From Nitrosopumilaceae archaeon (GTDB lineage: Archaea; Thermoproteota; Nitrososphaeria; Nitrososphaerales; Nitrosopumilaceae), in NCBI GenBank assembly GCA_965203465.1, contig CBDBCR010000003.1:64001-128000 (forward strand): a DNA stretch of 64,000 nt, read 5' to 3'. Within the stretch, counting starts at the first letter, position 1. The number at the start of each line of letters is the position of its first letter. The position numbers and the translations under genes are program-made. The notes under the pieces are model-generated. The model was not told where the DNA came from, did not search any database, and saw nothing but the letters and a program-made list of their open reading frames with translations. Below, one piece after another: positions 1 to 64,000 of the stretch.

Positions 1-3000
1 TTGCGCGTTGGCCGGCACGGACACCGGCTCGCTGAAGGCGACCTCTACGGTGGTAAGCGAGGTGGCCGCGGCCGACTCTATCCGGGGCGCGATGCCGTCG
101 TCCGCCGCGGCGGCGGCATAGGCGGCAAGGTTGTTGTCCGAGGTATCCTCGATGTTGCCGCCCGAGTACGCCACGGTGACAGACGGGCTCGTGGTGTCGG
201 CGATGTCCCTGTCCAGTGTGAGCGTGGCGCTCGTCCCGGAGACCGACTCGGATATGTCCGATATCGAATCTACCTCGGCGCTGTTTGCGTCCGCGCCCGA
301 TATGGCCCAGCCGAACGGCGCTGTGCCGGCGCCCGACAGCCTCACGCTCTCCGAAAATGCCACTTGTATCGTGCGGCGGTCGGCCACCGTCGCCGAGGCG
401 ACCGAGGGGTTCTGGCCGTCCTTCAAGTCCTGCGACAGCGCGGTCGAGGTTCCGAGCGCGTTGTTCGATCCGTCCTTTACCTGCGTGGAGTCTATCTGCA
501 CCGAGCCCTCCGCGCCGGTGCCCACCGGATTGGGGGCGGTGAACGAAACCACGTGCGTCGCGGTCGTCTGTCCGGATATCGACGATATGGTCGCCGTCTG
601 CCCGCCCACCGAGGCGCTGCCGTAGTGGGACTGCGAGGCAGTGACGGCCTCGCTGTACGTTATCGTGAACTGGCCCGGCCCGGTGACCTTTGCGGACTCT
701 ATTTCGGGCTTTATGCCGTCCGATACGGCCGTGCTCTGTTTGGCCTCCAGGGCGTTGGACGCGGGATCCGCTATGGCCCCCGAGCCCGAATTCGCGTCGC
801 CGGTCACGTCGCCCGACGAGGTCTTGTACCGCAGGACCACGCCGTCCGGCTTCGTGTCCTCCATGTCCGAGCTGAGCGTGAGCACCACGGAACGGCCGTT
901 CGAGACGGCGGTGCTCGAATCGACTGTGCGGCCGGCAGCGTCGGTCCCGGATACGGACCAGCCCTGCGCGGTCGTGTCCAATATCGAAAGGTTCTCGCTG
1001 AACGTGACCGTTATCTTGTCCAGTTCGGTCGCCTTTGCGGTGAACGTCGGCGCCTGCCCGTCCGTAAGAGTCTGCGTGACGTGGCCGGAGCCCAGGGCGT
1101 TGTTCGAGCCGTCCCTGATCGCCCCGAAATTGATTTGCACGGTTCCGGTCGCGTCGGTGCCCGTGTTGCTCCCGGCGAAGCTCAGGACGGCGGTGTCTGT
1201 GTTGGCGCCCGCAAAGCCCGACGCGAAGCGGCCCCCTCCCACGTTGATGTTGTTGTAGTGGGCCAGGTTGTGCGTCACCGTCTCGCTGTACACGATCGTT
1301 ATCTGGCGGGGTCCGGTGACCTTGGCGGACTCTATTTCGGGCTTTACGCCGTCCGAGACGTCGATGTTGGTGGCGGAGTCCAATTCGTTCGCGGTCCCCG
1401 CATCGTCCGCCACGTCGCCGGACGAGGAATCGTACGCCAGCTTTACGCCCTCCGGCTTCGTATCCGCGAGGTTGCCGTCGAGGGTCAGCACCAGCGTGTC
1501 CGAGGCGGTGGCGGATATGTCCGAGCGTCTGTCCACTACGCGCGAGTTCCAGTCGCCGCCGGATATCGACCAGCCGCCCGTCCCGGCGGTGCCGGTCGCC
1601 TTTACGTTTTCGCTGAACGTCACCGTTATCTCGTTCAGTTTGGTGGCCTTTGCCGACGTTATGGTCGGCTTTTGCCCGTCGGCCAGAGGCTGCGTCAGCG
1701 CGCCCGTCGTCCTCGTCATGGCGTTGCCCGACGCGTCGGCTATCTCTGCTTCGGCGATGTTCACCGAGCCGGTGGCCCCGGTGCCCGCCGGGTTCGTGAA
1801 CGTCAGGGTGTGCACCGCGGTACCGCTGCCCGAGACGTTCGATATCTGACGGAACTGGTTGTCCACGGTCGCCGGCGAATAGGCGGTCTGGCCGGCGGTG
1901 ACGGCCTCGCCGTACGTTATCGTTATCGTGGTCGGCCCCGTGATCTCGGCCTTTTCCACGGCCGGCGCGATGCCGTCGGCTACCGCTACGGAGGCGTCGG
2001 CCATGGCCTTGGAGTTGGCGTCGGTTATGGAAACGGCCGTTCCCGAAGCGGGGGTCGAGTCGTACGCGATGTCCAGATCCGGCCGGGTGTCCGGTAGGCG
2101 GCCGTCGAGCGTGAGCGTGAGCGTCTTTGTCGATACCGAGAGCGAGGACGCGCCCGACACGGACAGCGCGCTGCCGTTGACAGTCGCGTCGGTGCCGGAG
2201 ACCGACCAGGCCGCGGCGATCTGGGCCGGGGTGTTCGAGCTGGAAGCATCCCTGGTAAATACGACCACGATCGTCGACGGGCCCGTGGCGGCCGGGTTGA
2301 CGGCCGTCGCCGACAGTATGGACGGCCTCCTGTCGTCCGAGACGGCCGTCGCCGGCACGGCCGCCAAAGCCAGATTTGCGCCGTCCTGTATGGTACCGCC
2401 GGCCGAGTACGCAAGTTTGAGATCCGTTGACGGTGCCGGCACGTCGCCGTCCAGCGCGACGGTCATGGAGCCGGCAGCCGAGGTGAGCGACGAGACCGAC
2501 GATATCGCCAGGCCGGCCGCGTCGGCCCCGGACAGAGTCCAGTGCGACGCGTCGTTGTCCGGGCTGGACACGTCCTCGCTGAACGACACCGTGACGACTC
2601 GGTCGTCGGTCAGCGCGAACGAGGCCGTCGGGGCGATGCCGTCCGATACCGGCATGTTCTCGCGCGCCTCGAGGGCGTTGGACTCCGAGTCGGCTATGGC
2701 GCCCGAGCCCGAATCGGCGTCGCCCGGCACGTCCCCTGCGGAAGTCTTGTAGCGCAGCACCGCGTTGTCCGGGTTCGTGTCGGCCAGGCTCCCCGACAGG
2801 GTCAGCACCGTCGAGAGGCCGCTCGAGGTGGACGTGCTCGAGACGACCTGCAGGCTCGGAGCGTCGGTGCCCGATATCGACCAGCCCTGCGCGTTGGTGG
2901 CCGACGCGTCGACTAGCTCGCTGAATGTGACTTCTATCGTGGTAAGCGAGGTGGCTTTGGCGGATTCTATCGTAGGCCTTACCGCGTCCGAGACATCGAT

Positions 3001-6000
3001 GTCGGTGGCAGAAGCGAGCTCGTTCGCGGTCCCCGCCGCCTCGTCCGCCACGTCGCCTGCCGAGGAGTCGTAGGCCAGCTTTACGCCCTCCGGCTTTGTG
3101 TCCGTCAGGTTGCCGTCGAGGGTCAGCACAAGCGTGTCCGAGGCGGTCGACGAAATGCCAGCGCGCGTGTTCACGAGGCGCGAGTTGGAGTCGCCGCCCG
3201 ATATCGACCAGCCGGCGGCGCCGGACGTCCCGGTGGCCTTTACGGGCTCGCTGAACGTCACCTCTATCGTGGTAAGCGAGGTGGCCCTAGCCGATTCTAC
3301 GGTCGGCTTTACGCCGTCCGAGACGTCGATGTTCGAGGCCGATGCGAGCTCGTTTGCGGTCCCCGCCTCGTCTGCCACGTCGCCTGCCGCGGAGTCGTAG
3401 GCCAGCTTTACGCCCTCGGGCTTCGTATCCAAAAGGCCTCCGTTGAGGGTCAGCACCAGCGTGTCCGAGGCGGTGGCGGATATGTCCGAGCGTCTGTCCA
3501 CTACGCGCGAGTTCCAGTCGCCGCCGGATATCGACCAGCCGGCGGCGCCGGAGGTCCCGGTCGCCTTTACGGTCTCGCTGAACGTGACCTCTATCGTGGT
3601 AAGCGAGGTGGCCCTAGCCGATTCTACCGTCGGCCTTACCGCGTCCGAGACGTCGATGTTGGACGCGTCGTCCATCGAATTGGCCGCCGCTGCGGTGTCC
3701 TGAACGGTGCCGTCCGCCGCCACGTACGCCAGCTTTACGCCCTCCGGCTTTGTATCCGAGAGGCCGCCGTCGAGGGTCAGCACCAGCGTGTCCGATGCGG
3801 TCGACGAAATGCCAGAGCGCGTGTCCACCAGGCGCGAGTTGGAGTCGCCGCCCGATATCGACCATCCGGCGGCGCCGGCGGTCCCGGTCGCCTTTACGTC
3901 CTCGCTGAACGTGACCTCTATCGTGGTAAGCGAAGTCGCCCTAGCCGACGTTATGGTCGGCTTTTGCCCGTCCGCCAGATTCTGCGAGACGGTCGCCGAG
4001 CCCAGCGCGTTGCCCGACGCGTCGGCCACGGCAGCCGCGTCTATCGAGACGGAGCCGGTGGCGCCGGTGCCGACGGGGCTCGCCGTAGAGAACGTGACCG
4101 TGTGCCTGTCCGTCGAACCGTTGGCCAGGCCCGAGACGGTGGCGGCGGCTCCGTCCACGGTGGCCGACACGTAGTCGGCCTGCGCGGCCGTGACCGCCTC
4201 GCCGTACGCGACTTCTATCGTGGTCGGGCCGACTATGCTGGCCGACTCTATCTCGGGCGCGATGCCGTCGGCCACGTCTACAGAGGCGTCGGCCAGCACC
4301 CTAGAGTCCGTGCCCGATATCGTCACGGTCGTGCCCTGGCTCGGCGCGGCGTCGAACGAAAGCACGACGCTGTCCGGCTTTGTGTCCGGCAGGCCGGAGC
4401 TCAGATCCAGCCTGAGAGTGCTCGTCAGCGAGGACAGCGAGGACGCGCCCGATATGCTCAAAGCTGTGGGGCTGGCCGCGTCGCCTCCAGATATGGACCA
4501 GGCCGAGAGCAGATCCGACGGGGAGGCGGAGCTCGACACGCCCCTTGTGAACTCGACCACTATTGTGTCGCGGTTGACGGCGGTCGCAGACAGGATGGAC
4601 GGCCTCCTGTCGTCCTGCACGGCCGTCGCCGAAACTGCCGCCAAAGCCAGATTTGAGCCGTCCTGTATCGTGCCGGCAGCCGAGTACGCCAGTCTCAAGT
4701 CGGTGGACGGGACCGGCACGTTTCCGCTCAAAGATATAGTCATGGAGCCGGTCGACGAGGTGAGCGACGAGACCGACGATACGGCCAGGCCGGCCGCGTC
4801 GGCGCCCGAGATCGTCCAGTGCGACGCGTCGTTGTCCGAGCTGGAGACGGGCTCGCTGAACGATACGGTGATTGCGTCGTCGGCGGTCAGCCTGAACTCG
4901 GCGGTAGGGGCGATGCCGTCCGATACCGGTATGCCTTGGCGGGCGGCCAGGGCGTTGGAGTCCGGATCTTCGATGGCCCCCGAGCCCGAGCCCGGATCGC
5001 CGGCCGCGTCGGTGCCCGACGTCTCGTATCTTAGCAGCACGCCGTCCGGCTTCGTATCCGCCAAGGCTTTGTCGAGCGTCAGCACTATGGAGTCGGAACC
5101 GGACGAAGTGGTGCTCGAGACCACGACGTGCGAGCCCGCGTCGGTCCCCGATACGGACCAGCCCTGCGCGGCGGCATCCAGTATCGTGAGCGGCTCGCTG
5201 AAGGTGACCCTGATCTCGGTGAGCGAGACGGCTGCGGCCGACGATATCGTCGGCGCGACGCCGTCCGATACCGGTATGCTCTGGCGGGCCTCGAGGGCGT
5301 TGGAGGGGGGCGCGGCCGGGAACGTAAGGTACTGCGAGACGGAGCTGCGCTGGACGGTGCCGCCGGGGCCGGTAAAGGAGGTGGTCGAAGACGCCTTGTC
5401 GGCGATGTCGCCCGAGCCCGAGCCGGCATCGGCGCCCACGTCCGTACCCGATGTCTCGTAGCGCAGATGTATGTCCGGCTTGGTATCGGACAGCGGTCCC
5501 GAGAGCGTCAGCGTGACGGTGTTTCCGTCAAGAGAAGTGCTCGAATCGACGGTGCGCGAGGCCGAATCTGCCCCCGATATAGACCACCCCTTGCCGGCAA
5601 GATCCGATGTGGACACGTCCTCGTCGAACGTCACCTGTATGGTGTCGGCCGACGTGGCCTTGGCCGCCGTTATCGACGGGGCCACGCCGTCGTCTAGCGG
5701 CAGGAACTGCCTCGAGGAAGAAAGCGCGTTTCCGGCAAGATCCCGCACGCCGTTGGGGTCGTACTGCACGAAGCCGGACCACGACGGGTTCACGGTGCAG
5801 TCGCGCGACGTGAACGTGAACCTGTCGGCGGCCGTGAGAGTGGTGCCGCCGGCGCAGTTGGCCTGGCCGTTGAGTCGCGCGTCATGTATGGCGAAATTGC
5901 CGATGCGGACGTCCTCGCTGAACACGGAGACGGCCTTGTTGGGTGCCTCTGTCCTGGCATAGACGGTCGGCGCGATGCCGTCCGATACCGGTATGCCCGC

Positions 6001-9000
6001 GCGCGCCTCCATGGCGTTGGACGACGAATCCGCTACGGCGCCCGAGCCCGAGCCCGCATCGGAGCCGACATCGGCGCCCGAAGTCTCGTAGCGCAGCACC
6101 GCGTTGTCCGGGTTGGTGTCCGCGAGGTTCCCCGAGAGCGTCAACACGACCGAGTTGGAGCCGGACGCGGCGCTGCTCGCGTCCACCGTCAGGCCCGCCG
6201 CGTCGGTCCCCGATACGGACCACCCTTGCGCGCTCGTGTCCTGTACCGTGAGGCTTTCGCTGAACGTGACAGTTATGCTGTCGCGGGCCGTGGCCTTTGC
6301 CGTCACGGTGGGGGGCAGGCCGTCCGATATCGGTATGGAAGAGCGCGGCGCCAGCGCGTTGGACGCCAAGTCCGTTATGGCCCCCGAGCCCGAACCCACG
6401 TCGCTGCCCACGTCGCCGGTCGCGGTCTTGTAGCGCAGCACCGCGTTGTCCGGGTTGGTGTCCGCGAGGTTCCCCGAGAGCGTCAACACTATGGAGCTGT
6501 TGACGGACGTGGCCGTGCTGGTATCGACCGTGAGGCCGGCAGCGTCGGTGCCCGATATCGACCACCCTTGCGCGCTCGTGTCCAGTACAGTGAGGTCTTC
6601 GCTGAACGTGACCGTTATCTGGTTGGGTGCCGTGGCCTCGGCCGTCACGGTCGGGCTTATGCCGTCGCCGGCGGCCGTGGGCGGATAGTCAGCGAGCGGG
6701 CGGTTGGAATTGTCCCTGATGCCGTCGCCCGAGTACGCCACGGTGATGGCCGGTTTCGTGGTATCGGCGATGTCCCTGTCCAGGGTCAGCACGGCCGTGC
6801 TCGACCTGCTCTCGAGGCCCGCGTTGAGCATGGGGATGCCCGCGATCGACTCCACGGAGGCGCCGCCCGCGTCGGCGCCCGATATCGTCCAGCCGAACGG
6901 CGCGGCGCCGGACAGCTGCGCCGGGTCCGAGAACGTCACGGTTATCGTCCTGCGCGAGGTGACCGTCGCCGAGTCGACGGTGAGCAGGTCCGATACGGGT
7001 TTGTCGAGGGACTCGGCTATCTGGACGCCGGTCGTGTCCGAGACGGCGCCCGCGGATATGTCCAGCTCCGGGTCCGAGAGCGTCTCGAACGCGGCGCGCT
7101 GCTGGGCGACTAGCGTGAATTTCACAGAGAACCCGTCGGGCTGGCCCGCGTCCAGCCTGCTGGTCAGTTTTATGCCGCCCGACGACGAGCCGCTCTCCCG
7201 TATGTCGAATTTCGAGGCGTCGACCGACGATATCGCGACGGTCTCGCTGAACACCACGGTCAGCACCCCGTCGGAGCCGTGGTAGGAGGCCGACGCGAAG
7301 ACGGGCGCGATCGAATCCGCCGTAACGGCGACGTCGTGGCCGGCAGAGTCGGGGGCGAACGGGTTGCCGCTCGTGTCGTACACAGTGTTGGGCGCGAAGT
7401 ACAGGTTGGGATCGGACATGCCGATCACGGCCTGGCGCGAGGCCTCGTCCAGACTGAACCGCAGGGTGGACGTGTTCGACGAGACGGCCAGCATGGAATC
7501 GGTCATGGTAAGCTGGCCGGCCGCCGGCTGGCTCGTGCCGTCGCGCACGTGCACGCTCGTGGCAGAGAGCCTGCCCACGTCGATGTACTCGTTGAACGCT
7601 ACGGCCAGCCGGCCTGTCCCCGCGTCGAAGGTCACGTCGGCCGGCGCAGATATGATCGGCGCCGCGGAGTCGGCCGTGACGGCGATGTCGACGCCGGAGG
7701 CCGGCACGGAGAGGTCTCCGTCCGCGTCGCGGAACGCGCCCGCAGAGACGTACAGCCTGGGATCGGCCATGGCCAGGACGAGCTGCCTCCGGTCCTCGTC
7801 GAGCTCGAATGCCGGCGAGGCCGTGTCCGACGTCTCGGACGTGGAATCCTGATCCAGGACGAACGCGCCGGCAGACCCGGGCGTCGCCGAGGGGCCGTCG
7901 CGTACGCCTATGAGCGTCTCGTCGATGTCGCCGGGCGCCGACGCCTTGGCGGTCTTGCTGAGGGTTATCTCCAGATCGCCGAGACCCCCGTCCACCGTAG
8001 AAGACAGCACGTACAGCGTCAGGCCTACCGCGTTGTCGGCCGAGGCATCCGACGGGATGCCGGCCTTGTCCGAGACGGCTCCCGCGTCGATGTCAAGTTC
8101 CGGGACGGACAGGGCCTCAAAGTCGGCGCGCTGTTGCGCGGTAAGCGTGAACTTTACAGAGACGCCGTCGGGCTGGCCCGCGTCCAGCCTGCCGGCGAGA
8201 TTTATGCCGCCCGACGACGAGCCGCTCTCCCGTATGTCGAATTTCGAGGCGTCGACCGACGATATCGCGACTGTCTCGCTGAACACCGCGGTCAGCCTGC
8301 CGTCCGAGCCGTCGTACAGGACGGATTCGAACGCGGGCGCGATCGAATCCGCCGTCACGGCGACGTCGTGGCCGGCAGAGTCGGGGGCGAACGGGTTGCC
8401 GCTCGTGTCGTACACAGTGTTGGGCGCGAAGTACAGGTTGGGATCGGACATCCCGATCACGGCCTGGCGCGATTCCTCGTCCAGACTGAACCGCAGGGTG
8501 GACGTGTTCGACGAGACGGCCAGCATGGAATCGGTCATGGTAAGCTGGCCGGTCGCCGGCTGGCTCGTGCCGTCGCGCACGTGCACGCTCGTGGCAGAGA
8601 GCCTGCCCACGTCGATGTACTCGTTGAACGCTACGGCCAGCCGGCCTGTCCCCGCGTCGAAGGTCACGTCGGCCGGCGCAGATATGATCGGCGCCGCGGA
8701 GTCGGCCGTGACGGCGATGTCGACGCCGGAGGCCGGCACGGAGAGGTCGCCGTCCGCGTCGCGGAACGCGCCCGCAGAGACGTACAGCCTGGGATCGGCC
8801 ATGGCCAGGACGAGCTGCCTCCGGTCCTCGTCGAGCTCGAATGCCGGCGAGGCCGTGTCCGACGTCTCGGACGTGGAATCCTGATCCAGTACGAACGCGC
8901 CCGGCGCCGATGGCGAGGCGGACGGGCCGTCGCGTACGCCTATGAGCGTCTCGTCGATGTCGCCGGGCGCCGAGATCTTTGCCGCCCTGTTGAGGTTTAT

Positions 9001-12000
9001 CGTGAGGCCTCCAGACTCCCCGTCGAACGAGGCGGAGTCTACCCCGAGCAGAGCGGCGACGCGGCTGTCCTGGGAAGCCGGTATCGCGTTGGCCGGCGAG
9101 GCCGTGTCCGAGACGGCGCCCGCGTCGATGTCCAGCTCTGGCACCGACAGGGCCAGGACGGTCGCCAGCTGCTGCGCGGTAAGCGTGAACGCGACCGAAG
9201 CCCCGTCGGACTGGCCTGCGTCGAGCCGACCTGTAAGCGCGGTGCCGCCCGACGAGGAGCCGCTCTCCCGGATGTGGAACTTTGAGGCGTCCGCCGAAGA
9301 CACGTCGACGTCCTCGCTGAACTCCAGCGCAAGCTCGCCGCTGCTCTCGTTGAGCACGGCCGACAGCAGCGCGGGCGGCAGGAGGTCCGAGACGGACACG
9401 TGCGGCGAGACGGTCGATGCGAGCGGCTTGTCGGTGCCGTCCTTTATGTCGCCCGGGCTCTGCACGTACTGCAGCCGCAGCGAGGGCGAGGTGTCCGGCA
9501 GGTCGCCGGAGAGGCCCAGGCTTACCGTGTCGGTCGACGACGATATTCCGAGGTACCTGCTCACGGTTATGCCGGCAGAGTCGGCGCCGTGCAGCTTCCA
9601 CGTGCCGGCCGCGCCCGTCGCGGTGCCGGTGACGTCCTCGCTGAACTCGACCCGGATTTCGTCCGCCGAGACGGCGGCGGCCGACGATATGGCAGGCGCC
9701 AGGTTCTGCGAGACCGAAACGCTCGCGCCGGCAAGGCCGTTGTCGGACGCGTCGGCTATGTCCCCCGCCGAGCCCGAGTACGACAGGGTCACCTCGCCGA
9801 TGGGCTCCGCGAACGCCGACGAGGCGGTGATTTCTATGGAGCGCGAGTCGGAGAACGCGTCGTAGACCGTTATCGTGCGGCCGCCCGCGCCTGCCCCCGA
9901 GAGCGACCACGTGTCGTCCGGATCCGTCGCGGTGCCCGAGACTTCTTCGGAGAACTCGACGGTTATCTTGTTGGATTCGTGCGAGACCGCCGAGGCGATG
10001 GCGGGCGCTATGCCGTCCGAGACGGGGGCCGAGGCCGCCGCCATGGCGTTGGAGGACGGGTCGGATACGGCGCCCGAGCCCGAGCCCGGATCGCCGCCCT
10101 CGTCTCCCGCCGATGTCTTGTACCGGAGCGAGGCCTCGGGCCTCGTGCCCTCCAGATTCCCTGAGAGGGTCAGCACGATAGAGCCGCCGTCCGACGCGGC
10201 GGTGCTCGCGTCCACCGTGAGGCCGGCAGCGTCGGTGCCGGATATAGACCAGCCCTGCGCGCTCGTGTCCAGTATGGTGAGGTCTTCGCTGAACGTGACC
10301 GTTATCTTGTCGGGGGCCGTGGCCCTGGCCGCAAAGGTCGGGGATATGCCGTCGGACGGGGCGTCAGAGTACGCGGCAAGGGCGTTGTCGTATATGTCCT
10401 CGATGTTGCCGCCGCTGTAGGCCACCGCAATGTCGGGGGACGTGTCCGCCAAGTTGCCGCTCAGCAAAAGCCTGGCCGTAGTTCCCGACTGGGTGCTGGA
10501 AATGTCCGTTATCGAGGATACGGACACCGAGGCGGCGTCGGTTCCGGATATCGTCCAGCCTGTCGGCGCGCCCGTGTCGGACATGCGGACCGCTTCCGAA
10601 AATCCGACCGTGATCTCGTCCAGCTTTGTGGCCTCGGCGGAGACGATGCGGGGCGCGATGCCGTCCGATACGGGTATGGAAGCCCGGCTGGCCAGAGGGC
10701 TGGAGACAGCCGCGTCGGGGAACGTGAGGTACTGCGCGACGGAGCTGCGCTGCTTGGGGCGGTCCTGCGCTTCGGGGAACGCGGCTCGGGAGGAGGACTT
10801 GTCTGCAATGTCGCCCGAGCCCGAGCCCGTATCGGCGCCGATGTCGGCGCCGGACGTCTCGTAGCGCAGCTGGATGTCGGGCGTGGTGTCCGGCAGCGGG
10901 CCCGAGAGCGTCAGGGTCACGGTGCGCCCGTCCAGGGACGTGCTGGAGTCGACTGTGCGCGAGGCAGAATCGGTCCCCGATATCGACCACCCCTTGCCCG
11001 CCGTGTCCGAAGTGGACACGTCCTCGTCGAACGTTACCTGTACGGTAGTCAGGGACGTTGCCGTGACCCCCGTTATCGACGGGGCCACGCCGTCGTCGAT
11101 GGGCATGTACACCCAAGCGCCCGGCCTGTTTCCCGCAAGATCGCTGACGTTGCGCCCGTCGTACAAAAACGAGCCCGACGACGAAGAGCTTATGTTGCAT
11201 CTGGACGTGAACGTGACAGAGTTCTGGCCCGCAAGCGCGGAGGTGGAGCCGGTTGCGCAGCCGGGGCTGAGGCGGAAAGTCTGTATGGTAAAGGAGCCGC
11301 TGACGCTGACGGCTTCGCTGAACCTGTACGCGACCTTGTTGGGGAGGACCGTCGTCGCAGAGATCGTCGGCGCTATGCCGTCCGATACGGGTATGCCTGC
11401 GCGCGCCGCCATCGCGTTGGATGCCGGATCCGCTATGGCCCCCGAGCCCGAGCCCGCGTCGGTGCCGATGTCCGTACCCGAAGTCTCGTAGCGCAATACG
11501 GCGTTGTCGGGGTTGGTGTCCGCCAAGTTCCCCGAGAGCGTCAGTACTACGGAGTTGGAGCCGGACGCGGCGCTGCTCGCGTCCACCGTCAGGCCCGCCG
11601 CGTCGGTGCCCGACACGGACCAGCCCTGCGCGGTGGTGTCCTGTATCGTGAGCGGCTCGCTGAACGTGACGGCTATCCTGTTTAGGGCCGTGGCCCGCGC
11701 CGTGACGGTCGGCTTTATGCCGTCCGCGACGTCGCCCGACAGGTCTTCCAGTTCCTTGCCGCCGTCGCTGGCGATCGTCACGGCCGAGCCGTCGTACGCC
11801 AGGATCACGCCGTCGGGCTTTGTGTCCGGCAGGTCCGAGCTGAGCGTGATCGTCAGGGAACTGGTGAGCACCTGCAGCGACGTCATGCTTTGTACGCTCA
11901 AGCTCGCGGGGCTGGCCGCGTCGCCCCCCGAGACGCTCCAGGCGGCGAGCAGGTCGGCCGGAGAATCCGGGCTCTTTACGGGGCTCGTGAACTTTACGGC

Positions 12001-15000
12001 TATCTTGTCGAGCTCGGTGGCCCGTATCGAGGCGACGGCCGGGCGCCTCTCCTCCGATACGTCCGCCGACGAGGCCGGCAGGGCGTTGCCGGACGCGTCC
12101 GAGACGGCCGAGCCTGAATAGCCGACGCTCAGGCCCGATATGTCCTGGGGCATGTCGCGGTCCAGCCCTATAGCCATCGAGTCGGTCAGCGACGATAGCG
12201 ACGTGACCGACAGCGAGCGGGGTACCGAGAACGAGCCGTCGGCGTGCGAGAACGCCCAGTGCCCGGCCAGGTTGCCCGAGCCGCTCACCTGCTCGCCAAA
12301 GTCTATGATCACCGTCCGGTCTTCCGTGATCCTCGCCTCGAACGAGGGGGCCAAGCCGTCCGATATCGGTATGGAAGAGCGCGCCGCTAGGGCGTTGGAC
12401 GCCAAGTCCGCTATGGCCCCAGAGCCCGAGCCCGTGTCGCCGGGCACGTCTCCTGCGGAAGTCTTGTAGCGCAGCACCGCGTTGTCCGGGTCCGTATCCG
12501 CAAGGTTCCCCGAGAGCGTCAATACTATGGAGCTGTTTGCGGACGTGGCCGTGCTGGTATCGACCGCCAGGCCGTCGGCGTCGGTGCCCGATATAGACCA
12601 CCCTTGCGCGCTCGTGTCCTGCACCGTGAGCGGTTCGCTGAACGTCACCGTTATCCGGTTCAGTGCCGTGGCCTCGGCCGTGACGGTCGGGGCTATGCCG
12701 TCCGAGACGTCGATGTTGGTGGCAGAAGCGAGCTCGTTTGCGGTGCCCGCCTCGTCTGCCACGTCGCCTGCCGAGGAGTCGTAGGCCAGCTTTACGCCGT
12801 CCGGCTTCGTATCCAAGAGGCCGCCGTCGAGGGTCAGCACAAGCGTCGTCGAGCTGCCGGCAGAGATGTCCGAGCGCGTGTCCACCACGCGCGAATTCCA
12901 GTCGCCGCCCGATATCGACCAGCCGCCCGTCCCGGCGGTGCCGGTGGCCGTGACCGCCTCGCTGAAGGTGACGGTTATCTCGTCGAGGGCGGTGGCCCTC
13001 GCCGATTCTATCGTAGGCTTTACGCCGTCCGAGACGTCGATGTCCGTGGCCGAGGCGAGCTCGTTGGCGCTCGACGCGGTGTCTTGCACGTCGCCCGTCG
13101 AGGAATCGTACGCCAGCTTTACGCCCTCCGGCTTGGTGTCTAGCAGACCGCCGTTCAGTCTCAACACCAGCGTGTCCGAGGCGGTGGCCGATATGTCCGA
13201 GCGCGTGTCCACCACGCGCGAGTTGGAGTCGCCGCCCGATATCGACCAGCCTCCCGTCCCGGCGGTGCCGGTGGCCGTGACCGCCTCGCTGAAGGTGATG
13301 GTTATCTCGTTGAGGGCGGTGGCCACAACCGATTCTATCGTCGGCTTTACGCCGTCCGAGACGTCGATGTCCGTGGCCGAGGCGAGCTCGTTGGCGCTCG
13401 ACGCGGTGTCTTGCACGTCGCCCGTCGAGGAATCGTACGCCAGCTTTACGCCCTCCGGCTTGGTGTCTAGCAGACCGCCGTTCAGTCTCAACACCAGCGT
13501 GTCCGAGGCGGTGGCCGATATGTCCGAGCGCGTGTCCACCACGCGCGAGTTGGAGTCGCCGCCCGATATCGACCAGCCTCCCGTCCCGGCGGTGCCGGTG
13601 GCCTTTACGTCCTCACTGAACGTGACTGTTATCTCGTTGATGGCGGTGGCCTCTGCCGATATTATGGTCGGCTTTTGCCCGTCTGCCAGATTCTGCGAGA
13701 CGGTCGCCGTCCCCAGGGCGTTGCCCGACGCGTCGGTCACGGCCGCCCCGTCTATCGACATGGTGCCGGTAGCGCCGGTGCCGACAGGGCTCGCCGGCGA
13801 AAACTGGATCGTGTGCCTGTCCGTCGAACCGTTGGCCAGGCCCGAGACGGTGGCGGCGGCTCCGTCCACGGTGGCCGACAGGTAGTCGGCCTGCGCGGCC
13901 GTGACCTCCTCGCCGTACGCGACTTCTATCGTGGTCGGGCCGACTATGCGGGCCGACTCTACTTCCGGAGCTATGCCGTCCGATACGTCGACCGAGGCGT
14001 CGGCCAGCACCCGGGATTCGGCGTCCGATATGGACACGGTGGTGCCCTGGCTCGGCGTGGCGTCGAACGAAAGCACGACGCCGTCCGGCTTTGTGTCCGG
14101 CAGGCCGGAGCTGAGCGTGAACGTGAGCGTGCTGGTGCGGACGGCAAGCGACGAGACGGTTTGTACGCTCAAGCTCGCCGGGCTGGCCGCGTCGCCGCCC
14201 GATATGGACCAGGCCGAGAGGATGTCCGAGGCGCTGTCCGTGCTCGTGACGCCCCTCGTCAACTCGACAACGACGGTGTCGCGGTCGACGGCCGTGGCCG
14301 ACAGGATCGACGGCCTCCGGTCGTCCTGCACGGCCGTCGCCGGCGCGGCCGCCAGGACGAGGTTGGCGCCGTCGCTTATCGTGCCGCCGGCCGAGTACGC
14401 CAGTTTCAGATCCGTCGACGGGACGGGCACGTTTCCGTTCAGCGCGACGGTCATGGAGCCGGACGACGAGGCCAAGGACGATACGGACGATACGGCCAGG
14501 CCGGCCGCGTCGGCCCCGGACAGAGTCCAGTGCGACGCGGCGTTGTCCGGGCTGGACACGCCCTCGCTGAACGTCACCGTTATGGCGTTGTCGGCGGTCA
14601 GCCTGAACTCGGCGGTCGGCGGCAGGCCGTCGGACACCGGTATGCCCTGGCGCGCGGCAAGCGCGTTGGACGAAAGGTCGGTTATCGCGCCCGAGCCCGA
14701 ATTGGGGTCGCTCCCCACGTCGCCGCCCTCCGTCTTGTAGCGCAGCACCGCGTTGTCCGGGTCGGTGTCGGCGAGGTTGCCCGATAGCGTCAGCACTATC
14801 GAACTGTTTACGGACGTGGCCGTGCTCGCATCGACGGTGAGGCCGTCGGCGTCTGTGCCGGATATGGACCACCCCTGAGCGGTCGTGTCCGATATGGTCA
14901 GCGGCTCGCTGAACGTGACCGTTATCTTGTTCAGAGCCGTGGCCTCGGCGGTGACCGTCGGCGCTATGCCGTCCGATATGGGTATGTTTTGGCGCGCCTC

Positions 15001-18000
15001 CATCAGGTTGAGCGACGGGTCGGCTATGGAGCCCCCGCCCGAGCCCGGATCGCCGGCCAAGTCGATGCTCTCGGTCCTGTACCGGAGCACGGCGTTGTCC
15101 GGGTTGGTGTCCTCTAGGTTCCCCGAGAGGGTCAGCACGATAGAGTCCGAGTCTGCCGCCTGCGTGCTCGCATCGACGGTCAGGCCGTCCGCGTCGGTGC
15201 CCGATATAGACCAGCCCCGCGCGCTCTGATCCGTTATCGTGAGGTCTTCGCTGAACGTCACCGTTATCTGGTTGGGTGCCGTGGCCTCGGCCGTGACGGT
15301 GGGCTTTATGCCGTCGCCGGCGGCCGTCGCCGCGTACGTCGCAAGGTCGTTGCCCGACGTGTCCTCGATGTTGCCGCCCGAGTAGGCCACCGTTATGGAC
15401 GGCCGGGTGGTGTCGGCGATGTCCCCGTCCAGGTTCAGCGTGGCGCCCGTGCCGGATGCGGATTCGGTTATGCCCGATATCGAATCTACCGCAACGCCGC
15501 CCGCGTCGGTCCCCGATACGGCCCAGCCGAACGGGGCGGTGCCGGCCTCTGAGAGCCCCACCTCCTCGGAAAAGGCCACCTCGATCGTGCGGCGGTCGGT
15601 CACCTTTGTCGACTGAACCTCGGGGGCCTGCCCGTCGCCCAGAGTCCGCTGCAGCGCGCCGGCGCCCAGCGCGTTGCCGGACGCGTCGAGCACCCCCGCG
15701 GCGCCGATCGACAAAGAGCCCGTAGCGCCGGTGCCGGCCTCGTGGCCCGTGAACGAGAGCACGTGCGAGGCGCTCGTCTCGCCCGATATCGCGGACACCG
15801 CGCGCGGGGCCCCCTCCACCAGGACGGAGCCGTAGTCGGACAGCGCCGCGGTCACGGCCTCGCCGTACGAGACGGTTATCTGGTTGGGGCCGGTGACCCG
15901 CGAGGACGAGACCTGCGGCGCGAGGCCGTCCGATACCGGTATGGAAGAGCGCGCGGCAAGCGCGTTGGACGAGAGGTCGGTTATCGCGCCCGAGCCCGAA
16001 TTGGGGTCGCTGCCCACGTCGCCGCCCTCCGTCTTGTAGCGCAGCACCGCGTTGTCCGGGTCGGTGTCGGCGAGGTTGCCGGAGAGCGTCAGCACTATCG
16101 AACTGTTTACGGACGTGGCCGTGCTCGCATCGACGGTCAGGCCGTCCGCGTCGGTGCCGGATATGGACCACCCCTGAGCGGTCGTGTCCGATATGGTGAG
16201 GTCTTCGCTGAACGTGACCGTTATCTTGTTCAGAGCCGTGGCCTCGGCCGTCACGATCGGCGCGATGCCGTCGCCGGCCGCCGTGGCCGCGTAGGCCGCC
16301 AGATCGATGCCCGCCGTGTCCTCGATGTTGCCCCCAGAGTAGGCCACCGTTATGGACGGCCGGGTGGTGTCGGCGATGTCCCCGTCCAAGTTCAGCGTGG
16401 CGCCCGTGCCGGTTGCGGATTCCGTTATGTTGGATATGGAACTGACCTCGGCGCCGTCCGCGTCGGTACCCGATATCGTCCAGCCGAACGGCGCGGCGCC
16501 CGGACCCGACAGCCGGACCGGCTCGGAGAACAGCACCCAGACCGAGTTGCGCGAGGTCGCCGTGGCGGACAGCACGGCCGGGGCCGCGCCGTCCGATACG
16601 GGTATGTTTTGGCGCGCGGCCAGCGCGTTGGAGGCCGAATCGGCTATGGCCCCAGAGCCCGAGCCGGAGTCCGATCCGACGTCGGCCCCCGACGTCTCGT
16701 ACCTGAGCAGCACGCCGTCCGGCTTTGTGTCCGCCATGTTACCAGAGAGGGTCAGCACTATGGAACGGGCGCTGGCCGCGGCGGTGCTCGCGTCCACCGT
16801 CAGGCCGGAGGCGTCCGTGCCGGATACGGACCACCCTTGCGCGGTGGTGTCCGAGACGGTCAGCGGCTCGCTGAAGGTGACCCGTATCTTGTCCTGGGCC
16901 GTGGCCACGGCCGACGATATCGTCGGCGCCAGGTTCTCGGTGACGGCCACCGAAGAGCCTGCAAGGTCGATGTCGGCTGCGTCCTTTACGTCGCCCGCAG
17001 AGGCGTCGTACGACAGCGCCACCTCGCCTATCGGCACCGAAAAGGCCGGCGAGACGGTCAGCACGACCGAGCCGGAATCCGAGAGAGCCGGATAGCCCGT
17101 GATCGCGCGGCTGCCGGCGCCGGCCCCCGAGAGCGTCCAGGTGGAGCCGGGCGCCGTGGCCGTGCCAGATACGGGCTCGGAGAACGTGACTGTTATCTTG
17201 TCGGTCCCGTTGGACTCTGCGAGCAGTATAGCGGGGGCGATGCCGTCCGAGACGGAGGCGGACTGGCTCTGCATGGGGTTGTCCAGGGCGGTCGGATACG
17301 TCAGGGCCTGCGCTAGGCCGCCGCGATCGTTGTACTCGCCAAAGAATCTATCAACGTGCGTGAACAAAGACGCCCTGTCCCGGATGTCGCCGCCGCCCGA
17401 GCCGGCGTCGGCCCCCACATCGATCCCCGACGTCTCGTAGCGAATCTGCAGGCCGTCCGGCTTCGTGTCGGGCAGCGGGCCCGAGAGCCCCAGTGTGACC
17501 CGGTTTCCGTCGAGCCGCGTGCTGGAATCCACGGTGCGCGAGGCCGAATCCGTCCCGGATATCGACCACCCCTTGCCGTCAGTGTCTGAGGTGGTCACGC
17601 GCTCGTCAAAAGTCACCTGCACCGTGGTAAGGGACGTGGCCCTGACGCCGGATATCGACGGCGCTATGCCGTCGTCTATGGGCATGTTGCGTCGCGATCG
17701 TTCAGAAAACATCGTGTGTCCTGCCGGATCAGTTGCCCAATTCACGGGGACGCGGTGCGTTCCTGTCCACGAAGAGCCAAAAGAGCTGCAAGTCGATGTA
17801 ACCTCGATCGTGTCAGAGGTTTGGCCAAGGCCCGGTGTACGGCCGCTGGCTGCACCGCAACCTCCGGGAAAATCGATTATTGAATCGTGTGCAGAACGCG
17901 TCACAGGCTCGCTGAACTTGAACTCGATTATGTTCGGCGCTTTCGTCTTTGCTGAAAGCGTGGGCCTGATGCCGTCCTGTATTGGTATATTCTCGCGCGC

Positions 18001-21000
18001 GGCCAGCGCGTTGGAGTCCGAGTCCGCGATGGCGCCCGAGCCCGAGTCCGCGTCGCCGCCCACGTCCCCCGCCAAAACCTTGTAGCGCAGCACCGCGTTG
18101 TCCGGGTTGGTGTCGGCCAGGTTGCCCGAAAGCGTCAGCGTGACCCGGTTTCCGTTGAGCGCCGAGCTCCGGTCAACCGTGAGGCCGTCGGCGTCGGCGC
18201 CCGATACGGACCACCCTTGCGCGTTTGTCCCCGGCGCAGAGACGCGCTCGCTGAACGTGACCGTTATCGTGTTCAGGGAGGTGGCCCGCGCCGAAGAGAC
18301 GGTCGGCGCCAGATTCTGCGACACCGGGGCCGAGCCTGAAAGCGCCAGGCCGGCAGGATCGGCTATGTCGCCGGCAGAGTACGAGAGGGCCACCTGGCCG
18401 ATGGGCGAAGGGAACGCCGACGAGACTGTCAGGACTGTCTGGTCGGACCGCGAGGGCGCCTCGTAGGCTGTGACGGTGCGGCCGCCGGCGCCGGCCCCCG
18501 AAAGCGTCCAAGTGGAGCCGGGCGCCGTGGCGGTCCCCGAGACCGGCTCCGAAAAGGTCACGGTTATCTGGTCTGCTGCGCGCGAGACGGCCGACGATAC
18601 GGACGGCGCGATGCGGTCCGAGACGCGCGCGGACTGGTCGGCCATGGCCATGCCGTTGGCGTCGGCCAGCCTCACCGGCTGAAAGCCGGAAGGCGTGGAA
18701 TCGTAGTGAACCACGACGCCGTCCGGCGCCGTGTCCGGAAGGTCGGAGCTGAGCGTGAGGGTGAGCGTGCTGGTAAGGACCGTCAGCGACGACAGCCGGA
18801 GCACCGAATTGCCGGCCGCGTCGCCGCCCGAGACGCTCCACGCGCCGAGCAGGTCGGCCGGCGGGCTGGAGCTCTGTGCGGGCTGCGAGAGGGACACCAC
18901 GACGGTGTCCGGGGCAACGGCCGCTGCCGACGATATCTCCGGGGCCCGGTAGTCCGAGGCGGGCGCCGAGGCGGCGGCCAAGCGGTTGCCGGACGCGTCC
19001 GAGACGGTGCCGACCCCCAGATAGACTACGCTCAGGCCGGAGGCGTCCAGCGGAAGGGCCATGTTGAGATCGACGGTCATGGAGCCGGTCAGAGAGGCCA
19101 GCGACGAGGCCGACAGGGGGCCGAGCGCCTGGAACTGCCCGCCGGCGTGCGAAAACTCCCAGTGCAGGAAAGAGTTGTCCGAGCTTTGCACCGGCTCGCT
19201 GAACACGACGGTCACCTGCCTGTCTGCGGTGATCCTGGCCTCGAAGGCCGGCGCTACGCCGTCCGATACGGGTATGCTTTGGCGCGCGGCCAGCGCGTTG
19301 GACGACGAGTCCGTCACGGCCCCCGAGCCCGAGCCCGCGTCGGTACCCACGTCGGTCCCCGACGTCTCGTACCTGAGCAGCACGCCGTCGGGCCCCGTGT
19401 CCGCCAGGTCCCCCGAGAGCGTCAAGACCACCGTCGTCGAGCCCGACGAGATGTCAGAGCTGGCCGCGACGTGGCGCGAGGCCGAATCGGTCCCCGATAT
19501 GGACCATCCCAGCCCTGTTTGATCGGCAGTCTTTACGGTCTCGCTGAACGTCACCGTTATCCTGTCCAGGGCGGTGGCCTCGGCCGACAGTATCGCAGGC
19601 GCGGCCCCGTCGGTGCCGACGACCACGGCCACGCCGCCGGTCTCTGCCGCTATGGCGTTGGCGGTCGGCGATATCACGTCCGAGATGGCGCCGGCGGCCA
19701 CGTACAGGTGCGGGCCGGTCATGGCCAGAACCGCCTGGCGGTTGGCCTCTGAGAGCCGGAACTTTAGCGTCAGCCCGTCGGACTGGCCCGCCTGCACCTC
19801 GGCTGCGGACAGCGAGACCTCGCCGGCCGAGCCGTCGGCTGCCCCCGAGCCGGGCCGTATCTCGAATCCGGCGCCGTCCGCGCCGGACACGTCGACGGTC
19901 TCGTCGAACGTGACCGTGAGGACGCCGGTGCCCCCGTCCAGGGAGGCAGATTCCACCTCGGGCTTTACGGCGTCCGGCGTGTCGGCTATCTCGGTGGCCG
20001 AAGAGGCGGGGGCGTTGTTGTTCGAAGAATCCTTCGTGACGCCGGCCTCGAGGCGCACGTGCGGCTCGGCGTACCCGATGACCGACTGCCTGAGGGCCTC
20101 GGTCAGTTTTATCCTGATCTGCGCGTCGGCCAGCACGACGGCGGTGACCGCCGAGCCGCTCAGCGCGGTGCCGCCGGCGCCGTCGCCGTCGCGCACGAAG
20201 ATCTTGGCCAGATCAACGGACGCGCCGTCGCCCACGTGCTCGTCGAAGTTGAGGTTGAGCACGCCGGTCCCCTCGTCGACGGACGCCGAGACCAGTACCG
20301 GGCCCGTGGTGTCGGCCGCGGGCCTGGGCGCGGACTTGGTCACGGTCGCCAGCGCCGCGTCGGTGCCCGACGCCTTGAAGGCGTTGGCGGCTATCACCAC
20401 TTCCGAGTCGGCGGTTATATCCTTCATGGATTCCTTTTGCGCCGGGCTCAGCCCTATGTCCTTCATGGATTCCTTTTGCGCCGGGCTCAGCCCTATGGTG
20501 GCCACCGCGCCGCTGATCGAAAGCGAGGACGTCGAGTCGAGCGTCGTCCCTCCGGATTTGCCTTCCTCCCGCACGGTTATCTTCCCGAGCGCGTCGGCGC
20601 TGCTGGTGTGCGCCTCGATGTTCTGGTCGAACGTGAGGGTCAGCTTGCCCGCGTGCCGGCTGCCGCCCTGCTCGAAGTTGTTCAGGTCGATTGCAGCCGA
20701 GTCGAGCACGGGCAGCAGGACCAGCCGGGCCGAGGCGTCGGTGTTTGTGTTGAACGCGGCGTCGGCCACGGCGCCCTCTTCGAGGTGGATGTACGGGTCC
20801 GCGTAGCTGTTTACATCGTCTAGCGCGCTATTGTCGAGCACTATCGTGACGGTGCTAAGGTTGTCGGCCGAGGTGAGTTGCGAGCTGGTCAACATCGTGC
20901 CGCCGCCCTTGGTGGACCCGTCGGTGATCGATATCTTGTCCTGGCGCACGGGGTGGCTGATTCGTTCGCTGAACGTGATTACGAGGGTGCCCGACTCGGT

Positions 21001-21171
21001 GTCCAGCGTCGGCGCGACGGTGCCGTGGAGCGCCGGGGGCGTGGTGTCAGACTGCCCGGCAGCGCCTGCGGCCCACGCGGCCAGGCACAGGAAAGCGGCA
21101 ATGGCCGCGGCCCTGTAGATCACGGGGCCGGCCTCTCGGGGGCGCGTCTTGGCGGGGGCTCTTGCCCGCAT
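1..21171 (-). CDS. Giant secreted repetitive surface protein/adhesin (>7057 aa, 3' end beyond window start), with dozens of ~105-115 aa Ig-like/SwmB-like repeats
   Basis: ATG at 21171 reads MRARAPAKTRPREAGPVIYRAAAIAAFLCLAAWAAGAAGQSDTTPP (signal peptide). The same frame still reads ...DDGIAPRIESAAATSLTTVEVAFSEPVSVPANAQ at position 1. The ORF track has no minus-strand ORF in this frame, which implies no internal stop, and the + strand shadow ORFs stay in one frame. Repeat consensus: DGIAPTVxxAxATxLxxIxVTFSE...GWSISGTDAAGLTV...VLTLSGNLADTxPDxxxLRY...GSGSGAIADxxSNAL. Confidence 0.93.
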   Translation of the reverse strand, partial: MRARAPAKTRPREAGPVIYRAAAIAAFLCLAAWAAGAAGQSDTTPPALHGTVAPTLDTESGTLVITFSERISHPVRQDKISITDGSTKGGGTMLTSSQLTSADNLSTVTIVLDNSALDDVNSYADPYIHLEEGAVADAAFNTNTDASARLVLLPVLDSAAIDLNNFEQGGSRHAGKLTLTFDQNIEAHTSSADALGKITVREEGKSGGTTLDSTSSLSISGAVATIGLSPAQKESMKDIGLSPAQKESMKDITADSEVVIAANAFKASGTDAALATVTKSAPRPAADTTGPVLVSASVDEGTGVLNLNFDEHVGDGASVDLAKIFVRDGDGAGGTALSGSAVTAVVLADAQIRIKLTEALRQSVIGYAEPHVRLEAGVTKDSSNNNAPASSATEIADTPDAVKPEVESASLDGGTGVLTVTFDETVDVSGADGAGFEIRPGSGAADGSAGEVSLSAAEVQAGQSDGLTLKFRLSEANRQAVLAMTGPHLYVAAGAISDVISPTANAIAAETGGVAVVVGTDGAAPAILSAEATALDRITVTFSETVKTADQTGLGWSISGTDSASRHVAASSDISSGSTTVVLTLSGDLADTGPDGVLLRYETSGTDVGTDAGSGSGAVTDSSSNALAARQSIPVSDGVAPAFEARITADRQVTVVFSEPVQSSDNSFLHWEFSHAGGQFQALGPLSASSLASLTGSMTVDLNMALPLDASGLSVVYLGVGTVSDASGNRLAAASAPASDYRAPEISSAAAVAPDTVVVSLSQPAQSSSPPADLLGAWSVSGGDAAGNSVLRLSSLTVLTSTLTLTLSSDLPDTAPDGVVVHYDSTPSGFQPVRLADANGMAMADQSARVSDRIAPSVSSAVSRAADQITVTFSEPVSGTATAPGSTWTLSGAGAGGRTVTAYEAPSRSDQTVLTVSSAFPSPIGQVALSYSAGDIADPAGLALSGSAPVSQNLAPTVSSARATSLNTITVTFSERVSAPGTNAQGWSVSGADADGLTVDRSSALNGNRVTLTLSGNLADTNPDNAVLRYKVLAGDVGGDADSGSGAIADSDSNALAARENIPIQDGIRPTLSAKTKAPNIIEFKFSEPVTRSAHDSIIDFPGGCGAASGRTPGLGQTSDTIEVTSTCSSFGSSWTGTHRVPVNWATDPAGHTMFSERSRRNMPIDDGIAPSISGVRATSLTTVQVTFDERVTTSDTDGKGWSISGTDSASRTVDSSTRLDGNRVTLGLSGPLPDTKPDGLQIRYETSGIDVGADAGSGGGDIRDRASLFTHVDRFFGEYNDRGGLAQALTYPTALDNPMQSQSASVSDGIAPAILLAESNGTDKITVTFSEPVSGTATAPGSTWTLSGAGAGSRAITGYPALSDSGSVVLTVSPAFSVPIGEVALSYDASAGDVKDAADIDLAGSSVAVTENLAPTISSAVATAQDKIRVTFSEPLTVSDTTAQGWSVSGTDASGLTVDASTAAASARSIVLTLSGNMADTKPDGVLLRYETSGADVGSDSGSGSGAIADSASNALAARQNIPVSDGAAPAVLSATATSRNSVWVLFSEPVRLSGPGAAPFGWTISGTDADGAEVSSISNITESATGTGATLNLDGDIADTTRPSITVAYSGGNIEDTAGIDLAAYAATAAGDGIAPIVTAEATALNKITVTFSEDLTISDTTAQGWSISGTDADGLTVDASTATSVNSSIVLTLSGNLADTDPDNAVLRYKTEGGDVGSDPNSGSGAITDLSSNALAARSSIPVSDGLAPQVSSSRVTGPNQITVSYGEAVTAALSDYGSVLVEGAPRAVSAISGETSASHVLSFTGHEAGTGATGSLSIGAAGVLDASGNALGAGALQRTLGDGQAPEVQSTKVTDRRTIEVAFSEEVGLSEAGTAPFGWAVSGTDAGGVAVDSISGITESASGTGATLNLDGDIADTTRPSITVAYSGGNIEDTSGNDLATYAATAAGDGIKPTVTAEATAPNQITVTFSEDLTITDQSARGWSISGTDADGLTVDASTQAADSDSIVLTLSGNLEDTNPDNAVLRYRTESIDLAGDPGSGGGSIADPSLNLMEARQNIPISDGIAPTVTAEATALNKITVTFSEPLTISDTTAQGWSISGTDADGLTVDASTATSVNSSIVLTLSGNLADTDPDNAVLRYKTEGGDVGSDPNSGSGAITDLSSNALAARQGIPVSDGLPPTAEFRLTADNAITVTFSEGVSSPDNAASHWTLSGADAAGLAVSSVSSLASSSGSMTVALNGNVPVPSTDLKLAYSAGGTISDGANLVLAAAPATAVQDDRRPSILSATAVDRDTVVVELTRGVTSTDSASDILSAWSISGGDAASPASLSVQTVSSLAVRTSTLTFTLSSGLPDTKPDGVVLSFDATPSQGTTVSISDAESRVLADASVDVSDGIAPEVESARIVGPTTIEVAYGEEVTAAQADYLSATVDGAAATVSGLANGSTDRHTIQFSPASPVGTGATGTMSIDGAAVTDASGNALGTATVSQNLADGQKPTIISAEATAINEITVTFSEDVKATGTAGTGGWSISGGDSNSRVVDTRSDISATASDTLVLRLNGGLLDTKPEGVKLAYDSSTGDVQDTASSANELASATDIDVSDGVKPTIESVVATALNEITITFSEAVTATGTAGTGGWSISGGDSNSRVVDTRSDISATASDTLVLRLNGGLLDTKPEGVKLAYDSSTGDVQDTASSANELASATDIDVSDGVKPTIESARATALDEITVTFSEAVTATGTAGTGGWSISGGDWNSRVVDTRSDISAGSSTTLVLTLDGGLLDTKPDGVKLAYDSSAGDVADEAGTANELASATNIDVSDGIAPTVTAEATALNRITVTFSEPLTVQDTSAQGWSISGTDADGLAVDTSTATSANSSIVLTLSGNLADTDPDNAVLRYKTSAGDVPGDTGSGSGAIADLASNALAARSSIPISDGLAPSFEARITEDRTVIIDFGEQVSGSGNLAGHWAFSHADGSFSVPRSLSVTSLSSLTDSMAIGLDRDMPQDISGLSVGYSGSAVSDASGNALPASSADVSEERRPAVASIRATELDKIAVKFTSPVKSPDSPADLLAAWSVSGGDAASPASLSVQSMTSLQVLTSSLTITLSSDLPDTKPDGVILAYDGSAVTIASDGGKELEDLSGDVADGIKPTVTARATALNRIAVTFSEPLTIQDTTAQGWSVSGTDAAGLTVDASSAASGSNSVVLTLSGNLADTNPDNAVLRYETSGTDIGTDAGSGSGAIADPASNAMAARAGIPVSDGIAPTISATTVLPNKVAYRFSEAVSVSGSFTIQTFRLSPGCATGSTSALAGQNSVTFTSRCNISSSSSGSFLYDGRNVSDLAGNRPGAWVYMPIDDGVAPSITGVTATSLTTVQVTFDEDVSTSDTAGKGWSISGTDSASRTVDSSTSLDGRTVTLTLSGPLPDTTPDIQLRYETSGADIGADTGSGSGDIADKSSSRAAFPEAQDRPKQRSSVAQYLTFPDAAVSSPLASRASIPVSDGIAPRIVSAEATKLDEITVGFSEAVRMSDTGAPTGWTISGTDAASVSVSSITDISSTQSGTTARLLLSGNLADTSPDIAVAYSGGNIEDIYDNALAAYSDAPSDGISPTFAARATAPDKITVTFSEDLTILDTSAQGWSISGTDAAGLTVDASTAASDGGSIVLTLSGNLEGTRPEASLRYKTSAGDEGGDPGSGSGAVSDPSSNAMAAASAPVSDGIAPAIASAVSHESNKITVEFSEEVSGTATDPDDTWSLSGAGAGGRTITVYDAFSDSRSIEITASSAFAEPIGEVTLSYSGSAGDIADASDNGLAGASVSVSQNLAPAISSAAAVSADEIRVEFSEDVTGTATGAAGTWKLHGADSAGITVSRYLGISSSTDTVSLGLSGDLPDTSPSLRLQYVQSPGDIKDGTDKPLASTVSPHVSVSDLLPPALLSAVLNESSGELALEFSEDVDVSSADASKFHIRESGSSSGGTALTGRLDAGQSDGASVAFTLTAQQLATVLALSVPELDIDAGAVSDTASPANAIPASQDSRVAALLGVDSASFDGESGGLTINLNRAAKISAPGDIDETLIGVRDGPSASPSAPGAFVLDQDSTSETSDTASPAFELDEDRRQLVLAMADPRLYVSAGAFRDADGDLSVPASGVDIAVTADSAAPIISAPADVTFDAGTGRLAVAFNEYIDVGRLSATSVHVRDGTSQPATGQLTMTDSMLAVSSNTSTLRFSLDEESRQAVIGMSDPNLYFAPNTVYDTSGNPFAPDSAGHDVAVTADSIAPAFESVLYDGSDGRLTAVFSETVAISSVDASKFDIRESGSSSGGINLAGRLDAGQPDGVSVKFTLTAQQRADFEALSVPELDIDAGAVSDKAGIPSDASADNAVGLTLYVLSSTVDGGLGDLEITLSKTAKASAPGDIDETLIGVRDGPSATPGSAGAFVLDQDSTSETSDTASPAFELDEDRRQLVLAMADPRLYVSAGAFRDADGDLSVPASGVDIAVTADSAAPIISAPADVTFDAGTGRLAVAFNEYIDVGRLSATSVHVRDGTSQPAAGQLTMTDSMLAVSSNTSTLRFSLDEASRQAVIGMSDPNLYFAPNTVYDTSGNPFAPDSAGHDVAVTADSIAPVFASASYHGSDGVLTVVFSETVAISSVDASKFDIRESGSSSGGIKLTSRLDAGQPDGFSVKFTLVAQQRAAFETLSDPELDISAGAVSDTTGVQIAESLDKPVSDLLTVDSATVTSRRTITVTFSDPAQLSGAAPFGWTISGADAGGASVESIAGIPMLNAGLESRSSTAVLTLDRDIADTTKPAITVAYSGDGIRDNSNRPLADYPPTAAGDGISPTVTAEATAPNQITVTFSEDLTVLDTSAQGWSISGTDAAGLTVDTSTATSVNSSIVLTLSGNLADTNPDNAVLRYKTATGDVGSDVGSGSGAITDLASNALAPRSSIPISDGLPPTVTAKATARDSITVTFSESLTVQDTSAQGWSVSGTDAAGLTVDASSAASGSNSVVLTLSGNLADTNPDNAVLRYETSGADVGSDAGSGSGAVADSSSNAMEARAGIPVSDGIAPTVYARTEAPNKAVSVFSEDVRIGNFAIHDARLNGQANCAGGTTLTAADRFTFTSRDCTVNPSWSGFVQYDPNGVRDLAGNALSSSRQFLPLDDGVAPSITAAKATSADTIQVTFDEDVSTSDLAGKGWSISGADSASRTVDSSTSLDGNTVTLTLSGPLSDTKPDIHLRYETSGTDVGADAGSGSGDIADKASSTTSFTGPGGTVQRSSVSQYLTFPAAPPSNALEARQSIPVSDGVAPTISSAAAVSLTEIRVTFSEPLTILDAAAQGWSVSGTDAGSHVVVSSTTSSGSDSIVLTLDKALADTKPDGVLLRYETSGTDAAGDPGSGSGAIEDPDSNALAARQGIPVSDGIAPTAEFRLTADDAITVSFSEPVSSSDNDASHWTISGADAAGLAVSSVSSLTSSTGSMTISLSGNVPVPSTDLRLAYSAAGTIQDGSNLALAAVSATAVQDDRRPSILSATAVNRDTIVVEFTRGVSSSASPSDLLSAWSISGGDAASPTALSISGASSLSSLTSTLRLDLSSGLPDTKPDSVVLSFDAAPSQGTTVTISGTDSRVLADASVDVADGIAPEIESASIVGPTTIEVAYGEAVTAAQADYVSATVDGAAATVSGLANGSTDRHTVTFSTASPVGTGATGSVSIDAAAVADASGNALGSATVSQNLADGQKPTITSARATSLTTIEVTFSEDVKATGTAGAAGWSISGGDSNSRLVDTRSGISSTASDTLVLTLDGGLSDTKPEGVKLAYVAADGTVQDTAAAANSMDDASNIDVSDAVRPTVESARATSLTTIEVTFSETVKATGTSGAAGWSISGGDWNSRVVDRRSDISATASDTLVLTLNGGLLDTKPEGVKLAYDSAAGDVADEAGTANELASASNIDVSDGVKPTVESARATSLTTIEVTFSEPVKATGTSGAAGWSISGGDSNSRLVNTRAGISSTASDTLVLTLDGNLTDTKPEGVKLAYDSSAGDVADEAAGTANELASATDIDVSDAVRPTIESAKATSLTTIEVTFSELVDASATNAQGWSISGTDAPSLQVVSSTSTSSGLSTVLTLSGSLADTNPDNAVLRYKTSAGDVPGDADSGSGAIADSESNALEARENMPVSDGIAPTASFALTDDRVVTVSFSEDVSSPDNDASHWTLSGADAAGLAISSVSSLTSAAGSMTVALDGDVPAPSTDLKLAYSAGGTIQDGANLALAAVPATAVSDDRRPSILSATAVNPAATGPSTIVVVFTRDASSSNTPAQIAAAWSVSGTDATVNGSALSVSGASSLSVSTKTLTLTLDGRLPDTRPDLDIAYDSTPASGTAVSITDANSKAMADASVAVADGIAPAVEKAEITGPTTITITYGEAVTAGQTAYSPATVDNQFRQISNVSGSGTAVHTLTFTNPAGTGATGSVNIAEAEIADASGNAMTRTTGALTQPLADGQKPTITSAKATKLNEITVTFSENVKATGTAGTGGWSISGGDWNSRVVDRRSDISATASDTLVLTLDGNLADTKPEGVKLAYDSSSGDVADDAGTANELDSATNIDVSDGVKPEIESAKVTGPRQITIVYSETVTHNLAHYNNINVGGGRFASGFAGANTDTAVLSFAGSNTGTDATGTVQINFGAIRDGSNNALGSGHVTQTLTDGQAPTFTAKATELDKITVTFSENLSILDTTAQGWSVSGTDAAGRTVDSSTAVSNGRSVVLTLSSDMEDTKPDGVVLRYKTSSGDVTGDANSGSGAIADPASNALEAKQSTAVSDGIKPEIESAKVTGPGQFTITYSEAVTASQSHYGSASVGGQTATISSISGQTTATHVVSFTAPNPVGTGAEGSVQIDSTQVKDGSNNALGTSTALSQDLKDGQNPSVASATVADRRTIQVAFSESVRLSGAGTAPFGWAISGADANSAEVDSISDISESVSGTSATLTLDRDIADTTSPSVTVAYSGGNIEDTSDNNLAAYAAAAADDGIAPRIESAAATSLTTVEVAFSEPVSVPANAQ
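7130..8885. repeat. Near-identical internal duplication (period 1032 bp) in the giant gene
   Basis: ttgccgctcgtgtcgtacacagtgttggg occurs at 7364 and 8396, and identity extends for hundreds of bases. Confidence 0.9.
12860..13610. repeat. Tandem 327-bp (109 aa) near-identical domain repeats in the giant gene
   Basis: tacgccgtccgagacgtcgatgtccgtggccgaggcgagc occurs at 13021 and 13348. Confidence 0.9.
20420..20497. repeat. Perfect 39-bp tandem duplication (IGLSPAQKESMKD x2) in the giant gene
   Basis: tccttcatggattccttttgcgccgggctcagccctatg at 20420-20458 and 20459-20497. Confidence 0.95.
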
Positions 21172-21208
21172 GCGTGGATCTGGCGCACGGCCGGCCGGCC
21201 GCCTTCAA

Positions 21209-21275
21209 TTATATAAACTACGAAAATTCCTACCACTGTCGATAGTCCCGAAATTCGTCCACCCCCCCCCCCCCC
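21209..21275 (-). promoter_or_regulatory. Archaeal TATA box (TTTATATAA) of the giant gene with an upstream G14 homopolymer
   Basis: ttatataaa at 21209-21217, about 38 nt upstream of ATG 21171; C14 on the + strand at 21262-21275. Confidence 0.7.
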
Positions 21276-21411
21276 AAGAGGCCGGACGCCAGCGCGCAGG
21301 GGCGCCTGCCTGCGCGGAAGAGGGCCGCCGCTGGCACGGATCGGGCGCCACCGGATTTGCACGGGCGTTCGGCCCCGGCCCGCCCCATATAGGTTGGCCC
21401 CCCGGGATCGG

Positions 21412-21700
21412 GTAAGCGGTCAGGTCGGTGGATAGCCTAGTCGCGAAAAAGCGCCACGTGCGGATCGGGCGTGCCTGAATGCAAGCCCGACTTGGCCGAT
21501 TACAGGATCGGCAAGCGGCCAGGTGGCCGACAGGCGCCGGCAGAACTCGTAGGCGCCAAGGCCCCGCTTGCGCCGGGTCAGCGCGCAGGTCATCCTGCCG
21601 AACGCCCTCGCCCCCTCTCGCGCCGCCCGTGTTACCGAGCTCGGCCCGCACGCACGGCTACTCGATCTTGGCGGCTTGGACGCGCCAGCGGCCGGATCAG
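21412..21700 (-). mobile_element. Probable IS66-family relic (terminus plus eroded transposase C-terminus)
   Basis: GTAAGCG terminus-like motif at 21412. The minus-strand peptide AREGARAFGRMTCALTRRKRGLGAYEFCRRL resembles IS66 TnpC C-termini and points toward that end. Confidence 0.4.
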
Positions 21701-21814
21701 GCGTTCGGCGAAAGCGTTCGGGAATGAAGGCGGTCAAGAAAACCCGACGCCGGGGGAGGCGCGGGCAGGCGGCGCCGCTTTAACTCAACGGATCAGCGCC
21801 CCGGTCGAGGCGCG

Positions 21815-22123
21815 CTAACGGAGGCGTCGAGACATTTCCTGGTAGGCGTCTTTGCGGTGACGGATCGCGTGGACTAGAACGCGATCTCCTTCGACGCGGT
21901 ACACTATGCGGAAGCAGAACTCGTCTATGCGCGCGGAGCGGAATCCCCTCAAGTCTGTGATCATCTCCTTGCCGATTTCAGGATCCCTGCCAATCTCCTC
22001 TATCTGCGAATTGACGGCGGCCAGCAGGCCAGGCTGCGACCTTTTGAGTTTTTTGTAGTCTTTTTTGCATTGGTTGGTAAACTCGACTCGCTGAGCTACG
22101 CTTTTACTTTTATCTTTTCCCAC
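21815..22123 (-). CDS. Type II toxin, RelE/ParE family
   Basis: 102 aa basic protein: VEFTNQCKKDYKKL...GKEMITDLRGFRSARIDEFCFRIVYRVEGDRVLVHAIRHRKDAY; overlaps the upstream gene. Confidence 0.85.
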   Translation of the reverse strand: MGKDKSKSVAQRVEFTNQCKKDYKKLKRSQPGLLAAVNSQIEEIGRDPEIGKEMITDLRGFRSARIDEFCFRIVYRVEGDRVLVHAIRHRKDAYQEMSRRLR

Positions 22124-22431
22124 GGTATAGTTTCTCCCCCTTTCATGCCGGCGCGCAACTGCCTCATCAGTTCTGGATCCTGCATTATCTCGATCGTGTC
22201 CATAAGGCCGGGGGGGCGCGTAGGCCTGACGGTTCTTTGATTCTCAAAGACGTCTACAGGGACTCTTTCGATGTCTGCTACCGGGCGCGAAGAGTGCGCC
22301 GCGTCTGCAAGCATGAAGAACATCGCCGCGTCTTCACAGCCGTCCATGTTCTCCATCTTCGAACAATCCGTTGCGCGTTTGCGCCTGACCGCTTCCTGCC
22401 GAAACACAATACCGTCGGCCACCGACGTCAT
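22096..22431 (-). CDS. Putative antitoxin (111 aa)
   Basis: ATG 22431 overlaps the upstream TGA (ATGA). The C-terminus DTIEIMQDPELMRQLRAGMKGGETIPWEKIK is typical of antitoxins preceding RelE. Confidence 0.7.
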   Translation of the reverse strand: MTSVADGIVFRQEAVRRKRATDCSKMENMDGCEDAAMFFMLADAAHSSRPVADIERVPVDVFENQRTVRPTRPPGLMDTIEIMQDPELMRQLRAGMKGGETIPWEKIKVKA

Positions 22432-22919
22432 ATCAGATCCCACTCTCGCAGCTCTGCCCAGCCCTCTTGGCATTGTTGCCCTGTAAAGTACGACTGCTTG
22501 TTTTTCACTTTTGTCAGGATTTTGGGCTTCGGCATGGCCTTGTAGACGCTCCTCAGAAAGTGGATCGACGCGAGTATCTCGAGCCTGTCCGGATCGTCCT
22601 TTTTGTCCCGCATGAAGCCCAGAAACCTCTCGAACTTGGATTGTACCCGCCCGGTGCCGAAGGCGCCGGGCGGCAGCCCACCGTATATGCCGCGCAGCGC
22701 GAATCCGTTGCTTGCCAGCCTCGTAGAATACGGACCTCTGACATACCACGAAAAGCGATATCCCATATACACGCCGAACGACTGCAACAGGTAGACTGAC
22801 TTTTGCAGGGTCAGCCTGCCCCCGAAATCCGACATGTCAAAGTTGTCCAAGTTTTTGAGCACCATGCCCAGACTGACGACATCCTCGTCTAGCCCAACGA
22901 CGTTCTGGCCCGCGCTCAA
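22428..22919 (-). CDS. YwgA/Panacea (SocA, DUF4065)-like protein
   Basis: Motifs GRLTLQKSVYLLQ...GYRFSWYVRGPYSTRL and LEILASIHFL; start uncertain (TTG 22919 or ATG 22865). Confidence 0.7.
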   Translation of the reverse strand: MSAGQNVVGLDEDVVSLGMVLKNLDNFDMSDFGGRLTLQKSVYLLQSFGVYMGYRFSWYVRGPYSTRLASNGFALRGIYGGLPPGAFGTGRVQSKFERFLGFMRDKKDDPDRLEILASIHFLRSVYKAMPKPKILTKVKNKQSYFTGQQCQEGWAELREWDLI

Positions 22920-23229
22920 CCGGCAATGCCTTTCCGCCACGGCTTTTAATCCTTGGCATCGCCCGGTTTTGTTCGGCAATTCCCCGATCCGCGCCTGAGC
23001 GGAGCCGTTTTTTGGCCGATCCGGCCACGGCGCAGGCACGAAAATGCGAATTGCCGAACAAAGCCCGTCGCCCTAGTTGCCCAACCCCATGTAGCGGGGG
23101 CCGCCTTGCGTCATCCGTACCTGATTCTCGGGCAGAAAGCGCGCCCCGGCGCCGGCAACGGCCCTGCATCCGGGGTTAGGCAACCAACTACATCGGCCCC
23201 CGCCGCCCGGCGGGCCGAGTGCGCCGCCG

Positions 23230-23804
23230 GTATGCACTCGCCCCCCCCCCCCGTCCCGTAGGCACGAAACGCCCCGGTCTGACGCACTGCGGGGGCGGGT
23301 GAACCCACGGTCGGGCGCCCGCAGCCGCGGCGCGCGCCCGTCCGGGCCGCCCCGACCGGGGCCTGTCCGCCCCCGTGGCGTCCGAAGCCGTGCTGCTGCG
23401 CGGGGAACTGGTCGCGGCCCACATCACGATCTTCGGCCAAGACAACCAGATCGTGGTACTGGAGGAGCAGGTGGCCTCGGAGAGGGCAGAGAAGGAAAAG
23501 TACAAGGCCGGGCTGCCGACGTTCGTCATGACGTGCGGCATGAACGATATCTTTCCGTGCAGGGCCGTAGTCGAGATGCTGCGCGACCCCGGGTGGGACA
23601 TGTTCAACCCCGGGCCGCCGGCGCCGCGCGACTGGTCGGTATTCGATTCGCCCGCCCCTTCCCTGCCGAGGCCGCCCGGGACGGAGGCGGGGCGGCGGCC
23701 GGCTCCGGCGGCGGCCGTTGCCTGACCGCGCCTGACGGGCCGCCGGACGCGCTACGGGCAGCGTCAGTCCGCCTCAGGCGTCGGACGGGGGGGCGAGCGC
23801 ATAC
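23230..23804 (+). mobile_element. Internally deleted IS66-type non-autonomous element (575 bp)
   Basis: Terminal inverted repeats GTATGCACTCG(C12)GTCC at 23230 and GGAC(G7)CGAGCGCATAC ending at 23804. Internal ORF 23375-23725 joins a coiled-coil N-terminus to a TnpC-like C-terminus (FVMTCGMNDIFPCRAVVEMLRDPGW). No 8-bp TSD is visible. Confidence 0.65.
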
Positions 23805-23834
23805 GCATTTCTAGCAAGATGGAAACCGCGCCGG

Positions 23835-26450
23835 CTAGGCTCTGCGCGACAGGCGCCTGTAGGCGAATACGGCGGCGGCCGGCGAGCCCACAAGAGAGGC
23901 GTTGAACAGTATAACGAGCGAGCCGAGCAGCACAGTCTGGGCCTCCGATTCCGCCAGTTCCATTATTCCCAGAGACCAGAGCAGAGGCTGCAGGGATGCC
24001 TGGACTGCCTGCTTGAAGGCCGGGCTGGACCTTTCCAGGTCGGCGACGGCCGGCGAAAAGGCATAGTAGAACTGGTTGAAACCTGACATGAATACAGAGC
24101 CTGCGCCCGTCGAGAGGGCGCCGTCGCGGACTTCGCGCAGCCGCTGCACCTGCTCTGACATCTCGGTGCCGTACGCGGCCGTGGCTACCAGGCAGCCGCC
24201 TCCGTCGTCTGCCGGAACGGGCGTGCAGGTCCCGTCGTCGGCGAGGAACGTGCCGGGGCCGCAGACCGGATCTGCCGGCTCTGGCTCGTCGGTGATCGGC
24301 TCTTGGGTGACAGGTTCCTGCGTGATCGGAGCTGGCGGCTCGGGTGCCGGCGGCTCGGGGTCTTTGGGCGGCTCTACTACGGGCGCTGCCGGCTCTGCGG
24401 GCGGCTCGGGCTGCTCGACGGGTTCGGCGCGCTCGGCCTGCCGCTGCTCGGGCTCTACCTCGAAGGGCTGGGAAGTCGCCCTCGGCTCTGGCGTATCGAA
24501 CGTCCTGGTCCCCGTGCACGAATCGATGTTTACGGATTCGGTGTCCGACGCGATGGTGCGGTTGGAGACGAGCGTGGCCGAGATCCTGGCGAAAGATTCC
24601 GAAGATCCGAACGGAGCGGTGAATTCGGTGTACCCGTCAGAGTCGCCCGACGGCGTCATGCGGATCACGCCGGCCACGGGCATGCGGACGGTCACGTCGA
24701 GCGAGCCCGACGACGGGCCGGCCACCACGTCGATCGTGTTGGCCTCGCAGTCCCACGAGACGGATCGTATGTACACCGCGTCTGTCACGGCGCCCCCGTC
24801 CAGCGTGGTTCCCGAGACGCGGGCGCCGCCGCCCCCTCCTCCTCCGCCGCCGCCTCCGCCTCCGGCGGAAGTCCTCTGCGGCGGGGCCGTGACGTCGAGG
24901 GTGGCGCGCTCGGGCGCGGCCGGGGCAGGTGCCGGCGCGGTCTGGGTGGTGTACGAGGTCTGCCACCTGCCGTCTATGAACCTGAGCGTCTCGTAGGCCG
25001 CAGAGGCCAAGTCGCCCTTGGCGTCGAGCTGCGTGCTGCCCATCAGCCCGCGGTGCCCGAGGGCCGCGGACGGTATGGCGTTGCCCAAGCCGCCGTCGCC
25101 CGTCACCGCGGTCGAATCGGAGAGCACCAAGGCCTTGCCCAATACCTGCACGGAATCGTAGGCGGCGTACGCTCCCGAATAGACGCGCGTTTCCCGTTCG
25201 GTGATGTCGAGCCTGTCCTGTATCGCGTTGGTCACCCTCGGGAACGAGTCGTGGCTTCTGTCGGGCGCGTCGTCGATCACGGTGAATTGGTCCCTGACGA
25301 ACGACAGCACCTGGGCGGACGCGCCGTCGGTGACGGGCCAGAACTGCGCCCCGTACCAGTTCAGCGCCGCAAGCGCTGGATCCGCGGCGGCGGCCTCGAC
25401 GATGAGGGCGCCGTCGTCCCGGAACGGGGCGAGCAGCACTACGGTATTGCCCGAGACCGCGCTGGCCACGTCGGCCGTGACCGGCGTGCCGCTGCCCAGC
25501 GATATTATGGCTGCCGGATCGTATGCCACCGGCGCCACGGTTATGCCCGAGGCGCTGCGCCGCACCGACTCCAGCAGGGATGTGCCCCACGGGTCGCTGT
25601 CCCGGTGGACCACCACTACCGTCTGCACGCCCTGCCCGGCCAGCCTGTCTGTGAAGAACTTGCCCTGGTTGGCCGTGGGCGAGAGGAACCGGAATATGTT
25701 GTCTTCCAGCGCGAGGGCAGACGAGACCGAGCAGCAGCTCAAGAGCAGCATGCCGTTGTCGTCGGCGTATTGGCGCACGCTTGCAAGCTCTGTAGAGCTG
25801 ACCGGGCCGAACACGATTTTGGTGCCCAGCATGTTCATGCCCTGGAGTTCGGAAAGGGCCGTCGCCGGCAGCGACGCGGTGTCGCGCGCGTCCAGCTGGA
25901 GCCGCCATTTCGAGTCCGTGCTCACGAACCTCGCGTTCAGATCCTCCACCCCCTCGCGTAGCGCGGCCTCTGCCGGCTCCCCGTACTCTGCGAGGCCGCC
26001 GGTCCGCGCCACCAGCGCGCCGACCCGGACCGTCGTGGGATCCGCCGGCACTGCCGGGGCCCCGACCACCTGTATGCTGAACTCACGGAACACGCCGGCC
26101 TGCCCCGCCGCCGTCGGCATCGCGTACAGCATCGGGCTGTACGCAGTGCCGACTTGGGCAGTTGCCGGCACCGTCACGGTCATCTCCATGTCCAGCGTGC
26201 CGCCGGCCGGAATCTGCGCGCGCGGGGGCGACAGCTGCGTCGTCAGGCCGTCGGCGCCCCTCACCGTAAACTCCACGCCGGTCGCGGCGTCCGACGTGAG
26301 GCGCAGCACCAGTATGCGCGAATCGCCGGCCTCCATCTCGACGCCGAGGCCGGACGAATAGACCGGATCGTACGCCAGGCCGAACGCCTGCGGCGCGGCA
26401 GCCGCCGCGGCGAGCGCCAAGAGCGTCGCGGTCAGCAGCGTGCGGGACAT
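23835..26450 (-). CDS. Secreted protein with Ig-like domain, branched-chain-amino-acid-type (type I periplasmic binding) domain, poly-Gly and Pro/Glu linkers, and CFI-box-CTERM anchor (copy A, 871 aa)
   Basis: Signal peptide MSRTLLTATLLALAAAAAAPQAFG; VRVGALVARTGGLAEYG...GPVSS...LLSCCS...YAAYDSV; C-terminal GGGCLVATAAYG...FNQFYYAFSPAVADLER followed by a TM segment. Confidence 0.88.
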   Translation of the reverse strand: MSRTLLTATLLALAAAAAAPQAFGLAYDPVYSSGLGVEMEAGDSRILVLRLTSDAATGVEFTVRGADGLTTQLSPPRAQIPAGGTLDMEMTVTVPATAQVGTAYSPMLYAMPTAAGQAGVFREFSIQVVGAPAVPADPTTVRVGALVARTGGLAEYGEPAEAALREGVEDLNARFVSTDSKWRLQLDARDTASLPATALSELQGMNMLGTKIVFGPVSSTELASVRQYADDNGMLLLSCCSVSSALALEDNIFRFLSPTANQGKFFTDRLAGQGVQTVVVVHRDSDPWGTSLLESVRRSASGITVAPVAYDPAAIISLGSGTPVTADVASAVSGNTVVLLAPFRDDGALIVEAAAADPALAALNWYGAQFWPVTDGASAQVLSFVRDQFTVIDDAPDRSHDSFPRVTNAIQDRLDITERETRVYSGAYAAYDSVQVLGKALVLSDSTAVTGDGGLGNAIPSAALGHRGLMGSTQLDAKGDLASAAYETLRFIDGRWQTSYTTQTAPAPAPAAPERATLDVTAPPQRTSAGGGGGGGGGGGGGARVSGTTLDGGAVTDAVYIRSVSWDCEANTIDVVAGPSSGSLDVTVRMPVAGVIRMTPSGDSDGYTEFTAPFGSSESFARISATLVSNRTIASDTESVNIDSCTGTRTFDTPEPRATSQPFEVEPEQRQAERAEPVEQPEPPAEPAAPVVEPPKDPEPPAPEPPAPITQEPVTQEPITDEPEPADPVCGPGTFLADDGTCTPVPADDGGGCLVATAAYGTEMSEQVQRLREVRDGALSTGAGSVFMSGFNQFYYAFSPAVADLERSSPAFKQAVQASLQPLLWSLGIMELAESEAQTVLLGSLVILFNASLVGSPAAAVFAYRRLSRRA

Positions 26451-26451
26451 T

Positions 26452-28656
26452 TTATCCACAGCTTGCAAAGAGCGATATTACCTGCGAGAGCGAATCGTCC
26501 CCTGTGGGCAGCACCCTGCCGGAGTGGGCCACCTTGAACTCTAGGTCGGAGGAGGTTCCCGACGCGGGCAGGAACGAGCCAAGGGAGACGAACTCGCCCG
26601 GCTCGAGCTCTACGAACGTCCCTCCCACCTTTACCGACGTGGTCAGGGTGGCGTACTCGTTGCCCGCCGAGTCGATCCACGGAGCCACCCGCAGCTGGAG
26701 CTCTTGGAGTGCCTCGTTGCCCACGTTGGTCACGGACTGGCGCACGACGGGCGACTCGCCGCCGGTCACTATGCCGAACGAGACGGCCGAGCCGGTCGCC
26801 GAGCAGGCGGACGCCACCTGGCTGCCCGACACGTCGGAGCTTATCAGCCGCAGGTTCTGAAGCTGCGGATCGGAATAGGCGGGCAGGTAGTTTATCCTGC
26901 CCTGCACGCGCTCGGCCAGCGACGTGTACGGGCCGCTGCTGTCGCCCCAGTAGTTGTAGCCGGCCACCAGTGTGGCGGGGGTCAGGTTTATCACGTCGTC
27001 GCCATCGTTCGAGACAAAACTGTTGTTGTACACGTCGATGGCGTGATCTATGTGCCGTTCGGCTATCGTGAAATCGGCAATGGCGGTGCCCAGTTGATCC
27101 TCGTGCACGCCGCAACCGCCCTGGCATATCAGCACGCCGTTGTGGCTCTCACGGATGGTATTGTCGTATATCTTGATGTGGCGGTTGTCGCCTCCCCAGA
27201 CGATGATCGCCGCCTCTACTACCCCCTCCGCGGCACCGGTGGTAAAGTCGTACCCCACGCGGCCGTTGTCGTTGAATACCTTGGGGTACCTGAACTTCAG
27301 TTCTTTGTTGATGTAGTTGTTGTTTGCGCCCTTTATCTCGTTGTCGTAAATGTAGACCGTCTCGCCCGCATAGTCCCTGGCCGGCCTGGACGCCTTTTGG
27401 ATCGCGAACGCGAGCATGTCCTCTATGGTGTTGCCGCTGATGTGCGTGTCCGTCAACATCCCGTTGCCGAGGTTTATCCCCGCGAACGACGGGTTTCTGA
27501 TGTAGTTGTCCGTTATGTCTAGGCCTTCGACGGTGGCGCCGGTGCTCGGAAGGAAGCGGATGGCGGTCATGAGAGATCCGTTCCTTGTATCGCCCGCGTT
27601 GGGCAGGGCCTCGTTCCGTCCGATGTCTATCAGGGTGTTGCTGGAGATCTTTATGTTTTTGAATTCCGAGCCTGCTGGTGTCCACAAGAGTATCCCGTGC
27701 CTGCTGGTGTTCTCGAACGTGCTGTTTTCAACGGTGATGTTTTCAAGCAGCGGAAGGTTGTAAGTGCGGTTCTCGTTTAGCAGGACGACCGCGGGCTGGC
27801 GCCAATGCGACGTAATGTCCCTGAACGTCACGCCGTCTATCTCCACGTCGTTGCTGGTCACGATGATGGCGACGTTGCCGGTTATGAGCCCGGGTCCCTT
27901 TAGCGTCATCGGCTTGTTTAGTTTAAGGAGCGTATCGCTTGTAAAAGACTTGGTCTCGCTGTTGAGGTGGAGTGTTGTTCCGTACCCAAGGCCGTCGATC
28001 AAGGCCTGGGTAAGGTTGCCGGTGCCAGGATCTAGAACCTGCATGGGGCGCAAAAAGACGCTTACGTGGTCTCTGGCGACCCTTGTTTCTTGGCTTCTCG
28101 GCGGATTTGTCTCTCCTGTACTTACGTAAGTCTGGTCGTTGGTTACGCTGTCGCATGTGATATCGTAATTTGGATGATTCGCGGTTGCGTCGCACCGGGG
28201 GTCGTAGTTTGCGTTCGGATACGTCGCCGCCAGTACAAAGACGAGCGTCTCAGTGCTCAGGTTCGTGGCAACGGGCGTAGTAAACGTCGCAATCAGATCG
28301 GTCGGGTTGTTTATGGTGACCCGAGTCAGGTTGGCGCCGGGCAACGGGGCGTCGAACTCGCCCGAATTCGCCAAGCGCTGCGACCAGTGCACGCTCATAG
28401 GCTGGGTTTGGGCAGCCGTGCCGTACGTCCACGATCCGTCCAAGGTGACCGTGTCGCCCCTGTCCGCTACCATGTCGGGCCCCGCATCCGAAGTGTAGTT
28501 TGTCGCGTACGCGGGCGTCAAGGAAGCGACCGCCAAGGCCAGAGCCGCGCAGGCGGCGATAGCCAGAATTCGGGACGGCTCCAAGGGTTTACGACGCCCC
28601 CCCAACGAACAGCCGTCCGGCTGAGCGATCTTTCGGGTTTCTGTTCGGGTGCTCAT
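26452..28656 (-). CDS. Secreted protein with PKD/K319-like N-terminal domain, right-handed parallel beta-helix and C-terminal Ig-like domain (copy A, 734 aa)
   Basis: ATG 28656 lies about 32 nt after the TATA box; signal peptide; DAGPDMVADRGDTVTLDGS (PKD-like); repeated ITxNxI/F beta-helix turns; NYWG motif; ends ...FASCG, 1 nt before the next ATG. Confidence 0.85.
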   Translation of the reverse strand: MSTRTETRKIAQPDGCSLGGRRKPLEPSRILAIAACAALALAVASLTPAYATNYTSDAGPDMVADRGDTVTLDGSWTYGTAAQTQPMSVHWSQRLANSGEFDAPLPGANLTRVTINNPTDLIATFTTPVATNLSTETLVFVLAATYPNANYDPRCDATANHPNYDITCDSVTNDQTYVSTGETNPPRSQETRVARDHVSVFLRPMQVLDPGTGNLTQALIDGLGYGTTLHLNSETKSFTSDTLLKLNKPMTLKGPGLITGNVAIIVTSNDVEIDGVTFRDITSHWRQPAVVLLNENRTYNLPLLENITVENSTFENTSRHGILLWTPAGSEFKNIKISSNTLIDIGRNEALPNAGDTRNGSLMTAIRFLPSTGATVEGLDITDNYIRNPSFAGINLGNGMLTDTHISGNTIEDMLAFAIQKASRPARDYAGETVYIYDNEIKGANNNYINKELKFRYPKVFNDNGRVGYDFTTGAAEGVVEAAIIVWGGDNRHIKIYDNTIRESHNGVLICQGGCGVHEDQLGTAIADFTIAERHIDHAIDVYNNSFVSNDGDDVINLTPATLVAGYNYWGDSSGPYTSLAERVQGRINYLPAYSDPQLQNLRLISSDVSGSQVASACSATGSAVSFGIVTGGESPVVRQSVTNVGNEALQELQLRVAPWIDSAGNEYATLTTSVKVGGTFVELEPGEFVSLGSFLPASGTSSDLEFKVAHSGRVLPTGDDSLSQVISLFASCG

Positions 28657-28742
28657 GGGTTGCTTCGTCCGGGCCTCGCCAAGTGTGTATAAAAGGACTT
28701 CGTTTTTGGGCGGTTTTGCCAGAACCCCCCCCCCCCCCCCCC
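28657..28742 (-). promoter_or_regulatory. TATA promoter of module A with an upstream G18 homopolymer
   Basis: tataaaa at 28688-28694; gcttcgtccgggcctcgccaagtgtgtataaaagg is identical to the module B promoter; C18 at 28725-28742. Confidence 0.75.
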
Positions 28743-29232
28743 GAGGGGCCGATTTCGCGGTCCGGCGGCAAGAGCGCGGGTCTGGTACGGCCCGGATTGG
28801 CGGCGCGCCGGGCGGCGCCGGCGGGCTCGCGCGGCCGGGCGGCGCGGGCCGCCCCGTACCGGACGCGCCGGAAAGCACGTTCGAGCTCGGGTCGATGTGT
28901 TCGCGACCCGGTGGCGGCAAGGCACCTGCCGGAAACGCTCAAACGCTGGTCGATGTATTCTCCAGGACGGCCGCTCCCCCGGATCGCGCGGCCGAGCTGG
29001 CCGGGGACAGCGGTCTTGCGCGCGTTCCCGTCCCGGCAGGAAAGGCCGGACGCGGCGCCGCAAAATCCTGCCGGCATTCTTGCGCGCGACGCTGCCGCGC
29101 ACCGTCTCGGCGGGCGCCGCGCCGTGAGGCGCGCCGAGCGCGCGGCCGAACGACTGGAAGAGCCCGCGCTTTTGGCACTATGGCGCGGATCGCCTGCGGG
29201 CCGGCGCAGCCCCGCCCCGAACCGCGCCCGTG

Positions 29233-31806
29233 CTACGGCCGGCGCGACAGCCGACGGTACGCCAGAACCGCGGCGGCCGGCGAGCCCACAAGAGAGGCGT
29301 TGAACAGTATAACGAGCGAGCCGAGCAGCACAGTCTGGGCCTCCGATTCCGCCAGTTCCATTATTCCCAGAGACCAGAGCAGAGGCTGCAGGGATGCCTG
29401 GACTGCCTGCTTGAAGGCCGGGCTCGACCTTTCCAGGTCGGCGACGGCCGGCGAAAACGTATAGTAGAATTGGTTAAACCCCGACATGAACGCCGAGCCG
29501 GTACCGGTCGAGAGCGCGCCGTCGCGGACTTCGCGCAGCCGCTGCACCTGCTCGGCCATCTCGGTGCCGTACGCGGCCGTGGCTACCAGGCAGCCGCCTC
29601 CGTCGTCTGCCGGAACGGGCGTGCAGGTCCCGTCGTCGGCGAGGAACGTGCCGGGGCCGCAGACCGGATCTGCCGGCTCTGGCTCGTCGGTGATCGGCTC
29701 TTGGGTGACAGGTTCCTGCGTGATCGGAGCTGGCGGCTCGGGTGCCGGCGGCTCCGGGTCTTTGGGCGGCTCGGCGGCCGGCGGCTCTGCTGCCGGCGGC
29801 GCGGGCTGCTCGACCGGTTCTGCGCGCTCTGCCTGCTGCTGCTCGGGCTCTACCTCGAAGGGCTGGGAAGTCGCCCTCGGCTCTGGCGTATCGAACGTCC
29901 TGGTTCCCGTGCACGAATCGATGTTTACGGATTCGGTGTCCGACGCGATGGTGCGGTTGGAGACGAGCGTGGCCGAGATCCTGGCGAAAGATTCCGAAGA
30001 TCCGAACGGCGCGACAAACTCGGTGTACCCTCCGACTTCTCCTGACTGCGTCATGCGGACGACGCCGGCCACCGGCATGCGGACCGTCACGTCCAGAGAA
30101 CCGGACGACGGGCCGGCCACCACGTTGATCGTGTTGGCCTCGCAGTCCCACGAGGCAGACCGGATATAGACCGCGTCGGCGACGGCGCCCCCGTCTAGGG
30201 TCGTTCCAGAGACTCGGGCGCCGCCGCCCCCTCCGCCGCCGCCACCGCCTCCGCCTCCGCTGGATATCGTTCTCTGCGGCGGGGCCGTGACGTCTAGCGT
30301 GACGCGCTCGACGGGCGCATCGGCCGGCGCCGGCTGCGACGTGTACGAGACCGTCCAGTCGCCGTTTGCGTACCTGAGCGTCTCGTACGCGGCCGACGCC
30401 AGGTCGCCCCTCGCGTCGAGCCGCATGTCGCCCATCAGCCCGCGGTGGCCGAGGGCCGCGGCCGGTATCCCGTCGCCCAGGCCGCCCTCGCCGGTCACCG
30501 CCGCCGAGCCGGCGGCCGCGATGGCCTTGCCCAGTATCTGCACGGAATCGTAGGCGGCGTACGCCCCCGAATAGACGCGCCTTTCGTTGCCCAGTTCCGC
30601 CTGTATCGCCCTCTCCACGCCTTCGAACAGGGCGTGGCCGCGGTCCGGCGCGTCGTCTATCACCGTAAAGCGCTCCGAGACGAACTGCGAGACGGCCGGC
30701 GTCACGGTGGGCCAGAACTGCGCCCCGTACCAGTCCAGCGCCGAAAGAGCCGGGCTCGCGGCGGCGGCCGCGACTATGAGGTCGCCGTCGGCCTGGTACG
30801 AGGCGAGCAGCACCACGGTTCTGCCCGAGACCCCGGCCTCAAGGCCGGATGCCACCGACGACGCGTCCCCGATGGACGACGGATCGTAGGCTACCGGGAC
30901 CACGGCGGCCGGCGCGTTGCTCCGCACCGATTCGAGCAGGGACGTTCCCCACGGGTCGCCGGCGCGGTACGCCACTATCACGGTCTGCACGCCCTGCCCG
31001 GCGAGCCGGCCAGCGAAGAACTCGCCCTGGTTTGCCGTCGGCGAGAGGAACCTGAATACGTTGTCTTCCAGCGCCAGGGCAGACGAGACCGAGCAGCAGC
31101 TCAAGAGCATCATCCCGTTGTCGCCCGCGTACTCGCGCACGCTTGCAAGCTCTGACGAGCTGACCGGCCCCAGGACTATCTTGGTGCCGAGGGAGTTCAT
31201 TTCCTGCAGCTCCGAAAGGGCCGTCGACGGGGCGGACTGCGTGTCGCGCTTGTCCAGCTGGATTCTCCACTTTGAGTTGGTGTCGGCGAACCGCTTGTTC
31301 AGATCCTCTGCCCCCTTGTCGATCGCCGCCTCCACCGGGGCCCCGAGGCTGCCGAGCGAGCCGGTGCGCGAGATCAGCGCGCCGACCCGGACCGTCTCGG
31401 TCGCGACGGGGGCCGGCGCCGCCACGGTGACGGTAAAGTCCCGGTACAGCCCGCCCTGCCCCGCACCGGACGGGACCGCGTACAGCGCCAGGCTGTACGT
31501 GTCCCCGACATCCGCGGTAGACGGCACCGCCACGGTCAGCTCTACGTCCAGCGCGCCGCCGGCCGGAATCTGCGCGCGCTCCGGGTCGATCCGGATGCCC
31601 AGATCCTGCCTGCCCGTCACTTCGAAGGCGACGCCGGCCGCCTCGGCCGACGTGACCCTCAACAGGAGGGCGCGCTGCTCGCCGGCCGGCACCTGCACGT
31701 CCGTGCCGAACGAATAGAGCGGATCGTACCCCAGGGAGAACGCCTGCGGGACCGACGCGGAGGCTGCCGCCGCGATCAGCGCGGCGGCCAGAAGCGCGGG
31801 GGACAT
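29233..31806 (-). CDS. Paralogue (copy B, 857 aa) of the binding-protein/CFI-box-CTERM surface protein
   Basis: Same architecture as 23835-26450; about 730 bp at the 3' end is near-identical at DNA level (offset 5398 bp). Confidence 0.88.
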   Translation of the reverse strand: MSPALLAAALIAAAASASVPQAFSLGYDPLYSFGTDVQVPAGEQRALLLRVTSAEAAGVAFEVTGRQDLGIRIDPERAQIPAGGALDVELTVAVPSTADVGDTYSLALYAVPSGAGQGGLYRDFTVTVAAPAPVATETVRVGALISRTGSLGSLGAPVEAAIDKGAEDLNKRFADTNSKWRIQLDKRDTQSAPSTALSELQEMNSLGTKIVLGPVSSSELASVREYAGDNGMMLLSCCSVSSALALEDNVFRFLSPTANQGEFFAGRLAGQGVQTVIVAYRAGDPWGTSLLESVRSNAPAAVVPVAYDPSSIGDASSVASGLEAGVSGRTVVLLASYQADGDLIVAAAAASPALSALDWYGAQFWPTVTPAVSQFVSERFTVIDDAPDRGHALFEGVERAIQAELGNERRVYSGAYAAYDSVQILGKAIAAAGSAAVTGEGGLGDGIPAAALGHRGLMGDMRLDARGDLASAAYETLRYANGDWTVSYTSQPAPADAPVERVTLDVTAPPQRTISSGGGGGGGGGGGGGARVSGTTLDGGAVADAVYIRSASWDCEANTINVVAGPSSGSLDVTVRMPVAGVVRMTQSGEVGGYTEFVAPFGSSESFARISATLVSNRTIASDTESVNIDSCTGTRTFDTPEPRATSQPFEVEPEQQQAERAEPVEQPAPPAAEPPAAEPPKDPEPPAPEPPAPITQEPVTQEPITDEPEPADPVCGPGTFLADDGTCTPVPADDGGGCLVATAAYGTEMAEQVQRLREVRDGALSTGTGSAFMSGFNQFYYTFSPAVADLERSSPAFKQAVQASLQPLLWSLGIMELAESEAQTVLLGSLVILFNASLVGSPAAAVLAYRRLSRRP

Positions 31807-31810
31807 TTTG

Positions 31811-33822
31811 CTATCCGCAGCTGGCAAAGAACGATATCACCTGCGAGAGCGAATCGTCCCCTGTTGGCAGCAACCTGCCAGAGTGAACCACCTTGAATTC
31901 GACGCCCGAAGAGCCGCCCGGCGCCGGCAGGGCCGCGTCGAGCGTGGCAAACTGGCCCGGCGCCAAGTCCACGAACTCCCCGCCTATCTTTACCTGCGTG
32001 GTCAGGGTGCGGTACTCGTTGCCGGACGCGTCGAGCCACTGTCCGGCGCGCACCCGGAGCCCGTCGAACTCTTGGTTGCCCGCGTTGGTCACCGACTGCG
32101 TGACCGTGCCCGATTCGCCGCCGGTCACGATGTCGAACGAGATGGAAGAGCCCACCGCGGAGCACGCCTGCTGCTGCGGGTTGGCCGAGATGTCCGAGCT
32201 TATCAGCCGCAGGGTCGCGCGCTCCTGGTCGGCGTAGCTGGGCAGGTAGTTCACGCTGCCCTGCACGCGCGTGGCCAGCGAGGCGTACGGGCCGTTCTCG
32301 TCGCCCCAGTAGTTGTAGCCTGCCGTCATCGTGGTGGGCGAGAGGTTGATTATGTCGTACTCTGAGTTTGATATGAAACTGTTGTTGTACACGTCGATGG
32401 CGTGGTTTATCTCGCGCTCCGGCACCACGAACTGGGTGACTACCCGATCCAAGTAATCCTGGTGTATGCCGCAGCCGCCCTGGCAGACGAGCAGGCCCGT
32501 TGCGGCCGTCCCGTATGACGTTGTCGTATACCTTTGTGGCGCGGTTGTCCGCCGCCCAGATTAGAATCCCCGCGTCGCGCGCGGGCTTTGTCTGCGTGCT
32601 GTTGCTGTACACCAGCTCGCCGCCGACGTTGGCCACTTTGAGGTAGAACGGGCTGTTGCTTGCGCCCGTTATCTCGTTGTCGTAAATGTACACGACCTCG
32701 CCCGAATAGTCCCTTCCCGGCTGCGAGGCGTGCTGTATGCCCGACCCCGGCATGTTGGAGATGGTGTTTCCGCTCACGTGCGTGTTGCGCAGCAACGAGT
32801 CGCCCAAGTTTATTCCGCCCGACGTGGGGTTTCGTATGACGTTGTTCTGTATGAAGAGGCCGTCTGCCCTGGTGCCCGCGCCCCCTATGGCCGTCCCGAG
32901 GAAGGCGATTTTTTCGGTTCCTGCGTCCAGGGTCTCGTTCCGCCCGATGTCCACAAGGGTGTTGTTGGAGACTGTGACGTTCCTGAACAGGGATCCCTGC
33001 GGCGAGAACAGCGCTATGCCGCTCGTCTCGGTGTTTTCGAACGTGTTGCCCGTTATCGATATGTTTTCGCGCGGCGCCGCGTTGAAGTACCTGCCCACCG
33101 TGATCACCCCGCTGTTGGTCGGAACTAGGTTCAGCGTGTTGGACGGCTGCACCATGTCGCGGAATGTGACGCCCTCTATGGCCGCTCCGTTATGGTCTAT
33201 GATGAAATCGACGTTTCCGGTTATCGTGGCCGGCCCCTTGATCTTCATGCCACTGCCTATCACTATGGAGGCCTCGTTGTTTCCGTCAAAGGCGTACGTG
33301 CGGTCGGACAGCTTTAGGGTCGCGCCACTGGCCATGTTTGCCACCAAGGTCGGGGTGAGATCCTCGTTCGGAGTCATGACGCGCATCGGGCGCGTGGTGA
33401 CTACCACGTGATCCCTGTGCGATGCTCCCGACGCATACGTCGCGTCCAAGAAGAACGTGAGTTTTTCCCCGACCGCGTGCCTCGGAGGCGTGGTAAACGT
33501 CGTGACCAAGGCGTTGGGGTCGTCGAACGTGACTTGGTACCCGCGGTTAAGTTGGCTCCACGTCTGGCTGACGGGCAGCACGCTGGTCGACGTGCCGAAC
33601 GAGGCCGAGCCGTCGAGCGTGACCGTGTCGCCCCAGTCTACGACTTGGTCAGATCCGGCGTCGGTCGTATTCACAGCGTACGCGGGCGCCGCCGACGCTG
33701 CGGCCAGTGCCAGCGACAGGGAGGCTGCCAGCAGAACTACGCGCGAAGATTCCAACCTGCGCCCCCCCCCCCCACGAGCTGCCGCGGGTCGAGCGATCTT
33801 TGTTCTTGTTCGGCGTGCTCAT
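31811..33822 (-). pseudogene. Paralogue (copy B) of the beta-helix protein, interrupted by two +1 frameshifts (G12 tract at 33762-33773 and GGG at ~32497)
   Basis: ATG 33822 is homologous to ATG 28656 and has the same promoter. Removing one G gives SWGGGRRLESSRVVLL (copy A: SLGGRRKPLEPSRILA). Removing one G at ~32497 gives NGLLVCQGGCGIHQD (copy A: NGVLICQGGCGVHED). Real mutations and assembly indels are both possible. Confidence 0.8.
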
Positions 33823-33875
33823 GGGTGCTTCGTCCGGGCCTCGCCAAGTGTGTATAAAAGGCCTCCGTTTTGGGC
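33823..33875 (-). promoter_or_regulatory. TATA promoter of module B, abutted upstream by an IS end
   Basis: tataaaa at 33853-33859; core identical to the module A promoter. Confidence 0.75.
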
Positions 33876-34005
33876 GGGGTTGTCGCATAATTCCCCAGAA
33901 TGACGGATTCCGTCGTTTTCCGGGGTTCGGCGGCCAGGGGCTGACATGGCCGGATCCTGGCTGCGGCCGGTTTTGGCGTGTCTGGAGGCCAGGTTCACGC
34001 GGCGG

Positions 34006-34939
34006 CTACTCGGCGGCGCACCGGATCCGGTTCAGCGCGCACACGTTCCACGCTATGGCGAGCAGCAGGCCGAACCTCTCCTGCGTCTCTTTTTTCCTGT
34101 ACCTGCACAGCAGGCGGTGGTTGTCGCTCCCCTCCGCGCCGAATATCCCATCGATCATCTTGCGATCCTCGTGGCGCACCGGATCGAACATCTCGGCGGC
34201 CCTGCGCCTGAACCGCTTGCCGGCGTTGCGCCTGTTGCCGCCGTTCTCCCTGCTCTTTCTCTGATCGATGTTGGGGCGCATGCCCATGCCGAAGACGGCC
34301 TCGCAGTTCCGGTCCGAGTCGTATCCCTTGTCGGCGTGCAGCCACCAGCCGACGAAGCTGCGCCCCAGTTTTTTCGATTTTTCGAGAAGCGGCCGCAGCA
34401 TATCGGTGTCGGCCGCGCTGCTCGGCGTCATGGCGCATGCGAGGATCACCTGCAGCCCGACCGCCGCGAAAACGTGCCATTTTAGGTACGATTTTGCGCG
34501 CACGACTGTCTCTTTGCCGGTCTTTTTGTTCAGCCTGACGCTGTCTTCGTACCTGTCAGTTTCGGATCCGGTGCTGTCCGCCGTCGAATCGTGCTTGTCG
34601 ACTCCGACTTGTTTCAGGCACGCCTCGGCGGTCAGGGCCACCATTTTTTCGAGCCACTCCGCGTCGAGATCTCTGTGCGCCCTCGAGACGGTCGAATGAT
34701 CCGGGACGCGCCCGCCCAGATCCAGTTCCCACCACTCTACCATGTTCTCGGTTTTGCGGGACGAGAGGTTGAACAAGTTCATCAAGATGCACACGATGGC
34801 CATTTCGGCCAGAGTACACCCTCGGCCGCCCGCGTCCGCTCTTGCGTGCCGGCTCGGACGGCGGGTTATCCCTCACCAGATCCTTGATGTATCCAATAGA
34901 GTCTATGCGTAAACGCGCCGGTTGAGTTTTTCTAGGCAC
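34006..34939 (-). pseudogene. DDE transposase, frameshifted near 34810
   Basis: N-terminal ...GRGRPRVYS is in one frame; AEMAIVCIL...VPDHSTVSRA...DSTG...KWH...LHADKGYDS...RKMIDGIFG is in another. Confidence 0.8.
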
Positions 34940-35016
34940 GGATATTCGAGATTTGGTAGATTACTCATAACCTCTAATGGCGAAATCTTTTTTTGAGGCG
35001 CAGGATTCGTGGTACT

Positions 35017-35070
35017 CGGCCCAGTAGCCGTCTCGCCGTTGCCGTTTCAACGGCAAGACGGCTCTGGCCG
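35017..35070. other. Strong hairpin in the IS leader
   Basis: agccgtctcgccgttg-ccgttt-caacggcaagacggct (16-bp stem, 1 mismatch, 35026-35063) with an outer extension cggcccag/ctggccg. Confidence 0.75.
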
Positions 35071-35244
35071 TGATCAATAAGCATAGCGGTTGGAAAAAAT
35101 TGACCATTTGTCGGAAAAACTGATCTGCGCTACTCCTTCCGGCGTCAGGCCTCAGATGCGACGGAATCCGTCATTCTGGGGGAATTATGCGACAACCCCG
35201 GGAAAAGGTCATGGTTTATACCCTAGTTTTCCAATGCAAGCGGC

Positions 35245-35610
35245 ATGCAGAAAGCGCAGCCTCCCGAGTTTGCCAACACAATGGAGAGCATAATGGACAC
35301 CCCCGCCGAGGAGAGCATGAAAAAGGCCAGATCCGCAGAATACTTCGAGGACTGGAAAAAGGTGGCCGGCCGGAGAATCCACCTGATATTCGCCTCGCTT
35401 CCGATAGACGGGCCTGCCATACCCGACGAGATGAGGGAAGAAACCGAGGATCTGGTAATAAGGATCACGTGGCAGCACGCCTGCGAGTACATGACCGACG
35501 AGGAAAAGATCGCGGCCGGCCGTGTCAACATCAGGGCCATGAAAGAGTACGCGTGGGCGCTGGCCAGAAAGGCGGCGGCAGAAGAGTGGAAACCGGCAGC
35601 TCCTAAATAA
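35245..35610 (+). CDS. Hypothetical helical protein (121 aa)
   Basis: TTTATA at 35215-35220, 25 nt upstream; natural protein composition; overlaps the 3' end of the convergent ORF. Confidence 0.65.
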   Translation: MQKAQPPEFANTMESIMDTPAEESMKKARSAEYFEDWKKVAGRRIHLIFASLPIDGPAIPDEMREETEDLVIRITWQHACEYMTDEEKIAAGRVNIRAMKEYAWALARKAAAEEWKPAAPK

Positions 35611-36373
35611 TGCTCACCTTTACCACGCCCCGGAGCGATTCAAGCAGGTCGTAATATTTCCGCGGATCGGGCGTCGAGTCGAGCACATGGCTTTCCACGC
35701 GAATGCGGGTGCCGCCGGGCACGCGGGTGCCGTCCTCCAGCCTGCATTCGGTCTCGTTTGCTTTGGCGAGGTGCTTTCTGCTGTCGATCCTCTCTTCTGC
35801 GGACGAGACCGGGCAGGGCAAGGCCGTGTATACGGCAGTCCTGAGCTTGCCGCGTACGACATCATCAACGGGTACCGCCATTCGCACCGGGCGCTCGAGG
35901 GCGTATCCGTTAGTCCAGAGACTGAACAGCCTGCATCCGCGACGCCCCTTGCCGGGCACCGTCCTGCTTTCGAACGTCCCACCCAAGTAGCTTTCCAGCT
36001 CCACCAAGTCCATCCACCGGTACAGCGTTGTGGCTCTGGAGGCGCGCTCGTCCAAGGCCGAGTCTAATTCGCGCGCCAGGCCCTCCATCAGGATGGTTCC
36101 AAGATACGCGCCGGGATCGAAAGCCTCGAGCCGATCCAAGTATATACAGTCGGCGCGGCTCCAGTCCCCCGCGCCGACTGCCCGTTTGTACGCCCGCGAT
36201 TCCCAGGTTCCGCGGCCAAGGATCCGGTACGGGTTTGCCTCCAGCGTCTCCGCCCTTTTGGCTGCCAGTCGGGCCGCGCAGAAAAACCCTCCCGCGTTCA
36301 GCCGGGCAAACTCTCGGCGCGCCCAGCCCAAGACCCGCGGATCCAGCTAGTGGCCCGGGCATATTGCCGCCAT
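35603..36373 (-). CDS. Hypothetical protein with ADP-ribosyltransferase-like R-S-ExE motif spacing; in-frame TAG at codon 9 from the promoter-proximal ATG
   Basis: TLYRWMD...RLFSLW...ANETECRL. ATG 36373 follows a TATA-like TTTTTATC (36402-36395). TAG at 36349-36347; the frame is open from TTG 36331. Confidence 0.55.
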
Positions 36374-37254
36374 GTCCGGAGCCGGAAAGCTCTAGATAAA
36401 AACCGACAATGATGATGTGGGGTTGCTGCGCAATTCCGGCGGCGAATTTGAGCGCGTTCGAAGGCCGGGCCGGATCCGGCGCGCCGCGGAAGCGGCCGCC
36501 GTCTGCCCCGTGGCCTCGGGCAGGCCCGGGTCAAAGCCGGAATCCGGCCGACTGCCAGACACCCCACTAGGCGAACTACACGCGCATCCTGCCGCCGATC
36601 CGGCTCCCCGGCCCTATGCGCCGCATCGCGTTTTTCATGCTCTCGGCGTACTCGGGCACGATCACGTGCAGCGGGCCGGGGCATCGGTCTCGGGCACGAC
36701 GCGGTGCGCGAACGCGGGCAGATGGGACTCGGAGCCTACGTCTCTGCGCTTCCCAGGCGGATCGCGCCCGCCTTGTCCACGCCCCTCAGATCCGGGATCT
36801 TTCCGTCTGTGGAGGGCAGATTTGGAAGGCGCCGGTATTTCTCACCAGACGTATGCGGGGCGCCCCCCCCCCCCCCGTGTCGAGGCGGGTCACCCGTACG
36901 CCGTTTTTCTCGAGCTCGTTGGCAAGCGCGCTGAGCAAGCGCTGGCGGGTCGTAGATGCCGCGCTTCCCCCCCCCCTCCAGCCATTAAAGCGTCGATGCG
37001 TTCATGCAGTACGGCGTTCCCGCAACACTGGCGCGGCCCGATCGTGCCGGCTCGCAGGGCCGCCTTTCACGCCGCGCCCGGGCGCCTCCGGTACGCAAAG
37101 CACGCAGCCGAGACTATGGCGGCCGCCAGAGCCGACCACATGCCGAACAGGACCGGATCTACCTGCACGCGCCGGGGCGCGCCGGGGCGCGCTATATTCG
37201 TTGGCCGCGCGGGATCAGCCCGGGATTTTTATAGGCGCGGGAGACCCGCGCGCC

Positions 37255-38082
37255 GTGGACATAACGGTCGGGCACACGCCCGACGCCGACGACGCGTTCA
37301 TGTTTTACGCCATGCTCGAAAAAAAGATACCCGATCCCGGGTTCGGCATAGAGCACGTGGTGGAGGACATCGAGAGCCTCAACGCGCGCGCCTCGGGCCC
37401 CGGCCTCGACGTGACGGCCGTCTCGGTCCACGCGTGCGCAAGGCTGGAAGGCTACACGATGCTGCGCAGCGGCGGCAGCTTCGGCCTCGGCTACGGGCCC
37501 GTGGTGGTGGCCCGCGGGGCCGCCGGCCCGGGGGACGTGCGCGGCATGCGCGTGGCCGTGCCCGGCGAGCGCACCTCGGCGTTCCTGCTGCTGCGCACCA
37601 TGATAGGGGAATTCGAGTACGAGGTGGTCGAGTTCAGCAGGATACCGGCGGCGGTGCGCGAGGGGCGCGCCGACGCGGGCCTGGTGATACACGAGGCCCA
37701 GATAGCATACGGGCAAGAGGGCCTCGAAAAGGCGCTCGACCTGGGCAGCTGGTGGCACGAAAGGACCGGCGGGCTGCCCGTGCCGCTTGGCGTCAACGTG
37801 ATGCGCTCCTCGCTGGGCCCCGAGGCCATAGCCGGGTTCGACCTGCACCTGCGCCGCTCGATAGAGTACGCGCTGTCCAACTTTGACGAGGCCCTCGACT
37901 ACGCCATGAAGTACTCTAGGGGCAGGGGGCGCCGGACCATCGCCGAGTTCGTGCGCATGTACGTAAACGAGCGCACCGTAGAGATGGGAAAAGAGGGCGA
38001 GCTCGCCGTGGCAAGGATGTTCGCCGACGCGGCAGAGGCCGGGCTGGCCCCGCCGTCGTCGCCCCGGATAGCCCCGCGGTAG
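37255..38082 (+). CDS. mqnD: 1,4-dihydroxy-6-naphthoate synthase (futalosine menaquinone pathway)
   Basis: VDITVGHTPDADDAFMFYA, DIESLN, GGSFGLGYGP, GLVIHE, DLGSWW...LPVPLG, FVRMYVNERT; TTTTATA at 37227-37233. Confidence 0.9.
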   Translation: MDITVGHTPDADDAFMFYAMLEKKIPDPGFGIEHVVEDIESLNARASGPGLDVTAVSVHACARLEGYTMLRSGGSFGLGYGPVVVARGAAGPGDVRGMRVAVPGERTSAFLLLRTMIGEFEYEVVEFSRIPAAVREGRADAGLVIHEAQIAYGQEGLEKALDLGSWWHERTGGLPVPLGVNVMRSSLGPEAIAGFDLHLRRSIEYALSNFDEALDYAMKYSRGRGRRTIAEFVRMYVNERTVEMGKEGELAVARMFADAAEAGLAPPSSPRIAPR

Positions 38083-38410
38083 CGGGCGCGTCCGGGCGGG
38101 ATCCGCGCTGCCGGCCCGTCGATCTCGGCGCCCAGCCCCGATTCCCCGAGGGCCGCCGAGCGCGCGTTTTGCCGCCCCTCCCAAGAACGGGCGCAACGCC
38201 ACTCCGGAAGCCCGCCCTGCCTGCGGGGGCGGATCTCCGCGCCTTGTGCCCGTTGCGCCGGGGAATCTGTATGTCGCGCCGGCGTCTTCTAGTCTTTCAC
38301 GTATACGGACTTATCACATACAGACAGAAAATCAATGGTGTTGGTAGAAGGATCCGCGCTGTAAATGACTCTAGAAGTCATGCGTAATCCCCCCCGTCAT
38401 CCCGGCGTTA

Positions 38411-38827
38411 GTGCCTTATCAGGAACACAATCCAGACCGTGCCGTGGAGATAGGCATGGCCTCCATGGAGGGGGCGGCCTACTCGGACATGATGGAGTCC
38501 ATAGGCAGCGACGCCACAAAGTCCACGTACCGGAGCAACCTGGCCGCGTTCATGGCGGCGGTGCCCGACGGCGTCTTTGAAAAATACGCCGGGATCCGGC
38601 CAAAGTCGCGCGGCATAAAGGACATGCCCGAGGCGTTCGTGGGCCTCGCCAGGTCCAACCCGGACGCGGCCAAGGCGGCCGTGCGCAGCTACGTAAAGGG
38701 CCTCAAGGAGACGGTCGGAAAGGGCAAGCTGAGCCCCAACACGGTCCCCAACAAGATAAAGCCCGTAAAGGCGCTGCCGGCCGAGCGGCGCAGGGCGCAG
38801 ATCCTGCTCGACGTGCTTTTCGGGTAG
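38411..38827 (+). pseudogene. Truncated tyrosine integrase (N-terminal core-binding part only)
   Basis: AYSDMMESIGSDATKSTYRSNL...FVGLARSNPD...YVKGLKE...KLSPNTVPNKIKPVKAL resembles thaumarchaeal integrase N-termini; no catalytic R-HxxR-Y domain follows. Confidence 0.6.
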
Positions 38828-39149
38828 GGCCGGCGCGTCCGGCCTGCACGGATCAGCGCAGGCCGGTCCTCCAGCCGCCGGATGCGCGGGGCCTGCGGCG
38901 TGGAGCCCGCGGGCCCGTCTGGGGCCGGCCGCGTCTAACAGAATTTTTATGCAACGCGGACGCTATGCGTTCGATCTCGCACGGTCGCCGGCAAAAGACT
39001 GCCGCGTACCGGGGGCAAGCAGAGGGGCAAGCCGCGTCCAAGCAGGCGCGCAAGCTGTGGCCAGAGATCCCCCATTCATAGAGCGGCAATACGGCCTCCA
39101 GACTAGGCAGTGTTGACAGCCAGCCTGAAGCCGGCAGAACCGACTCATC

Positions 39150-39179
39150 TAACAAGAGTTTTATACGACAGGCTTGTTA
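39150..39179 (+). promoter_or_regulatory. TATA box flanked by a 7-bp inverted repeat (possible operator)
   Basis: taacaag-agttttatacgacagg-cttgtta directly before ATG 39181. Confidence 0.45.
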
Positions 39180-39180
39180 T

Positions 39181-40335
39181 ATGGGCGTGGAGATCATTGT
39201 AGGGGCGCCGGTGACCGGCGAAAACCTTCACGGAAGGGAGGACGAACTCGACGAGTTGTGGTCCAGAATCAAAATCAACAGCATTCTGCTCTCTTCGCCG
39301 CGCAGGTTTGGCAAGACCAGCCTAGTCAAGGAAATGGAGCGCGCGCCGCGCGACGGATTCGAAGTCGTGTATTTGGACGTAGAGGGCATCGACAGCGTAC
39401 AGGAGTTTGTGTCGCGTCTTGCAGAAGCCCTGCCAAAGCCAGCCCAGCGGACACTGCTACGCAGGTTTGCAAAAAAATTGAGGGAGAACGTGGAAGAGAT
39501 CGAACTGTCTCATCTACGAATGAAACTAAGAGAGAGCACAAAAGAGGACTGCATGAGGGACGGGGAAGATCTGTTCGACATGCTCCAAGACGCGGAAAAA
39601 CTCCACATAATCGTGGTCGACGAGCTTCCCAGCTTTCTGTTAAATTTGGAATCTGCCGGTGTCCAGAGCCAATCCATAGGGATGGTTCTCAGGTGGTTGC
39701 GGCAAATGCGACAGGCACACGATGCAAGGTTCGTAGTGTGTGGTTCGATCGGGATAGACAACATACTGCGGCGTCACGGGTTGTTTAACACGGTCAACGA
39801 TCTAGAGAGGATAACCGTATCGCCGTTTGGACACGACACTGCTTCGCGCATGATAGAACGCCTGCTTGACAAAGCGGACATCGAATACGAGCCGAATCAC
39901 ACACAAAAGATTCTTGGCAAAATCGGAGTGCCGTCGCCCCCCTATTTCCTTCAGATAATGTTACGCGAGATCATCAAAATGACAGGCGCAAAAAAAAGAC
40001 TGTCGGAAGATGTCATAGACAAATCGTATCAGAGAGTCCTAGGCGACGCCGGAAAGGGGTATTTTGAATGGTATTACGACCGGCTCAAAACCGAATTCCC
40101 TCCGGATCTGTTACACGCCGTAGTGAGCATGCTGGATTACTTGGCCGAGCGCGAGTCAAGCACAAAATCCGATCTGAGCGGCGTGTTCTTTGACGCGCTG
40201 AAAAAGAAAGACAGCGAGATCTTTCTGGACGCGGTGAGGGCCCTGGAGAGCGGGTTTTACATAGCAAAAGACAACGGCTATTCGTTCCGCGTCAAAGTTC
40301 TGCGCGACTGGTGGGCAGAGAGGCGCGCCAGTTGA
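39181..40335 (+). CDS. Archaeal-ATPase/STAND-like P-loop NTPase with C-terminal winged helix (384 aa)
   Basis: GREDEL, Walker A SPRRFGKTS, Walker B IIVVDE, CGS, PPYFLQ, C-terminal LRDWW. Confidence 0.88.
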   Translation: MGVEIIVGAPVTGENLHGREDELDELWSRIKINSILLSSPRRFGKTSLVKEMERAPRDGFEVVYLDVEGIDSVQEFVSRLAEALPKPAQRTLLRRFAKKLRENVEEIELSHLRMKLRESTKEDCMRDGEDLFDMLQDAEKLHIIVVDELPSFLLNLESAGVQSQSIGMVLRWLRQMRQAHDARFVVCGSIGIDNILRRHGLFNTVNDLERITVSPFGHDTASRMIERLLDKADIEYEPNHTQKILGKIGVPSPPYFLQIMLREIIKMTGAKKRLSEDVIDKSYQRVLGDAGKGYFEWYYDRLKTEFPPDLLHAVVSMLDYLAERESSTKSDLSGVFFDALKKKDSEIFLDAVRALESGFYIAKDNGYSFRVKVLRDWWAERRAS

Positions 40336-42530
40336 CGTCCTTGCTAAAGTTCACCCCGGAGGCGATGCCCGGCGCCGAGATCGAAGCTCTGCACGCGGGG
40401 CGCGCAGGCATTATCGACTCCGCGGTGGAAAGGATCCAGAGCCTCATCGCGTCGGGCGGCACCATGCACGTGATGCTCGTCGGCCGGCGCGGCTCCGGCA
40501 AGACACACACGCTGCAGATGATAAGGCACGGGCTAGGCGACAGGATCGTCCCGGCGGTCCTCGCGCAGGAAGAGTATTCGGTCTACACCGTCGACGGGTT
40601 TTTCGCCCGCGTGCTGGAATCCATAGGCGAGGGGTACGACGGGCCCGAAGTGACGTACCGCGCAAGGGACGTGCTGAAGAGGCTGCGGCAAGGGGGCAGG
40701 CCGGTGGTGGTGTTTGCCGAAAACCTCCAGGCGCTGTTCGCGCAGATGGAGCCGGATCTGGGCGAGCTTCGCGCCGTGATGCAGGAAGACGAAAGTTTCT
40801 TCATAGCCGGATCCGCGCTGGCGCCGTTTGTCCAGGTCACCTCGATGTCGGCGCCGTTTTACAATTTTTTCGAGATCAACAGGCTCGACGGGCTCGACCC
40901 GGCCGAGATCGGGGAGCTTGTCGGGAGGCGCTCGGGCCCCGACGTGACGGCGCCCGTCGGCGGGCTCAGCCCGGAGGGGCTGCGCGCCCTGACCGGCGGC
41001 AACCCGAGGCTCGTCCACGCGCTCTGCGACGAGGCGGACAGGAACCCGGGCGCGGATCTGGAGGACTGCATGGCCGCGATGCTGGACGGGATGACGCCCG
41101 AGTACCGGAGCGTGGCCGAGGCGATGCCGGCCGAGGTGCGCAAGATCTTCGACGCGATGGCCCTCGCCGACGGGCCGCTCACGCCCACCGAGATCGCCCT
41201 CAAGATGGGCACGAAGAACACCATAACGGCCGCCCAGATAAACAGGATGAAGAACGGCGGGCTCGTAGAGCCGGTGAAGTTCGGGAGAAAGAAAGAGACG
41301 CGGTACCAGATAACCGAGTGGATGTACCCCATGTGGAGGGAGTTCAGGCGCGGCGGAAGATCGGCGAGACTCCGGGCGTTCGCCGACTTGCTCAAGGCGC
41401 TGCATTCCGAAGAAAGGGGCGGGCCGGCAGACCCCATGCTGGCCATGGCGCGCGCCTCCGGAGTTCTCGCGGCCGAAAAGCACGGCGCGCCGGACTGGGG
41501 GCCGCGGCTGCCGGCCGAAGGCTGGAAAAAGATCGCAAGGCGGCAAAAGAGCGGGGCGCTGCGGCTGTGCGCCGAGATCGCGGCGGCCGACGCCAAGCTG
41601 CGCGCCTGCGGCCGGGACGGGCGCGAGTTTGCAGACTATGCGCTACGCGACAAGGCGAGGCATCTCGAAGGGGCCGTCGCCGCCGCGCGCATCCCCCGCA
41701 CCAAAGAGGCGCATTCGCTGCTTGGCCTGGCCGCCCGCACGGCTTCCGAACTCGGCATGTGGCAGGCGGCCGAAAAAGCCGTCGGCGCGGCGCGCGCGTG
41801 CGCCAAGGCGCACTGCCACGGATGCGCCGTCCTGGGCGCGCTGGCCAGCGCGCAGACGGGCAGGTACGAAAGGGCCGCAGCCGCCCTCGGCTCGGCGCTG
41901 CGCGGCCCCGCGAGGGGGGCCCGCGGGGAATCCGAGCTCTTTGCGTACAAGATCCACATGCACGCCAGGATGGGGGAGCGCGTGGACGTGGGGGCCGACT
42001 CCGCGCGCATGCTCGAGCGCGGCGCGGCGAGCCTGCCCGACGCCATGTTCGCCCATTTCGAGATGGCAAGGTACGACGAGGCGCTGGAGATCATGCGGCA
42101 GCACGCCCCCCGCCTGGGGCGGCTTGCGCCGGGCGAGCGCAGGGCCGCAGCCGCCGGCGCCCTGACCAAGACGGCCATCCACGTCATGCGCAGGCGCCCC
42201 GACGAGTACGAGGCCAAGGCCATGTCGGCGTGCCTCGGGACGCTAGAGCCGTTCGTCTGGCCTGGCGCGTTCGGGCCCGCCGCGGCGATCCTGGCCGGCT
42301 GCGGCATCGATCCGATGCGCGCCGCCGCGAGCGTGTTTTCCGGCGCGTTCGGGGACGGGCGGATGGGCGCCTTCGAGGTGATAAGATGCGCCGCCCGATA
42401 CGCGGACACGCAGGACGCCTCCCTGTTCGAGAGGCTCGGCCAGGAGCAGAGGATCCTGGCGTTTTCCGTGGTGCGCAAGATCGCCCCCTCTGCGGAGATT
42501 CCCCGGCACGTGCTCGATTCGGCCCCGTGA
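40332..42530 (+). CDS. STAND-like NTPase + winged-HTH + TPR-like helical C-terminus (732 aa)
   Basis: TTG start overlaps the upstream TGA (TTGA); Walker A GRRGSGKT; atypical Walker B VVFAEN; PFYNFF; TGGNPR; wHTH LTPTEIA...QINRMKNGGLV; TPR-like TGRYERAAAAL and MARYDEALEI. Confidence 0.85.
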   Translation: MTSLLKFTPEAMPGAEIEALHAGRAGIIDSAVERIQSLIASGGTMHVMLVGRRGSGKTHTLQMIRHGLGDRIVPAVLAQEEYSVYTVDGFFARVLESIGEGYDGPEVTYRARDVLKRLRQGGRPVVVFAENLQALFAQMEPDLGELRAVMQEDESFFIAGSALAPFVQVTSMSAPFYNFFEINRLDGLDPAEIGELVGRRSGPDVTAPVGGLSPEGLRALTGGNPRLVHALCDEADRNPGADLEDCMAAMLDGMTPEYRSVAEAMPAEVRKIFDAMALADGPLTPTEIALKMGTKNTITAAQINRMKNGGLVEPVKFGRKKETRYQITEWMYPMWREFRRGGRSARLRAFADLLKALHSEERGGPADPMLAMARASGVLAAEKHGAPDWGPRLPAEGWKKIARRQKSGALRLCAEIAAADAKLRACGRDGREFADYALRDKARHLEGAVAAARIPRTKEAHSLLGLAARTASELGMWQAAEKAVGAARACAKAHCHGCAVLGALASAQTGRYERAAAALGSALRGPARGARGESELFAYKIHMHARMGERVDVGADSARMLERGAASLPDAMFAHFEMARYDEALEIMRQHAPRLGRLAPGERRAAAAGALTKTAIHVMRRRPDEYEAKAMSACLGTLEPFVWPGAFGPAAAILAGCGIDPMRAAASVFSGAFGDGRMGAFEVIRCAARYADTQDASLFERLGQEQRILAFSVVRKIAPSAEIPRHVLDSAP

Positions 42531-42640
42531 CGGCCGGCTCAACACCCGTTTGGTTCGGGCCCGCGCGCGGGCCCGCGGGCGTACGCCCGTAAAGATCCGG
42601 CAGGATCCGGGTTAAATGCCGCCGGCCCCACAGTGGCGCC

Positions 42641-43003
42641 ATGGCGATGCAGGCCCTGCAGGGCATGGACGGCGAGAGGGCCGAAAGGGCGCTCCGGATG
42701 CTCTACTCTTCCAGGAAGAACGAGTTCAAGGACCTGGCAGAGACGGTCATGCACGTCGATCCGGTCGCGAGCAGGATAGCCGGCTGGGAAAAGTTCGTGC
42801 TCAACTTTTGCATGGACGTCAGTTCCCAGTTTGGCGCCTGGAGCGGGAGGGGCGCGCTGGTCCAAAACTCTGACCTAAAGGCTCTCACGCTGCTGCGGCA
42901 GCTGGCCGGCGGCAAGACGTCGATGAACAGCATGACGCGCCAGCTCAACACGGCCTACGACCTGGCCGAAGAGTTCAAGGTCATATACAGCAGGATAGAC
43001 TAG
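42641..43003 (+). CDS. Conserved hypothetical protein (120 aa)
   Basis: Coding-like composition; GTTAAA upstream at ~42611. Confidence 0.7.
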   Translation: MAMQALQGMDGERAERALRMLYSSRKNEFKDLAETVMHVDPVASRIAGWEKFVLNFCMDVSSQFGAWSGRGALVQNSDLKALTLLRQLAGGKTSMNSMTRQLNTAYDLAEEFKVIYSRID

Positions 43004-44835
43004 CTGCCCGACAGGTAGTACCCCGAGCCGAATATGTAGCCGCCGCTCATCGACAGCCACGACCTTTTGAGCTGCTCTGTGTCGGTCGCCGGGTTCATGA
43101 ACGTGTACTCGGCCCAGGCGCCGCCGTCCCTCACGTCCTGCAGGATCTGCGCGTAGGGCCTGTCCGCCTGCATCAAGGGGGTCGAGACGGCGCCGACCCT
43201 GTCGGGGTACGCGCCGTGCGCGAGCACCATCGGCTCGTCGCTGCCGTCCAGCACGAAGACGTACGGCTTTGACGGATCGTACCCTTCGGCCGACGCGGTT
43301 ATCGAATCCAGGGCCGAATCGCCGTGCGCCTGGAACAGGGCTATCGCCTCGGAGACGGCGCGCTTTACGGCCTGCGACTCGCTTTCCGTATAGTAGCCGG
43401 ATCCGAATATGTAGCCATCGCGCATGACCATCCACGACTTTTTGGACTGCTCCAGGCCGGTGGCCGGGTTCTCAAAGACGTACTCTGCCCAGGCGCCCTC
43501 GCCGCCGCGCAGCTCGTCGAGTATCTGGGACCACGGCCTGTCGGCCTCGAGCAGCGGCCCGGCCTCGGTGCCTACCCTGTCGGGGAACGCGCCGTGCGCC
43601 AGTATCGTCGGGCGGTCGTCGAGCACGAAGACGTACGGCGCCGAGGCGTCGTAGTCGCGGGCAGAGGCCGTGATGGCCGCGAGTGCCGCCTCTCCGGACT
43701 CGTCGTACATGGCCAGGGCCTCCGAGACCGCGTCCGTGGCGGCCGCCTCCCATCCGGCCGAGCCCACATAGTATCCGGAGCCGAAGACGTAATCGCCGCG
43801 CAGCACCATCCACGACTTTTTGGACTGCTCGCTGCCCGTGGCCGGGTTGGGAAAGACGTACTCTACCCAGGTGCTGCCCTCGGAGTTGAGATCCTCCATG
43901 ATTTCAGAGTAGGGGCGCTCGGCCGTAGTCAGGCTCCTGGACACGGCCCCGACCCTCTCGGGCAGAGCGCCGTGCGCCGCCACCACGGGCGGCTCTAGCA
44001 GCTCGAGCACGAATACGTACGGCTCTGAAGAATCGTAATTTTCGGCCGAAGCCGTGATTGCGTCGAGGGCCGCATCTCCGGACTCGTCGTACATGGCGAG
44101 CGCCTCCGAGACTGCAGACTTTACGGCCTGCGCGCCAGTCTCCGCATAGTATCCCGAGCCGAAGACGTAATCGGCCCTCATGACCAGCCACGACTTTTTG
44201 GACTGCTCGCTGCCCGTGGCCGGGTTCTCGAACGTGTATTCCACCCACGCGCCCTCCGACGAGCTTATCTCCTCCAGTATCTGCGCGTACGGCCTGTCCG
44301 CCTGCAGCAGCGGCGTGGCCTCGGTGCCTACCCTCTCTGGCAGAGCGCCGTGGGCCAGGACCGTCGGGTTGGTGCCGCTGTCCAGCACAAAGACGTACGG
44401 CTCTGAAGAATCGTAATTTTTGGCCGAAGCCGTGATTGCGTCGAGGGCCGCATCTCCGGACTCGTCGTACATGGCGAGCGCCTCCGAGACTGCAGACTTT
44501 ACGGCCTCGGCACCAAAGCCCGGAGCGTCCTTTGCGTAATCTTTTGTCCGCTCGGCATCGCGCGGGTACGCCGCCGTCTCGGCAGGCGCCATCATCCCTG
44601 CCGGCGCCTCTACGGCCCAGCCCCTCTCGATCAGCGCCTTGCCGGTCCCGTCGCTTACGCACGCAGGCGCCATGTCGGCGGCCTTTAGGACCAAGACCAT
44701 GCCCTCTTGGCACCGTATCGGGGCGTCGGGATCCGCGGCGTACTGGGCGAGCGGCGACATCGGGCCGGCCGCGGCCTCGCCGCCGTACGCGGCGCCCGCC
44801 GCCAAGACTGCAAGTACAGCAAGCCGAGCCAGCAT
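43000..44835 (-). CDS. Secreted protein with four tandem single-Cache domains
   Basis: Signal peptide; thaumarchaeal SPLAQ...C.EG.VLV.K.....ACV...LIERGW motif; 4x (AV..A.A.YD..G..A...I...YVFVL...AHGA.P...W.EY.F.NPATG.EQ.K.SW......FGSGYY); TTATATAA at 44857. Confidence 0.88.
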   Translation of the reverse strand: MLARLAVLAVLAAGAAYGGEAAAGPMSPLAQYAADPDAPIRCQEGMVLVLKAADMAPACVSDGTGKALIERGWAVEAPAGMMAPAETAAYPRDAERTKDYAKDAPGFGAEAVKSAVSEALAMYDESGDAALDAITASAKNYDSSEPYVFVLDSGTNPTVLAHGALPERVGTEATPLLQADRPYAQILEEISSSEGAWVEYTFENPATGSEQSKKSWLVMRADYVFGSGYYAETGAQAVKSAVSEALAMYDESGDAALDAITASAENYDSSEPYVFVLELLEPPVVAAHGALPERVGAVSRSLTTAERPYSEIMEDLNSEGSTWVEYVFPNPATGSEQSKKSWMVLRGDYVFGSGYYVGSAGWEAAATDAVSEALAMYDESGEAALAAITASARDYDASAPYVFVLDDRPTILAHGAFPDRVGTEAGPLLEADRPWSQILDELRGGEGAWAEYVFENPATGLEQSKKSWMVMRDGYIFGSGYYTESESQAVKRAVSEAIALFQAHGDSALDSITASAEGYDPSKPYVFVLDGSDEPMVLAHGAYPDRVGAVSTPLMQADRPYAQILQDVRDGGAWAEYTFMNPATDTEQLKRSWLSMSGGYIFGSGYYLSGS

Positions 44836-44955
44836 GGGGGCGCCCCCAGGCCCGATTATATAACTCTAGTTTTGGCACTAGCGCGCCGGATCCCGGGCGC
44901 CCGGCGGACTAGGCAGGGCGAACCAATATAGTCGCGCGCCGGCTCTGCTGCCCGG

Positions 44956-45603
44956 TTGCAGAACTGGATCTTTGACCTGCGCTCGCGCCCGTTCGTGCTG
45001 CTGATCGCCGCCGCGGTCGTCTGGACCGCCCTGGTGTATTACGGGGCCACCGATGGCATCGACGGGCAGGCGTACGCGTTCGCGTCGGCCTCGGCCGGCT
45101 CGGCGACGGCCATGGCGTACGTGACCGAGGCCGGCGACGCGGTCAACCTGCTGGTGCTCGCAGCGGCGCTCTTTGTGTGGCGCAGGACGCGGCGCGTCGG
45201 CATATCGCTGATGATAGCTTTGGTGGTGGTGACGCTGGCCACGGGGTACGTCAAATGCGGGGTGGACAGGGACAGGCCCGAGGCCCCCCACGAGCCGGAG
45301 ATAGGCATCCCCGTGAGCCAGGACACGTTCGCGCTCTTTTGCGAGGGCGGGCCGCGCGCCTCGTACCCGTCGGGGCACGCCGCGCGCGCGGCCGCGTTCG
45401 CCGTGATACTGGGGTTCGCGCTTTCGTCTAGGTTCCCGCTCGGCTCGTACCTGATACTGGCGTACCCTCTGGCGGTCGGGGTGAGCCGCGTGGCCCTGCT
45501 GGAGCACTATCCGTCCGACGTGGCAGGCGGCCTGATCATAGGCGTGGCCGTGGCCGGCGCGCTCGCAAGAAAGACGAAACTGGACGCTATCGCTCGGCCC
45601 TGA
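44956..45603 (+). CDS. PAP2-family membrane phosphatase
   Basis: KCGVDRDRP, SYPSGH and SRVALLEHYPSDVAGG motifs. Confidence 0.9.
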   Translation: MQNWIFDLRSRPFVLLIAAAVVWTALVYYGATDGIDGQAYAFASASAGSATAMAYVTEAGDAVNLLVLAAALFVWRRTRRVGISLMIALVVVTLATGYVKCGVDRDRPEAPHEPEIGIPVSQDTFALFCEGGPRASYPSGHAARAAAFAVILGFALSSRFPLGSYLILAYPLAVGVSRVALLEHYPSDVAGGLIIGVAVAGALARKTKLDAIARP

Positions 45604-45880
45604 CCATCACGATGGCGTACCGCTCGTCGTCGTGGTGGTACGTCCAGTACCTTATGCTGCGGCGGGCCCCGGCCTTGCGCAGCCCGTAATTCACCGACGT
45701 GGTCAGCGTGTACCCTATCCTGCGCGCCGCTTTCTTGTCGGCCTTTGGGAATATCACCCGGAACCCGCGGCCGCCGAAGCCGAGCCGGACGATCTCGTCT
45801 GCCGCCTCCGAGGCGCCGGCCTCGTCCGAGACCCGGAACTCCCGCGAGACTGGGATCTTTGACGGGTGCTCTTCTGCCAT
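45587..45880 (-). CDS. Conserved hypothetical protein (97 aa)
   Basis: Coding-like ORF with TATA-like tatatc upstream at ~45906. Confidence 0.65.
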   Translation of the reverse strand: MAEEHPSKIPVSREFRVSDEAGASEAADEIVRLGFGGRGFRVIFPKADKKAARRIGYTLTTSVNYGLRKAGARRSIRYWTYHHDDERYAIVMVRAER

Positions 45881-46270
45881 GCGGGCCCCGCCCCGCGGCC
45901 GGCCTATATCTGAATCGGCTGATCGCGATCCGCGGGCCGCCGAAAGCCAAGCCCCCTAGGCGCGCGGAAAGCTGCCGGCAGACGGGATACTGGGAAAACG
46001 GCGGCTCCGGCCCCGGATTCCGGGCGCGGGCCGCTCTTCGAGATCGTGCTGGACGGCGGCGCGCTCCGGCCCGTGGAGCCGCCCGAGCCGTCCCCAGCCA
46101 TGCACCGGTCGGGCGCCCGGATCGGCCCGAAAATGCCGCCGCGGCCGGCGCCTGCCGAGCCGGCGCGTGGCGGCGGGCCGGTACAGGCGAGCCCCGCGCC
46201 CTCCCAGAATCGGAAGCGGCGGATCCGGCCGCTCAGATAACCTTAACAAGCTCGCGGATCACTGTAAGGC

Positions 46271-46939
46271 GTGGCGAAAAAAGCGTCGGTCAGATCGCTG
46301 AGGGCCGCCCAAAAGAGGGCCGCCGGGGATCACCGCCGCGCGATGTCCGCGCTCGCCTCGGCCGATCGCCGCATCGCGCAGGGGAGGGAAAAGATCGGCG
46401 AGGCCGACGGCCGCCTGTACCACGCGCGCGCCCGCATCGAGAGCGTCGAGAGGCTGATCGCCCGCGCCAAGGAAAAGATGGCGCGCGCGAAAAAGGACGC
46501 GCGCGGGGGCGAGGCCGAGGAGATCGGCGGCGAGATGAGGATGCGCAGAAAGATGCTCAGAAAGATGGGCCGCGAAATGGCCCTCTTGGAGGACGAGCGC
46601 TCGCGCGCCGCAAAGTCGATCAAAAATGCGAGATCGGCCAGGCCGTCCAAGAAAGAGGCGGCAAAGAGCGCCGCGGCCGCGGCGGAAAAGGCGTCCCGCC
46701 TCTTGGAGCGCGCCGAGGCCGCCGCCCGGAAGGCGGCCCGCAAAAAGCCGGCGGCTACCAGAAAGCCGGCGCGCAAAAAGTCCACAAAGTCCGTCCGCGG
46801 TAAGGCCGCCGCGCGCAAGGCGGCGCCCGGGAAACCGGCGCGCAAAAAGTCCGTCCGCGGCAAGGCGGGCCGCGCGGGGGCGAAAGCGCGCGCGGGGGCG
46901 CGCGGGAAGACTGCAAAAAAGCGCCGTGTTGCGGCCTAG
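46271..46939 (+). CDS. Lys/Ala/Arg-rich basic protein (coiled coil plus histone-H1-like tail)
   Basis: Tail with repeated KPARKKS(T/V)/KAAARK; CCTTAAC about 25 nt upstream. Confidence 0.6.
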   Translation: MAKKASVRSLRAAQKRAAGDHRRAMSALASADRRIAQGREKIGEADGRLYHARARIESVERLIARAKEKMARAKKDARGGEAEEIGGEMRMRRKMLRKMGREMALLEDERSRAAKSIKNARSARPSKKEAAKSAAAAAEKASRLLERAEAAARKAARKKPAATRKPARKKSTKSVRGKAAARKAAPGKPARKKSVRGKAGRAGAKARAGARGKTAKKRRVAA

Positions 46940-47238
46940 GATTCTTTTGTCAGGTTTTCCATCTTGCCGTACTTGCCCTTGCTCAGCTGCACCTCTCCCT
47001 TGAAGGTGTTGGTGTAGCCGTTGGTGATCTTTACCCTGTCGTTCTCGGAGTAGTTGTTGGCGTCCTCGGCCCACAGCGTGAGTTTTATCTCGCCGCTGTC
47101 GTCCTTTAGGTACGCGTCGCACACGTCGATGGTGCCGCCTGACTTTGTGTTCACGTTGCGGACCTCGCCTTTCTTGGTGATGTTCCCCTCGACGTCGATC
47201 CCGCTGCGCATGTTCTTGGCGTCTGCTATGCTGACCAT
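46936..47238 (-). CDS. ssb: Single-OB-fold single-stranded DNA-binding protein
   Basis: VRNVNTKSGG...LKDDSGEIKLTLW...VKITNGYTNTFKGEVQL..GKYG; ttataa at 47262. Confidence 0.88.
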   Translation of the reverse strand: MVSIADAKNMRSGIDVEGNITKKGEVRNVNTKSGGTIDVCDAYLKDDSGEIKLTLWAEDANNYSENDRVKITNGYTNTFKGEVQLSKGKYGKMENLTKES

Positions 47239-47303
47239 GCGCACGGCCCCCGTTCCGGTGATTATAAACCTATTCTGGAGGGCCGGAGATCCGCGGCGGG
47301 CGC

Positions 47304-47648
47304 CTAGACGGGCAGGCGCACCTTGCCCCTGTACTCGGCCACGCCGTCGCCGGCCAGCTTTTCCTGCAGCAGGGCCCGGCCGGACGGCTCTATCCCCTGC
47401 GCTATGCTCTTGGAGTAGCCCTGCGAATCGACCAGCGCCAGTATGTGGCCGCTGGTGTCGGTCAGCACGAAACCGGACGACTCGTCTACGAACGCAAAGA
47501 GCGTCTCTTCGCCGACCGGCTCGAGCGGTTCCGAGCCGGTGCGCAGGGCAAGGGCCGGCATGGCCTTGTCGCCGACCAGCGTCGCCAGGTACTGCCTCGC
47601 CGAGGCCACCCTCTTCTGCCCCGCCCTCAGCGCCGCAAAGTACTGCAC
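47304..47648 (-). CDS. Conserved hypothetical protein
   Basis: Coding-like; start may extend to ~47672. Confidence 0.65.
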   Translation of the reverse strand: MQYFAALRAGQKRVASARQYLATLVGDKAMPALALRTGSEPLEPVGEETLFAFVDESSGFVLTDTSGHILALVDSQGYSKSIAQGIEPSGRALLQEKLAGDGVAEYRGKVRLPV

Positions 47649-47678
47649 GGCCGCCGCGTCCGCGGTCCCAATAAAACC

Positions 47679-47900
47679 CTAGGCCCCAAGCTCGTCGAGG
47701 ATCTTTTTGATGTCGCCGGCGTTGGAGGCGCGCTCGGCCTCTATTTCCCGCATGCGGACGGGGTCGCGCCGGCCGGTGGCAAGCTGGAGGTACTCGGCGT
47801 CAAGGTCGCTGTTGGCCTGCATCTTTTTTACCACCTCGAGCAGCAGCCCTATGACCTGCGCCCGGGCTTCGGCCAGCTCGCGATCGTCCACGCGCGGCAA
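47679..47900 (-). CDS. Small hypothetical coiled-coil protein
   Basis: Coding-like helical sequence between the HD gene and the next gene. Confidence 0.6.
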   Translation of the reverse strand: MPRVDDRELAEARAQVIGLLLEVVKKMQANSDLDAEYLQLATGRRDPVRMREIEAERASNAGDIKKILDELGA

Positions 47901-48411
47901 GCTCGGCCTCGGCTAATATCTCTTGCAGGGCGGGATCGCGCACGGCGGAGCGCGCCGACTCCAGAAACGGCCCCACGTCCAGGCCCGGGCGCGCGTACTC
48001 CGAGGCCTGGACCGCCATGTCCAGCTTGTCGGCCTCGCGCACAAGCTCCGCTTCCCTGCACGTGCGGCGCGCGTACCCGTCCCAGGCCTCGGCGCACAGG
48101 CGGGCCGCGCGCGGGGGCAGGTGCGCCAGTATCTTTTCGACGGCGGCGCCCTCCGCCCGGCGCTTTTGGCCGGCCGGCACCGAGCCGGGCACCAGGTCGC
48201 CGGTCTCGGATTCGGCCAGGTCGTGCAGCAGCGCCATGCGCAGCGCCAGGGCCGTGTCGAGGCCCTCCTCGTCGGAGCGCGCCATGACGAGCATGGCCGT
48301 GGCGTACGAGTGATCGGCCACCGACTCTGGGCTCTCCATGCCGAGCTTTTCGACCCAGCCGGCGCGGCGCACGCCCTTGAGCCTGGCCGCTGCCAGCGCA
48401 AAGCCGAACAC
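47800..48411 (-). CDS. HD-domain phosphohydrolase (HDDC2/YfbR-like 5'-deoxynucleotidase)
   Basis: RLKGVRRAGW, ESVADHSY, LLHDLAESETGD, EADKLDM; the tail overlaps the next ORF by ~100 nt. Confidence 0.88.
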   Translation of the reverse strand: MFGFALAAARLKGVRRAGWVEKLGMESPESVADHSYATAMLVMARSDEEGLDTALALRMALLHDLAESETGDLVPGSVPAGQKRRAEGAAVEKILAHLPPRAARLCAEAWDGYARRTCREAELVREADKLDMAVQASEYARPGLDVGPFLESARSAVRDPALQEILAEAELAARGRSRAGRSPGAGHRAAARGGKKDAGQQRP

Positions 48412-48468
48412 GGCAAGGCGCCCCCGCCCCAGCTATAACTATTATGCGGGCAAGGCGGGGGCGCGCCC

Positions 48469-48993
48469 GTGCCCATATACACCAGGACCGGCGACGACGG
48501 GACGACGGGCCTGCGCGGCGGCTCCCGCGCCTCAAAGGCCGATCCGCGCGTGGCCGCGTACGGCGCCGTAGACGAGGCCAACGCGCAGGTGGGCCTCGCG
48601 AGGGCCGCCTCGGGCGGCCGCGCCTCGCAGGTGCTGCTGCGCGTGCAGGACGGCCTGTTCAGGGTGGGCGCGGACCTGTCCGATCCGTCGTGCTCCGAGC
48701 CGATGGTAAAAGAGGGCATGGCAGAAGAGCTGGAAGAGGCCATAGACGGCTACGAATCCGGCCTGCCGCCGCTCTCCAAGTTCGTGCTGCCCGGCGGCAC
48801 CGAGCTTGCCGCCAGGCTGCACGCGGCGAGGGCTTCTGTGCGCAGGGCCGAATCCGCGTCGACCGGCATCGGCGCGCCGCCGGCCTGCATAATGTACCTC
48901 AACAGGCTCTCTGACCTGCTCTTCGTCATGGCTCGCGATGCCAACCGGGAGCGCGGCGACGTCGAATGGGGCGGGCGCACGGTTTTTACCTAG
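48469..48993 (+). CDS. pduO: PduO-type cob(I)alamin adenosyltransferase
   Basis: IYTRTGDDGTTGL, AYGAVDEAN, FVLPGG, RRAE, YLNRLSDLLF. Confidence 0.93.
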   Translation: MPIYTRTGDDGTTGLRGGSRASKADPRVAAYGAVDEANAQVGLARAASGGRASQVLLRVQDGLFRVGADLSDPSCSEPMVKEGMAEELEEAIDGYESGLPPLSKFVLPGGTELAARLHAARASVRRAESASTGIGAPPACIMYLNRLSDLLFVMARDANRERGDVEWGGRTVFT

Positions 48994-49014
48994 GATCCGG
49001 GGGTCGGCCGGCGT

Positions 49015-49088
49015 GCCAGGGTAGCTCAGCCCGGAAGAGCACTCGGCTGAAGACCGAGCTGTCGCGCGTTCAAATCCCGCCCCTGGCA
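49015..49088 (+). tRNA. tRNA-Phe (GAA)
   Basis: Acceptor GCCAGGG/CCCTGGC, anticodon arm CTCGG-CTGAAGA-CCGAG, T loop TTCAAAT. Confidence 0.95.
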
Positions 49089-49154
49089 CGCCACCCATGC
49101 GCGCCCGCGGGGGGCCTTCGCCATTTTTTTATACGGAGGCGGGCGGGGCGGGCC

Positions 49155-50099
49155 GTGTTCGAAAAGATAGAGCCGGCGTACCTGTCCGAGGGCGGCTGCA
49201 GGCTGGTCTGGAAGGGGGCAGACGAGGACGACAAGGACGTAGTGCTGCTCAACGCCGCCGAGCTTGCCTCGCTGGTCGAGATACTCTCAAAGAACGCGGT
49301 CGGCCAGGTGCGGCTCGAAGACCAGATAAGCGAGATAATCATAAATTCGGACGTAGTCCAGTTCTACCTCGGCGAGAGGAGCGCCCTGGAGGCGGACTTT
49401 GCCTCCTTTAGGGACAAGGTGCTAGAGTACGCCCGCGTGCCGCGCGCGCCCCCGCCGCTCAAGTCAAAGTCCAAGGAGTTCTACCCCTCGTCGCCGGGCC
49501 CGGGCGCGCCCCGGGGGGCAAAGCCGGGCGCCCCAAAGGCCTCGCTCCTCCAGGCGATACTGGGCGGCCCGGCCGAGACGGTCTCTGAATCCAACATATT
49601 CCGAGTGTTCTCCACGCGCAGGACCACCCGGCGCTTCCAGAAGCGCAAGGTCGAGGACTGGAAGGTGGACAAGATACTCGCCGCCGCCGATACGGCCCCC
49701 ACGGCGGGCAACTTTCAGGGCTTCGAGGTGTTTTACGTAAAGAGCCCCGCCCTCAAGGAGGCACTCGTCGAGGCCGCCAACAGGCAGCCGTACGTCGACG
49801 CGCCCGTCGTGCTGGTCTTTTGCACCAACCCGTCGCGCGTAAAGATGAAGTTCAGGGACGACGTACTGGCAAAGTTCTCCCTGCAGGACGCCACGCTGGC
49901 CGCCGCCTACTCTCAGCTGGCGGCCTCGGCGCTGGGCCTCAGCTCCATATGGATAGGCATGATAGACGAAGAAAAGGTGAAAAAAGCGGTCGGCACGGAC
50001 CTGAGGCCGTCGTCGATACTGTGCGTGGGGTATCCCCCGTTGAGGCGGCCCCCCAAGTCCAGGCGCAACCTCAAGGATCTGATACACGTGATAGAGTAG
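49155..50099 (+). CDS. Nitroreductase-family protein with N-terminal extension domain (314 aa)
   Basis: RRTTRRF, APTAGNFQ, QDATLAAAY...ALGLSSIWIG; TTTTTATA at ~49126. Confidence 0.88.
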   Translation: MFEKIEPAYLSEGGCRLVWKGADEDDKDVVLLNAAELASLVEILSKNAVGQVRLEDQISEIIINSDVVQFYLGERSALEADFASFRDKVLEYARVPRAPPPLKSKSKEFYPSSPGPGAPRGAKPGAPKASLLQAILGGPAETVSESNIFRVFSTRRTTRRFQKRKVEDWKVDKILAAADTAPTAGNFQGFEVFYVKSPALKEALVEAANRQPYVDAPVVLVFCTNPSRVKMKFRDDVLAKFSLQDATLAAAYSQLAASALGLSSIWIGMIDEEKVKKAVGTDLRPSSILCVGYPPLRRPPKSRRNLKDLIHVIE

Positions 50100-50102
50100 G
50101 GG

Positions 50103-50176
50103 CGCCGTCCACCAGACTTGAACTGGCGACCAACGGATTAACAGTCCGACGCTCTACCAGGCTGAGCTAGGACGGC
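50103..50176 (-). tRNA. tRNA-Asn (GTT)
   Basis: Reverse complement GCCGTCCTAGCTCAGCCTGGTAGAGCGTCGGACTGTTAATCCGTTGGTCGCCAGTTCAAGTCTGGTGGACGGCG. Confidence 0.95.
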
Positions 50177-50212
50177 ACCGCTTGCGCGGCGCGGCCCCAA
50201 GCGATTTATTCC

Positions 50213-50494
50213 TTACTGTCGGAAAACGCCGCGTATGCGCCCGGCGCGCGACTCCACCATCTTTACTATCTCGTCGTGCTCTTCGGGCGTGGGCTCGCGC
50301 CCGTACGAGGCCTGGACTCCGGTCAGCGCCGAGCCGACCAGGTGGCCCACCAGGAAACCGGTCATAAAGTCGGACTTTGAGGAGCACCCCCAGACTTCGG
50401 TTATGCGCCCCGACGGGGACGCCGAGCCGTACGCCGATATCGTCGCGTCTATGTTCTCCAGCGTCAGATCCCGGAACTTTGCGTCCAGCGCCAT
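50213..50494 (-). CDS. Conserved hypothetical protein coupled to rpl6
   Basis: TGATG overlap with the rpl6 stop; coding-like. Confidence 0.75.
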   Translation of the reverse strand: MALDAKFRDLTLENIDATISAYGSASPSGRITEVWGCSSKSDFMTGFLVGHLVGSALTGVQASYGREPTPEEHDEIVKMVESRAGRIRGVFRQ

Positions 50495-51039
50495 CAGGGC
50501 ATGCCGGCCTTTTTTTCGTACGCGTATATGCCGTCGAGGAACACCCTGTGGTCCTTGCCCTTTACGCGGGTTCCAAGCTCTATGTTGGCCGCCGTCTGCA
50601 TCACGTCGGTCTTTACGTGCCCGCTGACCACGACGTCCTCGCCCTTCGGCTCCACCTTCGTGCCGCCCACGATGCGCGCGGTGCGCGCCGAGCGCTCTCC
50701 CTGGAAGTTTTCTATGACGACCGTCTTTCCTTCCGCCTTTACCGTGATTGGAAAGTGCGCGAATACCACCTTCATGCGCACCGTGTACCCCGAGACTACG
50801 CCCTCGACCAGGTTGCGCACCAGCGAGCGCGAGGCGTTGAGTACGGCGTGATCGCGCTTGCGCGGGCCATTTGCGCGCAGCACCACGCGCCCGTCGGAGA
50901 CCTCGAGGGCCACCGGTATCTTGCGGAAGCTCTGGAAGGTCTTGCCCAGCGGGCCCGAGACGCCCAGCATGTGCCCCTTTAGGGTCACGCTCACCCCGTC
51001 GGGAACCGCGACTTCGGCGCCGAGCAGCTCTGCGGGCAT
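50494..51039 (-). CDS. rpl6: 50S ribosomal protein uL6
   Basis: VSGPLGK, AHFPITV, IENFQGER, KDHRVFLDGIY. Confidence 0.96.
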   Translation of the reverse strand: MPAELLGAEVAVPDGVSVTLKGHMLGVSGPLGKTFQSFRKIPVALEVSDGRVVLRANGPRKRDHAVLNASRSLVRNLVEGVVSGYTVRMKVVFAHFPITVKAEGKTVVIENFQGERSARTARIVGGTKVEPKGEDVVVSGHVKTDVMQTAANIELGTRVKGKDHRVFLDGIYAYEKKAGMP

Positions 51040-51041
51040 CG

Positions 51042-51473
51042 TCAGGCGCCTCCCTGCCCGGGCTCGTCGCGCCTGTCCGGTCCGTACACGTACCCTATCA
51101 GCAGGCCGCCTATGCCCCTGCCCGAGGCGTCGTGGTGCGACATGACGCCCTGGTTGGTCGTGACCAGCAGCATGCCCTGGTTGTACGCCGGAAGGTACTG
51201 CTGCTCCCACTTGTTGTAGCCGTCCTTGCCCACCTTGAAGCGCGGCGATATGGCGCCGCACTTTGTTATGCGGGCCGCCAGGCGTACCCGGAACTTGCCG
51301 CCACGCCCGTCCTCTATGCGCTCAAAGTCCCGGATGTAGTTGTGCTTTTTGAGCGTCTCGAGCACCTCGACGCCCAGATTCGAGGTGGGCAGTATGGTGC
51401 ACTCGTTGCGCCTGCGCGCCTCGTTGTTGTACAGCGTCACGAACAGGTTGGCTATGACGTTTGTGGCCGGCAT
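51042..51473 (-). CDS. rps8: 30S ribosomal protein uS8
   Basis: EDGRGGKF, CGAISPRF, TTNQGVMSH, GGLLIGYVY plus a short tail. Confidence 0.96.
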   Translation of the reverse strand: MPATNVIANLFVTLYNNEARRRNECTILPTSNLGVEVLETLKKHNYIRDFERIEDGRGGKFRVRLAARITKCGAISPRFKVGKDGYNKWEQQYLPAYNQGMLLVTTNQGVMSHHDASGRGIGGLLIGYVYGPDRRDEPGQGGA

Positions 51474-51477
51474 GGTA

Positions 51478-51654
51478 TCACCTGTGCTTCCTGAACCCCA
51501 GAGAGACTGCTACCTCCCTGAAGCACCTTCGGCAGAGCATGAGATTGTACTTTTGTATGACGGCGGTGTAGTCGCCGCACCTTTTGCACCAGCGCGAGCC
51601 GCGCCCAAAGGCGTGCTTTTTGCGGCCCGTGGCCTCGTATGAGCGGTCCTTCAC
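51478..51654 (-). CDS. rps14: 30S ribosomal protein uS14
   Basis: GRGSRWCKRCG...KYNLMLCRRCFRE; GTG overlaps the rpl5 stop. Confidence 0.96.
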   Translation of the reverse strand: MKDRSYEATGRKKHAFGRGSRWCKRCGDYTAVIQKYNLMLCRRCFREVAVSLGFRKHR

Positions 51655-52157
51655 GCCACGGCCACCCCGAATTCCGAGCTTACGTACCGGCGCGCCTCGT
51701 CGGCCGTGATGGCGTGCCCGCGCCCCACGCTGGCCTTGTGCCTGCTGCGCTTGCGTATGCAGTAGCCGGGCCTTGCCAGCGCGACAGCGACGTCCAGGCC
51801 CATGATGCCTATCTGAGGGTCGTACTTTACGCCCGGTATGTCGATGTGCTCGCGTATGCCGAACGAAAAGTTGCCGAACCCGTCGAAGGCGCGCCCGCTC
51901 AGCGAGTTGCCCTTGGCCTCTACGAGGCGCTTGAGCAGGGCGCCGGCGTCCGATCCGCGCACCGTCACGGCCACCCCGATAGGCTCGCCCTTGCGCACCC
52001 CCCAGTCGCGCAGCGTGGAGCGGGCCTCGCGGGCGTTGGGCTTGTGCCCCGAGATCTGCTCCAGGCACTTTTTCGCCGTCTCGATGACCGGGCCCGACTT
52101 GCCCAGGCCCATGTTCAGCACTACCTTGTCGAGGTATATGCGGCGCATGTCGGCCAC
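51651..52157 (-). CDS. rpl5: 50S ribosomal protein uL5
   Basis: KVVLNMGLGKSG, GNFSFGIREHIDIPGVKYDPQIGIMG. Confidence 0.96.
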   Translation of the reverse strand: MADMRRIYLDKVVLNMGLGKSGPVIETAKKCLEQISGHKPNAREARSTLRDWGVRKGEPIGVAVTVRGSDAGALLKRLVEAKGNSLSGRAFDGFGNFSFGIREHIDIPGVKYDPQIGIMGLDVAVALARPGYCIRKRSRHKASVGRGHAITADEARRYVSSEFGVAVA

Positions 52158-52874
52158 TCATGCCACCTCCAGCGCCGGCGAGCCCGAGCCGACCGCCATC
52201 AGGTTTGCCGTCTGTATCTCTATTTCGCGCCCGTCCAGCGAGACCAGCGCCCTCTTGGGCAGGCTGAAGGTCCCGTCGATCAGCGCCTTTACCTTTCCGG
52301 TCGAGCCGGCGTTGGCGCCGCCGGTGACCAGCACCGCGACCCCCTCCTTCATCTGTATGACATCCAGTATCTCCTGGGACGGCACGCGCATGACGCACGT
52401 GTCCCCCACGCCGGCCTTTGTGTCGGTGATCGAGGTGCGCCCGTCGTGGAAGCCCAGCTGCGTGCGGCCTCCCTTTATGCTGCACTTTGAGGTGACCTTG
52501 CAGAGCTTGCGGTCGGCCTCCGATTCTGGTATGGGGCGCGGGTGCAGCAGCGCGCCTTTTTTGGGGACCAGCCTGTACGCGCTCTGGACGCCCTCCAGAG
52601 AGACGACGTCCATCAGTCCGGCGCCGTGGTGGAGCGACTTGCGGACAGCGCCGTCCACGCGCACCCGCCCCGAATAGATGGCCCACTTTGCCTCCCTGAG
52701 GGTCTTTACTATGCCGAGCGTGTCGCGCAGTAGCACCGCCGACGGTATGCAGCGCCTCTTCGGGTGGGGGCCGGGCCTGGACGTGACGACGAAGCGCTTG
52801 TCCTTGCGGGATATGCCCCAGTACGTGGGGGCCATCTGCCGCTTTAGTTTTTTGCTTCCAGATATGCTGACCAT
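52158..52874 (-). CDS. rps4e: 30S ribosomal protein eS4
   Basis: KLKRQMAPTYW, PGPH, GLMDVV, QLGFHDGR, TGGANAG. Confidence 0.96.
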   Translation of the reverse strand: MVSISGSKKLKRQMAPTYWGISRKDKRFVVTSRPGPHPKRRCIPSAVLLRDTLGIVKTLREAKWAIYSGRVRVDGAVRKSLHHGAGLMDVVSLEGVQSAYRLVPKKGALLHPRPIPESEADRKLCKVTSKCSIKGGRTQLGFHDGRTSITDTKAGVGDTCVMRVPSQEILDVIQMKEGVAVLVTGGANAGSTGKVKALIDGTFSLPKRALVSLDGREIEIQTANLMAVGSGSPALEVA

Positions 52875-52876
52875 TC

Positions 52877-53683
52877 CTATTTCTCCTGTGCTTCCCCGGA
52901 CTCTGCGCGCTGGGATTTTTCCTGTCCGTCCTTGGCAAGATCGTCCTTGGCAAGATCGTCCTTGGCAAGATCGTCCTTGGCAAGATCGTCCTTGGCAAGA
53001 TCGTCCTTGGCAAGATCGTCCTTGGCAAGATCGTCCTTGGCAAGATCGTCCTTGGCAAGATCGTCCTTGGCAAGATCGTCCTTGGCAAGATCGTCCTTGG
53101 CAAGATCGTCCTTGGCAAGATCGTCCTTGGCAAGATCGTCCTTGGCAAGATCGTCCTTGGCAAGATCGCCTTCTTTCTCAGTTGTATTGGCATTAGCTCC
53201 CGTAGGCTCGTCCTTGTCGATGTCGTCCTTGTCGAGATCAACAGAGTCCGCCTCGGGCCATTTTGCGTGCCTTTCGGGATCTCTTTCCACCACGCGCTGC
53301 TCGGTGCGCGGCCTTGCCGGCTCTGGCTTTGGAAGCGCCTTTTCGATGCCGGTGATCCGCTTCATCCTCTTTTTGTCGCCGCCGTTGATTCCGGTGACCC
53401 TCACGTTGGACGCGTGGATCTTTATGTCGAAGCGGTCGCCGCGCTGCTTTTCGCCCTTTTCCCCTTCCAGCGTGACCGTGCCGGATCGCACGTCCACGCC
53501 GGAGACCTTTGCGTCCACGTTCCTGTGGGCCCCGCGCGAGACCCGCACGGTGTCCCCCTCCACCACGCGCACGGACCGGAGGCCGTATTTTGCGCGCAGC
53601 TCTTTGGACAGCGGGCTGCACACCTGCCTGCTCTGCGCGGCCTGGTGGGCCTCCTGCAGGTTGCGCATCCTCGTCGGCCTCAT
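52877..53683 (-). CDS. rpl24: 50S ribosomal protein uL24 with long acidic repetitive C-terminal extension
   Basis: LSKELRAKYGLRSVRVVEGDTVRV.RG, IHASNV; tail carries (DLAKD)x16. Confidence 0.95.
   Translation of the reverse strand: MRPTRMRNLQEAHQAAQSRQVCSPLSKELRAKYGLRSVRVVEGDTVRVSRGAHRNVDAKVSGVDVRSGTVTLEGEKGEKQRGDRFDIKIHASNVRVTGINGGDKKRMKRITGIEKALPKPEPARPRTEQRVVERDPERHAKWPEADSVDLDKDDIDKDEPTGANANTTEKEGDLAKDDLAKDDLAKDDLAKDDLAKDDLAKDDLAKDDLAKDDLAKDDLAKDDLAKDDLAKDDLAKDDLAKDDLAKDDLAKDGQEKSQRAESGEAQEK
52927..53166. repeat. Perfect 15-bp tandem repeat x16 (cgtccttggcaagat)
   Basis: Counted directly; no spacers and no substitutions; in frame within rpl24. Confidence 0.97.
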
Positions 53684-53684
53684 G

Positions 53685-54119
53685 TCATACCACCATCGAG
53701 GCCAGGTTCGCCACCCTGGGCCACTTTTCCGAGGCCTCGGCCGCCACGGGCCCCTTTATGTCGGTGCCCTTTGCCTCGCCTTCCGGCGTCATCAGGACCG
53801 CGGCGTTGTCCTCGAACGAGAGGCGCACGCCGTTGAGCCTCCTTATCGGGTACTTTTGCCTGATCACCACGGCCCCGAACACCTGCTTGCGCAGCTCGGC
53901 GGGCCCCTTTTTGACCACCACCTTGACAAAGTCGCCCACCGACGCGGCGGGCAGGCGCGAGACGCGCGTCTTGTGCCCGGGCACCATGACAATCTCGACT
54001 ATCTTCGCGCCCGAATTGTCGGCGCACGCTATCTCGGCCCCTATGGGCAGCGCCTTTGTCACGTACGGGCGGAACTCTGATACCCCCTTGGCCTTGCCCC
54101 GGCTCCTGCCCTGCGACAC
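53685..54119 (-). CDS. rpl14: 50S ribosomal protein uL14
   Basis: CADNSGAK, KKGPAELRKQV, FEDNAAV, IKGPVAAE. Confidence 0.96.
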   Translation of the reverse strand: MSQGRSRGKAKGVSEFRPYVTKALPIGAEIACADNSGAKIVEIVMVPGHKTRVSRLPAASVGDFVKVVVKKGPAELRKQVFGAVVIRQKYPIRRLNGVRLSFEDNAAVLMTPEGEAKGTDIKGPVAAEASEKWPRVANLASMVV

Positions 54120-54442
54120 TAGCTGCGCACCTCCACTACCACGAACGAGACCGACTTTGAGATGGGCCGGCACTCGACGGCCTTTACGGAGTCGCCCGGC
54201 TCGACGGACATGCACCCCGGCAGGTGCGCGTGTATCGTGCTCTTTGAGCGCGCGTAGCGCTTGAACTTTGGCATGTACAGGGGCGCCTCTTTTTGCAGCG
54301 TGACGGTCTTGCGCGCCTTCGTGTTGGTGGCCCTGCCGTCAAAGACGCGGCCTCGCGTGGGCAGGCCCGCGTGGAACGGGCAGTGCTTGTCGTCGCACTC
54401 TTGGTCGGGCACCGAGACCGCAAGCCCGGTCTTGCGGGTCAT
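54119..54442 (-). CDS. rps17: 30S ribosomal protein uS17
   Basis: CDDKHCPFH, PKFKRYAR, ECRPISKSVSF. Confidence 0.96.
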   Translation of the reverse strand: MTRKTGLAVSVPDQECDDKHCPFHAGLPTRGRVFDGRATNTKARKTVTLQKEAPLYMPKFKRYARSKSTIHAHLPGCMSVEPGDSVKAVECRPISKSVSFVVVEVRS

Positions 54443-54657
54443 TGCCTGCGCTCCGGCCTGCCGAGCAGGCGGCCCTCCACTTCGAGCCCGTCTATGAGGA
54501 ACGTGCACGCGTCCTTTGGCAGCACGGACGGCACCGGGCCCCCCGCGTCCACCGAGACGGTGCGGGCGGTCTCGGCCACCGCCGTGCCCGAGACGCGCTC
54601 AAACAGGGGGTGCGCAGAGGCCGAGACCGACACGCGCGCGCCCAATACCTCGGTCAT
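54439..54657 (-). CDS. rnp1: Ribonuclease P protein component 1 (Rpp29/POP4)
   Basis: EVLGARVSV, GTAVAETART, PKDACTF, GRLLGRPERR; canonical position between rpl29 and rps17. Confidence 0.85.
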   Translation of the reverse strand: MTEVLGARVSVSASAHPLFERVSGTAVAETARTVSVDAGGPVPSVLPKDACTFLIDGLEVEGRLLGRPERRQ

Positions 54658-54854
54658 TTCTCCATCTCCGTCATCCTAGTCAGCATCCGCGCGATGTCTC
54701 TTTTAATAGCCTTTATCTTGCCGTTCTCCTTGCGCAGGGTGCCCTTCGAGGCGTCGGTGCGCAGCCTGGCAAGCTCGCCGCGCGCTTCGGTTATCTTTTT
54801 CTGCAGGTCCTGCCGGTTCATGGCCCTCAGCGCCGAGGTCTTTACGCGGCTCAT
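54654..54854 (-). CDS. rpl29: 50S ribosomal protein uL29
   Basis: LRAMNRQDL...[17 protein letters not shown]. Confidence 0.94.
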
Positions 54855-55636
54855 TGCGGAACCTCCGGCTTGGCCTCGGCCTGTCCGGGTTCGGGCTCCG
54901 GTTCGGCACCCTTTGGCTCGGCTTTGGGATCTTTGGGTTGCTCGGCTTTGGGCTCCGCGTCGGCTTTCTCGGGTTCGGGCCCCGCCTCTGGCTCGGCTTT
55001 TGCTTCCTCGGCTTTCTCCGCCCCGGCTTCCGGCTTTTTGGCCTTGCCGTCGCCCTTGTGCTCGAACTCGGCCGGCACGGCGTTCTTTTTGGCTATGCGC
55101 ACGCGCACCCCGATGAGGCCCATCGGCGTCTTTACGTGTGCGATGTCCTCCGAGACTATCATGGCCGCGCTGTGGCCGGCGCGTGGGAGTATCCCCTGCG
55201 TGTGCTTTTCGAACGCCGAGCGGTCCCCGCGCAGCTTGCCAGAGACTGTTATCTGCACCCCCATGGCGCCGCCCTCCATTATCTGGCGCAGCGTCCACAT
55301 GGTGGCCCTGCGGAACGATATGCCCCTCGATATGTGGGTGGCTATCCTGTTGCACATGACGTTGGGCGAGAGCTCGGGCTTTTCGAGCTCCGAGACGGTT
55401 ATCTGCGGATCCTTGAGCCCGAACCTTTCGGCGAGCACGTCGGTGATCTCTTTGATCCCGACGCCCTTGCGCCCGATGACGATGCCGGGGCGCGTGACGT
55501 GCAGCGTCACGCGCGTGCCGGTCGGCCGCTTTGCCATCTCGAAGCCGCCGAATCCCGCGTCCTTGATGTGCTCGCGCAGGTATTCCTTGATGAGCATCAC
55601 GTTGTAGTTGGAGGTGATGACGTCGCGCGTGGGCAA
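54851..55636 (-). CDS. rps3: 30S ribosomal protein uS3 with Pro/Glu/Lys-rich tail
   Basis: [40 protein letters not shown]; TTG start inferred. Confidence 0.95.
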
Positions 55637-55638
55637 TC

Positions 55639-56097
55639 TCAGACCTCCACCGCCACCATCTCGGCGTGCGTCCTGGTGTTGTTGTTTGCAGACGAGCGCC
55701 CCTGCGCGCGCGGTATGAAGCGCTTTATGATCGTCCCCTTGTGCGTGGTCACGTTGATTATGCGCAGCCGCTCCACGTCCATGCCCTTGAACTCGGCGTT
55801 GGCCTCGAGGTTGTCGAGCAGCCACAGGAACCGCTTCGCCGCCTTTTGCGGGTAGCGCCCCGCCATGACGCCCGGATCCGAGCGGTGGCCCACCTGCCTG
55901 TTGAACCTGCGCATGGGCACGGCGCTCTCGAGGTTGGCCACGCGGTTGAGAAAGTCCCGCGCCCGCTCCACGGGCATGCCCTTGATGGCCCGCCCTATCT
56001 CGCGCGCGTGCTTGTGCGAAAAGTCCTTTTCGCGCACCGAGGCGCGCACGTGCCGGGCCGCGTCGTAGCCCTGGAAAGCGTAGGAGAACCGCGGCAT
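55639..56097 (-). CDS. rpl22: 50S ribosomal protein uL22
   Basis: [28 protein letters not shown]. Confidence 0.96.
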
Positions 56098-56103
56098 GCC
56101 GGA

Positions 56104-56499
56104 TCACTTTAGCGGCACGTACAGGCTGGAGCGCGAGGCTCCCACGCCCGGCGAGCCGTGCTGGACCCGCTTGTTTGTAATGACGTATTCGCCGAGGTAG
56201 TGGCCTATCATCTCCTCGCGCAGCTGCACCGGGACGAACTCCTTTCCCGAAAAGACGTTTACCGTCGAGCCGACCATGTAGGGGAGTATCACCAGATCCC
56301 GCAGGTGCGTCTTTATCGGGCCCTCGAGCTTGCCCGCCTTTGCCGCCTTTATCTCGCCGGAGAGCTTGCGCTTGCCGTCGCTTATCCCCCGGTTCAGGGA
56401 GCGGCGCTGGCGCGAGTTGAGAAGGGGCAGGAGCTTGTCCTTGGGGAGCGCCTCGAGCTCGGCGTGCTGCATGCCCCTGTACAAAAACTCCTTCACCAT
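56104..56499 (-). CDS. rps19: 30S ribosomal protein uS19
   Basis: [39 protein letters not shown]. Confidence 0.96.
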
Positions 56500-56538
56500 T
56501 CTGACGCACCTGTTTGGGCGGAGCACCGGGCGGCCATA

Positions 56539-56802
56539 TTAGAGCATTCCTATGTTGGAGGCGAGATCGCGGGCCTTTTCGACGCTTTCCAGCATCACGA
56601 ACGCCTTTTTGCCGTATATCGTGCGGGCCGTGTTGACCTTGGCCACCTTGGTCTTGTAGAGCGCCTCGACGGCCTCGGCTATCTCCGGCTTTTTGGCCGA
56701 GCGCTCGACCACGAAGCAGACGCGGGCCCCGTCTACCAGCTCGAAGGTCTTTTCGGTTATCAGCGGCTTCAGTACCACCTTGGCGGCGGCCTCGGGGGTC
56801 AT
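56539..56802 (-). CDS. rpl23: 50S ribosomal protein uL23
   Basis: PLITEK, KVAKVNT, GKKAFV. Confidence 0.95.
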
Positions 56803-57575
56803 GCCGCGGCCCCCAGGCCGCGCACGGCCGATTCAGAGTACACCACCAGCCGCGCGGGCTCGCCGCCCGGCGCCAGGTCGAGCACGCTCAGGCGCGAGGC
56901 CTCGCGCGCCTCCACGCCCGGGATCGCGCCGCAGGCCCTCTGCAGATCAGACTTTGCGGAAACGACGAACAGCACGCTCCTGCCGCGCTTGTGCGCCCTG
57001 CCGCGCAGCGCCGCCTTGCCGGTGCGAGCCTTGCGGCCCGAGAGGCGCGCCGCGTCGGCCCCGAGGCCCAGCGACGAGATGGCGCCGGCCAGGACCGACG
57101 CCTTTTGGATCTTTTCGACCTCGTCCGATACTACCAGCGGGAGCTTTGCGTCCCCGGGCTCGTGGCCCCTGCGCCTCACCGCCTCTTCCGAGGCCGTCGC
57201 GGCGATGGCCGAGCGGAGCGCCAGCCTGCGCTCCTTGCGGTTGATCTCCTTGCGCGTGACCTTTTCGACCTTTGGCGGGTGCGCCTGCCTGCCGCCGCGC
57301 ACCGATGCCACGCCGCCGGCCTGGCCCATGCGGCCGCCGCCCCCGCCCCGCATCTTTGCTATGCGCGAGACGCCCCTCCCGGTGGGCGGATCGTTGGAGC
57401 GGGCCACCACGTCCATGCCGGCCGTCGGGTGCGTCCCCTTGGGCTGGAACCGGTGCGATTCCAGGCACGTGTGGACGCGCCTTATCAGGTCGGGCCGGAA
57501 CTGCGTCTCGAAGACGGGCGGCAGGTCTATCTCGGATCTCTTGGAGCCGTCGATGCCCAGCACGTCGGCCTTCAC
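56799..57575 (-). CDS. rpl4: 50S ribosomal protein uL4
   Basis: [33 protein letters not shown]. Confidence 0.96.
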
Positions 57576-58555
57576 GCGACCACCTCCAGTATGTTGGGCT
57601 TTGCCGGCTTTGCCGGGGCGTTGCGCGCCTGCATGCGCATCTTTACCAGCCGCCTGTTGGCGCCCGGCACCGATCCCTTCAGTATCACGTAGTCGCCCCC
57701 GACCTCGCCAAAGTGCTTGTAGCCGCCCGGCGGCGTTATCCGGTCGTCGCTGCCCACGCCCACCTTCATTATCCTCTTGTTGTATTCTATGCGCTGGTGG
57801 AATCCCGTCTGCCCCGCCCTGGGCACCGTGTACATGATGTACTGCGGCGATATGGGCCCCAGCGAGCCCAGCTCGCGCACGGTCTTGCGCGACTTGTGCT
57901 GCTTGCGCTTGGCGCCGTACCTGCGGATGACGCCCTGCCAGCCCTTGCCCTTGGTTATGGCCGCCACGTCCACGCCGGCGCCCGCCTCGAAGACGTCGCC
58001 GAACCGGACCTCGCGGCCCAGCAGGTCCTTTGCGTGATCAAAGCACTCCTTTACGGTGCCGCCCGAGACGGGCATCTCGAAGATGTACGGCTTTTTCTGA
58101 TCGAGGCCGGCGGCGCTGGGCGAGACGGCCAGCACGGCGAACACGGAGCGCACGCGGCCCAGCATCTTTTCTGCGTCCTCCACGGAGACCCCTTTCGGAG
58201 ATACGCGCTTTGATATGTGGCGCGGCAGCTCCGTTGCGAACGCGTCGAACTCCGCGTGCATTCCGTGCGTGTCCTTTGAGTAGCCGCGCATGCCCAGCAC
58301 CGTGACCGGCGGCGTCGCGATGACGGTCCCCAGGCTCACCAGCTGCTTGCCGTGGTTTGGCGCGTGCTCGCGGTCGTCTATCGTGACCAGCTGCACGCAC
58401 CCCGCCTTGAAGCCGCAGTGTCCGGCCAGCCGCGGGCCGCCCTCGACATGCGGCCACCCGCGCATGCGCATGCGCGCCTCCATGCTCTTTGCCCTGCCGC
58501 GCGGCAGGTACGCCAGGCTGCCCCTGCGGGGCTGGCTGTGCTTGCGGTGGCCCAT
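57572..58555 (-). CDS. rpl3: 50S ribosomal protein uL3
   Basis: PRRGSLAY, GFKAG, TKGKGWQG, PRAGQTGFHQR, KGSVPG. Confidence 0.97.
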   Translation of the reverse strand: MGHRKHSQPRRGSLAYLPRGRAKSMEARMRMRGWPHVEGGPRLAGHCGFKAGCVQLVTIDDREHAPNHGKQLVSLGTVIATPPVTVLGMRGYSKDTHGMHAEFDAFATELPRHISKRVSPKGVSVEDAEKMLGRVRSVFAVLAVSPSAAGLDQKKPYIFEMPVSGGTVKECFDHAKDLLGREVRFGDVFEAGAGVDVAAITKGKGWQGVIRRYGAKRKQHKSRKTVRELGSLGPISPQYIMYTVPRAGQTGFHQRIEYNKRIMKVGVGSDDRITPPGGYKHFGEVGGDYVILKGSVPGANRRLVKMRMQARNAPAKPAKPNILEVVA

Positions 58556-58579
58556 TGCGGCGCGCCTCCGCCGGCCCCA

Positions 58580-58586
58580 TTATAAG
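58580..58586 (-). promoter_or_regulatory. TATA box of the ribosomal protein operon
   Basis: CTTATAA about 25 nt upstream of the rpl3 ATG. Confidence 0.75.
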
Positions 58587-58998
58587 CCATTAGAGCGGCG
58601 CGCGCGGCCGGCGGCTCCGATTCCGGAGTCGTGGCCGTCGGTGCGCCAAAGCTCCGCCGCGGAGTCCGGGCGCGCGCGGCACCGCATCCGCCCCGCACAA
58701 ACAGCGCGCCGTGGCCAACCGCGCATTCGATCTTTGGTTGCGCAAGCGGCCGAGACTGCCGATCCGGCGTTTTCCGCGCCGCGGCGGCGAGCGCAGGCGC
58801 CCGGACAAAAGCTCAGGCACCGCCTGCGCTTTGGCCCGACGGCGGCCGCGGCAGGATAGGCGTTGCCGGAATTGCGCCGTTTCCGATCGCGGCGCCGTGC
58901 GTGCGCGGCTTCGCGCCGTCCCCGGCTTCCCGCCGTTTGGTGGGCCTTCCGGCCGCGCGAGCCGGTCCGGGAATGCACCCGCGGCACGATCCCGCCCG

Positions 58999-59904
58999 TC
59001 ACAGCATGCCGCACTCTCGCAGCGTTTCGGCCTTTCTGGGCTTTTTCGTGCCCGTCTCCATGGTGGTAGAATGGATGAGGTCGATCGATTTCCAGTCGGG
59101 TACGTCAAAGGGCTCTTTGATTTTGCCCTCTATGGTTTCTTTGAACGACTCGTTTATCTCGACTCCCAGGCCCCTGCGGTTCATCGCGTTGGCCACCTTT
59201 AGCGTCGTGCCGCCGCCCAAGAACGGATCGAAGACGAGGTCGCCCTCGTCGGTCATGGTGTGGATCATCAGCGACACCAGCTCTTCGGGGTAAGACGCCA
59301 TGTGGTAGTTCATCGACTTTACGTTGGGCGGGCGGTACGCCGGGATTCGTATTATGTTCCCGAGGCACCTACCCCCGGGGTTCATCTTGTGCTTTCTGGG
59401 ATCCGCGTCGCGGTATTTGTTCGGCACGCGGGGCTTGTGGAACGTGTAGCCGCAGTCCCCGTCCTTTGCAAACACGAGCAGGAATTCGTACTTGTTGTCG
59501 AACAGCCTCTCCGCGTACGAGCAGGGCTGGGGCAACGCGTTGGGGATGTACCATACCAGCGTGTCCCACAATTCCCATTTGCGCATCTTGGCGCGTATGT
59601 CGAACCCGAGCGGGTAGTATTTCTTCTTGTGCCTCCTGTTTCCCACGTTGAGGACGAAGAGGCAATCGTCCTTGGCCACGCGGTAGCACTCGTCCCACAC
59701 GCGGTTGAGATCTTCCAGGTACTCGTCGTATCCCGAAAGCCCGATCTGCCCGCTGTGGCCGTAGTCTTTCAGGTTCCAGTACGGCGGGCTCGTCATTATG
59801 AAGTCCACGGTCTTATCTTTGATGCGCGGGACGCTCCTCGAATCCCCGAAAAGCACCGTCTGGTCGCGTATCTTTACGCCGTCGGCGATTCCGATCCGTG
59901 CCAC
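58999..59904 (-). CDS. Beta-class amino-DNA methyltransferase (N6_N4_Mtase, SPPY type), no cognate REase adjacent
   Basis: TSPPY precedes VFDPFLGGGTT; GTG 59904 follows TTTAAC. Confidence 0.9.
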   Translation of the reverse strand: MARIGIADGVKIRDQTVLFGDSRSVPRIKDKTVDFIMTSPPYWNLKDYGHSGQIGLSGYDEYLEDLNRVWDECYRVAKDDCLFVLNVGNRRHKKKYYPLGFDIRAKMRKWELWDTLVWYIPNALPQPCSYAERLFDNKYEFLLVFAKDGDCGYTFHKPRVPNKYRDADPRKHKMNPGGRCLGNIIRIPAYRPPNVKSMNYHMASYPEELVSLMIHTMTDEGDLVFDPFLGGGTTLKVANAMNRRGLGVEINESFKETIEGKIKEPFDVPDWKSIDLIHSTTMETGTKKPRKAETLRECGML

Positions 59905-59996
59905 GCAACTGCGAGCGGCGGCAAAGTTAAAGGCTTTTCGAGCGGCCCGCTCCCGGCGGGGGCCGGCCCGCGGGTTGGAAAAAAGAAAGGGGCGCC

Positions 59997-60254
59997 TCAG
60001 GGGCAGCCTTCCATCTTTTGGATGAAATACCCGTCCTTGGAGATGGCCTCGGACACGGGCTCGGGGGCGCCCTGCGAGTGGCAAAACTGGCACTCTTCGG
60101 TCGTCACCTGGGACTCGGCCTCCCCTATGGATGCGAGCCACTTTTTGGCGTACGAGATGGCCTTTTCGTGATCCTGCTCGCCGGTGATCACGTCAAAGTG
60201 CATCGTGTGGCCGTCCTTGGCCTTTACGTACGTGTCGTACACGTGTACTTCCAT
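59997..60254 (-). CDS. DUF2024-family protein
   Basis: VHVYDTYVKAKDGHTMHFDVI...ECQFCH...GYFIQKMEGCP. Confidence 0.85.
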   Translation of the reverse strand: MEVHVYDTYVKAKDGHTMHFDVITGEQDHEKAISYAKKWLASIGEAESQVTTEECQFCHSQGAPEPVSEAISKDGYFIQKMEGCP

Positions 60255-60280
60255 TGCCCCGGCCCGCCCCCGGGCCGTAT

Positions 60281-60697
60281 TTATTTCAAGTCCGGCTTGC
60301 CGCCTATTGGAATCTCCCGGGCAGAATCCCCTTCCAGCACGAAGGCGCGCGTAGAGCCGTCGAGCCCCGAGTATATGAGCCATGGCACCGGGTTTATCCT
60401 CATGTATTCGACATCGGTGCCCGAGGGCAGCGCCGGCGAGGCCGGGTGGGAGTGGAATATGCCCACCACGTCGAGGCCGTCGGATTCGGCGCGCGCGTAC
60501 GCCGAGATCAGCTCTTGGGCCGGCACCGAAAAGCGGTCCGGCGAGGCCTCCGCGTTGGCGACCGCCACCAGGCCCGATACGTGGGCGTCGGCGCCGCGCA
60601 CCCGCCCGCAGAGCAGCGCGCACGATTCGTTTGGCGAGCAGGCGCGCGCGTGCTCTGCGAGCGATTCCAAGTGCCCGGGCGATATGCGCACGCGCAA
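60281..60697 (-). CDS. JAB/MPN+ (Mov34) metalloprotease
   Basis: PNESCALL, VVGIFHSHPASPALPSGTD. Confidence 0.92.
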   Translation of the reverse strand: MRVRISPGHLESLAEHARACSPNESCALLCGRVRGADAHVSGLVAVANAEASPDRFSVPAQELISAYARAESDGLDVVGIFHSHPASPALPSGTDVEYMRINPVPWLIYSGLDGSTRAFVLEGDSAREIPIGGKPDLK

Positions 60698-60698
60698 C

Positions 60699-61859
60699 CT
60701 ACGACACGGAGACCGAGCCCGTCATCCACGGGTGCAGTATGCAAAAGTAGTCGTACTCGCCCGGCTCCGAGAACGTCCACTCGAACGTGGCGTCGGGCGC
60801 CATGATCCCCGAGTCGAACAGGGATCCCACGTCGCCGCCCGGCGTGCCCGACGTGACGGTGTGCGCGGCGACGTCGTAGTTGTGCCACGCGACGGTGGTG
60901 CCCGCCCCCACCGCGGCCGACTCTGGCACGTAGAACTCTTTTTCGGGATCGGGCAGCGACGAGTCCAGCGGGATCGAGACTTCCAGCGTGGCGCCGCCGT
61001 CCGCGCCCTGCGCGGCGTCGCTCCCGCCGATGTCCGCGCCCGATATCGTCAGCACCGACTCCATCCACGGGTGCACCAGGCAAAAGTACTCGTACTCGCC
61101 CTCGCCCACGTCGGCCGCCAGCATGCTGTAGCTGTCGCCCGCGGCCACCAGGCCCGTGTCGAATATCTGGCCGTTGGTCTCCTTGTCGGTGGCGGTGTGT
61201 ATCACGGCGTCCTCGTTCACCCACGTCACCAGGCCCCCGACGGCGACCGCCGCGTCGTCCGGATCGTAGTCCGGAGTGCCGCTGATCGAGGATCCCTCGA
61301 GCATGCGTATCACCGTCTCGGGCAGATCCGCGGGCGGCTGCTCGGCCGGAACAGGCACCTCTTCGGGCTCGGCCGCCGCCTCGGCCGGCTCCGCCTCTTG
61401 GGCGAGCAGGTACGGCGACGGGCCGACCATCCCGAACGCCACGAACGCGGCGATGCCGGCCACCGAGCCGAGCACGAATATGGCCGAGACGGGCCGGATC
61501 ACCTGCGAGTGCTTCATGGCCACGTACGCGATGATGACGGCCGGCGCGGCGATGGCCATCAGTATACCCGCGAACGTGGCCAGCGTGCTGACCGTGTTGA
61601 GCGTGAACGCGTAGGCGCCGAAGCCCAGGGCTATGGACAGTATCACTAGGACCGTTGCCTTTGCCCTGTTGCTGGTAGAGACGCCCCCGTCGAGTATCCC
61701 CACGGACAGTATTATCAGGCCTATGAACATGGTCAGGCCGGCCAGCGCGTGCATGCCGTCGATGAACGTGTGGGCTATCTCGGCGTAGGCCAGCACCACG
61801 CCGGCCAGGCCGATTGATGTAAGGCCCATCCCTGGCATCATCAGATCCCAGTTGCTCAT
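60699..61859 (-). CDS. Multi-TM membrane protein with two C-terminal type-1 blue copper (cupredoxin) domains
   Basis: About five TM helices, then HTAT..FDTG..YFCLVHPWM and HTVT..FDSG..YFCILHPWM. Confidence 0.9.
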   Translation of the reverse strand: MSNWDLMMPGMGLTSIGLAGVVLAYAEIAHTFIDGMHALAGLTMFIGLIILSVGILDGGVSTSNRAKATVLVILSIALGFGAYAFTLNTVSTLATFAGILMAIAAPAVIIAYVAMKHSQVIRPVSAIFVLGSVAGIAAFVAFGMVGPSPYLLAQEAEPAEAAAEPEEVPVPAEQPPADLPETVIRMLEGSSISGTPDYDPDDAAVAVGGLVTWVNEDAVIHTATDKETNGQIFDTGLVAAGDSYSMLAADVGEGEYEYFCLVHPWMESVLTISGADIGGSDAAQGADGGATLEVSIPLDSSLPDPEKEFYVPESAAVGAGTTVAWHNYDVAAHTVTSGTPGGDVGSLFDSGIMAPDATFEWTFSEPGEYDYFCILHPWMTGSVSVS

Positions 61860-62017
61860 CCTGCCACGTTTCACGCCCGTAGATACTTAATCCTTTGGAA
61901 GCGCGCTAGCCCCCGGCCGGTCGTGCCTAGCGGCCGGAGGCACCCGGGCCGTACGGGCCCCGCCCAGGAGCGCGGCCTGGTGCCACGAAGCGGCCCGCCG
62001 ATCCCGGCGGAGCAGAG

Positions 62018-63100
62018 CTACCCGGGCGCTTCCGCGATCGCGCCCGCCTCTTCGAGCAGGCCGGCTATGTGCGAGTAGATGTGGCCGGCCATGACGCGGT
62101 TCCCGTCGCCCGAAAGGTGCACGTGGTCGGTAAAGACCGGGCCTGCAGAGTCGAGCGCCCGGCGCAGGTCGGCCACCACGTCGCACCCGCCCATGTCGAG
62201 GTGCCCCGCCATGATCTCCATCTGGGCCAGACTGCTCGGAAACTCGACCCCGCGCGGCGAGTTGCGCGCGTCGGCCGCCGGCTGCAGAAACACGGCCGTC
62301 TTGAAGCCGAGCTCGCCGCCGAGCCTGCAGATGCCGGCGATGCGCTCCTGCCAGACCAGCGCCCTGCCATCAGACGGCTCCACCGAGTGGACGGGGGGGG
62401 CGCCCGAGATCGCTTCCCAGACCTGCTTTCGCGCGTGCCCCAGCGCTTCCCTGGTCTTGGACGTCCACTCGGCGCGCGGATCCTGCTCCGCCGGCGCCGC
62501 CCCAGCCAGGTGCGCGCGGTGCGACACGCCCGGGTTGTCCGGCAGCCGGCCCGCGTCGTTGTACCCGCCGTACACCACCACCAGGTCCGGCCCGATCCCG
62601 GGCAGGGCGTTCTCTGCCAGCCACAGCTCCGTAAACGACGTTCCGCTCGGTATCCCCGCGTTGATCACCTCGATCCGGCCGCCCAGCATCCCCTGCAGGT
62701 GCGCAGGGATGGTCTCGGAGTCTGGCACGCCGGATCCAAAGACGGTCGAGCCGCCCAGCACCGCGATCCTGTACGCGCCGTCCGGCTTCGGCACCTCTAT
62801 CTCCGGGCCCCTGAACCCGTGGCCGTTTATGCTGACCGTCGCCAACTCCTGGCCCGGCACCAGGAGGCGTGGCATCTGCGGGTACCCGTAGTCCTGGCTG
62901 TACCGGATCGCCATGTGATCGTCGCAGACCTGCTTGCGCAGGCCTATCGGCATCGAGGCCGCAGATACGGGGCTGTTGGTGACATCGCACTCGGTGACCG
63001 CCAGGGCGTAGTGCGCCCAGAGCGCGCCCTCCGCGGCTGCAAAGACGGTGGCCACGACCATGGCCGTCAGCACGCCCTGCTTCCAGTACGGCACCATCAC
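62018..63100 (-). CDS. SGNH/GDSL-family hydrolase/acyltransferase, membrane-anchored
   Basis: INGHGFRGPE, RIAVLGGSTVFG, EVINAG, YGGYND, FTDHVH. Confidence 0.88.
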   Translation of the reverse strand: MMVPYWKQGVLTAMVVATVFAAAEGALWAHYALAVTECDVTNSPVSAASMPIGLRKQVCDDHMAIRYSQDYGYPQMPRLLVPGQELATVSINGHGFRGPEIEVPKPDGAYRIAVLGGSTVFGSGVPDSETIPAHLQGMLGGRIEVINAGIPSGTSFTELWLAENALPGIGPDLVVVYGGYNDAGRLPDNPGVSHRAHLAGAAPAEQDPRAEWTSKTREALGHARKQVWEAISGAPPVHSVEPSDGRALVWQERIAGICRLGGELGFKTAVFLQPAADARNSPRGVEFPSSLAQMEIMAGHLDMGGCDVVADLRRALDSAGPVFTDHVHLSGDGNRVMAGHIYSHIAGLLEEAGAIAEAPG

Positions 63101-64000
63101 GCGTCGCCCGCCCGCCGCACGGCGAACCCACCCATCACCAGCGCGTCCATGTCCGTGCCCTTTAGCATCGCGCAGGCCTCGCCCGGCCCGTTGACTATGG
63201 GCTCGCCGGCCACGTTCATCGACGTGTTGAGCACCACGGGCACGCCCGTGATCCGGCAGAATTCCGAGATGAGCGAGTGGAACTGGGGGTTCTGCCCCGG
63301 CGAGACCGTCTGCACCCTCGCGGTGCCGTCCACGTGCGTCACGGCCGGGATCCTGTCGGGCCGGAGCACGCGCACCACCATCGACATGTGCGGGCTGGGC
63401 GCGCCGAGATCAAAGTACTCGGCGGCGCGATCTTCCAGGACGCTGGGCGCGAACGGCCGGAACTCCTCCCTGCCCTTGATCCGCGAGTTTATCGCGTCCC
63501 TCGTCTCGGCCCTGCGCGGATCGGCGACGATGCTCCGGTTGCCCAGCGCGCGCGGCCCGTACTCGGACCTGCCCTGGAACCACCCCACGATCAGCCCGTC
63601 AGAGACCATGCGGGCCGCCCCGGCCGCGGTGCACTCTTCGTACCTGACGCCCCCGGCGCCCTTTAGGAACTCCAGTATCTGCCCGTCCGAAAACGACGGG
63701 CCCAGGTACGGCCCCGAATCGGCGTGCCCGCGCGGGGCGCACCACTGGGCGCACCCGGCCGCGCTCCCGCCGTCGCCCGGCGAGACTGGCACGTGCACCG
63801 CCTCGAACGGGCCCTCCTTGAGCACGCGCGCGTTGGCCGCGCCGTTGAGCGCGACGCCGCCGCCGAGGCAGAGCCTGCTCATGCCGGTGCGCTCGCGCAC
63901 GTGCCGGGCCATGCGGAGCACCACCTCCTCGAGCGCCTTTTGCGCGCTGGCCGCCACGTCCCTGTGCGCTTCCAGCACCGGGCCGCCCGGCTCCCTCGGG
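63097..64000 (-). CDS. NodU/CmcH-type O-carbamoyltransferase (5' part beyond window)
   Basis: GGVALN, GDGG, GWFQGRSEYGPRALGNRS, KGREEFRPFAP, HVDGTARVQ, LNTSMN. Confidence 0.92.
   Translation of the reverse strand, partial: PREPGGPVLEAHRDVAASAQKALEEVVLRMARHVRERTGMSRLCLGGGVALNGAANARVLKEGPFEAVHVPVSPGDGGSAAGCAQWCAPRGHADSGPYLGPSFSDGQILEFLKGAGGVRYEECTAAGAARMVSDGLIVGWFQGRSEYGPRALGNRSIVADPRRAETRDAINSRIKGREEFRPFAPSVLEDRAAEYFDLGAPSPHMSMVVRVLRPDRIPAVTHVDGTARVQTVSPGQNPQFHSLISEFCRITGVPVVLNTSMNVAGEPIVNGPGEACAMLKGTDMDALVMGGFAVRRAGDA

Follow-up and report, generated by a model that had tools for sequence, protein, structure and literature searches.

The giant open reading frame and its host

The window, a stretch of 64,000 nucleotides from a Nitrosopumilaceae archaeon, carries on its reverse strand a giant open reading frame (21171..1) of 7,057 aa without a stop codon and with an open 3' end, which in the genome runs on below window position 1 to a full length of 9,057 aa. 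In the encoded protein, a signal peptide is followed by about 76 tandem Big_5/SbsC-like Ig domains, which fall into about 20 sequence types, and, beyond the window, by a Cys-containing C-terminal domain of about 500 aa that is common, as a 498-aa domain, to 16 giant ORFs of the genome (39–86 % identical among the 16 paralogs). The signal-peptide-like N-terminal segment, read from the translation (about aa 1–38; 21058..21171, reverse strand), has a basic n-region and a hydrophobic core with a lone Cys29, followed by AGAAGQS. Three 2,000-aa pieces of the protein matched Pfam Big_5 (E values of 1.8e-36, 4.9e-35, and 1.6e-29), and the domain borders were set by segmentation with a repeat HMM. The host of the giant protein is an ammonia-oxidising archaeon, the genome of which (2.26 Mb, 96.9 % complete) encodes an archaeal amoA (383.3 bits; matches in 0 of 14 control genomes). 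Its DNA was found in metagenome runs of four studies, labelled as sponge or marine metagenomes. Ig-like and S-layer proteins of sponge ammonia-oxidising archaea have been proposed as adhesion or recognition factors, according to the accessible parts of the two sources (PMC6790972, PMC7848895).

Anatomy of the cassettes

A first-pass annotation had described a three-part unit recurring three times in this protein, and this was borne out: the motifs DDG(I/V)APSI, GKGWSISG, and DSASRTVDSST as well as the three insert strings have exactly three occurrences each, all of them where they had been placed. Each unit leads from an E-type repeat via a divergent Ig domain of about 97 aa with two cysteines (hereafter the Cys domain) to a conserved Ig domain with an insert of about 30 aa. 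In cassette 1 (all features on the reverse strand), the E-type repeat D09 (aa 953–1065; 17977..18315) is followed by the Cys domain D10 (aa 1066–1166 with Cys1105/Cys1128; 17674..17976) and the insert-bearing domain D11 (aa 1167–1308; 17248..17673), the insert of which spans aa 1265–1293 (17293–17379). Cassette 2 accordingly consists of D29 (aa 3150–3263; 11383..11724), D30 (aa 3264–3359 with Cys3305/Cys3325; 11095..11382), and D31 (aa 3360–3502; 10666..11094) with its insert at aa 3457–3485 (10717–10803), and cassette 3 of D45 (aa 4950–5063; 5983..6324), D46 (aa 5064–5160 with Cys5106/Cys5125; 5692..5982), and D47 (aa 5161–5302; 5266..5691) with its insert at aa 5258–5285 (5317–5400). These assignments combine the repeat HMM with alignment (E-type repeats), a Cys count (Cys domains), or motif scan and alignment (insert-bearing domains), while the inserts were delimited by motif scan and alignment.

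Motif scans of the genome revealed exactly four cassettes, that is, the three in the giant ORF and one in a 7,440-aa paralog on contig C1, and all four copies, like those of the orthologs, have the E-type repeat first, the Cys domain second, and the insert-bearing domain last. By alignment, the insert-bearing domain is an ordinary E-type repeat into which about 30 aa have been inserted, thereby splitting its D-x-x-S|N-A-L motif. Its framework is conserved in all four paralogs, as is the second half of the insert, (Q/D)R(S/G)x(V/L)xQxLT(F/Y)P, while the first half is paralog-specific. The proposed placement of the units every 2,000 aa or so proved to be loose, as the first cysteines are spaced by 2,200 and 1,801 aa in the giant ORF, and those of P0002, an ortholog, by 1,444 and 2,509 aa; the arrangement is thus not periodic. 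A search of 1.84 billion representative proteins returned 102 matches at E≤0.001, with the full module only in P0002 and P0003; P0104 and P0106 were added from a further search. No Cys-type copy was found among 150 genomes of the same family.

Cysteine pairs and predicted fold

Only seven cysteines occur in the 7,057 aa of the window, namely Cys29 of the signal peptide and three pairs, one per Cys domain, encoded at 17857–17859 and 17788–17790 (cassette 1), 11257–11259 and 11197–11199 (cassette 2), and 5854–5856 and 5797–5799 (cassette 3), in agreement with the earlier observation that the other repeats lack Cys. Both cysteines are kept in all eight known copies of the Cys domain (three in the giant ORF, one in the paralog, three in P0002, and one in P0003), with a spacing, and thus a loop length, that varies between 19 and 24 residues, and the four aligned paralogous Cys domains share the framework residues DGIxPT, FSExV, D..G, and P.D. 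This invariable pairing in an otherwise Cys-free protein fits the idea of a disulfide-stabilised loop, and the C–C' and E–F loops are probably tied by a disulfide bond. Elsewhere in the protein family, too, there are Ig repeats in which the only cysteines form a close pair within a loop.

AlphaFold2 models of the two-domain unit were obtained for cassette 1 (mean pLDDT 81.9, pTM 0.75) and cassette 2 (mean pLDDT 82.7, pTM 0.76) from shallow, non-independent alignments of 50 domain pairs from one genome. Both fold confidently outside the loops, with pLDDT values of 65–68 for the Cys–Cys loop and 48–59 for the insert. The DSSP strand order places the first Cys after strand C and the second after strand E, that is, at the C-terminal pole of the Cys domain, and the insert in the F–G loop of the following domain at its N-terminal pole, so that both would meet at the same inter-domain junction, a placement that follows from standard Ig topology rather than from distances between coordinates. 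This placement is in favour of the suggested composite site, formed by the Cys domain and an adjacent loop, in which the two elements would be in contact. Foldseek matches were tandem FN3/Ig folds, and the insert-bearing domains aligned to the S-layer Ig domain of SbsC (2ra1_A) with Z 11.1 (rmsd 2.3, 96 aligned residues) and, in a second alignment, Z 11.8 (rmsd 2.1, 94 aligned residues). The individual Cys domains, by contrast, matched Pfam families in none of three cases.

Divergence and base composition of the repeats

When identity, GC content, and dN/dS were compared over all repeats, as had been suggested, the paralogous Cys domains emerged as the most diverged class (35–47 % identity), compared to median identities of 51–98 % for the remaining 13 types that occur at least twice and of 51–76 % for the 11 older ones among them. 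Within one duplicated block, the Cys domains D30/D46 show the highest dN (0.434, dS 0.641), followed by the insert-bearing domains D31/D47 (dN 0.183, dS 0.628) and the E pairs D29/D45 (dN 0.093, dS 0.446) and D26/D44 (dN 0.087, dS 0.278). Yet dN/dS stays below 1 in all pairs (at most 0.68), so that these rates can be put down to relaxed constraint just as readily as to diversifying selection.

The Cys domains had furthermore been described as more AT-rich than their surroundings. This is strongly so for cassette 1 alone (GC 0.561, GC3 0.574), with less marked values for cassettes 2 (GC 0.622, GC3 0.823) and 3 (GC 0.653, GC3 0.856), as compared to the mean of 76 domains (GC 0.678, sd 0.029; GC3 0.864, sd 0.046). 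The low GC of cassette 2 sits in codon position 1 and hence reflects amino-acid composition. Apart from the cassette 1 Cys domain, which also contains the lowest internal 80-codon GC3 window among the giant ORFs of the family, the 9,057-aa gene has no strong low-GC3 patch; simple duplication and divergence does not explain this anomaly. No lower-GC donor was found among the 150 genomes of the same family.

Orthologs and metagenome strains

Cys domains are 80–100 % identical between orthologs, with D10 of cassette 1 at 80 %, versus 32–49 % between paralogs, and ortholog identities of 93, 97, and 79 % were obtained for the inserts. The cassettes had been called hypervariable, a claim that is supported in part. 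Its Cys–Cys loop differs from P0002 at 11 of 24 positions against a background of 8.7 % (binomial p 1.8e-6) and is one of four regions with at least 11 mismatches among 5,934 windows of 24 aa, and the loop of cassette 2 differs at 5 of 21 positions plus a 2-aa indel. In contrast, the loop of cassette 3 differs at 1 of 20 positions and this cassette is as conserved as its flanks, the inserts differ at 9 of 86 positions (p 0.33, i. e., background level), and cassette 4 (in the paralog) is identical to P0003 within a region of 95.6 % overall identity, while its Cys domain is 88.8 % identical to P0106 against a background of 83.3 %. Judging from these comparisons, the inserts are paralog-specific and not hypervariable. 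The Cys domains are 6th, 8th, and 25th lowest of 53 reciprocal domain pairs between orthologs, with the Q-R-S region being more diverged (0.62–0.77).

Strain variation was compared over metagenome runs. A net insertion of 3 nt at 17830–17836, between the two Cys codons of cassette 1, is present in all three non-identical runs compared (X1, X3, and X11), and in X11 the contigs listed over 16778–18106 differ by 9.8 and 12.7 %, as compared to 0.1–1.3 % for those over 18997–21171. However, divergence is uniform in X3 (2.8–5.7 %; 4.3 % over the cassette) and amounts in X1 to 2.3 and 0.9 % over the cassette versus 0–6.1 % elsewhere. The X11 pattern may point to a replacement of alleles in the region of cassette 1. 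On a larger scale, related genomes differ mostly by rearrangement of whole multi-domain blocks; for example, P0104 and P0002 share a near-identical block of about 680 aa that includes cassette 2 but are otherwise rearranged.

Origin and function of the module

We consider it moderately probable that the cassettes represent a lineage-specific adhesion or recognition module that was duplicated in blocks and then diverged, and that provides putative specific sites on a flexible stalk rather than programmed hypervariable ones. The three cassettes would then be paralogous versions of a single specialised module of two domains in a giant secreted Ig-repeat surface protein, in which an E-type repeat is followed by a divergent Ig-like domain with its C–C' and E–F loops, probably disulfide-tied, at the C-terminal pole, and by an SbsC/Big_5-like Ig domain, the F–G loop insert of which would face the Cys domain from the N-terminal pole. 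These copies presumably go back to the segmental duplication of a block of several domains, in the same way as the rest of the gene grew, after which non-synonymous changes accumulated in them more rapidly than in the stalk repeats, each copy then being retained in orthologs. The two-domain junction may conceivably serve as a ligand- or host-recognition site, and the three copies would provide adhesion sites of differing specificity along the flexible stalk. Allelic replacement as hinted at by X11 is not needed for this block-duplication reading.

The first-pass annotation went further and envisaged truly hypervariable composite binding sites with recombinational exchange at the population level, akin to antigenic variation or self/non-self recognition. 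The diverged loops of cassettes 1 and 2, the one-codon insertion shared by the three runs, the raised divergence in X11, and the 680-aa block shared by P0104 and P0002 agree with such a model, and the low GC3 of cassette 1 would fit import from another background. Nevertheless, no reverse transcriptase (PF00078, 0 matches) was found in the 96.9 %-complete genome, and none of the Cys domains or inserts occurs a second time in its 2.26 Mb of DNA beyond weak paralog matches (70–82 % over at most 84 nt), so that neither a template repeat nor a silent donor is present; all four cassettes are expressed-frame copies. No dedicated diversification machinery thus drives the faster evolution of the cassettes, and their exchange by recombination between conserved flanks is not supported, given this lack of donor copies and the mostly block-wise differences between genomes. 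Taken together with the background-level inserts, the conserved cassettes 3 and 4, the modest ranks of the Cys domains, the unremarkable runs X3 and X1, and the lack of a lower-GC donor in the family, this renders the model very unlikely.

A purely mechanical role, with the units acting as rigid joints, stops, or protease-resistant clamps without ligand binding, appears unlikely as well. Special Ig domains and unique insertions are known from titin-like chains, and the retention of both cysteines in all eight copies despite drift of the intervening sequence, the conserved framework and second half of the insert, and the Cys pairs in other Ig repeats of the protein family would all suit a clamp. 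The pTM values may also suggest a defined inter-domain geometry, although such values need not be special to this module. A clamp, however, would need neither a paralog-specific first half of the insert nor a Cys domain with a dN 2.4–5 times that of its neighbours. Least probable among the readings considered here is relaxed constraint alone, according to which the Cys domain is a decaying or neutral repeat subtype that escaped homogenising gene conversion. The dN/dS values below 1 and the missing Pfam matches are in line with it, and the lower dS of the E pairs (0.28–0.45 versus 0.63–0.64 for Cys and insert-bearing domains of the same block) is expected if gene conversion acts among abundant repeat types; but decay is difficult to reconcile with the invariant cysteines, a framework shared by four paralogs despite 32–49 % identity, the conserved domain order, and models that fold confidently outside the loops.

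Comparison with known systems

The module resembles Big_5 (PF13205) and the SbsA–SbsC S-layer Ig domains, as indicated by the Pfam scores of the long pieces, the SbsC alignments (Z 11.1–11.8), and its Atlas look-alikes, which are Big_5/SWM_repeat clusters (0.91). It differs in Cys domains that individually escape Pfam, in the 30-aa insert that splits the D-x-x-(G/S)-N-x-L motif of the family, and in the roughly 76 copies in a single archaeal chain. Bacterial giant repeat adhesins (Bap/SiiE/LapA-type and ice-binding proteins) combine a long Ig-like extender with ligand-binding modules and are thus similar as secreted chains of thousands of residues with near-identical extenders and few specialised modules; here, however, the latter occur at three separate places in the stalk instead of being grouped at one end, and the host is an archaeon. 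Targets of diversity-generating retroelements likewise have an extracellular binding fold in which a conserved scaffold stabilises a variable loop, but depend on a reverse transcriptase and template repeat that this genome lacks. The silent-cassette gene conversion systems pilE/pilS and vlsE match the idea of cassettes exchanged between conserved flanks, except for the missing donor copies.

In P0109 and P0112, a DUF5011/HYR-type Cys-pair domain recurs regularly between repeats without Cys (every 469 aa in P0109), so that the cassettes are not the only example of a Cys-bearing Ig subtype scattered through a giant repeat protein. In these domains the second Cys precedes D-D-A-G-N by 3 residues at a Cys spacing of 31, whereas in the cassettes it lies about 19 residues before D-L-A-G-N at a spacing of 19–24; moreover, the Cys domains gave no DUF5011/HYR match in Pfam at E≤1, and the partner domain with its F–G insert has no counterpart in P0109 and P0112. 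Another large archaeal Ig-domain protein is VARTIG of the Thermococcales, for which the available excerpts of PMC8416519 describe a hypervariable Ig-domain module, propose recombination-driven variability of the Ig domain, and report no comparable variability outside this order. As portrayed there, hypervariability resides in the C-terminal Ig domain, which is followed by variable downstream genes, whereas here the C-terminal domain is conserved and the variable domains lie inside the protein and vary modestly. Ig-like domains are, in the accessible parts of PMC6790972 and PMC7848895, already listed as candidate host-interaction factors of sponge ammonia-oxidising archaea.

A Giant Repeat Protein of an Ammonia-Oxidizing Archaeon

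The genome carrying the window (2.26 Mb, 65 % GC, completeness 96.86 %) encodes an archaeal amoA (383.3 bits; 0 of 14 control genomes matched) and matches the archaeal SSU model over its full length (1441.8 bits; the same model also matches bacterial controls), and is therefore assigned to an ammonia-oxidizing archaeon. Near-identical DNA occurs in at least 14 runs from four studies, labeled as sponge metagenome, marine metagenome, and two coded organisms. Sponge-associated ammonia-oxidizing archaea are thought to rely on expanded surface-protein sets for life inside their hosts.

The window corresponds to G000:C3:64001-128000. The giant ORF occupies window positions 21171..1 on the minus strand and is stop-free for 7,057 aa inside the window and for 9,057 aa in the genome. 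Its product begins with a signal-peptide-like segment, followed by about 76 tandem repeats of ~100-115 aa as delimited by an HMM trained on repeats of this same protein. Clustering sorts these into about 20 types in the order ABCDEFGHEIJHEKELKEEMGLNNNEFGEOJKEHPQRSQRSQKEEOJEMGLNNNEMGLNTELKEMGKKNHPUVWXY, where I and O denote a Cys-bearing domain and J the insert-bearing domain that follows it. Long pieces of the protein belong to Pfam Big_5 (PF13205) above the gathering score, with three 2,000-aa pieces reaching E-values of 1.8e-36, 4.9e-35, and 1.6e-29 (125.4, 120.9, and 103.2 bits; cut-off 23.6). Tested singly, two insert-bearing domains lie above this cut-off (24.7 and 25.5 bits) and one below (16.5 bits), while none of the three Cys domains has a Pfam match at E<=0.01. 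Since the latter do match the in-house repeat HMM (56.5-60.4 bits), they are best described as divergent relatives of the repeats rather than as scored members of PF13205.

Sixteen giant open frames in this genome (1,804-9,068 aa, together ~58,500 aa or ~7.8 % of the 2.26 Mb) share a C-terminal domain of ~498 aa, one copy of which lies at G000:C3:58001-59494, just below window position 1, and the others at 15 further loci. The copies are 39-86 % identical among the 16 paralogs, keep a fixed six-Cys pattern, and have no Pfam family except for a weak DUF6481 match; the domain is also present in 12 of 24 same-family genomes searched, in one case (genome G016) closing an open frame of 25,697 aa. 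Adjoining the giant gene, two consecutive gene pairs at 23835-33755 (minus strand) appear to derive from one two-gene unit by tandem duplication. Each pair encodes a large protein with a periplasmic-binding/ANF-receptor domain, of 877 aa in one pair and 864 aa in the other, together with a right-handed beta-helix protein of 822 and 659 aa, respectively, the shorter of which has an additional PKD-like domain. A 265-aa ORF at 34006-34803 (minus strand) encodes a DDE transposase (PF01609, E 2.4e-6) in a lower-GC stretch (0.58-0.60), and the 1-kb windows 22001-23000, 27001-28000, and 39001-40000 fall to a GC of 0.53-0.56 against a background of 65-68 %. Genes for tRNA-Phe (GAA; 49015-49089, plus strand) and tRNA-Asn (GTT; 50100-50177, minus strand) lie further along.

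Anatomy of the Two-Domain Module

The first-pass annotation had described a three-part unit recurring at ~17250-17980, ~10690-11370, and ~5290-5975 (minus strand; cassettes 1, 2, and 3), and each of its motifs indeed occurs exactly three times at these places, always in the fixed order E-type repeat, Cys domain, insert-bearing domain. Confinement of Cys to these repeats holds as well: the 7,057 aa contain 7 Cys, one in the signal peptide and three pairs at aa 1105/1128, 3305/3325, and 5106/5125 of the minus-strand ORF in cassettes 1, 2, and 3, respectively. Identity between the insert-bearing domain and the E-type repeats is 51-57 %, and their main difference is the ~30-aa insertion, which alignment places exactly between D-x-x-S and N-A-L, as the earlier description of a loop within a conserved domain had implied; the first half of the insert is paralog-specific. 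The supposed spacing of ~2,000 aa, by contrast, did not survive closer measurement, as the pairs lie 2,200 and 1,801 aa apart here and 1,444 and 2,509 aa apart in the orthologous protein P0002, so that the arrangement is recurrent rather than periodic. N-glycosylation was likewise discarded as a hallmark of the cassettes, with two sequons in the Cys domain of cassette 2, none in the other five domains, and 21 in the whole protein.

AF2 models were obtained for cassette 2 (mean pLDDT 82.7, pTM 0.76) and cassette 1 (81.9, 0.75), each from an alignment of 50 domain pairs, all from this genome, and both consist of two beta-sandwiches. The predicted seven-strand insert-bearing domain superposes on the solved Ig domain of the S-layer protein SbsC (2ra1_A) with Z 11.1, rmsd 2.3 over 96 aligned residues and Z 11.8, rmsd 2.1 over 94, which supports an SbsC-type Ig-like fold. 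Structure matches of the Cys domain are only generic (Ig/MG, Z ~7), and Foldseek led from the model to tandem FN3/Ig proteins. Model confidence is low in the insert (pLDDT 48-59) and middling in the loop between the two Cys (65-68). Both Cys are kept in 8 of 8 copies at spacings of 19, 20, 21, 22, 23, or 24 residues, a joint conservation consistent with a putative disulfide-stapled loop of variable length. The DSSP assignment puts the first Cys a few residues past strand C, the second three residues past strand E, and the insert in the following domain, where it connects strands F and G. The standard topology of a seven-strand Ig/FN3 sandwich has the F-G loop at the N-terminal pole and both the C-C' and the E-F loop at the C-terminal one. 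On this basis, the stapled loop and the insert are predicted to face each other across the domain junction.

Distribution of the Module

The genome contains exactly four copies of the module, the fourth (cassette 4) being part of a paralog of 7,440 aa encoded on contig C1. A search of 1.84 billion representative proteins gave 102 matches to the module at E<=0.001, and the whole module is present in only two of these, P0002 and P0003, both single-member ENA clusters. P0002 (7,565 aa, three cassettes) is an ortholog of the giant protein with ~91 % identity across the collinear parts, and P0003 (one cassette) is an ortholog of the C1 paralog. A second search added P0104 (6,856 aa, two cassettes) and P0106 (7,439 aa), a further ortholog of the C1 paralog. 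Queried over 40 relatives, the module returned weak generic matches only, in 3 of 24 same-family genomes; a related-locus search of genome and metagenome contigs yielded no relative, and a profile of the four cassettes had 0 matches at E<=1 among PDB sequences. The module is lineage-specific. A description of it was absent from the literature searched; supplementary tables of papers on sponge archaea might list the gene.

Divergence and Diversification

That the cassettes diverge more than other repeats is true of the Cys domains when paralogous copies are compared: these are 35-47 % identical, while the medians of 13 other multi-copy types span 51-98 % (51-76 % for the 11 older ones). Within one and the same duplicated block, the Cys domains D30/D46 differ by a dN of 0.434 (dS 0.641), as compared to 0.087 (dS 0.278) and 0.093 (dS 0.446) for the E repeats D26/D44 and D29/D45 and 0.183 (dS 0.628) for the insert-bearing domains D31/D47; the protein sequence of the Cys domain therefore changes 2.4-5 times faster than those of its neighbours. 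The dN/dS for D30/D46, however, is 0.68 and does not exceed 1.

Between orthologs the picture is uneven. Across 53 reciprocal domain pairs of the giant protein and P0002 (median identity 0.93), the Cys domains score 0.80, 0.87, and 0.93 (6th, 8th, and 25th lowest) and the insert-bearing domains 0.88, 0.93, and 0.91, while the Q-R-S region is more diverged than the cassettes (0.62-0.77). The segment between the Cys residues shows 11 mismatches in 24 positions in cassette 1 (binomial p 1.8e-6 against a background of 8.7 %), 5 in 21 in cassette 2 (p 0.03), and 1 in 20 in cassette 3 (not significant); the three inserts pooled show 9 in 86 (p 0.33). Of 5,934 windows of 24 aa, the level of 11 mismatches is attained in just four regions: besides the Cys loop of cassette 1, these are the signal peptide and two stretches of ordinary repeats. 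Cassette 4 is 100 % identical to its counterpart in P0003 (surrounding region 95.6 %), and its Cys domain is 88.8 % identical to that of P0106 (background 83.3 %).

Strain variation was compared on contigs of metagenome runs, and the following applies to the pieces listed (32 of 1,218 contig pieces and 40 of 621 differing positions, covering cassette 1). Among these, the contigs of run X9 are identical to the window, and this run may represent the source sample. X1, X3, and X11 each have a net gain of 3 nt at 17830-17836; this site falls between the codons of the two Cys and coincides with a 1-aa indel relative to P0002. Over 16778-17698 and 17669-18106, the listed pieces of X11 differ by 9.8 % and 12.7 %, as compared to 0.1-1.3 % over 18997-21171, and this run also contains a second strain identical to the window. 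X1 differs by 2.3 % and 0.9 % over the cassette and by 0-6.1 % elsewhere in the listed pieces, and the divergence of X3 is uniform in these (2.8-5.7 %).

The AT-richness attributed to all Cys domains applies strongly to cassette 1 (GC3 0.574; mean 0.864, sd 0.046 over 76 domains) but not to cassettes 2 and 3 (0.823 and 0.856), and the Cys domain of cassette 4 stands at 0.898. No other stretch of the 9,057-aa gene shows a strong drop in GC3; in the Cys domain of cassette 1 the value falls to 0.45 in one 40-codon window, and the low-GC3 patch stops sharply at the domain borders (the genome's giant genes average ~0.87), and the few other windows under 0.70 all bottom at 0.675. A foreign donor was not found in same-family genomes or among shorter proteins: in 150 same-family genomes the best matches were Cys-free repeats (33-38 % identity, at loci of 68-75 % GC), a word-indexed search of proteins of 178-2,000 aa gave no match to the domain, and fragments of cassette 1 sought among proteins of 427-2,000 aa gave one unrelated partial match alone. 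Confined to a single domain of ~100 aa, this anomaly of codon usage offers a clean case for studying single-domain import within a gene. Cys pairs in loop insertions recur in this protein family, sometimes together with low GC3: the first Ig domain (aa 73-148) of the 7,440-aa paralog at G000:C1:648397-670716 has a close pair at 112/121 inside its F-G loop, coinciding with that gene's sole low-GC3 run (0.60), and a 6,135-aa paralog has a similar pair at 115/130.

Exchange of cassettes by recombination between conserved flanks, as first proposed, was not supported; the clear differences among related genomes lie in the blocks they contain. The eight-domain block D19-D26 (EMGLNNNE; 12361-14973, aa 2067-2937) lacks a collinear counterpart in P0002, a copy-number difference of ~870 aa; a similar block follows later in the protein (D48-D55). 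P0104 and P0002 share a near-identical block of ~680 aa including cassette 2 and its flanks, and the remainder of P0104 is arranged differently. At 7318-8928 (aa 4082-4618), adjacent block copies of types R-S (D37-D38 and D40-D41) are 95 % and 98 % identical in protein with dS of 0.14 and 0.03, pointing to a very recent internal duplication; D36-D42 form the most diverged part relative to P0002 (0.55-0.77). Between related genomes, such genes change as entire blocks are gained, lost, or rearranged and as small indels arise in loops, and no dedicated system of diversification is involved.

Interpretation

The cassettes are best understood as copies of a specialized two-domain module that was duplicated along with its flanking repeats; the copies have since evolved faster than the stalk and have been kept, Cys included, in every relative seen. 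Because of the conserved scaffold, the putative stapled loop of variable length, and the paralog-specific half of the insert, recognition or adhesion is the most likely function. Two earlier papers (PMC6790972, PMC7848895) have made general proposals of this kind for the Ig-like and S-layer proteins found in sponge ammonia-oxidizing archaea. The module marks three short, well-defined, lineage-specific candidate recognition sites in a chain of 9,057 aa and one in the paralog, and at ~240 aa it is small enough for expression, structure solution, and binding tests. A purely mechanical role is a possible alternative, and so is simple relaxed constraint.

Hypervariable cassettes exchanged by recombination, the original reading, could apply to cassette 1, where the GC3 anomaly, the hot spot in the Cys loop relative to P0002, and the divergent tract of X11 speak in its favor; neither the inserts nor cassettes 3 and 4 agree with it. 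A more elaborate version, which we consider improbable, is that each cassette forms a composite recognition site at the Ig-Ig junction (stapled variable loop plus F-G insert), diversified by allelic import in symbiont populations, whereby the low-GC3 cassette 1 and the 10-13 % tract of X11 would be traces of such import. If true, a single stalk would bear several specificities directed at host or phage, each evolving on its own, an arrangement analogous, in an archaeon, to combinatorial two-loop receptor sites.

Comparison with Known Systems

Two established routes to hypervariability were rejected for this genome. Reverse transcriptase (PF00078) has 0 matches in the 96.86 % complete assembly, a search that matched 3 of 14 control genomes, and a blastn query of the genome with the Cys domains and inserts of all three cassettes returned only self matches and weak paralog matches, with no template repeat. 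The motifs QxLT[FY]P and GKGWS[IV]SG co-occur solely in the four in-frame cassettes, and an unexpressed donor archive was not found. With neither reverse transcriptase nor a second DNA copy, a diversity-generating retroelement and silent-cassette gene conversion of the kind used in antigenic variation are therefore both excluded here.

Neither giant surface proteins built from Ig repeats nor Cys-bearing Ig subtypes scattered among such repeats are without precedent. P0109 and P0112, giant proteins from other metagenome assemblies, carry nearly identical copies of a DUF5011-like Cys-pair Ig domain (spacing 31) at regular intervals, every 469 aa in P0109. The three Cys domains described here do not belong to DUF5011/HYR, as no such family matches them at E<=1 and their Cys placement differs from that in P0109 and P0112. 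Nor is the giant protein a VARTIG, the published hypervariable archaeal Ig protein: in VARTIG (PMC8416519), the hypervariable Ig domain is C-terminal and variable genes lie downstream of it, whereas the layout here is different, with a conserved C-terminus (498 aa, 39-86 % identity across 16 paralogs) and variable domains placed internally.

Follow-up and report, generated by a model that had tools for sequence, protein, structure and literature searches.

The window analysed here, a stretch of 64,000 nt from Nitrosopumilaceae archaeon GCA_965203465.1 (CBDBCR010000003.1:64001-128000), carries at 39150..42530 two P-loop ATPase genes, here called P1 and P2, together with a promoter-like stretch; a truncated integrase-like gene lies upstream and a small ORF downstream. 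Coordinates below are counted from the first nucleotide of the window.

38411..38827, + strand: truncated copy of a multi-copy integrase-like gene of 420–440 aa, its first ~124 codons homologous
39150..39179, + strand: promoter-like stretch, with TTTATA (39160-39165) inside the perfect 7-nt inverted repeat TAACAAG-N16-CTTGTTA
39181..40335, + strand: P1, STAND-like ATPase consisting of a NOD only (NBD, helical domain and winged helix), with ATG 39181 or GTG 39187 as start
39298-39321, + strand: P1 Walker A, PRRFGKTS
39607-39630, + strand: P1 Walker B (VVDELP region)
40332..41366, + strand: P2 NOD, residues 1–345
40479-40505, + strand: P2 Walker A, GRRGSGKTH
40707-40724, + strand: P2 atypical Walker B, VVFAEN (E130 N131)
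from 40992, + strand: P2 TGGNPRL
41184-41312, + strand: P2 winged helix, residues 285–327, then an arm helix in which W335 and R339 are conserved
41367..41513, + strand: P2 linker, residues 346–394, mostly predicted disordered (pLDDT <50 at 361–392)
41514..42356, + strand: P2 sensor, residues 395–675, an all-alpha TPR-type solenoid and the fastest-diverging part of P2
42357..42530, + strand: conserved P2 C-terminal cap, residues 676–732, with the stop codon
42641..43003, + strand: downstream ORF of 120 aa, single-copy in its own genome

The two genes overlap at TTGA, as the first-pass annotation had it. The P1 stop codon TGA (40333-40335) lies inside this tetranucleotide and P2 starts with TTG at 40332, a start that fits because the closest P2 homologues are 732 aa long. 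For P1, GTG 39187 is the likelier start, since its homologues begin with MEIVVG. The greater AT-richness of the first gene was likewise confirmed, with a GC content of 52% (GC3 0.64) for P1 vs 66–73% (GC3 0.88) for P2. Among the contigs of four runs that were compared, a 3,694-nt contig from another study covers 39273-42966 with 14 differences, and a second variant of the P1 5' part is present in two runs (37 differences in 496 nt). Contig joints were considered as empty sites and set aside, the joint sides being just 20–56 nt long at 88% likeness. A long inverted repeat (I1, 38775-38815 / 43132-43172, 76% complementary) was rejected as an element boundary, being too weak for GC-rich DNA.

TTTATA occurs only four times on the + strand of the 64-kb window, and here it lies 21–27 nt before the P1 start codons, so that the P1-P2 mRNA may be leaderless or nearly so. 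The inverted repeat described around this TATA box is present, but there are 190 7-nt repeats of this kind in the window, about 3 per kb, and it is therefore not beyond chance; it is not seen upstream of the decayed paralogue in the same genome. The integrase relic proposed next to the pair is in part substantiated: a truncated copy of a multi-copy gene does lie there, its residues 1–124 sharing 73–83% identity with the N-termini of five longer ORFs (326–556 aa) found by a search of its own genome. Homology to the full copies stops near 38781, and past ~38781–38783 the contigs of other runs continue with unlike sequence, as judged by eye against a full-length copy. Neither Pfam nor PHROGs, however, matched the relic, and Pfam did not match one full-length copy (432 aa). 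The R / HxxR / H...Y spacing that can be picked out by eye in the translation of the full-length copy resembles that of a tyrosine recombinase and may serve as a lead.

P1 is a bare ATPase of 384 aa with no sensor, and its AF2 model (pLDDT 85.9) comprises an NBD, a helical domain and a terminal winged helix. Its Walker motifs proved as intact as had been described: K45, D147 and E148 are invariant in 37/37 sequences, as is R19 of HGREDEL, which resembles the hhGRExE-like motif that precedes Walker A and B in STAND NTPases. The top PDB fold matches of P1 are 2qen (E 8e-12, TMq 0.68) and 2fna (E 4e-11, TMq 0.63), and further Foldseek matches include Orc1/Cdc6, CED-4, a wheat resistosome and MalT. 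The P1 family profile also reaches 2qen by sequence (E 9.5e-6), over the N-terminal part only. P1 scores 24.7 bits against Pfam PF01637 (ATPase_2), below the gathering cut-off of 33.2, and a precomputed match to this family is listed for many P1 homologues; P1 is a divergent relative of PF01637, whose structures are its best fold matches. The ESM Atlas returned only generic 'archaeal ATPase / AAA-like' clusters for P1, and PHROGs gave no match. The proteins behind 2qen (P. abyssi PABY2304) and 2fna (S. solfataricus SSO1545) have the same NBD-helical-winged-helix build as P1 and a similar size. We know of no function for either, and such PF01637-type 'archaeal ATPases' are presumably the MNS clade of STAND NTPases. 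This clade is named in the legend of Fig. 1 of PMC13581612. Many COG1672 proteins carry a DUF234 PD-(D/E)XK domain, according to PMC3424549, whereas P1 has none.

P2 extends the same core with a long repeat region. Its AF2 model (pLDDT 83.3) shows an all-alpha solenoid at residues 395–720, and its top fold matches are the STAND-TPR protein PH0952 (6mfv; Foldseek E 2e-7) and then Avs3, with further matches to Orc1/Cdc6, Apaf-1, CED-4 and NRC4. For both proteins, the folds matched bear out the initial STAND-like assignment. Walker A, FAEN, GGNP, the winged helix and the TPR-like region were all recovered as annotated; the Pfam TPR match fails for the P2 sequence itself and is obtained, with canonical TPR families, for 44/60 homologues (60 of 64 with full domain tables). 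In the P2 alignments, Walker A is invariant, R24 of (F)VGR is at least 90% conserved and Walker B takes the form hhhh(D/E)N. N131, G223, P225 and R226 are invariant in 36/36 sequences, and N131 is at least 90% conserved in further alignments of 25 and 75 sequences. A near-invariant Asn at the catalytic Walker B position suggests that the P2 NOD probably binds nucleotide and hydrolyses it poorly, although an Asn at this position need not abolish hydrolysis. The variability ascribed to the sensor region is evident in the homologues, where the NOD, sensor and cap show identities of, for instance, 70%, 38% and 56%, respectively, for P0056, and of 50%, 18% and 40% for P0067. The cap motif, of the ...EKLSPEVR... 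type, is recognisable by eye in about 58/64 complete P2 homologues. The P2 winged helix matches the MarR_2, HTH_24, LexA_DNA_bind and TrmB models in many homologues, and a single homologue (L075) adds a sigma-70 region-4 HTH. No enzymatic domain was found in P1, in P2 or in the domain tables of the P2 homologues (60 of 64 in full), and in 149 of the 150 best P2 representatives the NOD begins no later than residue 31, in agreement with the initial remark that no effector is visible. PHROGs gave two marginal matches for P2, and NCBIfam nothing near threshold for either protein.

Profile alignment of P1 with P2 by hhalign gave a probability of 97.4% (E 1e-11, 338 columns), with P1 D147-E148 opposite P2 E130-N131, and on this alignment the two are distant paralogues. 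At 77/80 genome loci the P1 homologue is immediately followed by a P2 homologue, at short or overlapping spacing; two of the three unpaired loci are at contig ends and one has a truncated P1. Metagenome loci, counted as relatives at ≤37% identity in an alignment-based scan, with relatives at 45–96% identity outside that count, are paired in 58/58 cases with at least 700 nt downstream (69/80 overall), and the metagenome scan with P1 alone returned no relative. Six strong P1 and six strong P2 matches in five genomes form six adjacent pairs, and 15 further genomes each have a single P2, which sits at the paired locus already known; across these 20 genomes, none of the 21 P2 copies is unpaired. 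The NODs also diverge together, the pairwise identities of P1 and those of the P2 NOD over 64 loci correlating at r=0.94 (r=0.79 for distant pairs). Pairing was obligate in every sample examined, which upholds the initial proposal of a coupled pair, and clustering of 592 neighbour ORFs of other loci yielded no third conserved gene.

The P2 NOD family comprises 3,535 clusters (50% identity) at E≤1e-30, and the hosts of the pair are both bacteria and archaea. Among 41 relatives, the pair occurs in its own genome only, which holds three copies, two of them decayed; 19/20 genomes carry one copy each. No match to the pair was found in 50,697 phage records, viral contigs gave one weak partial match, and 7/72,556 plasmids carry the pair. 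A few of the plasmid copies adjoin integrase or IS elements, and RefSeq calls the plasmid copies nothing more specific than 'ATP-binding protein' and 'tetratricopeptide repeat protein'. Most loci are without mobile-element genes nearby. The flanking genes are mostly housekeeping and partly syntenic within lineages, with PEPCK in Acidobacteria loci, QRPTase in Methanoculleus and CitG in Methanoperedens; MutS2 flanks the pair at three loci, and OapC is a neighbour at one, with no conserved origin-type context seen. The patchy spread, the decayed copies, the adjoining integrase-like relic and the anomalous composition of P1 suggest that the module moves horizontally.

The view that the pair belongs to no named defence system was borne out by PADLOC, which found no match for P1, only weak P-loop matches to mad8 (2.6e-5) and SngB and no Avs model for P2, and no match at 1e-10 for three P1 and three P2 homologues. 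The nSTAND1 and nSTAND6 models score 14–15 bits against P1 and P2 themselves (cut-offs about 27); several homologues score 27.1 bits or more with nSTAND1 (34.2 and 35.0, for example), and none exceeds about 35 bits with nSTAND5 (cut-off 34). With scores around the cut-offs, the pair is a borderline case that belongs to no described nSTAND family. No description of it was found in the literature text searched, and the supplementary tables of PMC13581612, a census of 589 clades, may well contain these families. An association with defence islands, whose absence had been set beforehand as refuting the defence proposal, was not detected: PADLOC-positive neighbours amounted to 16/138 vs 10/134 at control sites (taken from the same contigs at a distance of 30–120 kb, for 20 of the genomes; Fisher p=0.30), and to 12/138 vs 6/134 with generic models dropped (p=0.22), in a small and crude test that scanned 138 of 204 near neighbours. 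The case is a caution against reading 'STAND plus TPR' as antiviral defence, since the pair does not show the genomic signature that usually marks defence.

The tripartite core of the NOD and STAND fold matches are present in both proteins (AF2 models, Foldseek). Orc1/Cdc6 structures (the 2qby heterodimer on DNA, 1fnn, 1w5t, 2v1u) have an AAA+ module and, behind it, a winged helix in common with P1 and P2, at target-normalised TM-scores of 0.43–0.55, and since these scores are similar, STAND and Orc/Cdc6 are not told apart by the fold search on its own. The Cdc6/Orc models, however, stay below threshold for the pair (ORC-CDC6-like 20.4 vs 27 bits), no origin context accompanies it, and P2 has an arm, TPRs and a cap beyond the Orc1/Cdc6 build. 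P2 resembles PH0952 and MalT in the order of NOD, arm and TPR; its global TM-score with PH0952 is low (0.19–0.22), so only parts are alike. MalT is a single protein with a LuxR-type DNA-binding effector domain. PH0952 is likewise a single protein, with a dedicated effector domain of ArsR-like type for binding DNA, and is a predicted transcription factor, as given in PMC6468293; P2, in contrast, has no dedicated effector domain and always occurs with P1. The Avs/AVAST proteins (Avs3, PDB 8dgc) also combine a STAND NOD with a fast-diverging TPR-like sensor and a patchy distribution across prokaryotes. In PMC13581612, Avs7-21 are described as antiviral STANDs, and Avs proteins as single chains with an N-terminal effector whose deletion abolished cell death. 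P1 and P2 lack such a fused effector, and the pair differs further in having no PADLOC Avs match and no enrichment of defence context. The plant sensor/helper NLRs and NAIP-NLRC4 likewise consist of two linked, related NODs, one with repeats and the other simpler and canonical. Eukaryotic helper NLRs carry a CC, TIR or CARD signalling domain, whereas P1 is a NOD only, and the likeness is one of analogy with no orthology implied.

Innate immunity in every domain of life relies centrally on STAND/NLR proteins, and to our knowledge the prokaryotic STANDs investigated to date combine sensor, switch and effector in one chain. We consider it about an even chance (probability roughly 0.5) that the locus represents a large, self-contained, horizontally moving module that encodes a two-subunit STAND (NLR-like) switch, with P2 as sensor and P1 as catalytic partner. 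Assigning the sensor role to P2 and the helper role to P1 is a reasonable inference. Both proteins would be translated, by coupling, from one message; the TPR solenoid of P2 would bind a trigger, releasing autoinhibition, and ATP-bound P2 could then nucleate an ATP-dependent co-assembly with P1, modelled on NAIP-NLRC4, plant sensor/helper NLRs or heteromeric Orc/Cdc6. Since neither P1, P2 nor a conserved neighbour supplies an enzymatic effector, the output would have to be the assembly itself, with an array of winged helices that binds DNA or a host factor, or else the turnover of ATP, as candidates. We know of no citable precedent mechanism for an effector-less STAND, which counts against the two-subunit switch. 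Such a module, splitting the switch over two paralogous NODs without an effector, raises the questions of how a STAND assembly signals without enzymatic output and whether the sensor/helper division of labour arose in prokaryotes.

As to its role, conflict or anti-mobile-element immunity is a tentative assignment with somewhat less than even odds, against which stand the lack of defence enrichment, the housekeeping flanks, the mostly single copy per genome and the scarcity in phage, viral and plasmid records; a non-immune regulatory role is rather unlikely, and so, to a like degree, is any other. Doubtful as a whole is the fullest version, in which the pair would be the founding obligately heteromeric, effector-less prokaryotic NLR-like machine, a hydrolysis-impaired P2 nucleating active P1 with assembly as output, a counterpart of NAIP-NLRC4 or the plant pairs found in at least 12 phyla of bacteria and archaea and in thousands of clusters, and engaged in conflict with mobile elements though outside defence islands.

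The matches of the P2 winged helix to classical DNA-binding models and the presence of Orc1/Cdc6 chains, including the DNA-bound 2qby, among the top fold matches of both proteins would also suit a non-immune regulator, whose winged helices bind DNA and whose TPRs sense a small-molecule or protein ligand that changes transcription, possibly with the inverted repeat over the TATA box as a site of autoregulation. The predicted transcription factor PH0952 as the best fold match of P2, the additional HTH of L075 and the housekeeping context with one copy per genome and no defence enrichment point the same way, as does the 2026 census, where 391/589 STAND clades are not classed as defence-associated (PMC13581612). 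However, the winged helix is part of the STAND nucleotide switch, so that a wHTH match does not show DNA binding, and the pair has neither a separate DNA-binding effector domain as in MalT and PH0952 nor a conserved target operon beside it. Patchy horizontal spread with decayed extra copies would be unusual for a housekeeping regulator, and the inverted repeat is within chance and not seen upstream of the decayed paralogue; we regard this explanation as unlikely.

Far less probable is that the pair serves to replicate or maintain an integrated mobile element, for which it would act as an Orc1/Cdc6-like initiator or loader and which would have brought the integrase-like gene. The fold likeness, the relic directly upstream, the anomalous composition and the plasmid copies adjoining integrase or IS elements have to be set against the near absence from phage, viral and plasmid records, the loci mostly free of mobile-element genes and the lack of any Cdc6/Orc family model at threshold; neither a variable TPR sensor nor a Walker B that looks inactive is characteristic of an initiator. 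That two unrelated ATPase genes merely lie side by side, for which the generic AAA family matches in Pfam might speak, is refuted for practical purposes by the pairing counts, with the strictly kept adjacency and orientation in bacteria and archaea alike, the overlap of the stop and start codons and the correlated divergence all against it. For the two-subunit switch, P1-P2 fusions were sought among longer proteins, and neither of the two matches is a fusion, which weighs against the switch only weakly, as the search scored 8,000 candidates. One of these matches (P0093) joins a ParA-like part, TPRs and a P1-like part, and the other (P0094) an unknown N-terminus and a P1-like part.

Two ORFs in the same direction occupy 39181-42530 of the window, which is G000:C3:64001-128000 in an archaeal genome (G000) of 2.26 Mb and four contigs:

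39181 (ATG) or 39187 (GTG) to 40335, (+): P1, 384 aa counted from the ATG, a STAND-like ATPase consisting of a NOD only (nucleotide-binding domain, NBD, plus helical domain and winged helix)
40332 (TTG) to 42530, (+): P2, 732 aa, a NOD followed by a TPR-type sensor and a C-terminal cap
39160, (+): TTTATA, 21-27 nt upstream of the P1 starts and one of four on the window's + strand

GTG 39187 is the likelier start of P1 because its homologues begin MEIVVG, and the length of P2 from TTG 40332 equals the 732 aa of the closest homologues. The first-pass annotation, which proposed a paired NLR-like sensor/helper for antiviral defence or signalling, had described a TTGA overlap between the genes, and the P1 stop TGA (40333-40335) does overlap the P2 start at 40332. 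P1 stands out in composition as the more AT-rich gene, as had been remarked, with a GC of 0.52 and a GC3 of 0.64 compared with 0.66-0.73 and 0.88 for P2. The inverted repeat said to bracket the TATA box exists as a perfect 7-nt repeat, but it carries no statistical weight, since such repeats occur about three times per kb in the window. The closest named relatives of the locus among the matches listed from the genome collection are Nitrosopumilus MAGs, and several studies contributed sponge and marine metagenome runs that contain near-identical DNA.

The proposed obligate pairing of the two genes was borne out across genomes. A scan with the P1 alignment, taking one genome per species, recovered at least 449 relatives, and in 77 of the best 80 loci a P2 homologue (residues ~1-360) lies directly downstream of P1. 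It begins 18-245 nt (median 41) past the end of the P1 alignment, a spacing that counts alignment ends, not gene ends, the called ORFs abutting or overlapping. Of the three unpaired loci, one has a truncated P1, and in the other two the contig ends within the P1 gene. In an independent metagenome set, a P2 homologue was found in all 58 loci where 700 nt or more were available for it (69 of 80 overall). Both profiles run on five whole genomes gave six strong P2-NOD and six strong P1 matches that form six adjacent pairs, one genome holding two, and in each of 15 further genomes the only P2-NOD copy is the one at the locus already known to be paired. The pairwise identities of P1 and P2-NOD are correlated across 64 loci (r=0.94; r=0.79 for pairs below 50% identity), which is therefore read as co-inheritance, not co-evolution, because shared descent alone yields such a correlation. 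No third conserved gene emerged from the clustering of 592 neighbour ORFs. Two pair copies occur in some genomes, namely at L087 (P2 matches 9181-10305 and 13811-14923, the copies at most 5 kb apart) and at G042:C1:809967-812281.

Pfam returned only generic or below-threshold matches for both proteins: AAA_22 (27.4 bits), ATPase_2/PF01637 (24.7 bits, cut-off 33.2) and weak nSTAND1 and nSTAND6 for P1, and AAA_22 with weak ORC-CDC6-like and MarR_2 matches for P2. The predicted model of P1 (pLDDT 85.9) comprises an NBD, a helical domain and a winged helix, and its best fold matches are the PF01637 structures 2qen and 2fna, followed by Orc1/Cdc6, CED-4, a wheat resistosome and MalT. That of P2 (pLDDT 83.3) places the same three domains within residues 1-327; an arm helix comes next, then a disordered linker (361-392), and residues 395-720 form an all-alpha solenoid. 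The best fold matches of P2 are the STAND-TPR protein PH0952 (6mfv), Avs3, Orc1/Cdc6, Apaf-1 and CED-4. P1 is homologous end to end with the first ~340 residues of P2 in profile-profile comparison (probability 97.4%, E 1e-11, 338 columns). The canonical ATPase motifs read in P1 are invariant, K45, D147 and E148 being kept in 37/37 sequences. The Walker B of P2 had been called atypical, and the counterpart of the catalytic Glu is indeed Asn131, kept in 36/36 sequences and conserved to at least 90% within the wider sets; the acidic residue before it is Glu in the window's clade and Asp in roughly half of the family.

The P2-NOD profile matched 8,527, 4,880 and 3,535 representatives at E 1e-3, 1e-10 and 1e-30, respectively; in 149 of the best 150, which are 314-1,319 aa long, the NOD begins by residue 31. 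Domains were scanned in 64 complete-looking P2 homologues (12 of 76 left out), with counts from 60. Canonical TPR families match 44 of these 60, in agreement with the TPR-like region noted at first, and a Methanomicrobiales group of ~520-575 aa gave no TPR match. No enzymatic domain appears in the domain tables listed (60 of the 64 complete homologues), in line with the reported lack of a visible effector. The expectation of variable P2 C-termini held for the repeat region, which diverges far faster than the NOD; the last ~50 residues are better conserved. Two example homologues share 70% and 50% identity in the NOD versus 38% and 18% in the repeat region, and 56% and 40% in the last ~50 residues; a C-terminal motif was seen by eye in about 58 of the 64 complete homologues, from bacteria and archaea. 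These comparisons give a family signature of conserved NOD, variable sensor and conserved cap. A 1,022-aa P2 homologue (L075:1764-4832) has a sigma-70 region-4 type HTH match at residues ~792-832, after the TPRs, the sole added DNA-binding domain seen in the family. Two rare longer relatives of P1 were also observed: in P0093 (991 aa) an N-terminal ParA/MinD-like P-loop and a run of TPRs precede the P1-like module (~605-991), and in P0094 (768 aa) an uncharacterised 400-aa N-terminus does so.

This anatomy fits a two-subunit STAND switch, for which we infer the following mechanism. The P2 repeats would sense a ligand, and P2 would hold nucleotide with little turnover because of the Asn at its catalytic position. 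Translational coupling may make P1 in step with P2, P1 supplying the canonical ATPase NOD. Ligand-bound P2 could then nucleate assembly with P1, by analogy with NAIP-NLRC4, plant sensor/helper pairs and heteromeric Orc/Cdc6. Since the proteins contain no enzyme domain, assembly as such would be the output.

P1 is distantly related to the PF01637/MNS-type archaeal ATPases, which are not known to have a function. COG1672 proteins are listed with a DUF234 nuclease domain (PMC3424549), which P1 lacks. Parts of P2 resemble STAND-TPR proteins of the PH0952/MalT type and of the Avs type, but P2 is without their effector domains (PMC6468293; PMC13581612). A 2026 census of prokaryotic STANDs deals with single proteins and distinguishes 589 clades, 198 of them defence-associated; its authors also screened for toxicity on co-expression with a phage gene library (PMC13581612). 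No description of a NOD + NOD-TPR pair was found in the literature searched, though the supplementary tables of that census may include these families.

Among 41 relatives searched, the pair occurs only in the window's genome; two same-genus genomes have weak (1e-5) partial matches. G000 carries two additional, decayed copies:

L169 (G000:C1:812000-828000), ~7090-9880: P1 with an internal deletion, then a P2-like gene
L170 (G000:C2:50000-64000), ~6820-7570: P1-like fragment with in-frame stops

The C1 P2-like gene shows 48% identity over residues 1-361 and a C-terminal match in a different frame, and GC falls locally to 0.49 around the C2 fragment. Upstream of the C1 copy, a GAGTATAT-type word recurs as short direct repeats. 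The segment at 38411-38827, upstream of P1, had been taken for an integrase relic. It retains ~124 codons from the start of a gene that has five longer copies in G000 (73-83% identity across residues 1 to 124; loci L212-L214):

G000:C3:403049-403420
G000:C1:670730-671101
G000:C3:331528-331899
G000:C3:930519-930890
G000:C3:987789-988160

It is a truncated copy of a multi-copy gene. One full copy of 432 aa has a tyrosine-recombinase-like motif spacing, read by eye, but no Pfam match; the copies may represent divergent integrases of mobile elements in G000. Contigs from other samples continue past ~38781-38783 into unlike sequence, which, compared by eye with the full-length copy, marks the truncation point. 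One contig from another study spans 39273-42966 with 14 differences, and the pair is therefore intact in other populations. The 5' part of P1 (39273-39768) exists in two co-existing versions in sequencing runs X5 and X6, with 1-3 differences in 481 nt versus 37 in 496 nt (92.5% identical). Taken with the low GC3 of the gene, this is a hint that P1 alleles have been replaced independently of P2.

The pair is real and widespread, and its antiviral reading is an unproven candidate. As the first-pass annotation had stated, no named system matches: PADLOC gave none for P1 and only weak P-loop matches for P2 (mad8 2.6e-5, SngB), and at 1e-10 three homologues of each protein had no match either. NCBIfam and PHROGs offered nothing useful for either protein, and RefSeq labels the plasmid copies only 'ATP-binding protein' and 'tetratricopeptide repeat protein'. 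The suggested defence-island association failed to appear: PADLOC (1e-10) matched 16/138 neighbours versus 10/134 control-site genes (Fisher p=0.30), or 12/138 versus 6/134 (p=0.22) with generic models dropped on both sides. The neighbours were 138 of 204 near ones (the first 150, loci L009-L068, less 12 large proteins), and the controls lay 30-120 kb off on the same contigs of 20 of these genomes, with the same choice and gene calling. This small context test shows no island signal.

The pair was found in none of 50,697 phage records and in 7 of 72,556 plasmids, and viral contigs gave a single match, weak and partial; WYL, DUF262, DUF3800 and GIY-YIG genes surround two plasmid copies, and one of the plasmids with the pair belongs to Clostridium estertheticum. 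The patchy horizontal distribution, the decayed copies and the rapid evolution of the sensor lean towards a role in conflict, and the missing effector, the housekeeping context and the one-copy pattern lean towards a regulatory one. For the 143 neighbours lying up to three genes from the pair, Pfam matches are mostly housekeeping, and about 14 of the 143 resemble defence, toxin-antitoxin or mobile genes. Several neighbours show lineage-level synteny, namely PEPCK in Acidobacteria loci, QRPTase in Methanoculleus, CitG in Methanoperedens, and MutS2 in three loci.

Other features of the window are as follows:

23835-26468, (-): 877-aa protein, periplasmic-binding/ANF-receptor domains
26452-28920, (-): 822-aa right-handed beta-helix protein, flanked by the 877-aa protein and its large paralogue
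29233-31827, (-): 864-aa paralogue of the 877-aa protein, same domains
34006-34803, (-): DDE_Tnp_1 transposase ORF, 265 aa (Pfam 27.9 bits), ~4.4 kb upstream of the pair
35245-35610 and 35603-36331: two ORFs without family match, adjoining the transposase ORF
43000-44835, (-): 611-aa protein, signal-peptide-like N-terminus and four ~115-aa tandem repeats matching dCache_2 and sCache_2
46271-46939, (+): 222-aa ORF, very basic, Ala/Lys/Arg-rich, no Pfam match
46936-47244, (-): 102-aa OB-fold (RPA-like) ORF, adjoining the basic ORF

The 611-aa Cache protein ends 3 nt inside a 120-aa ORF downstream of the pair.
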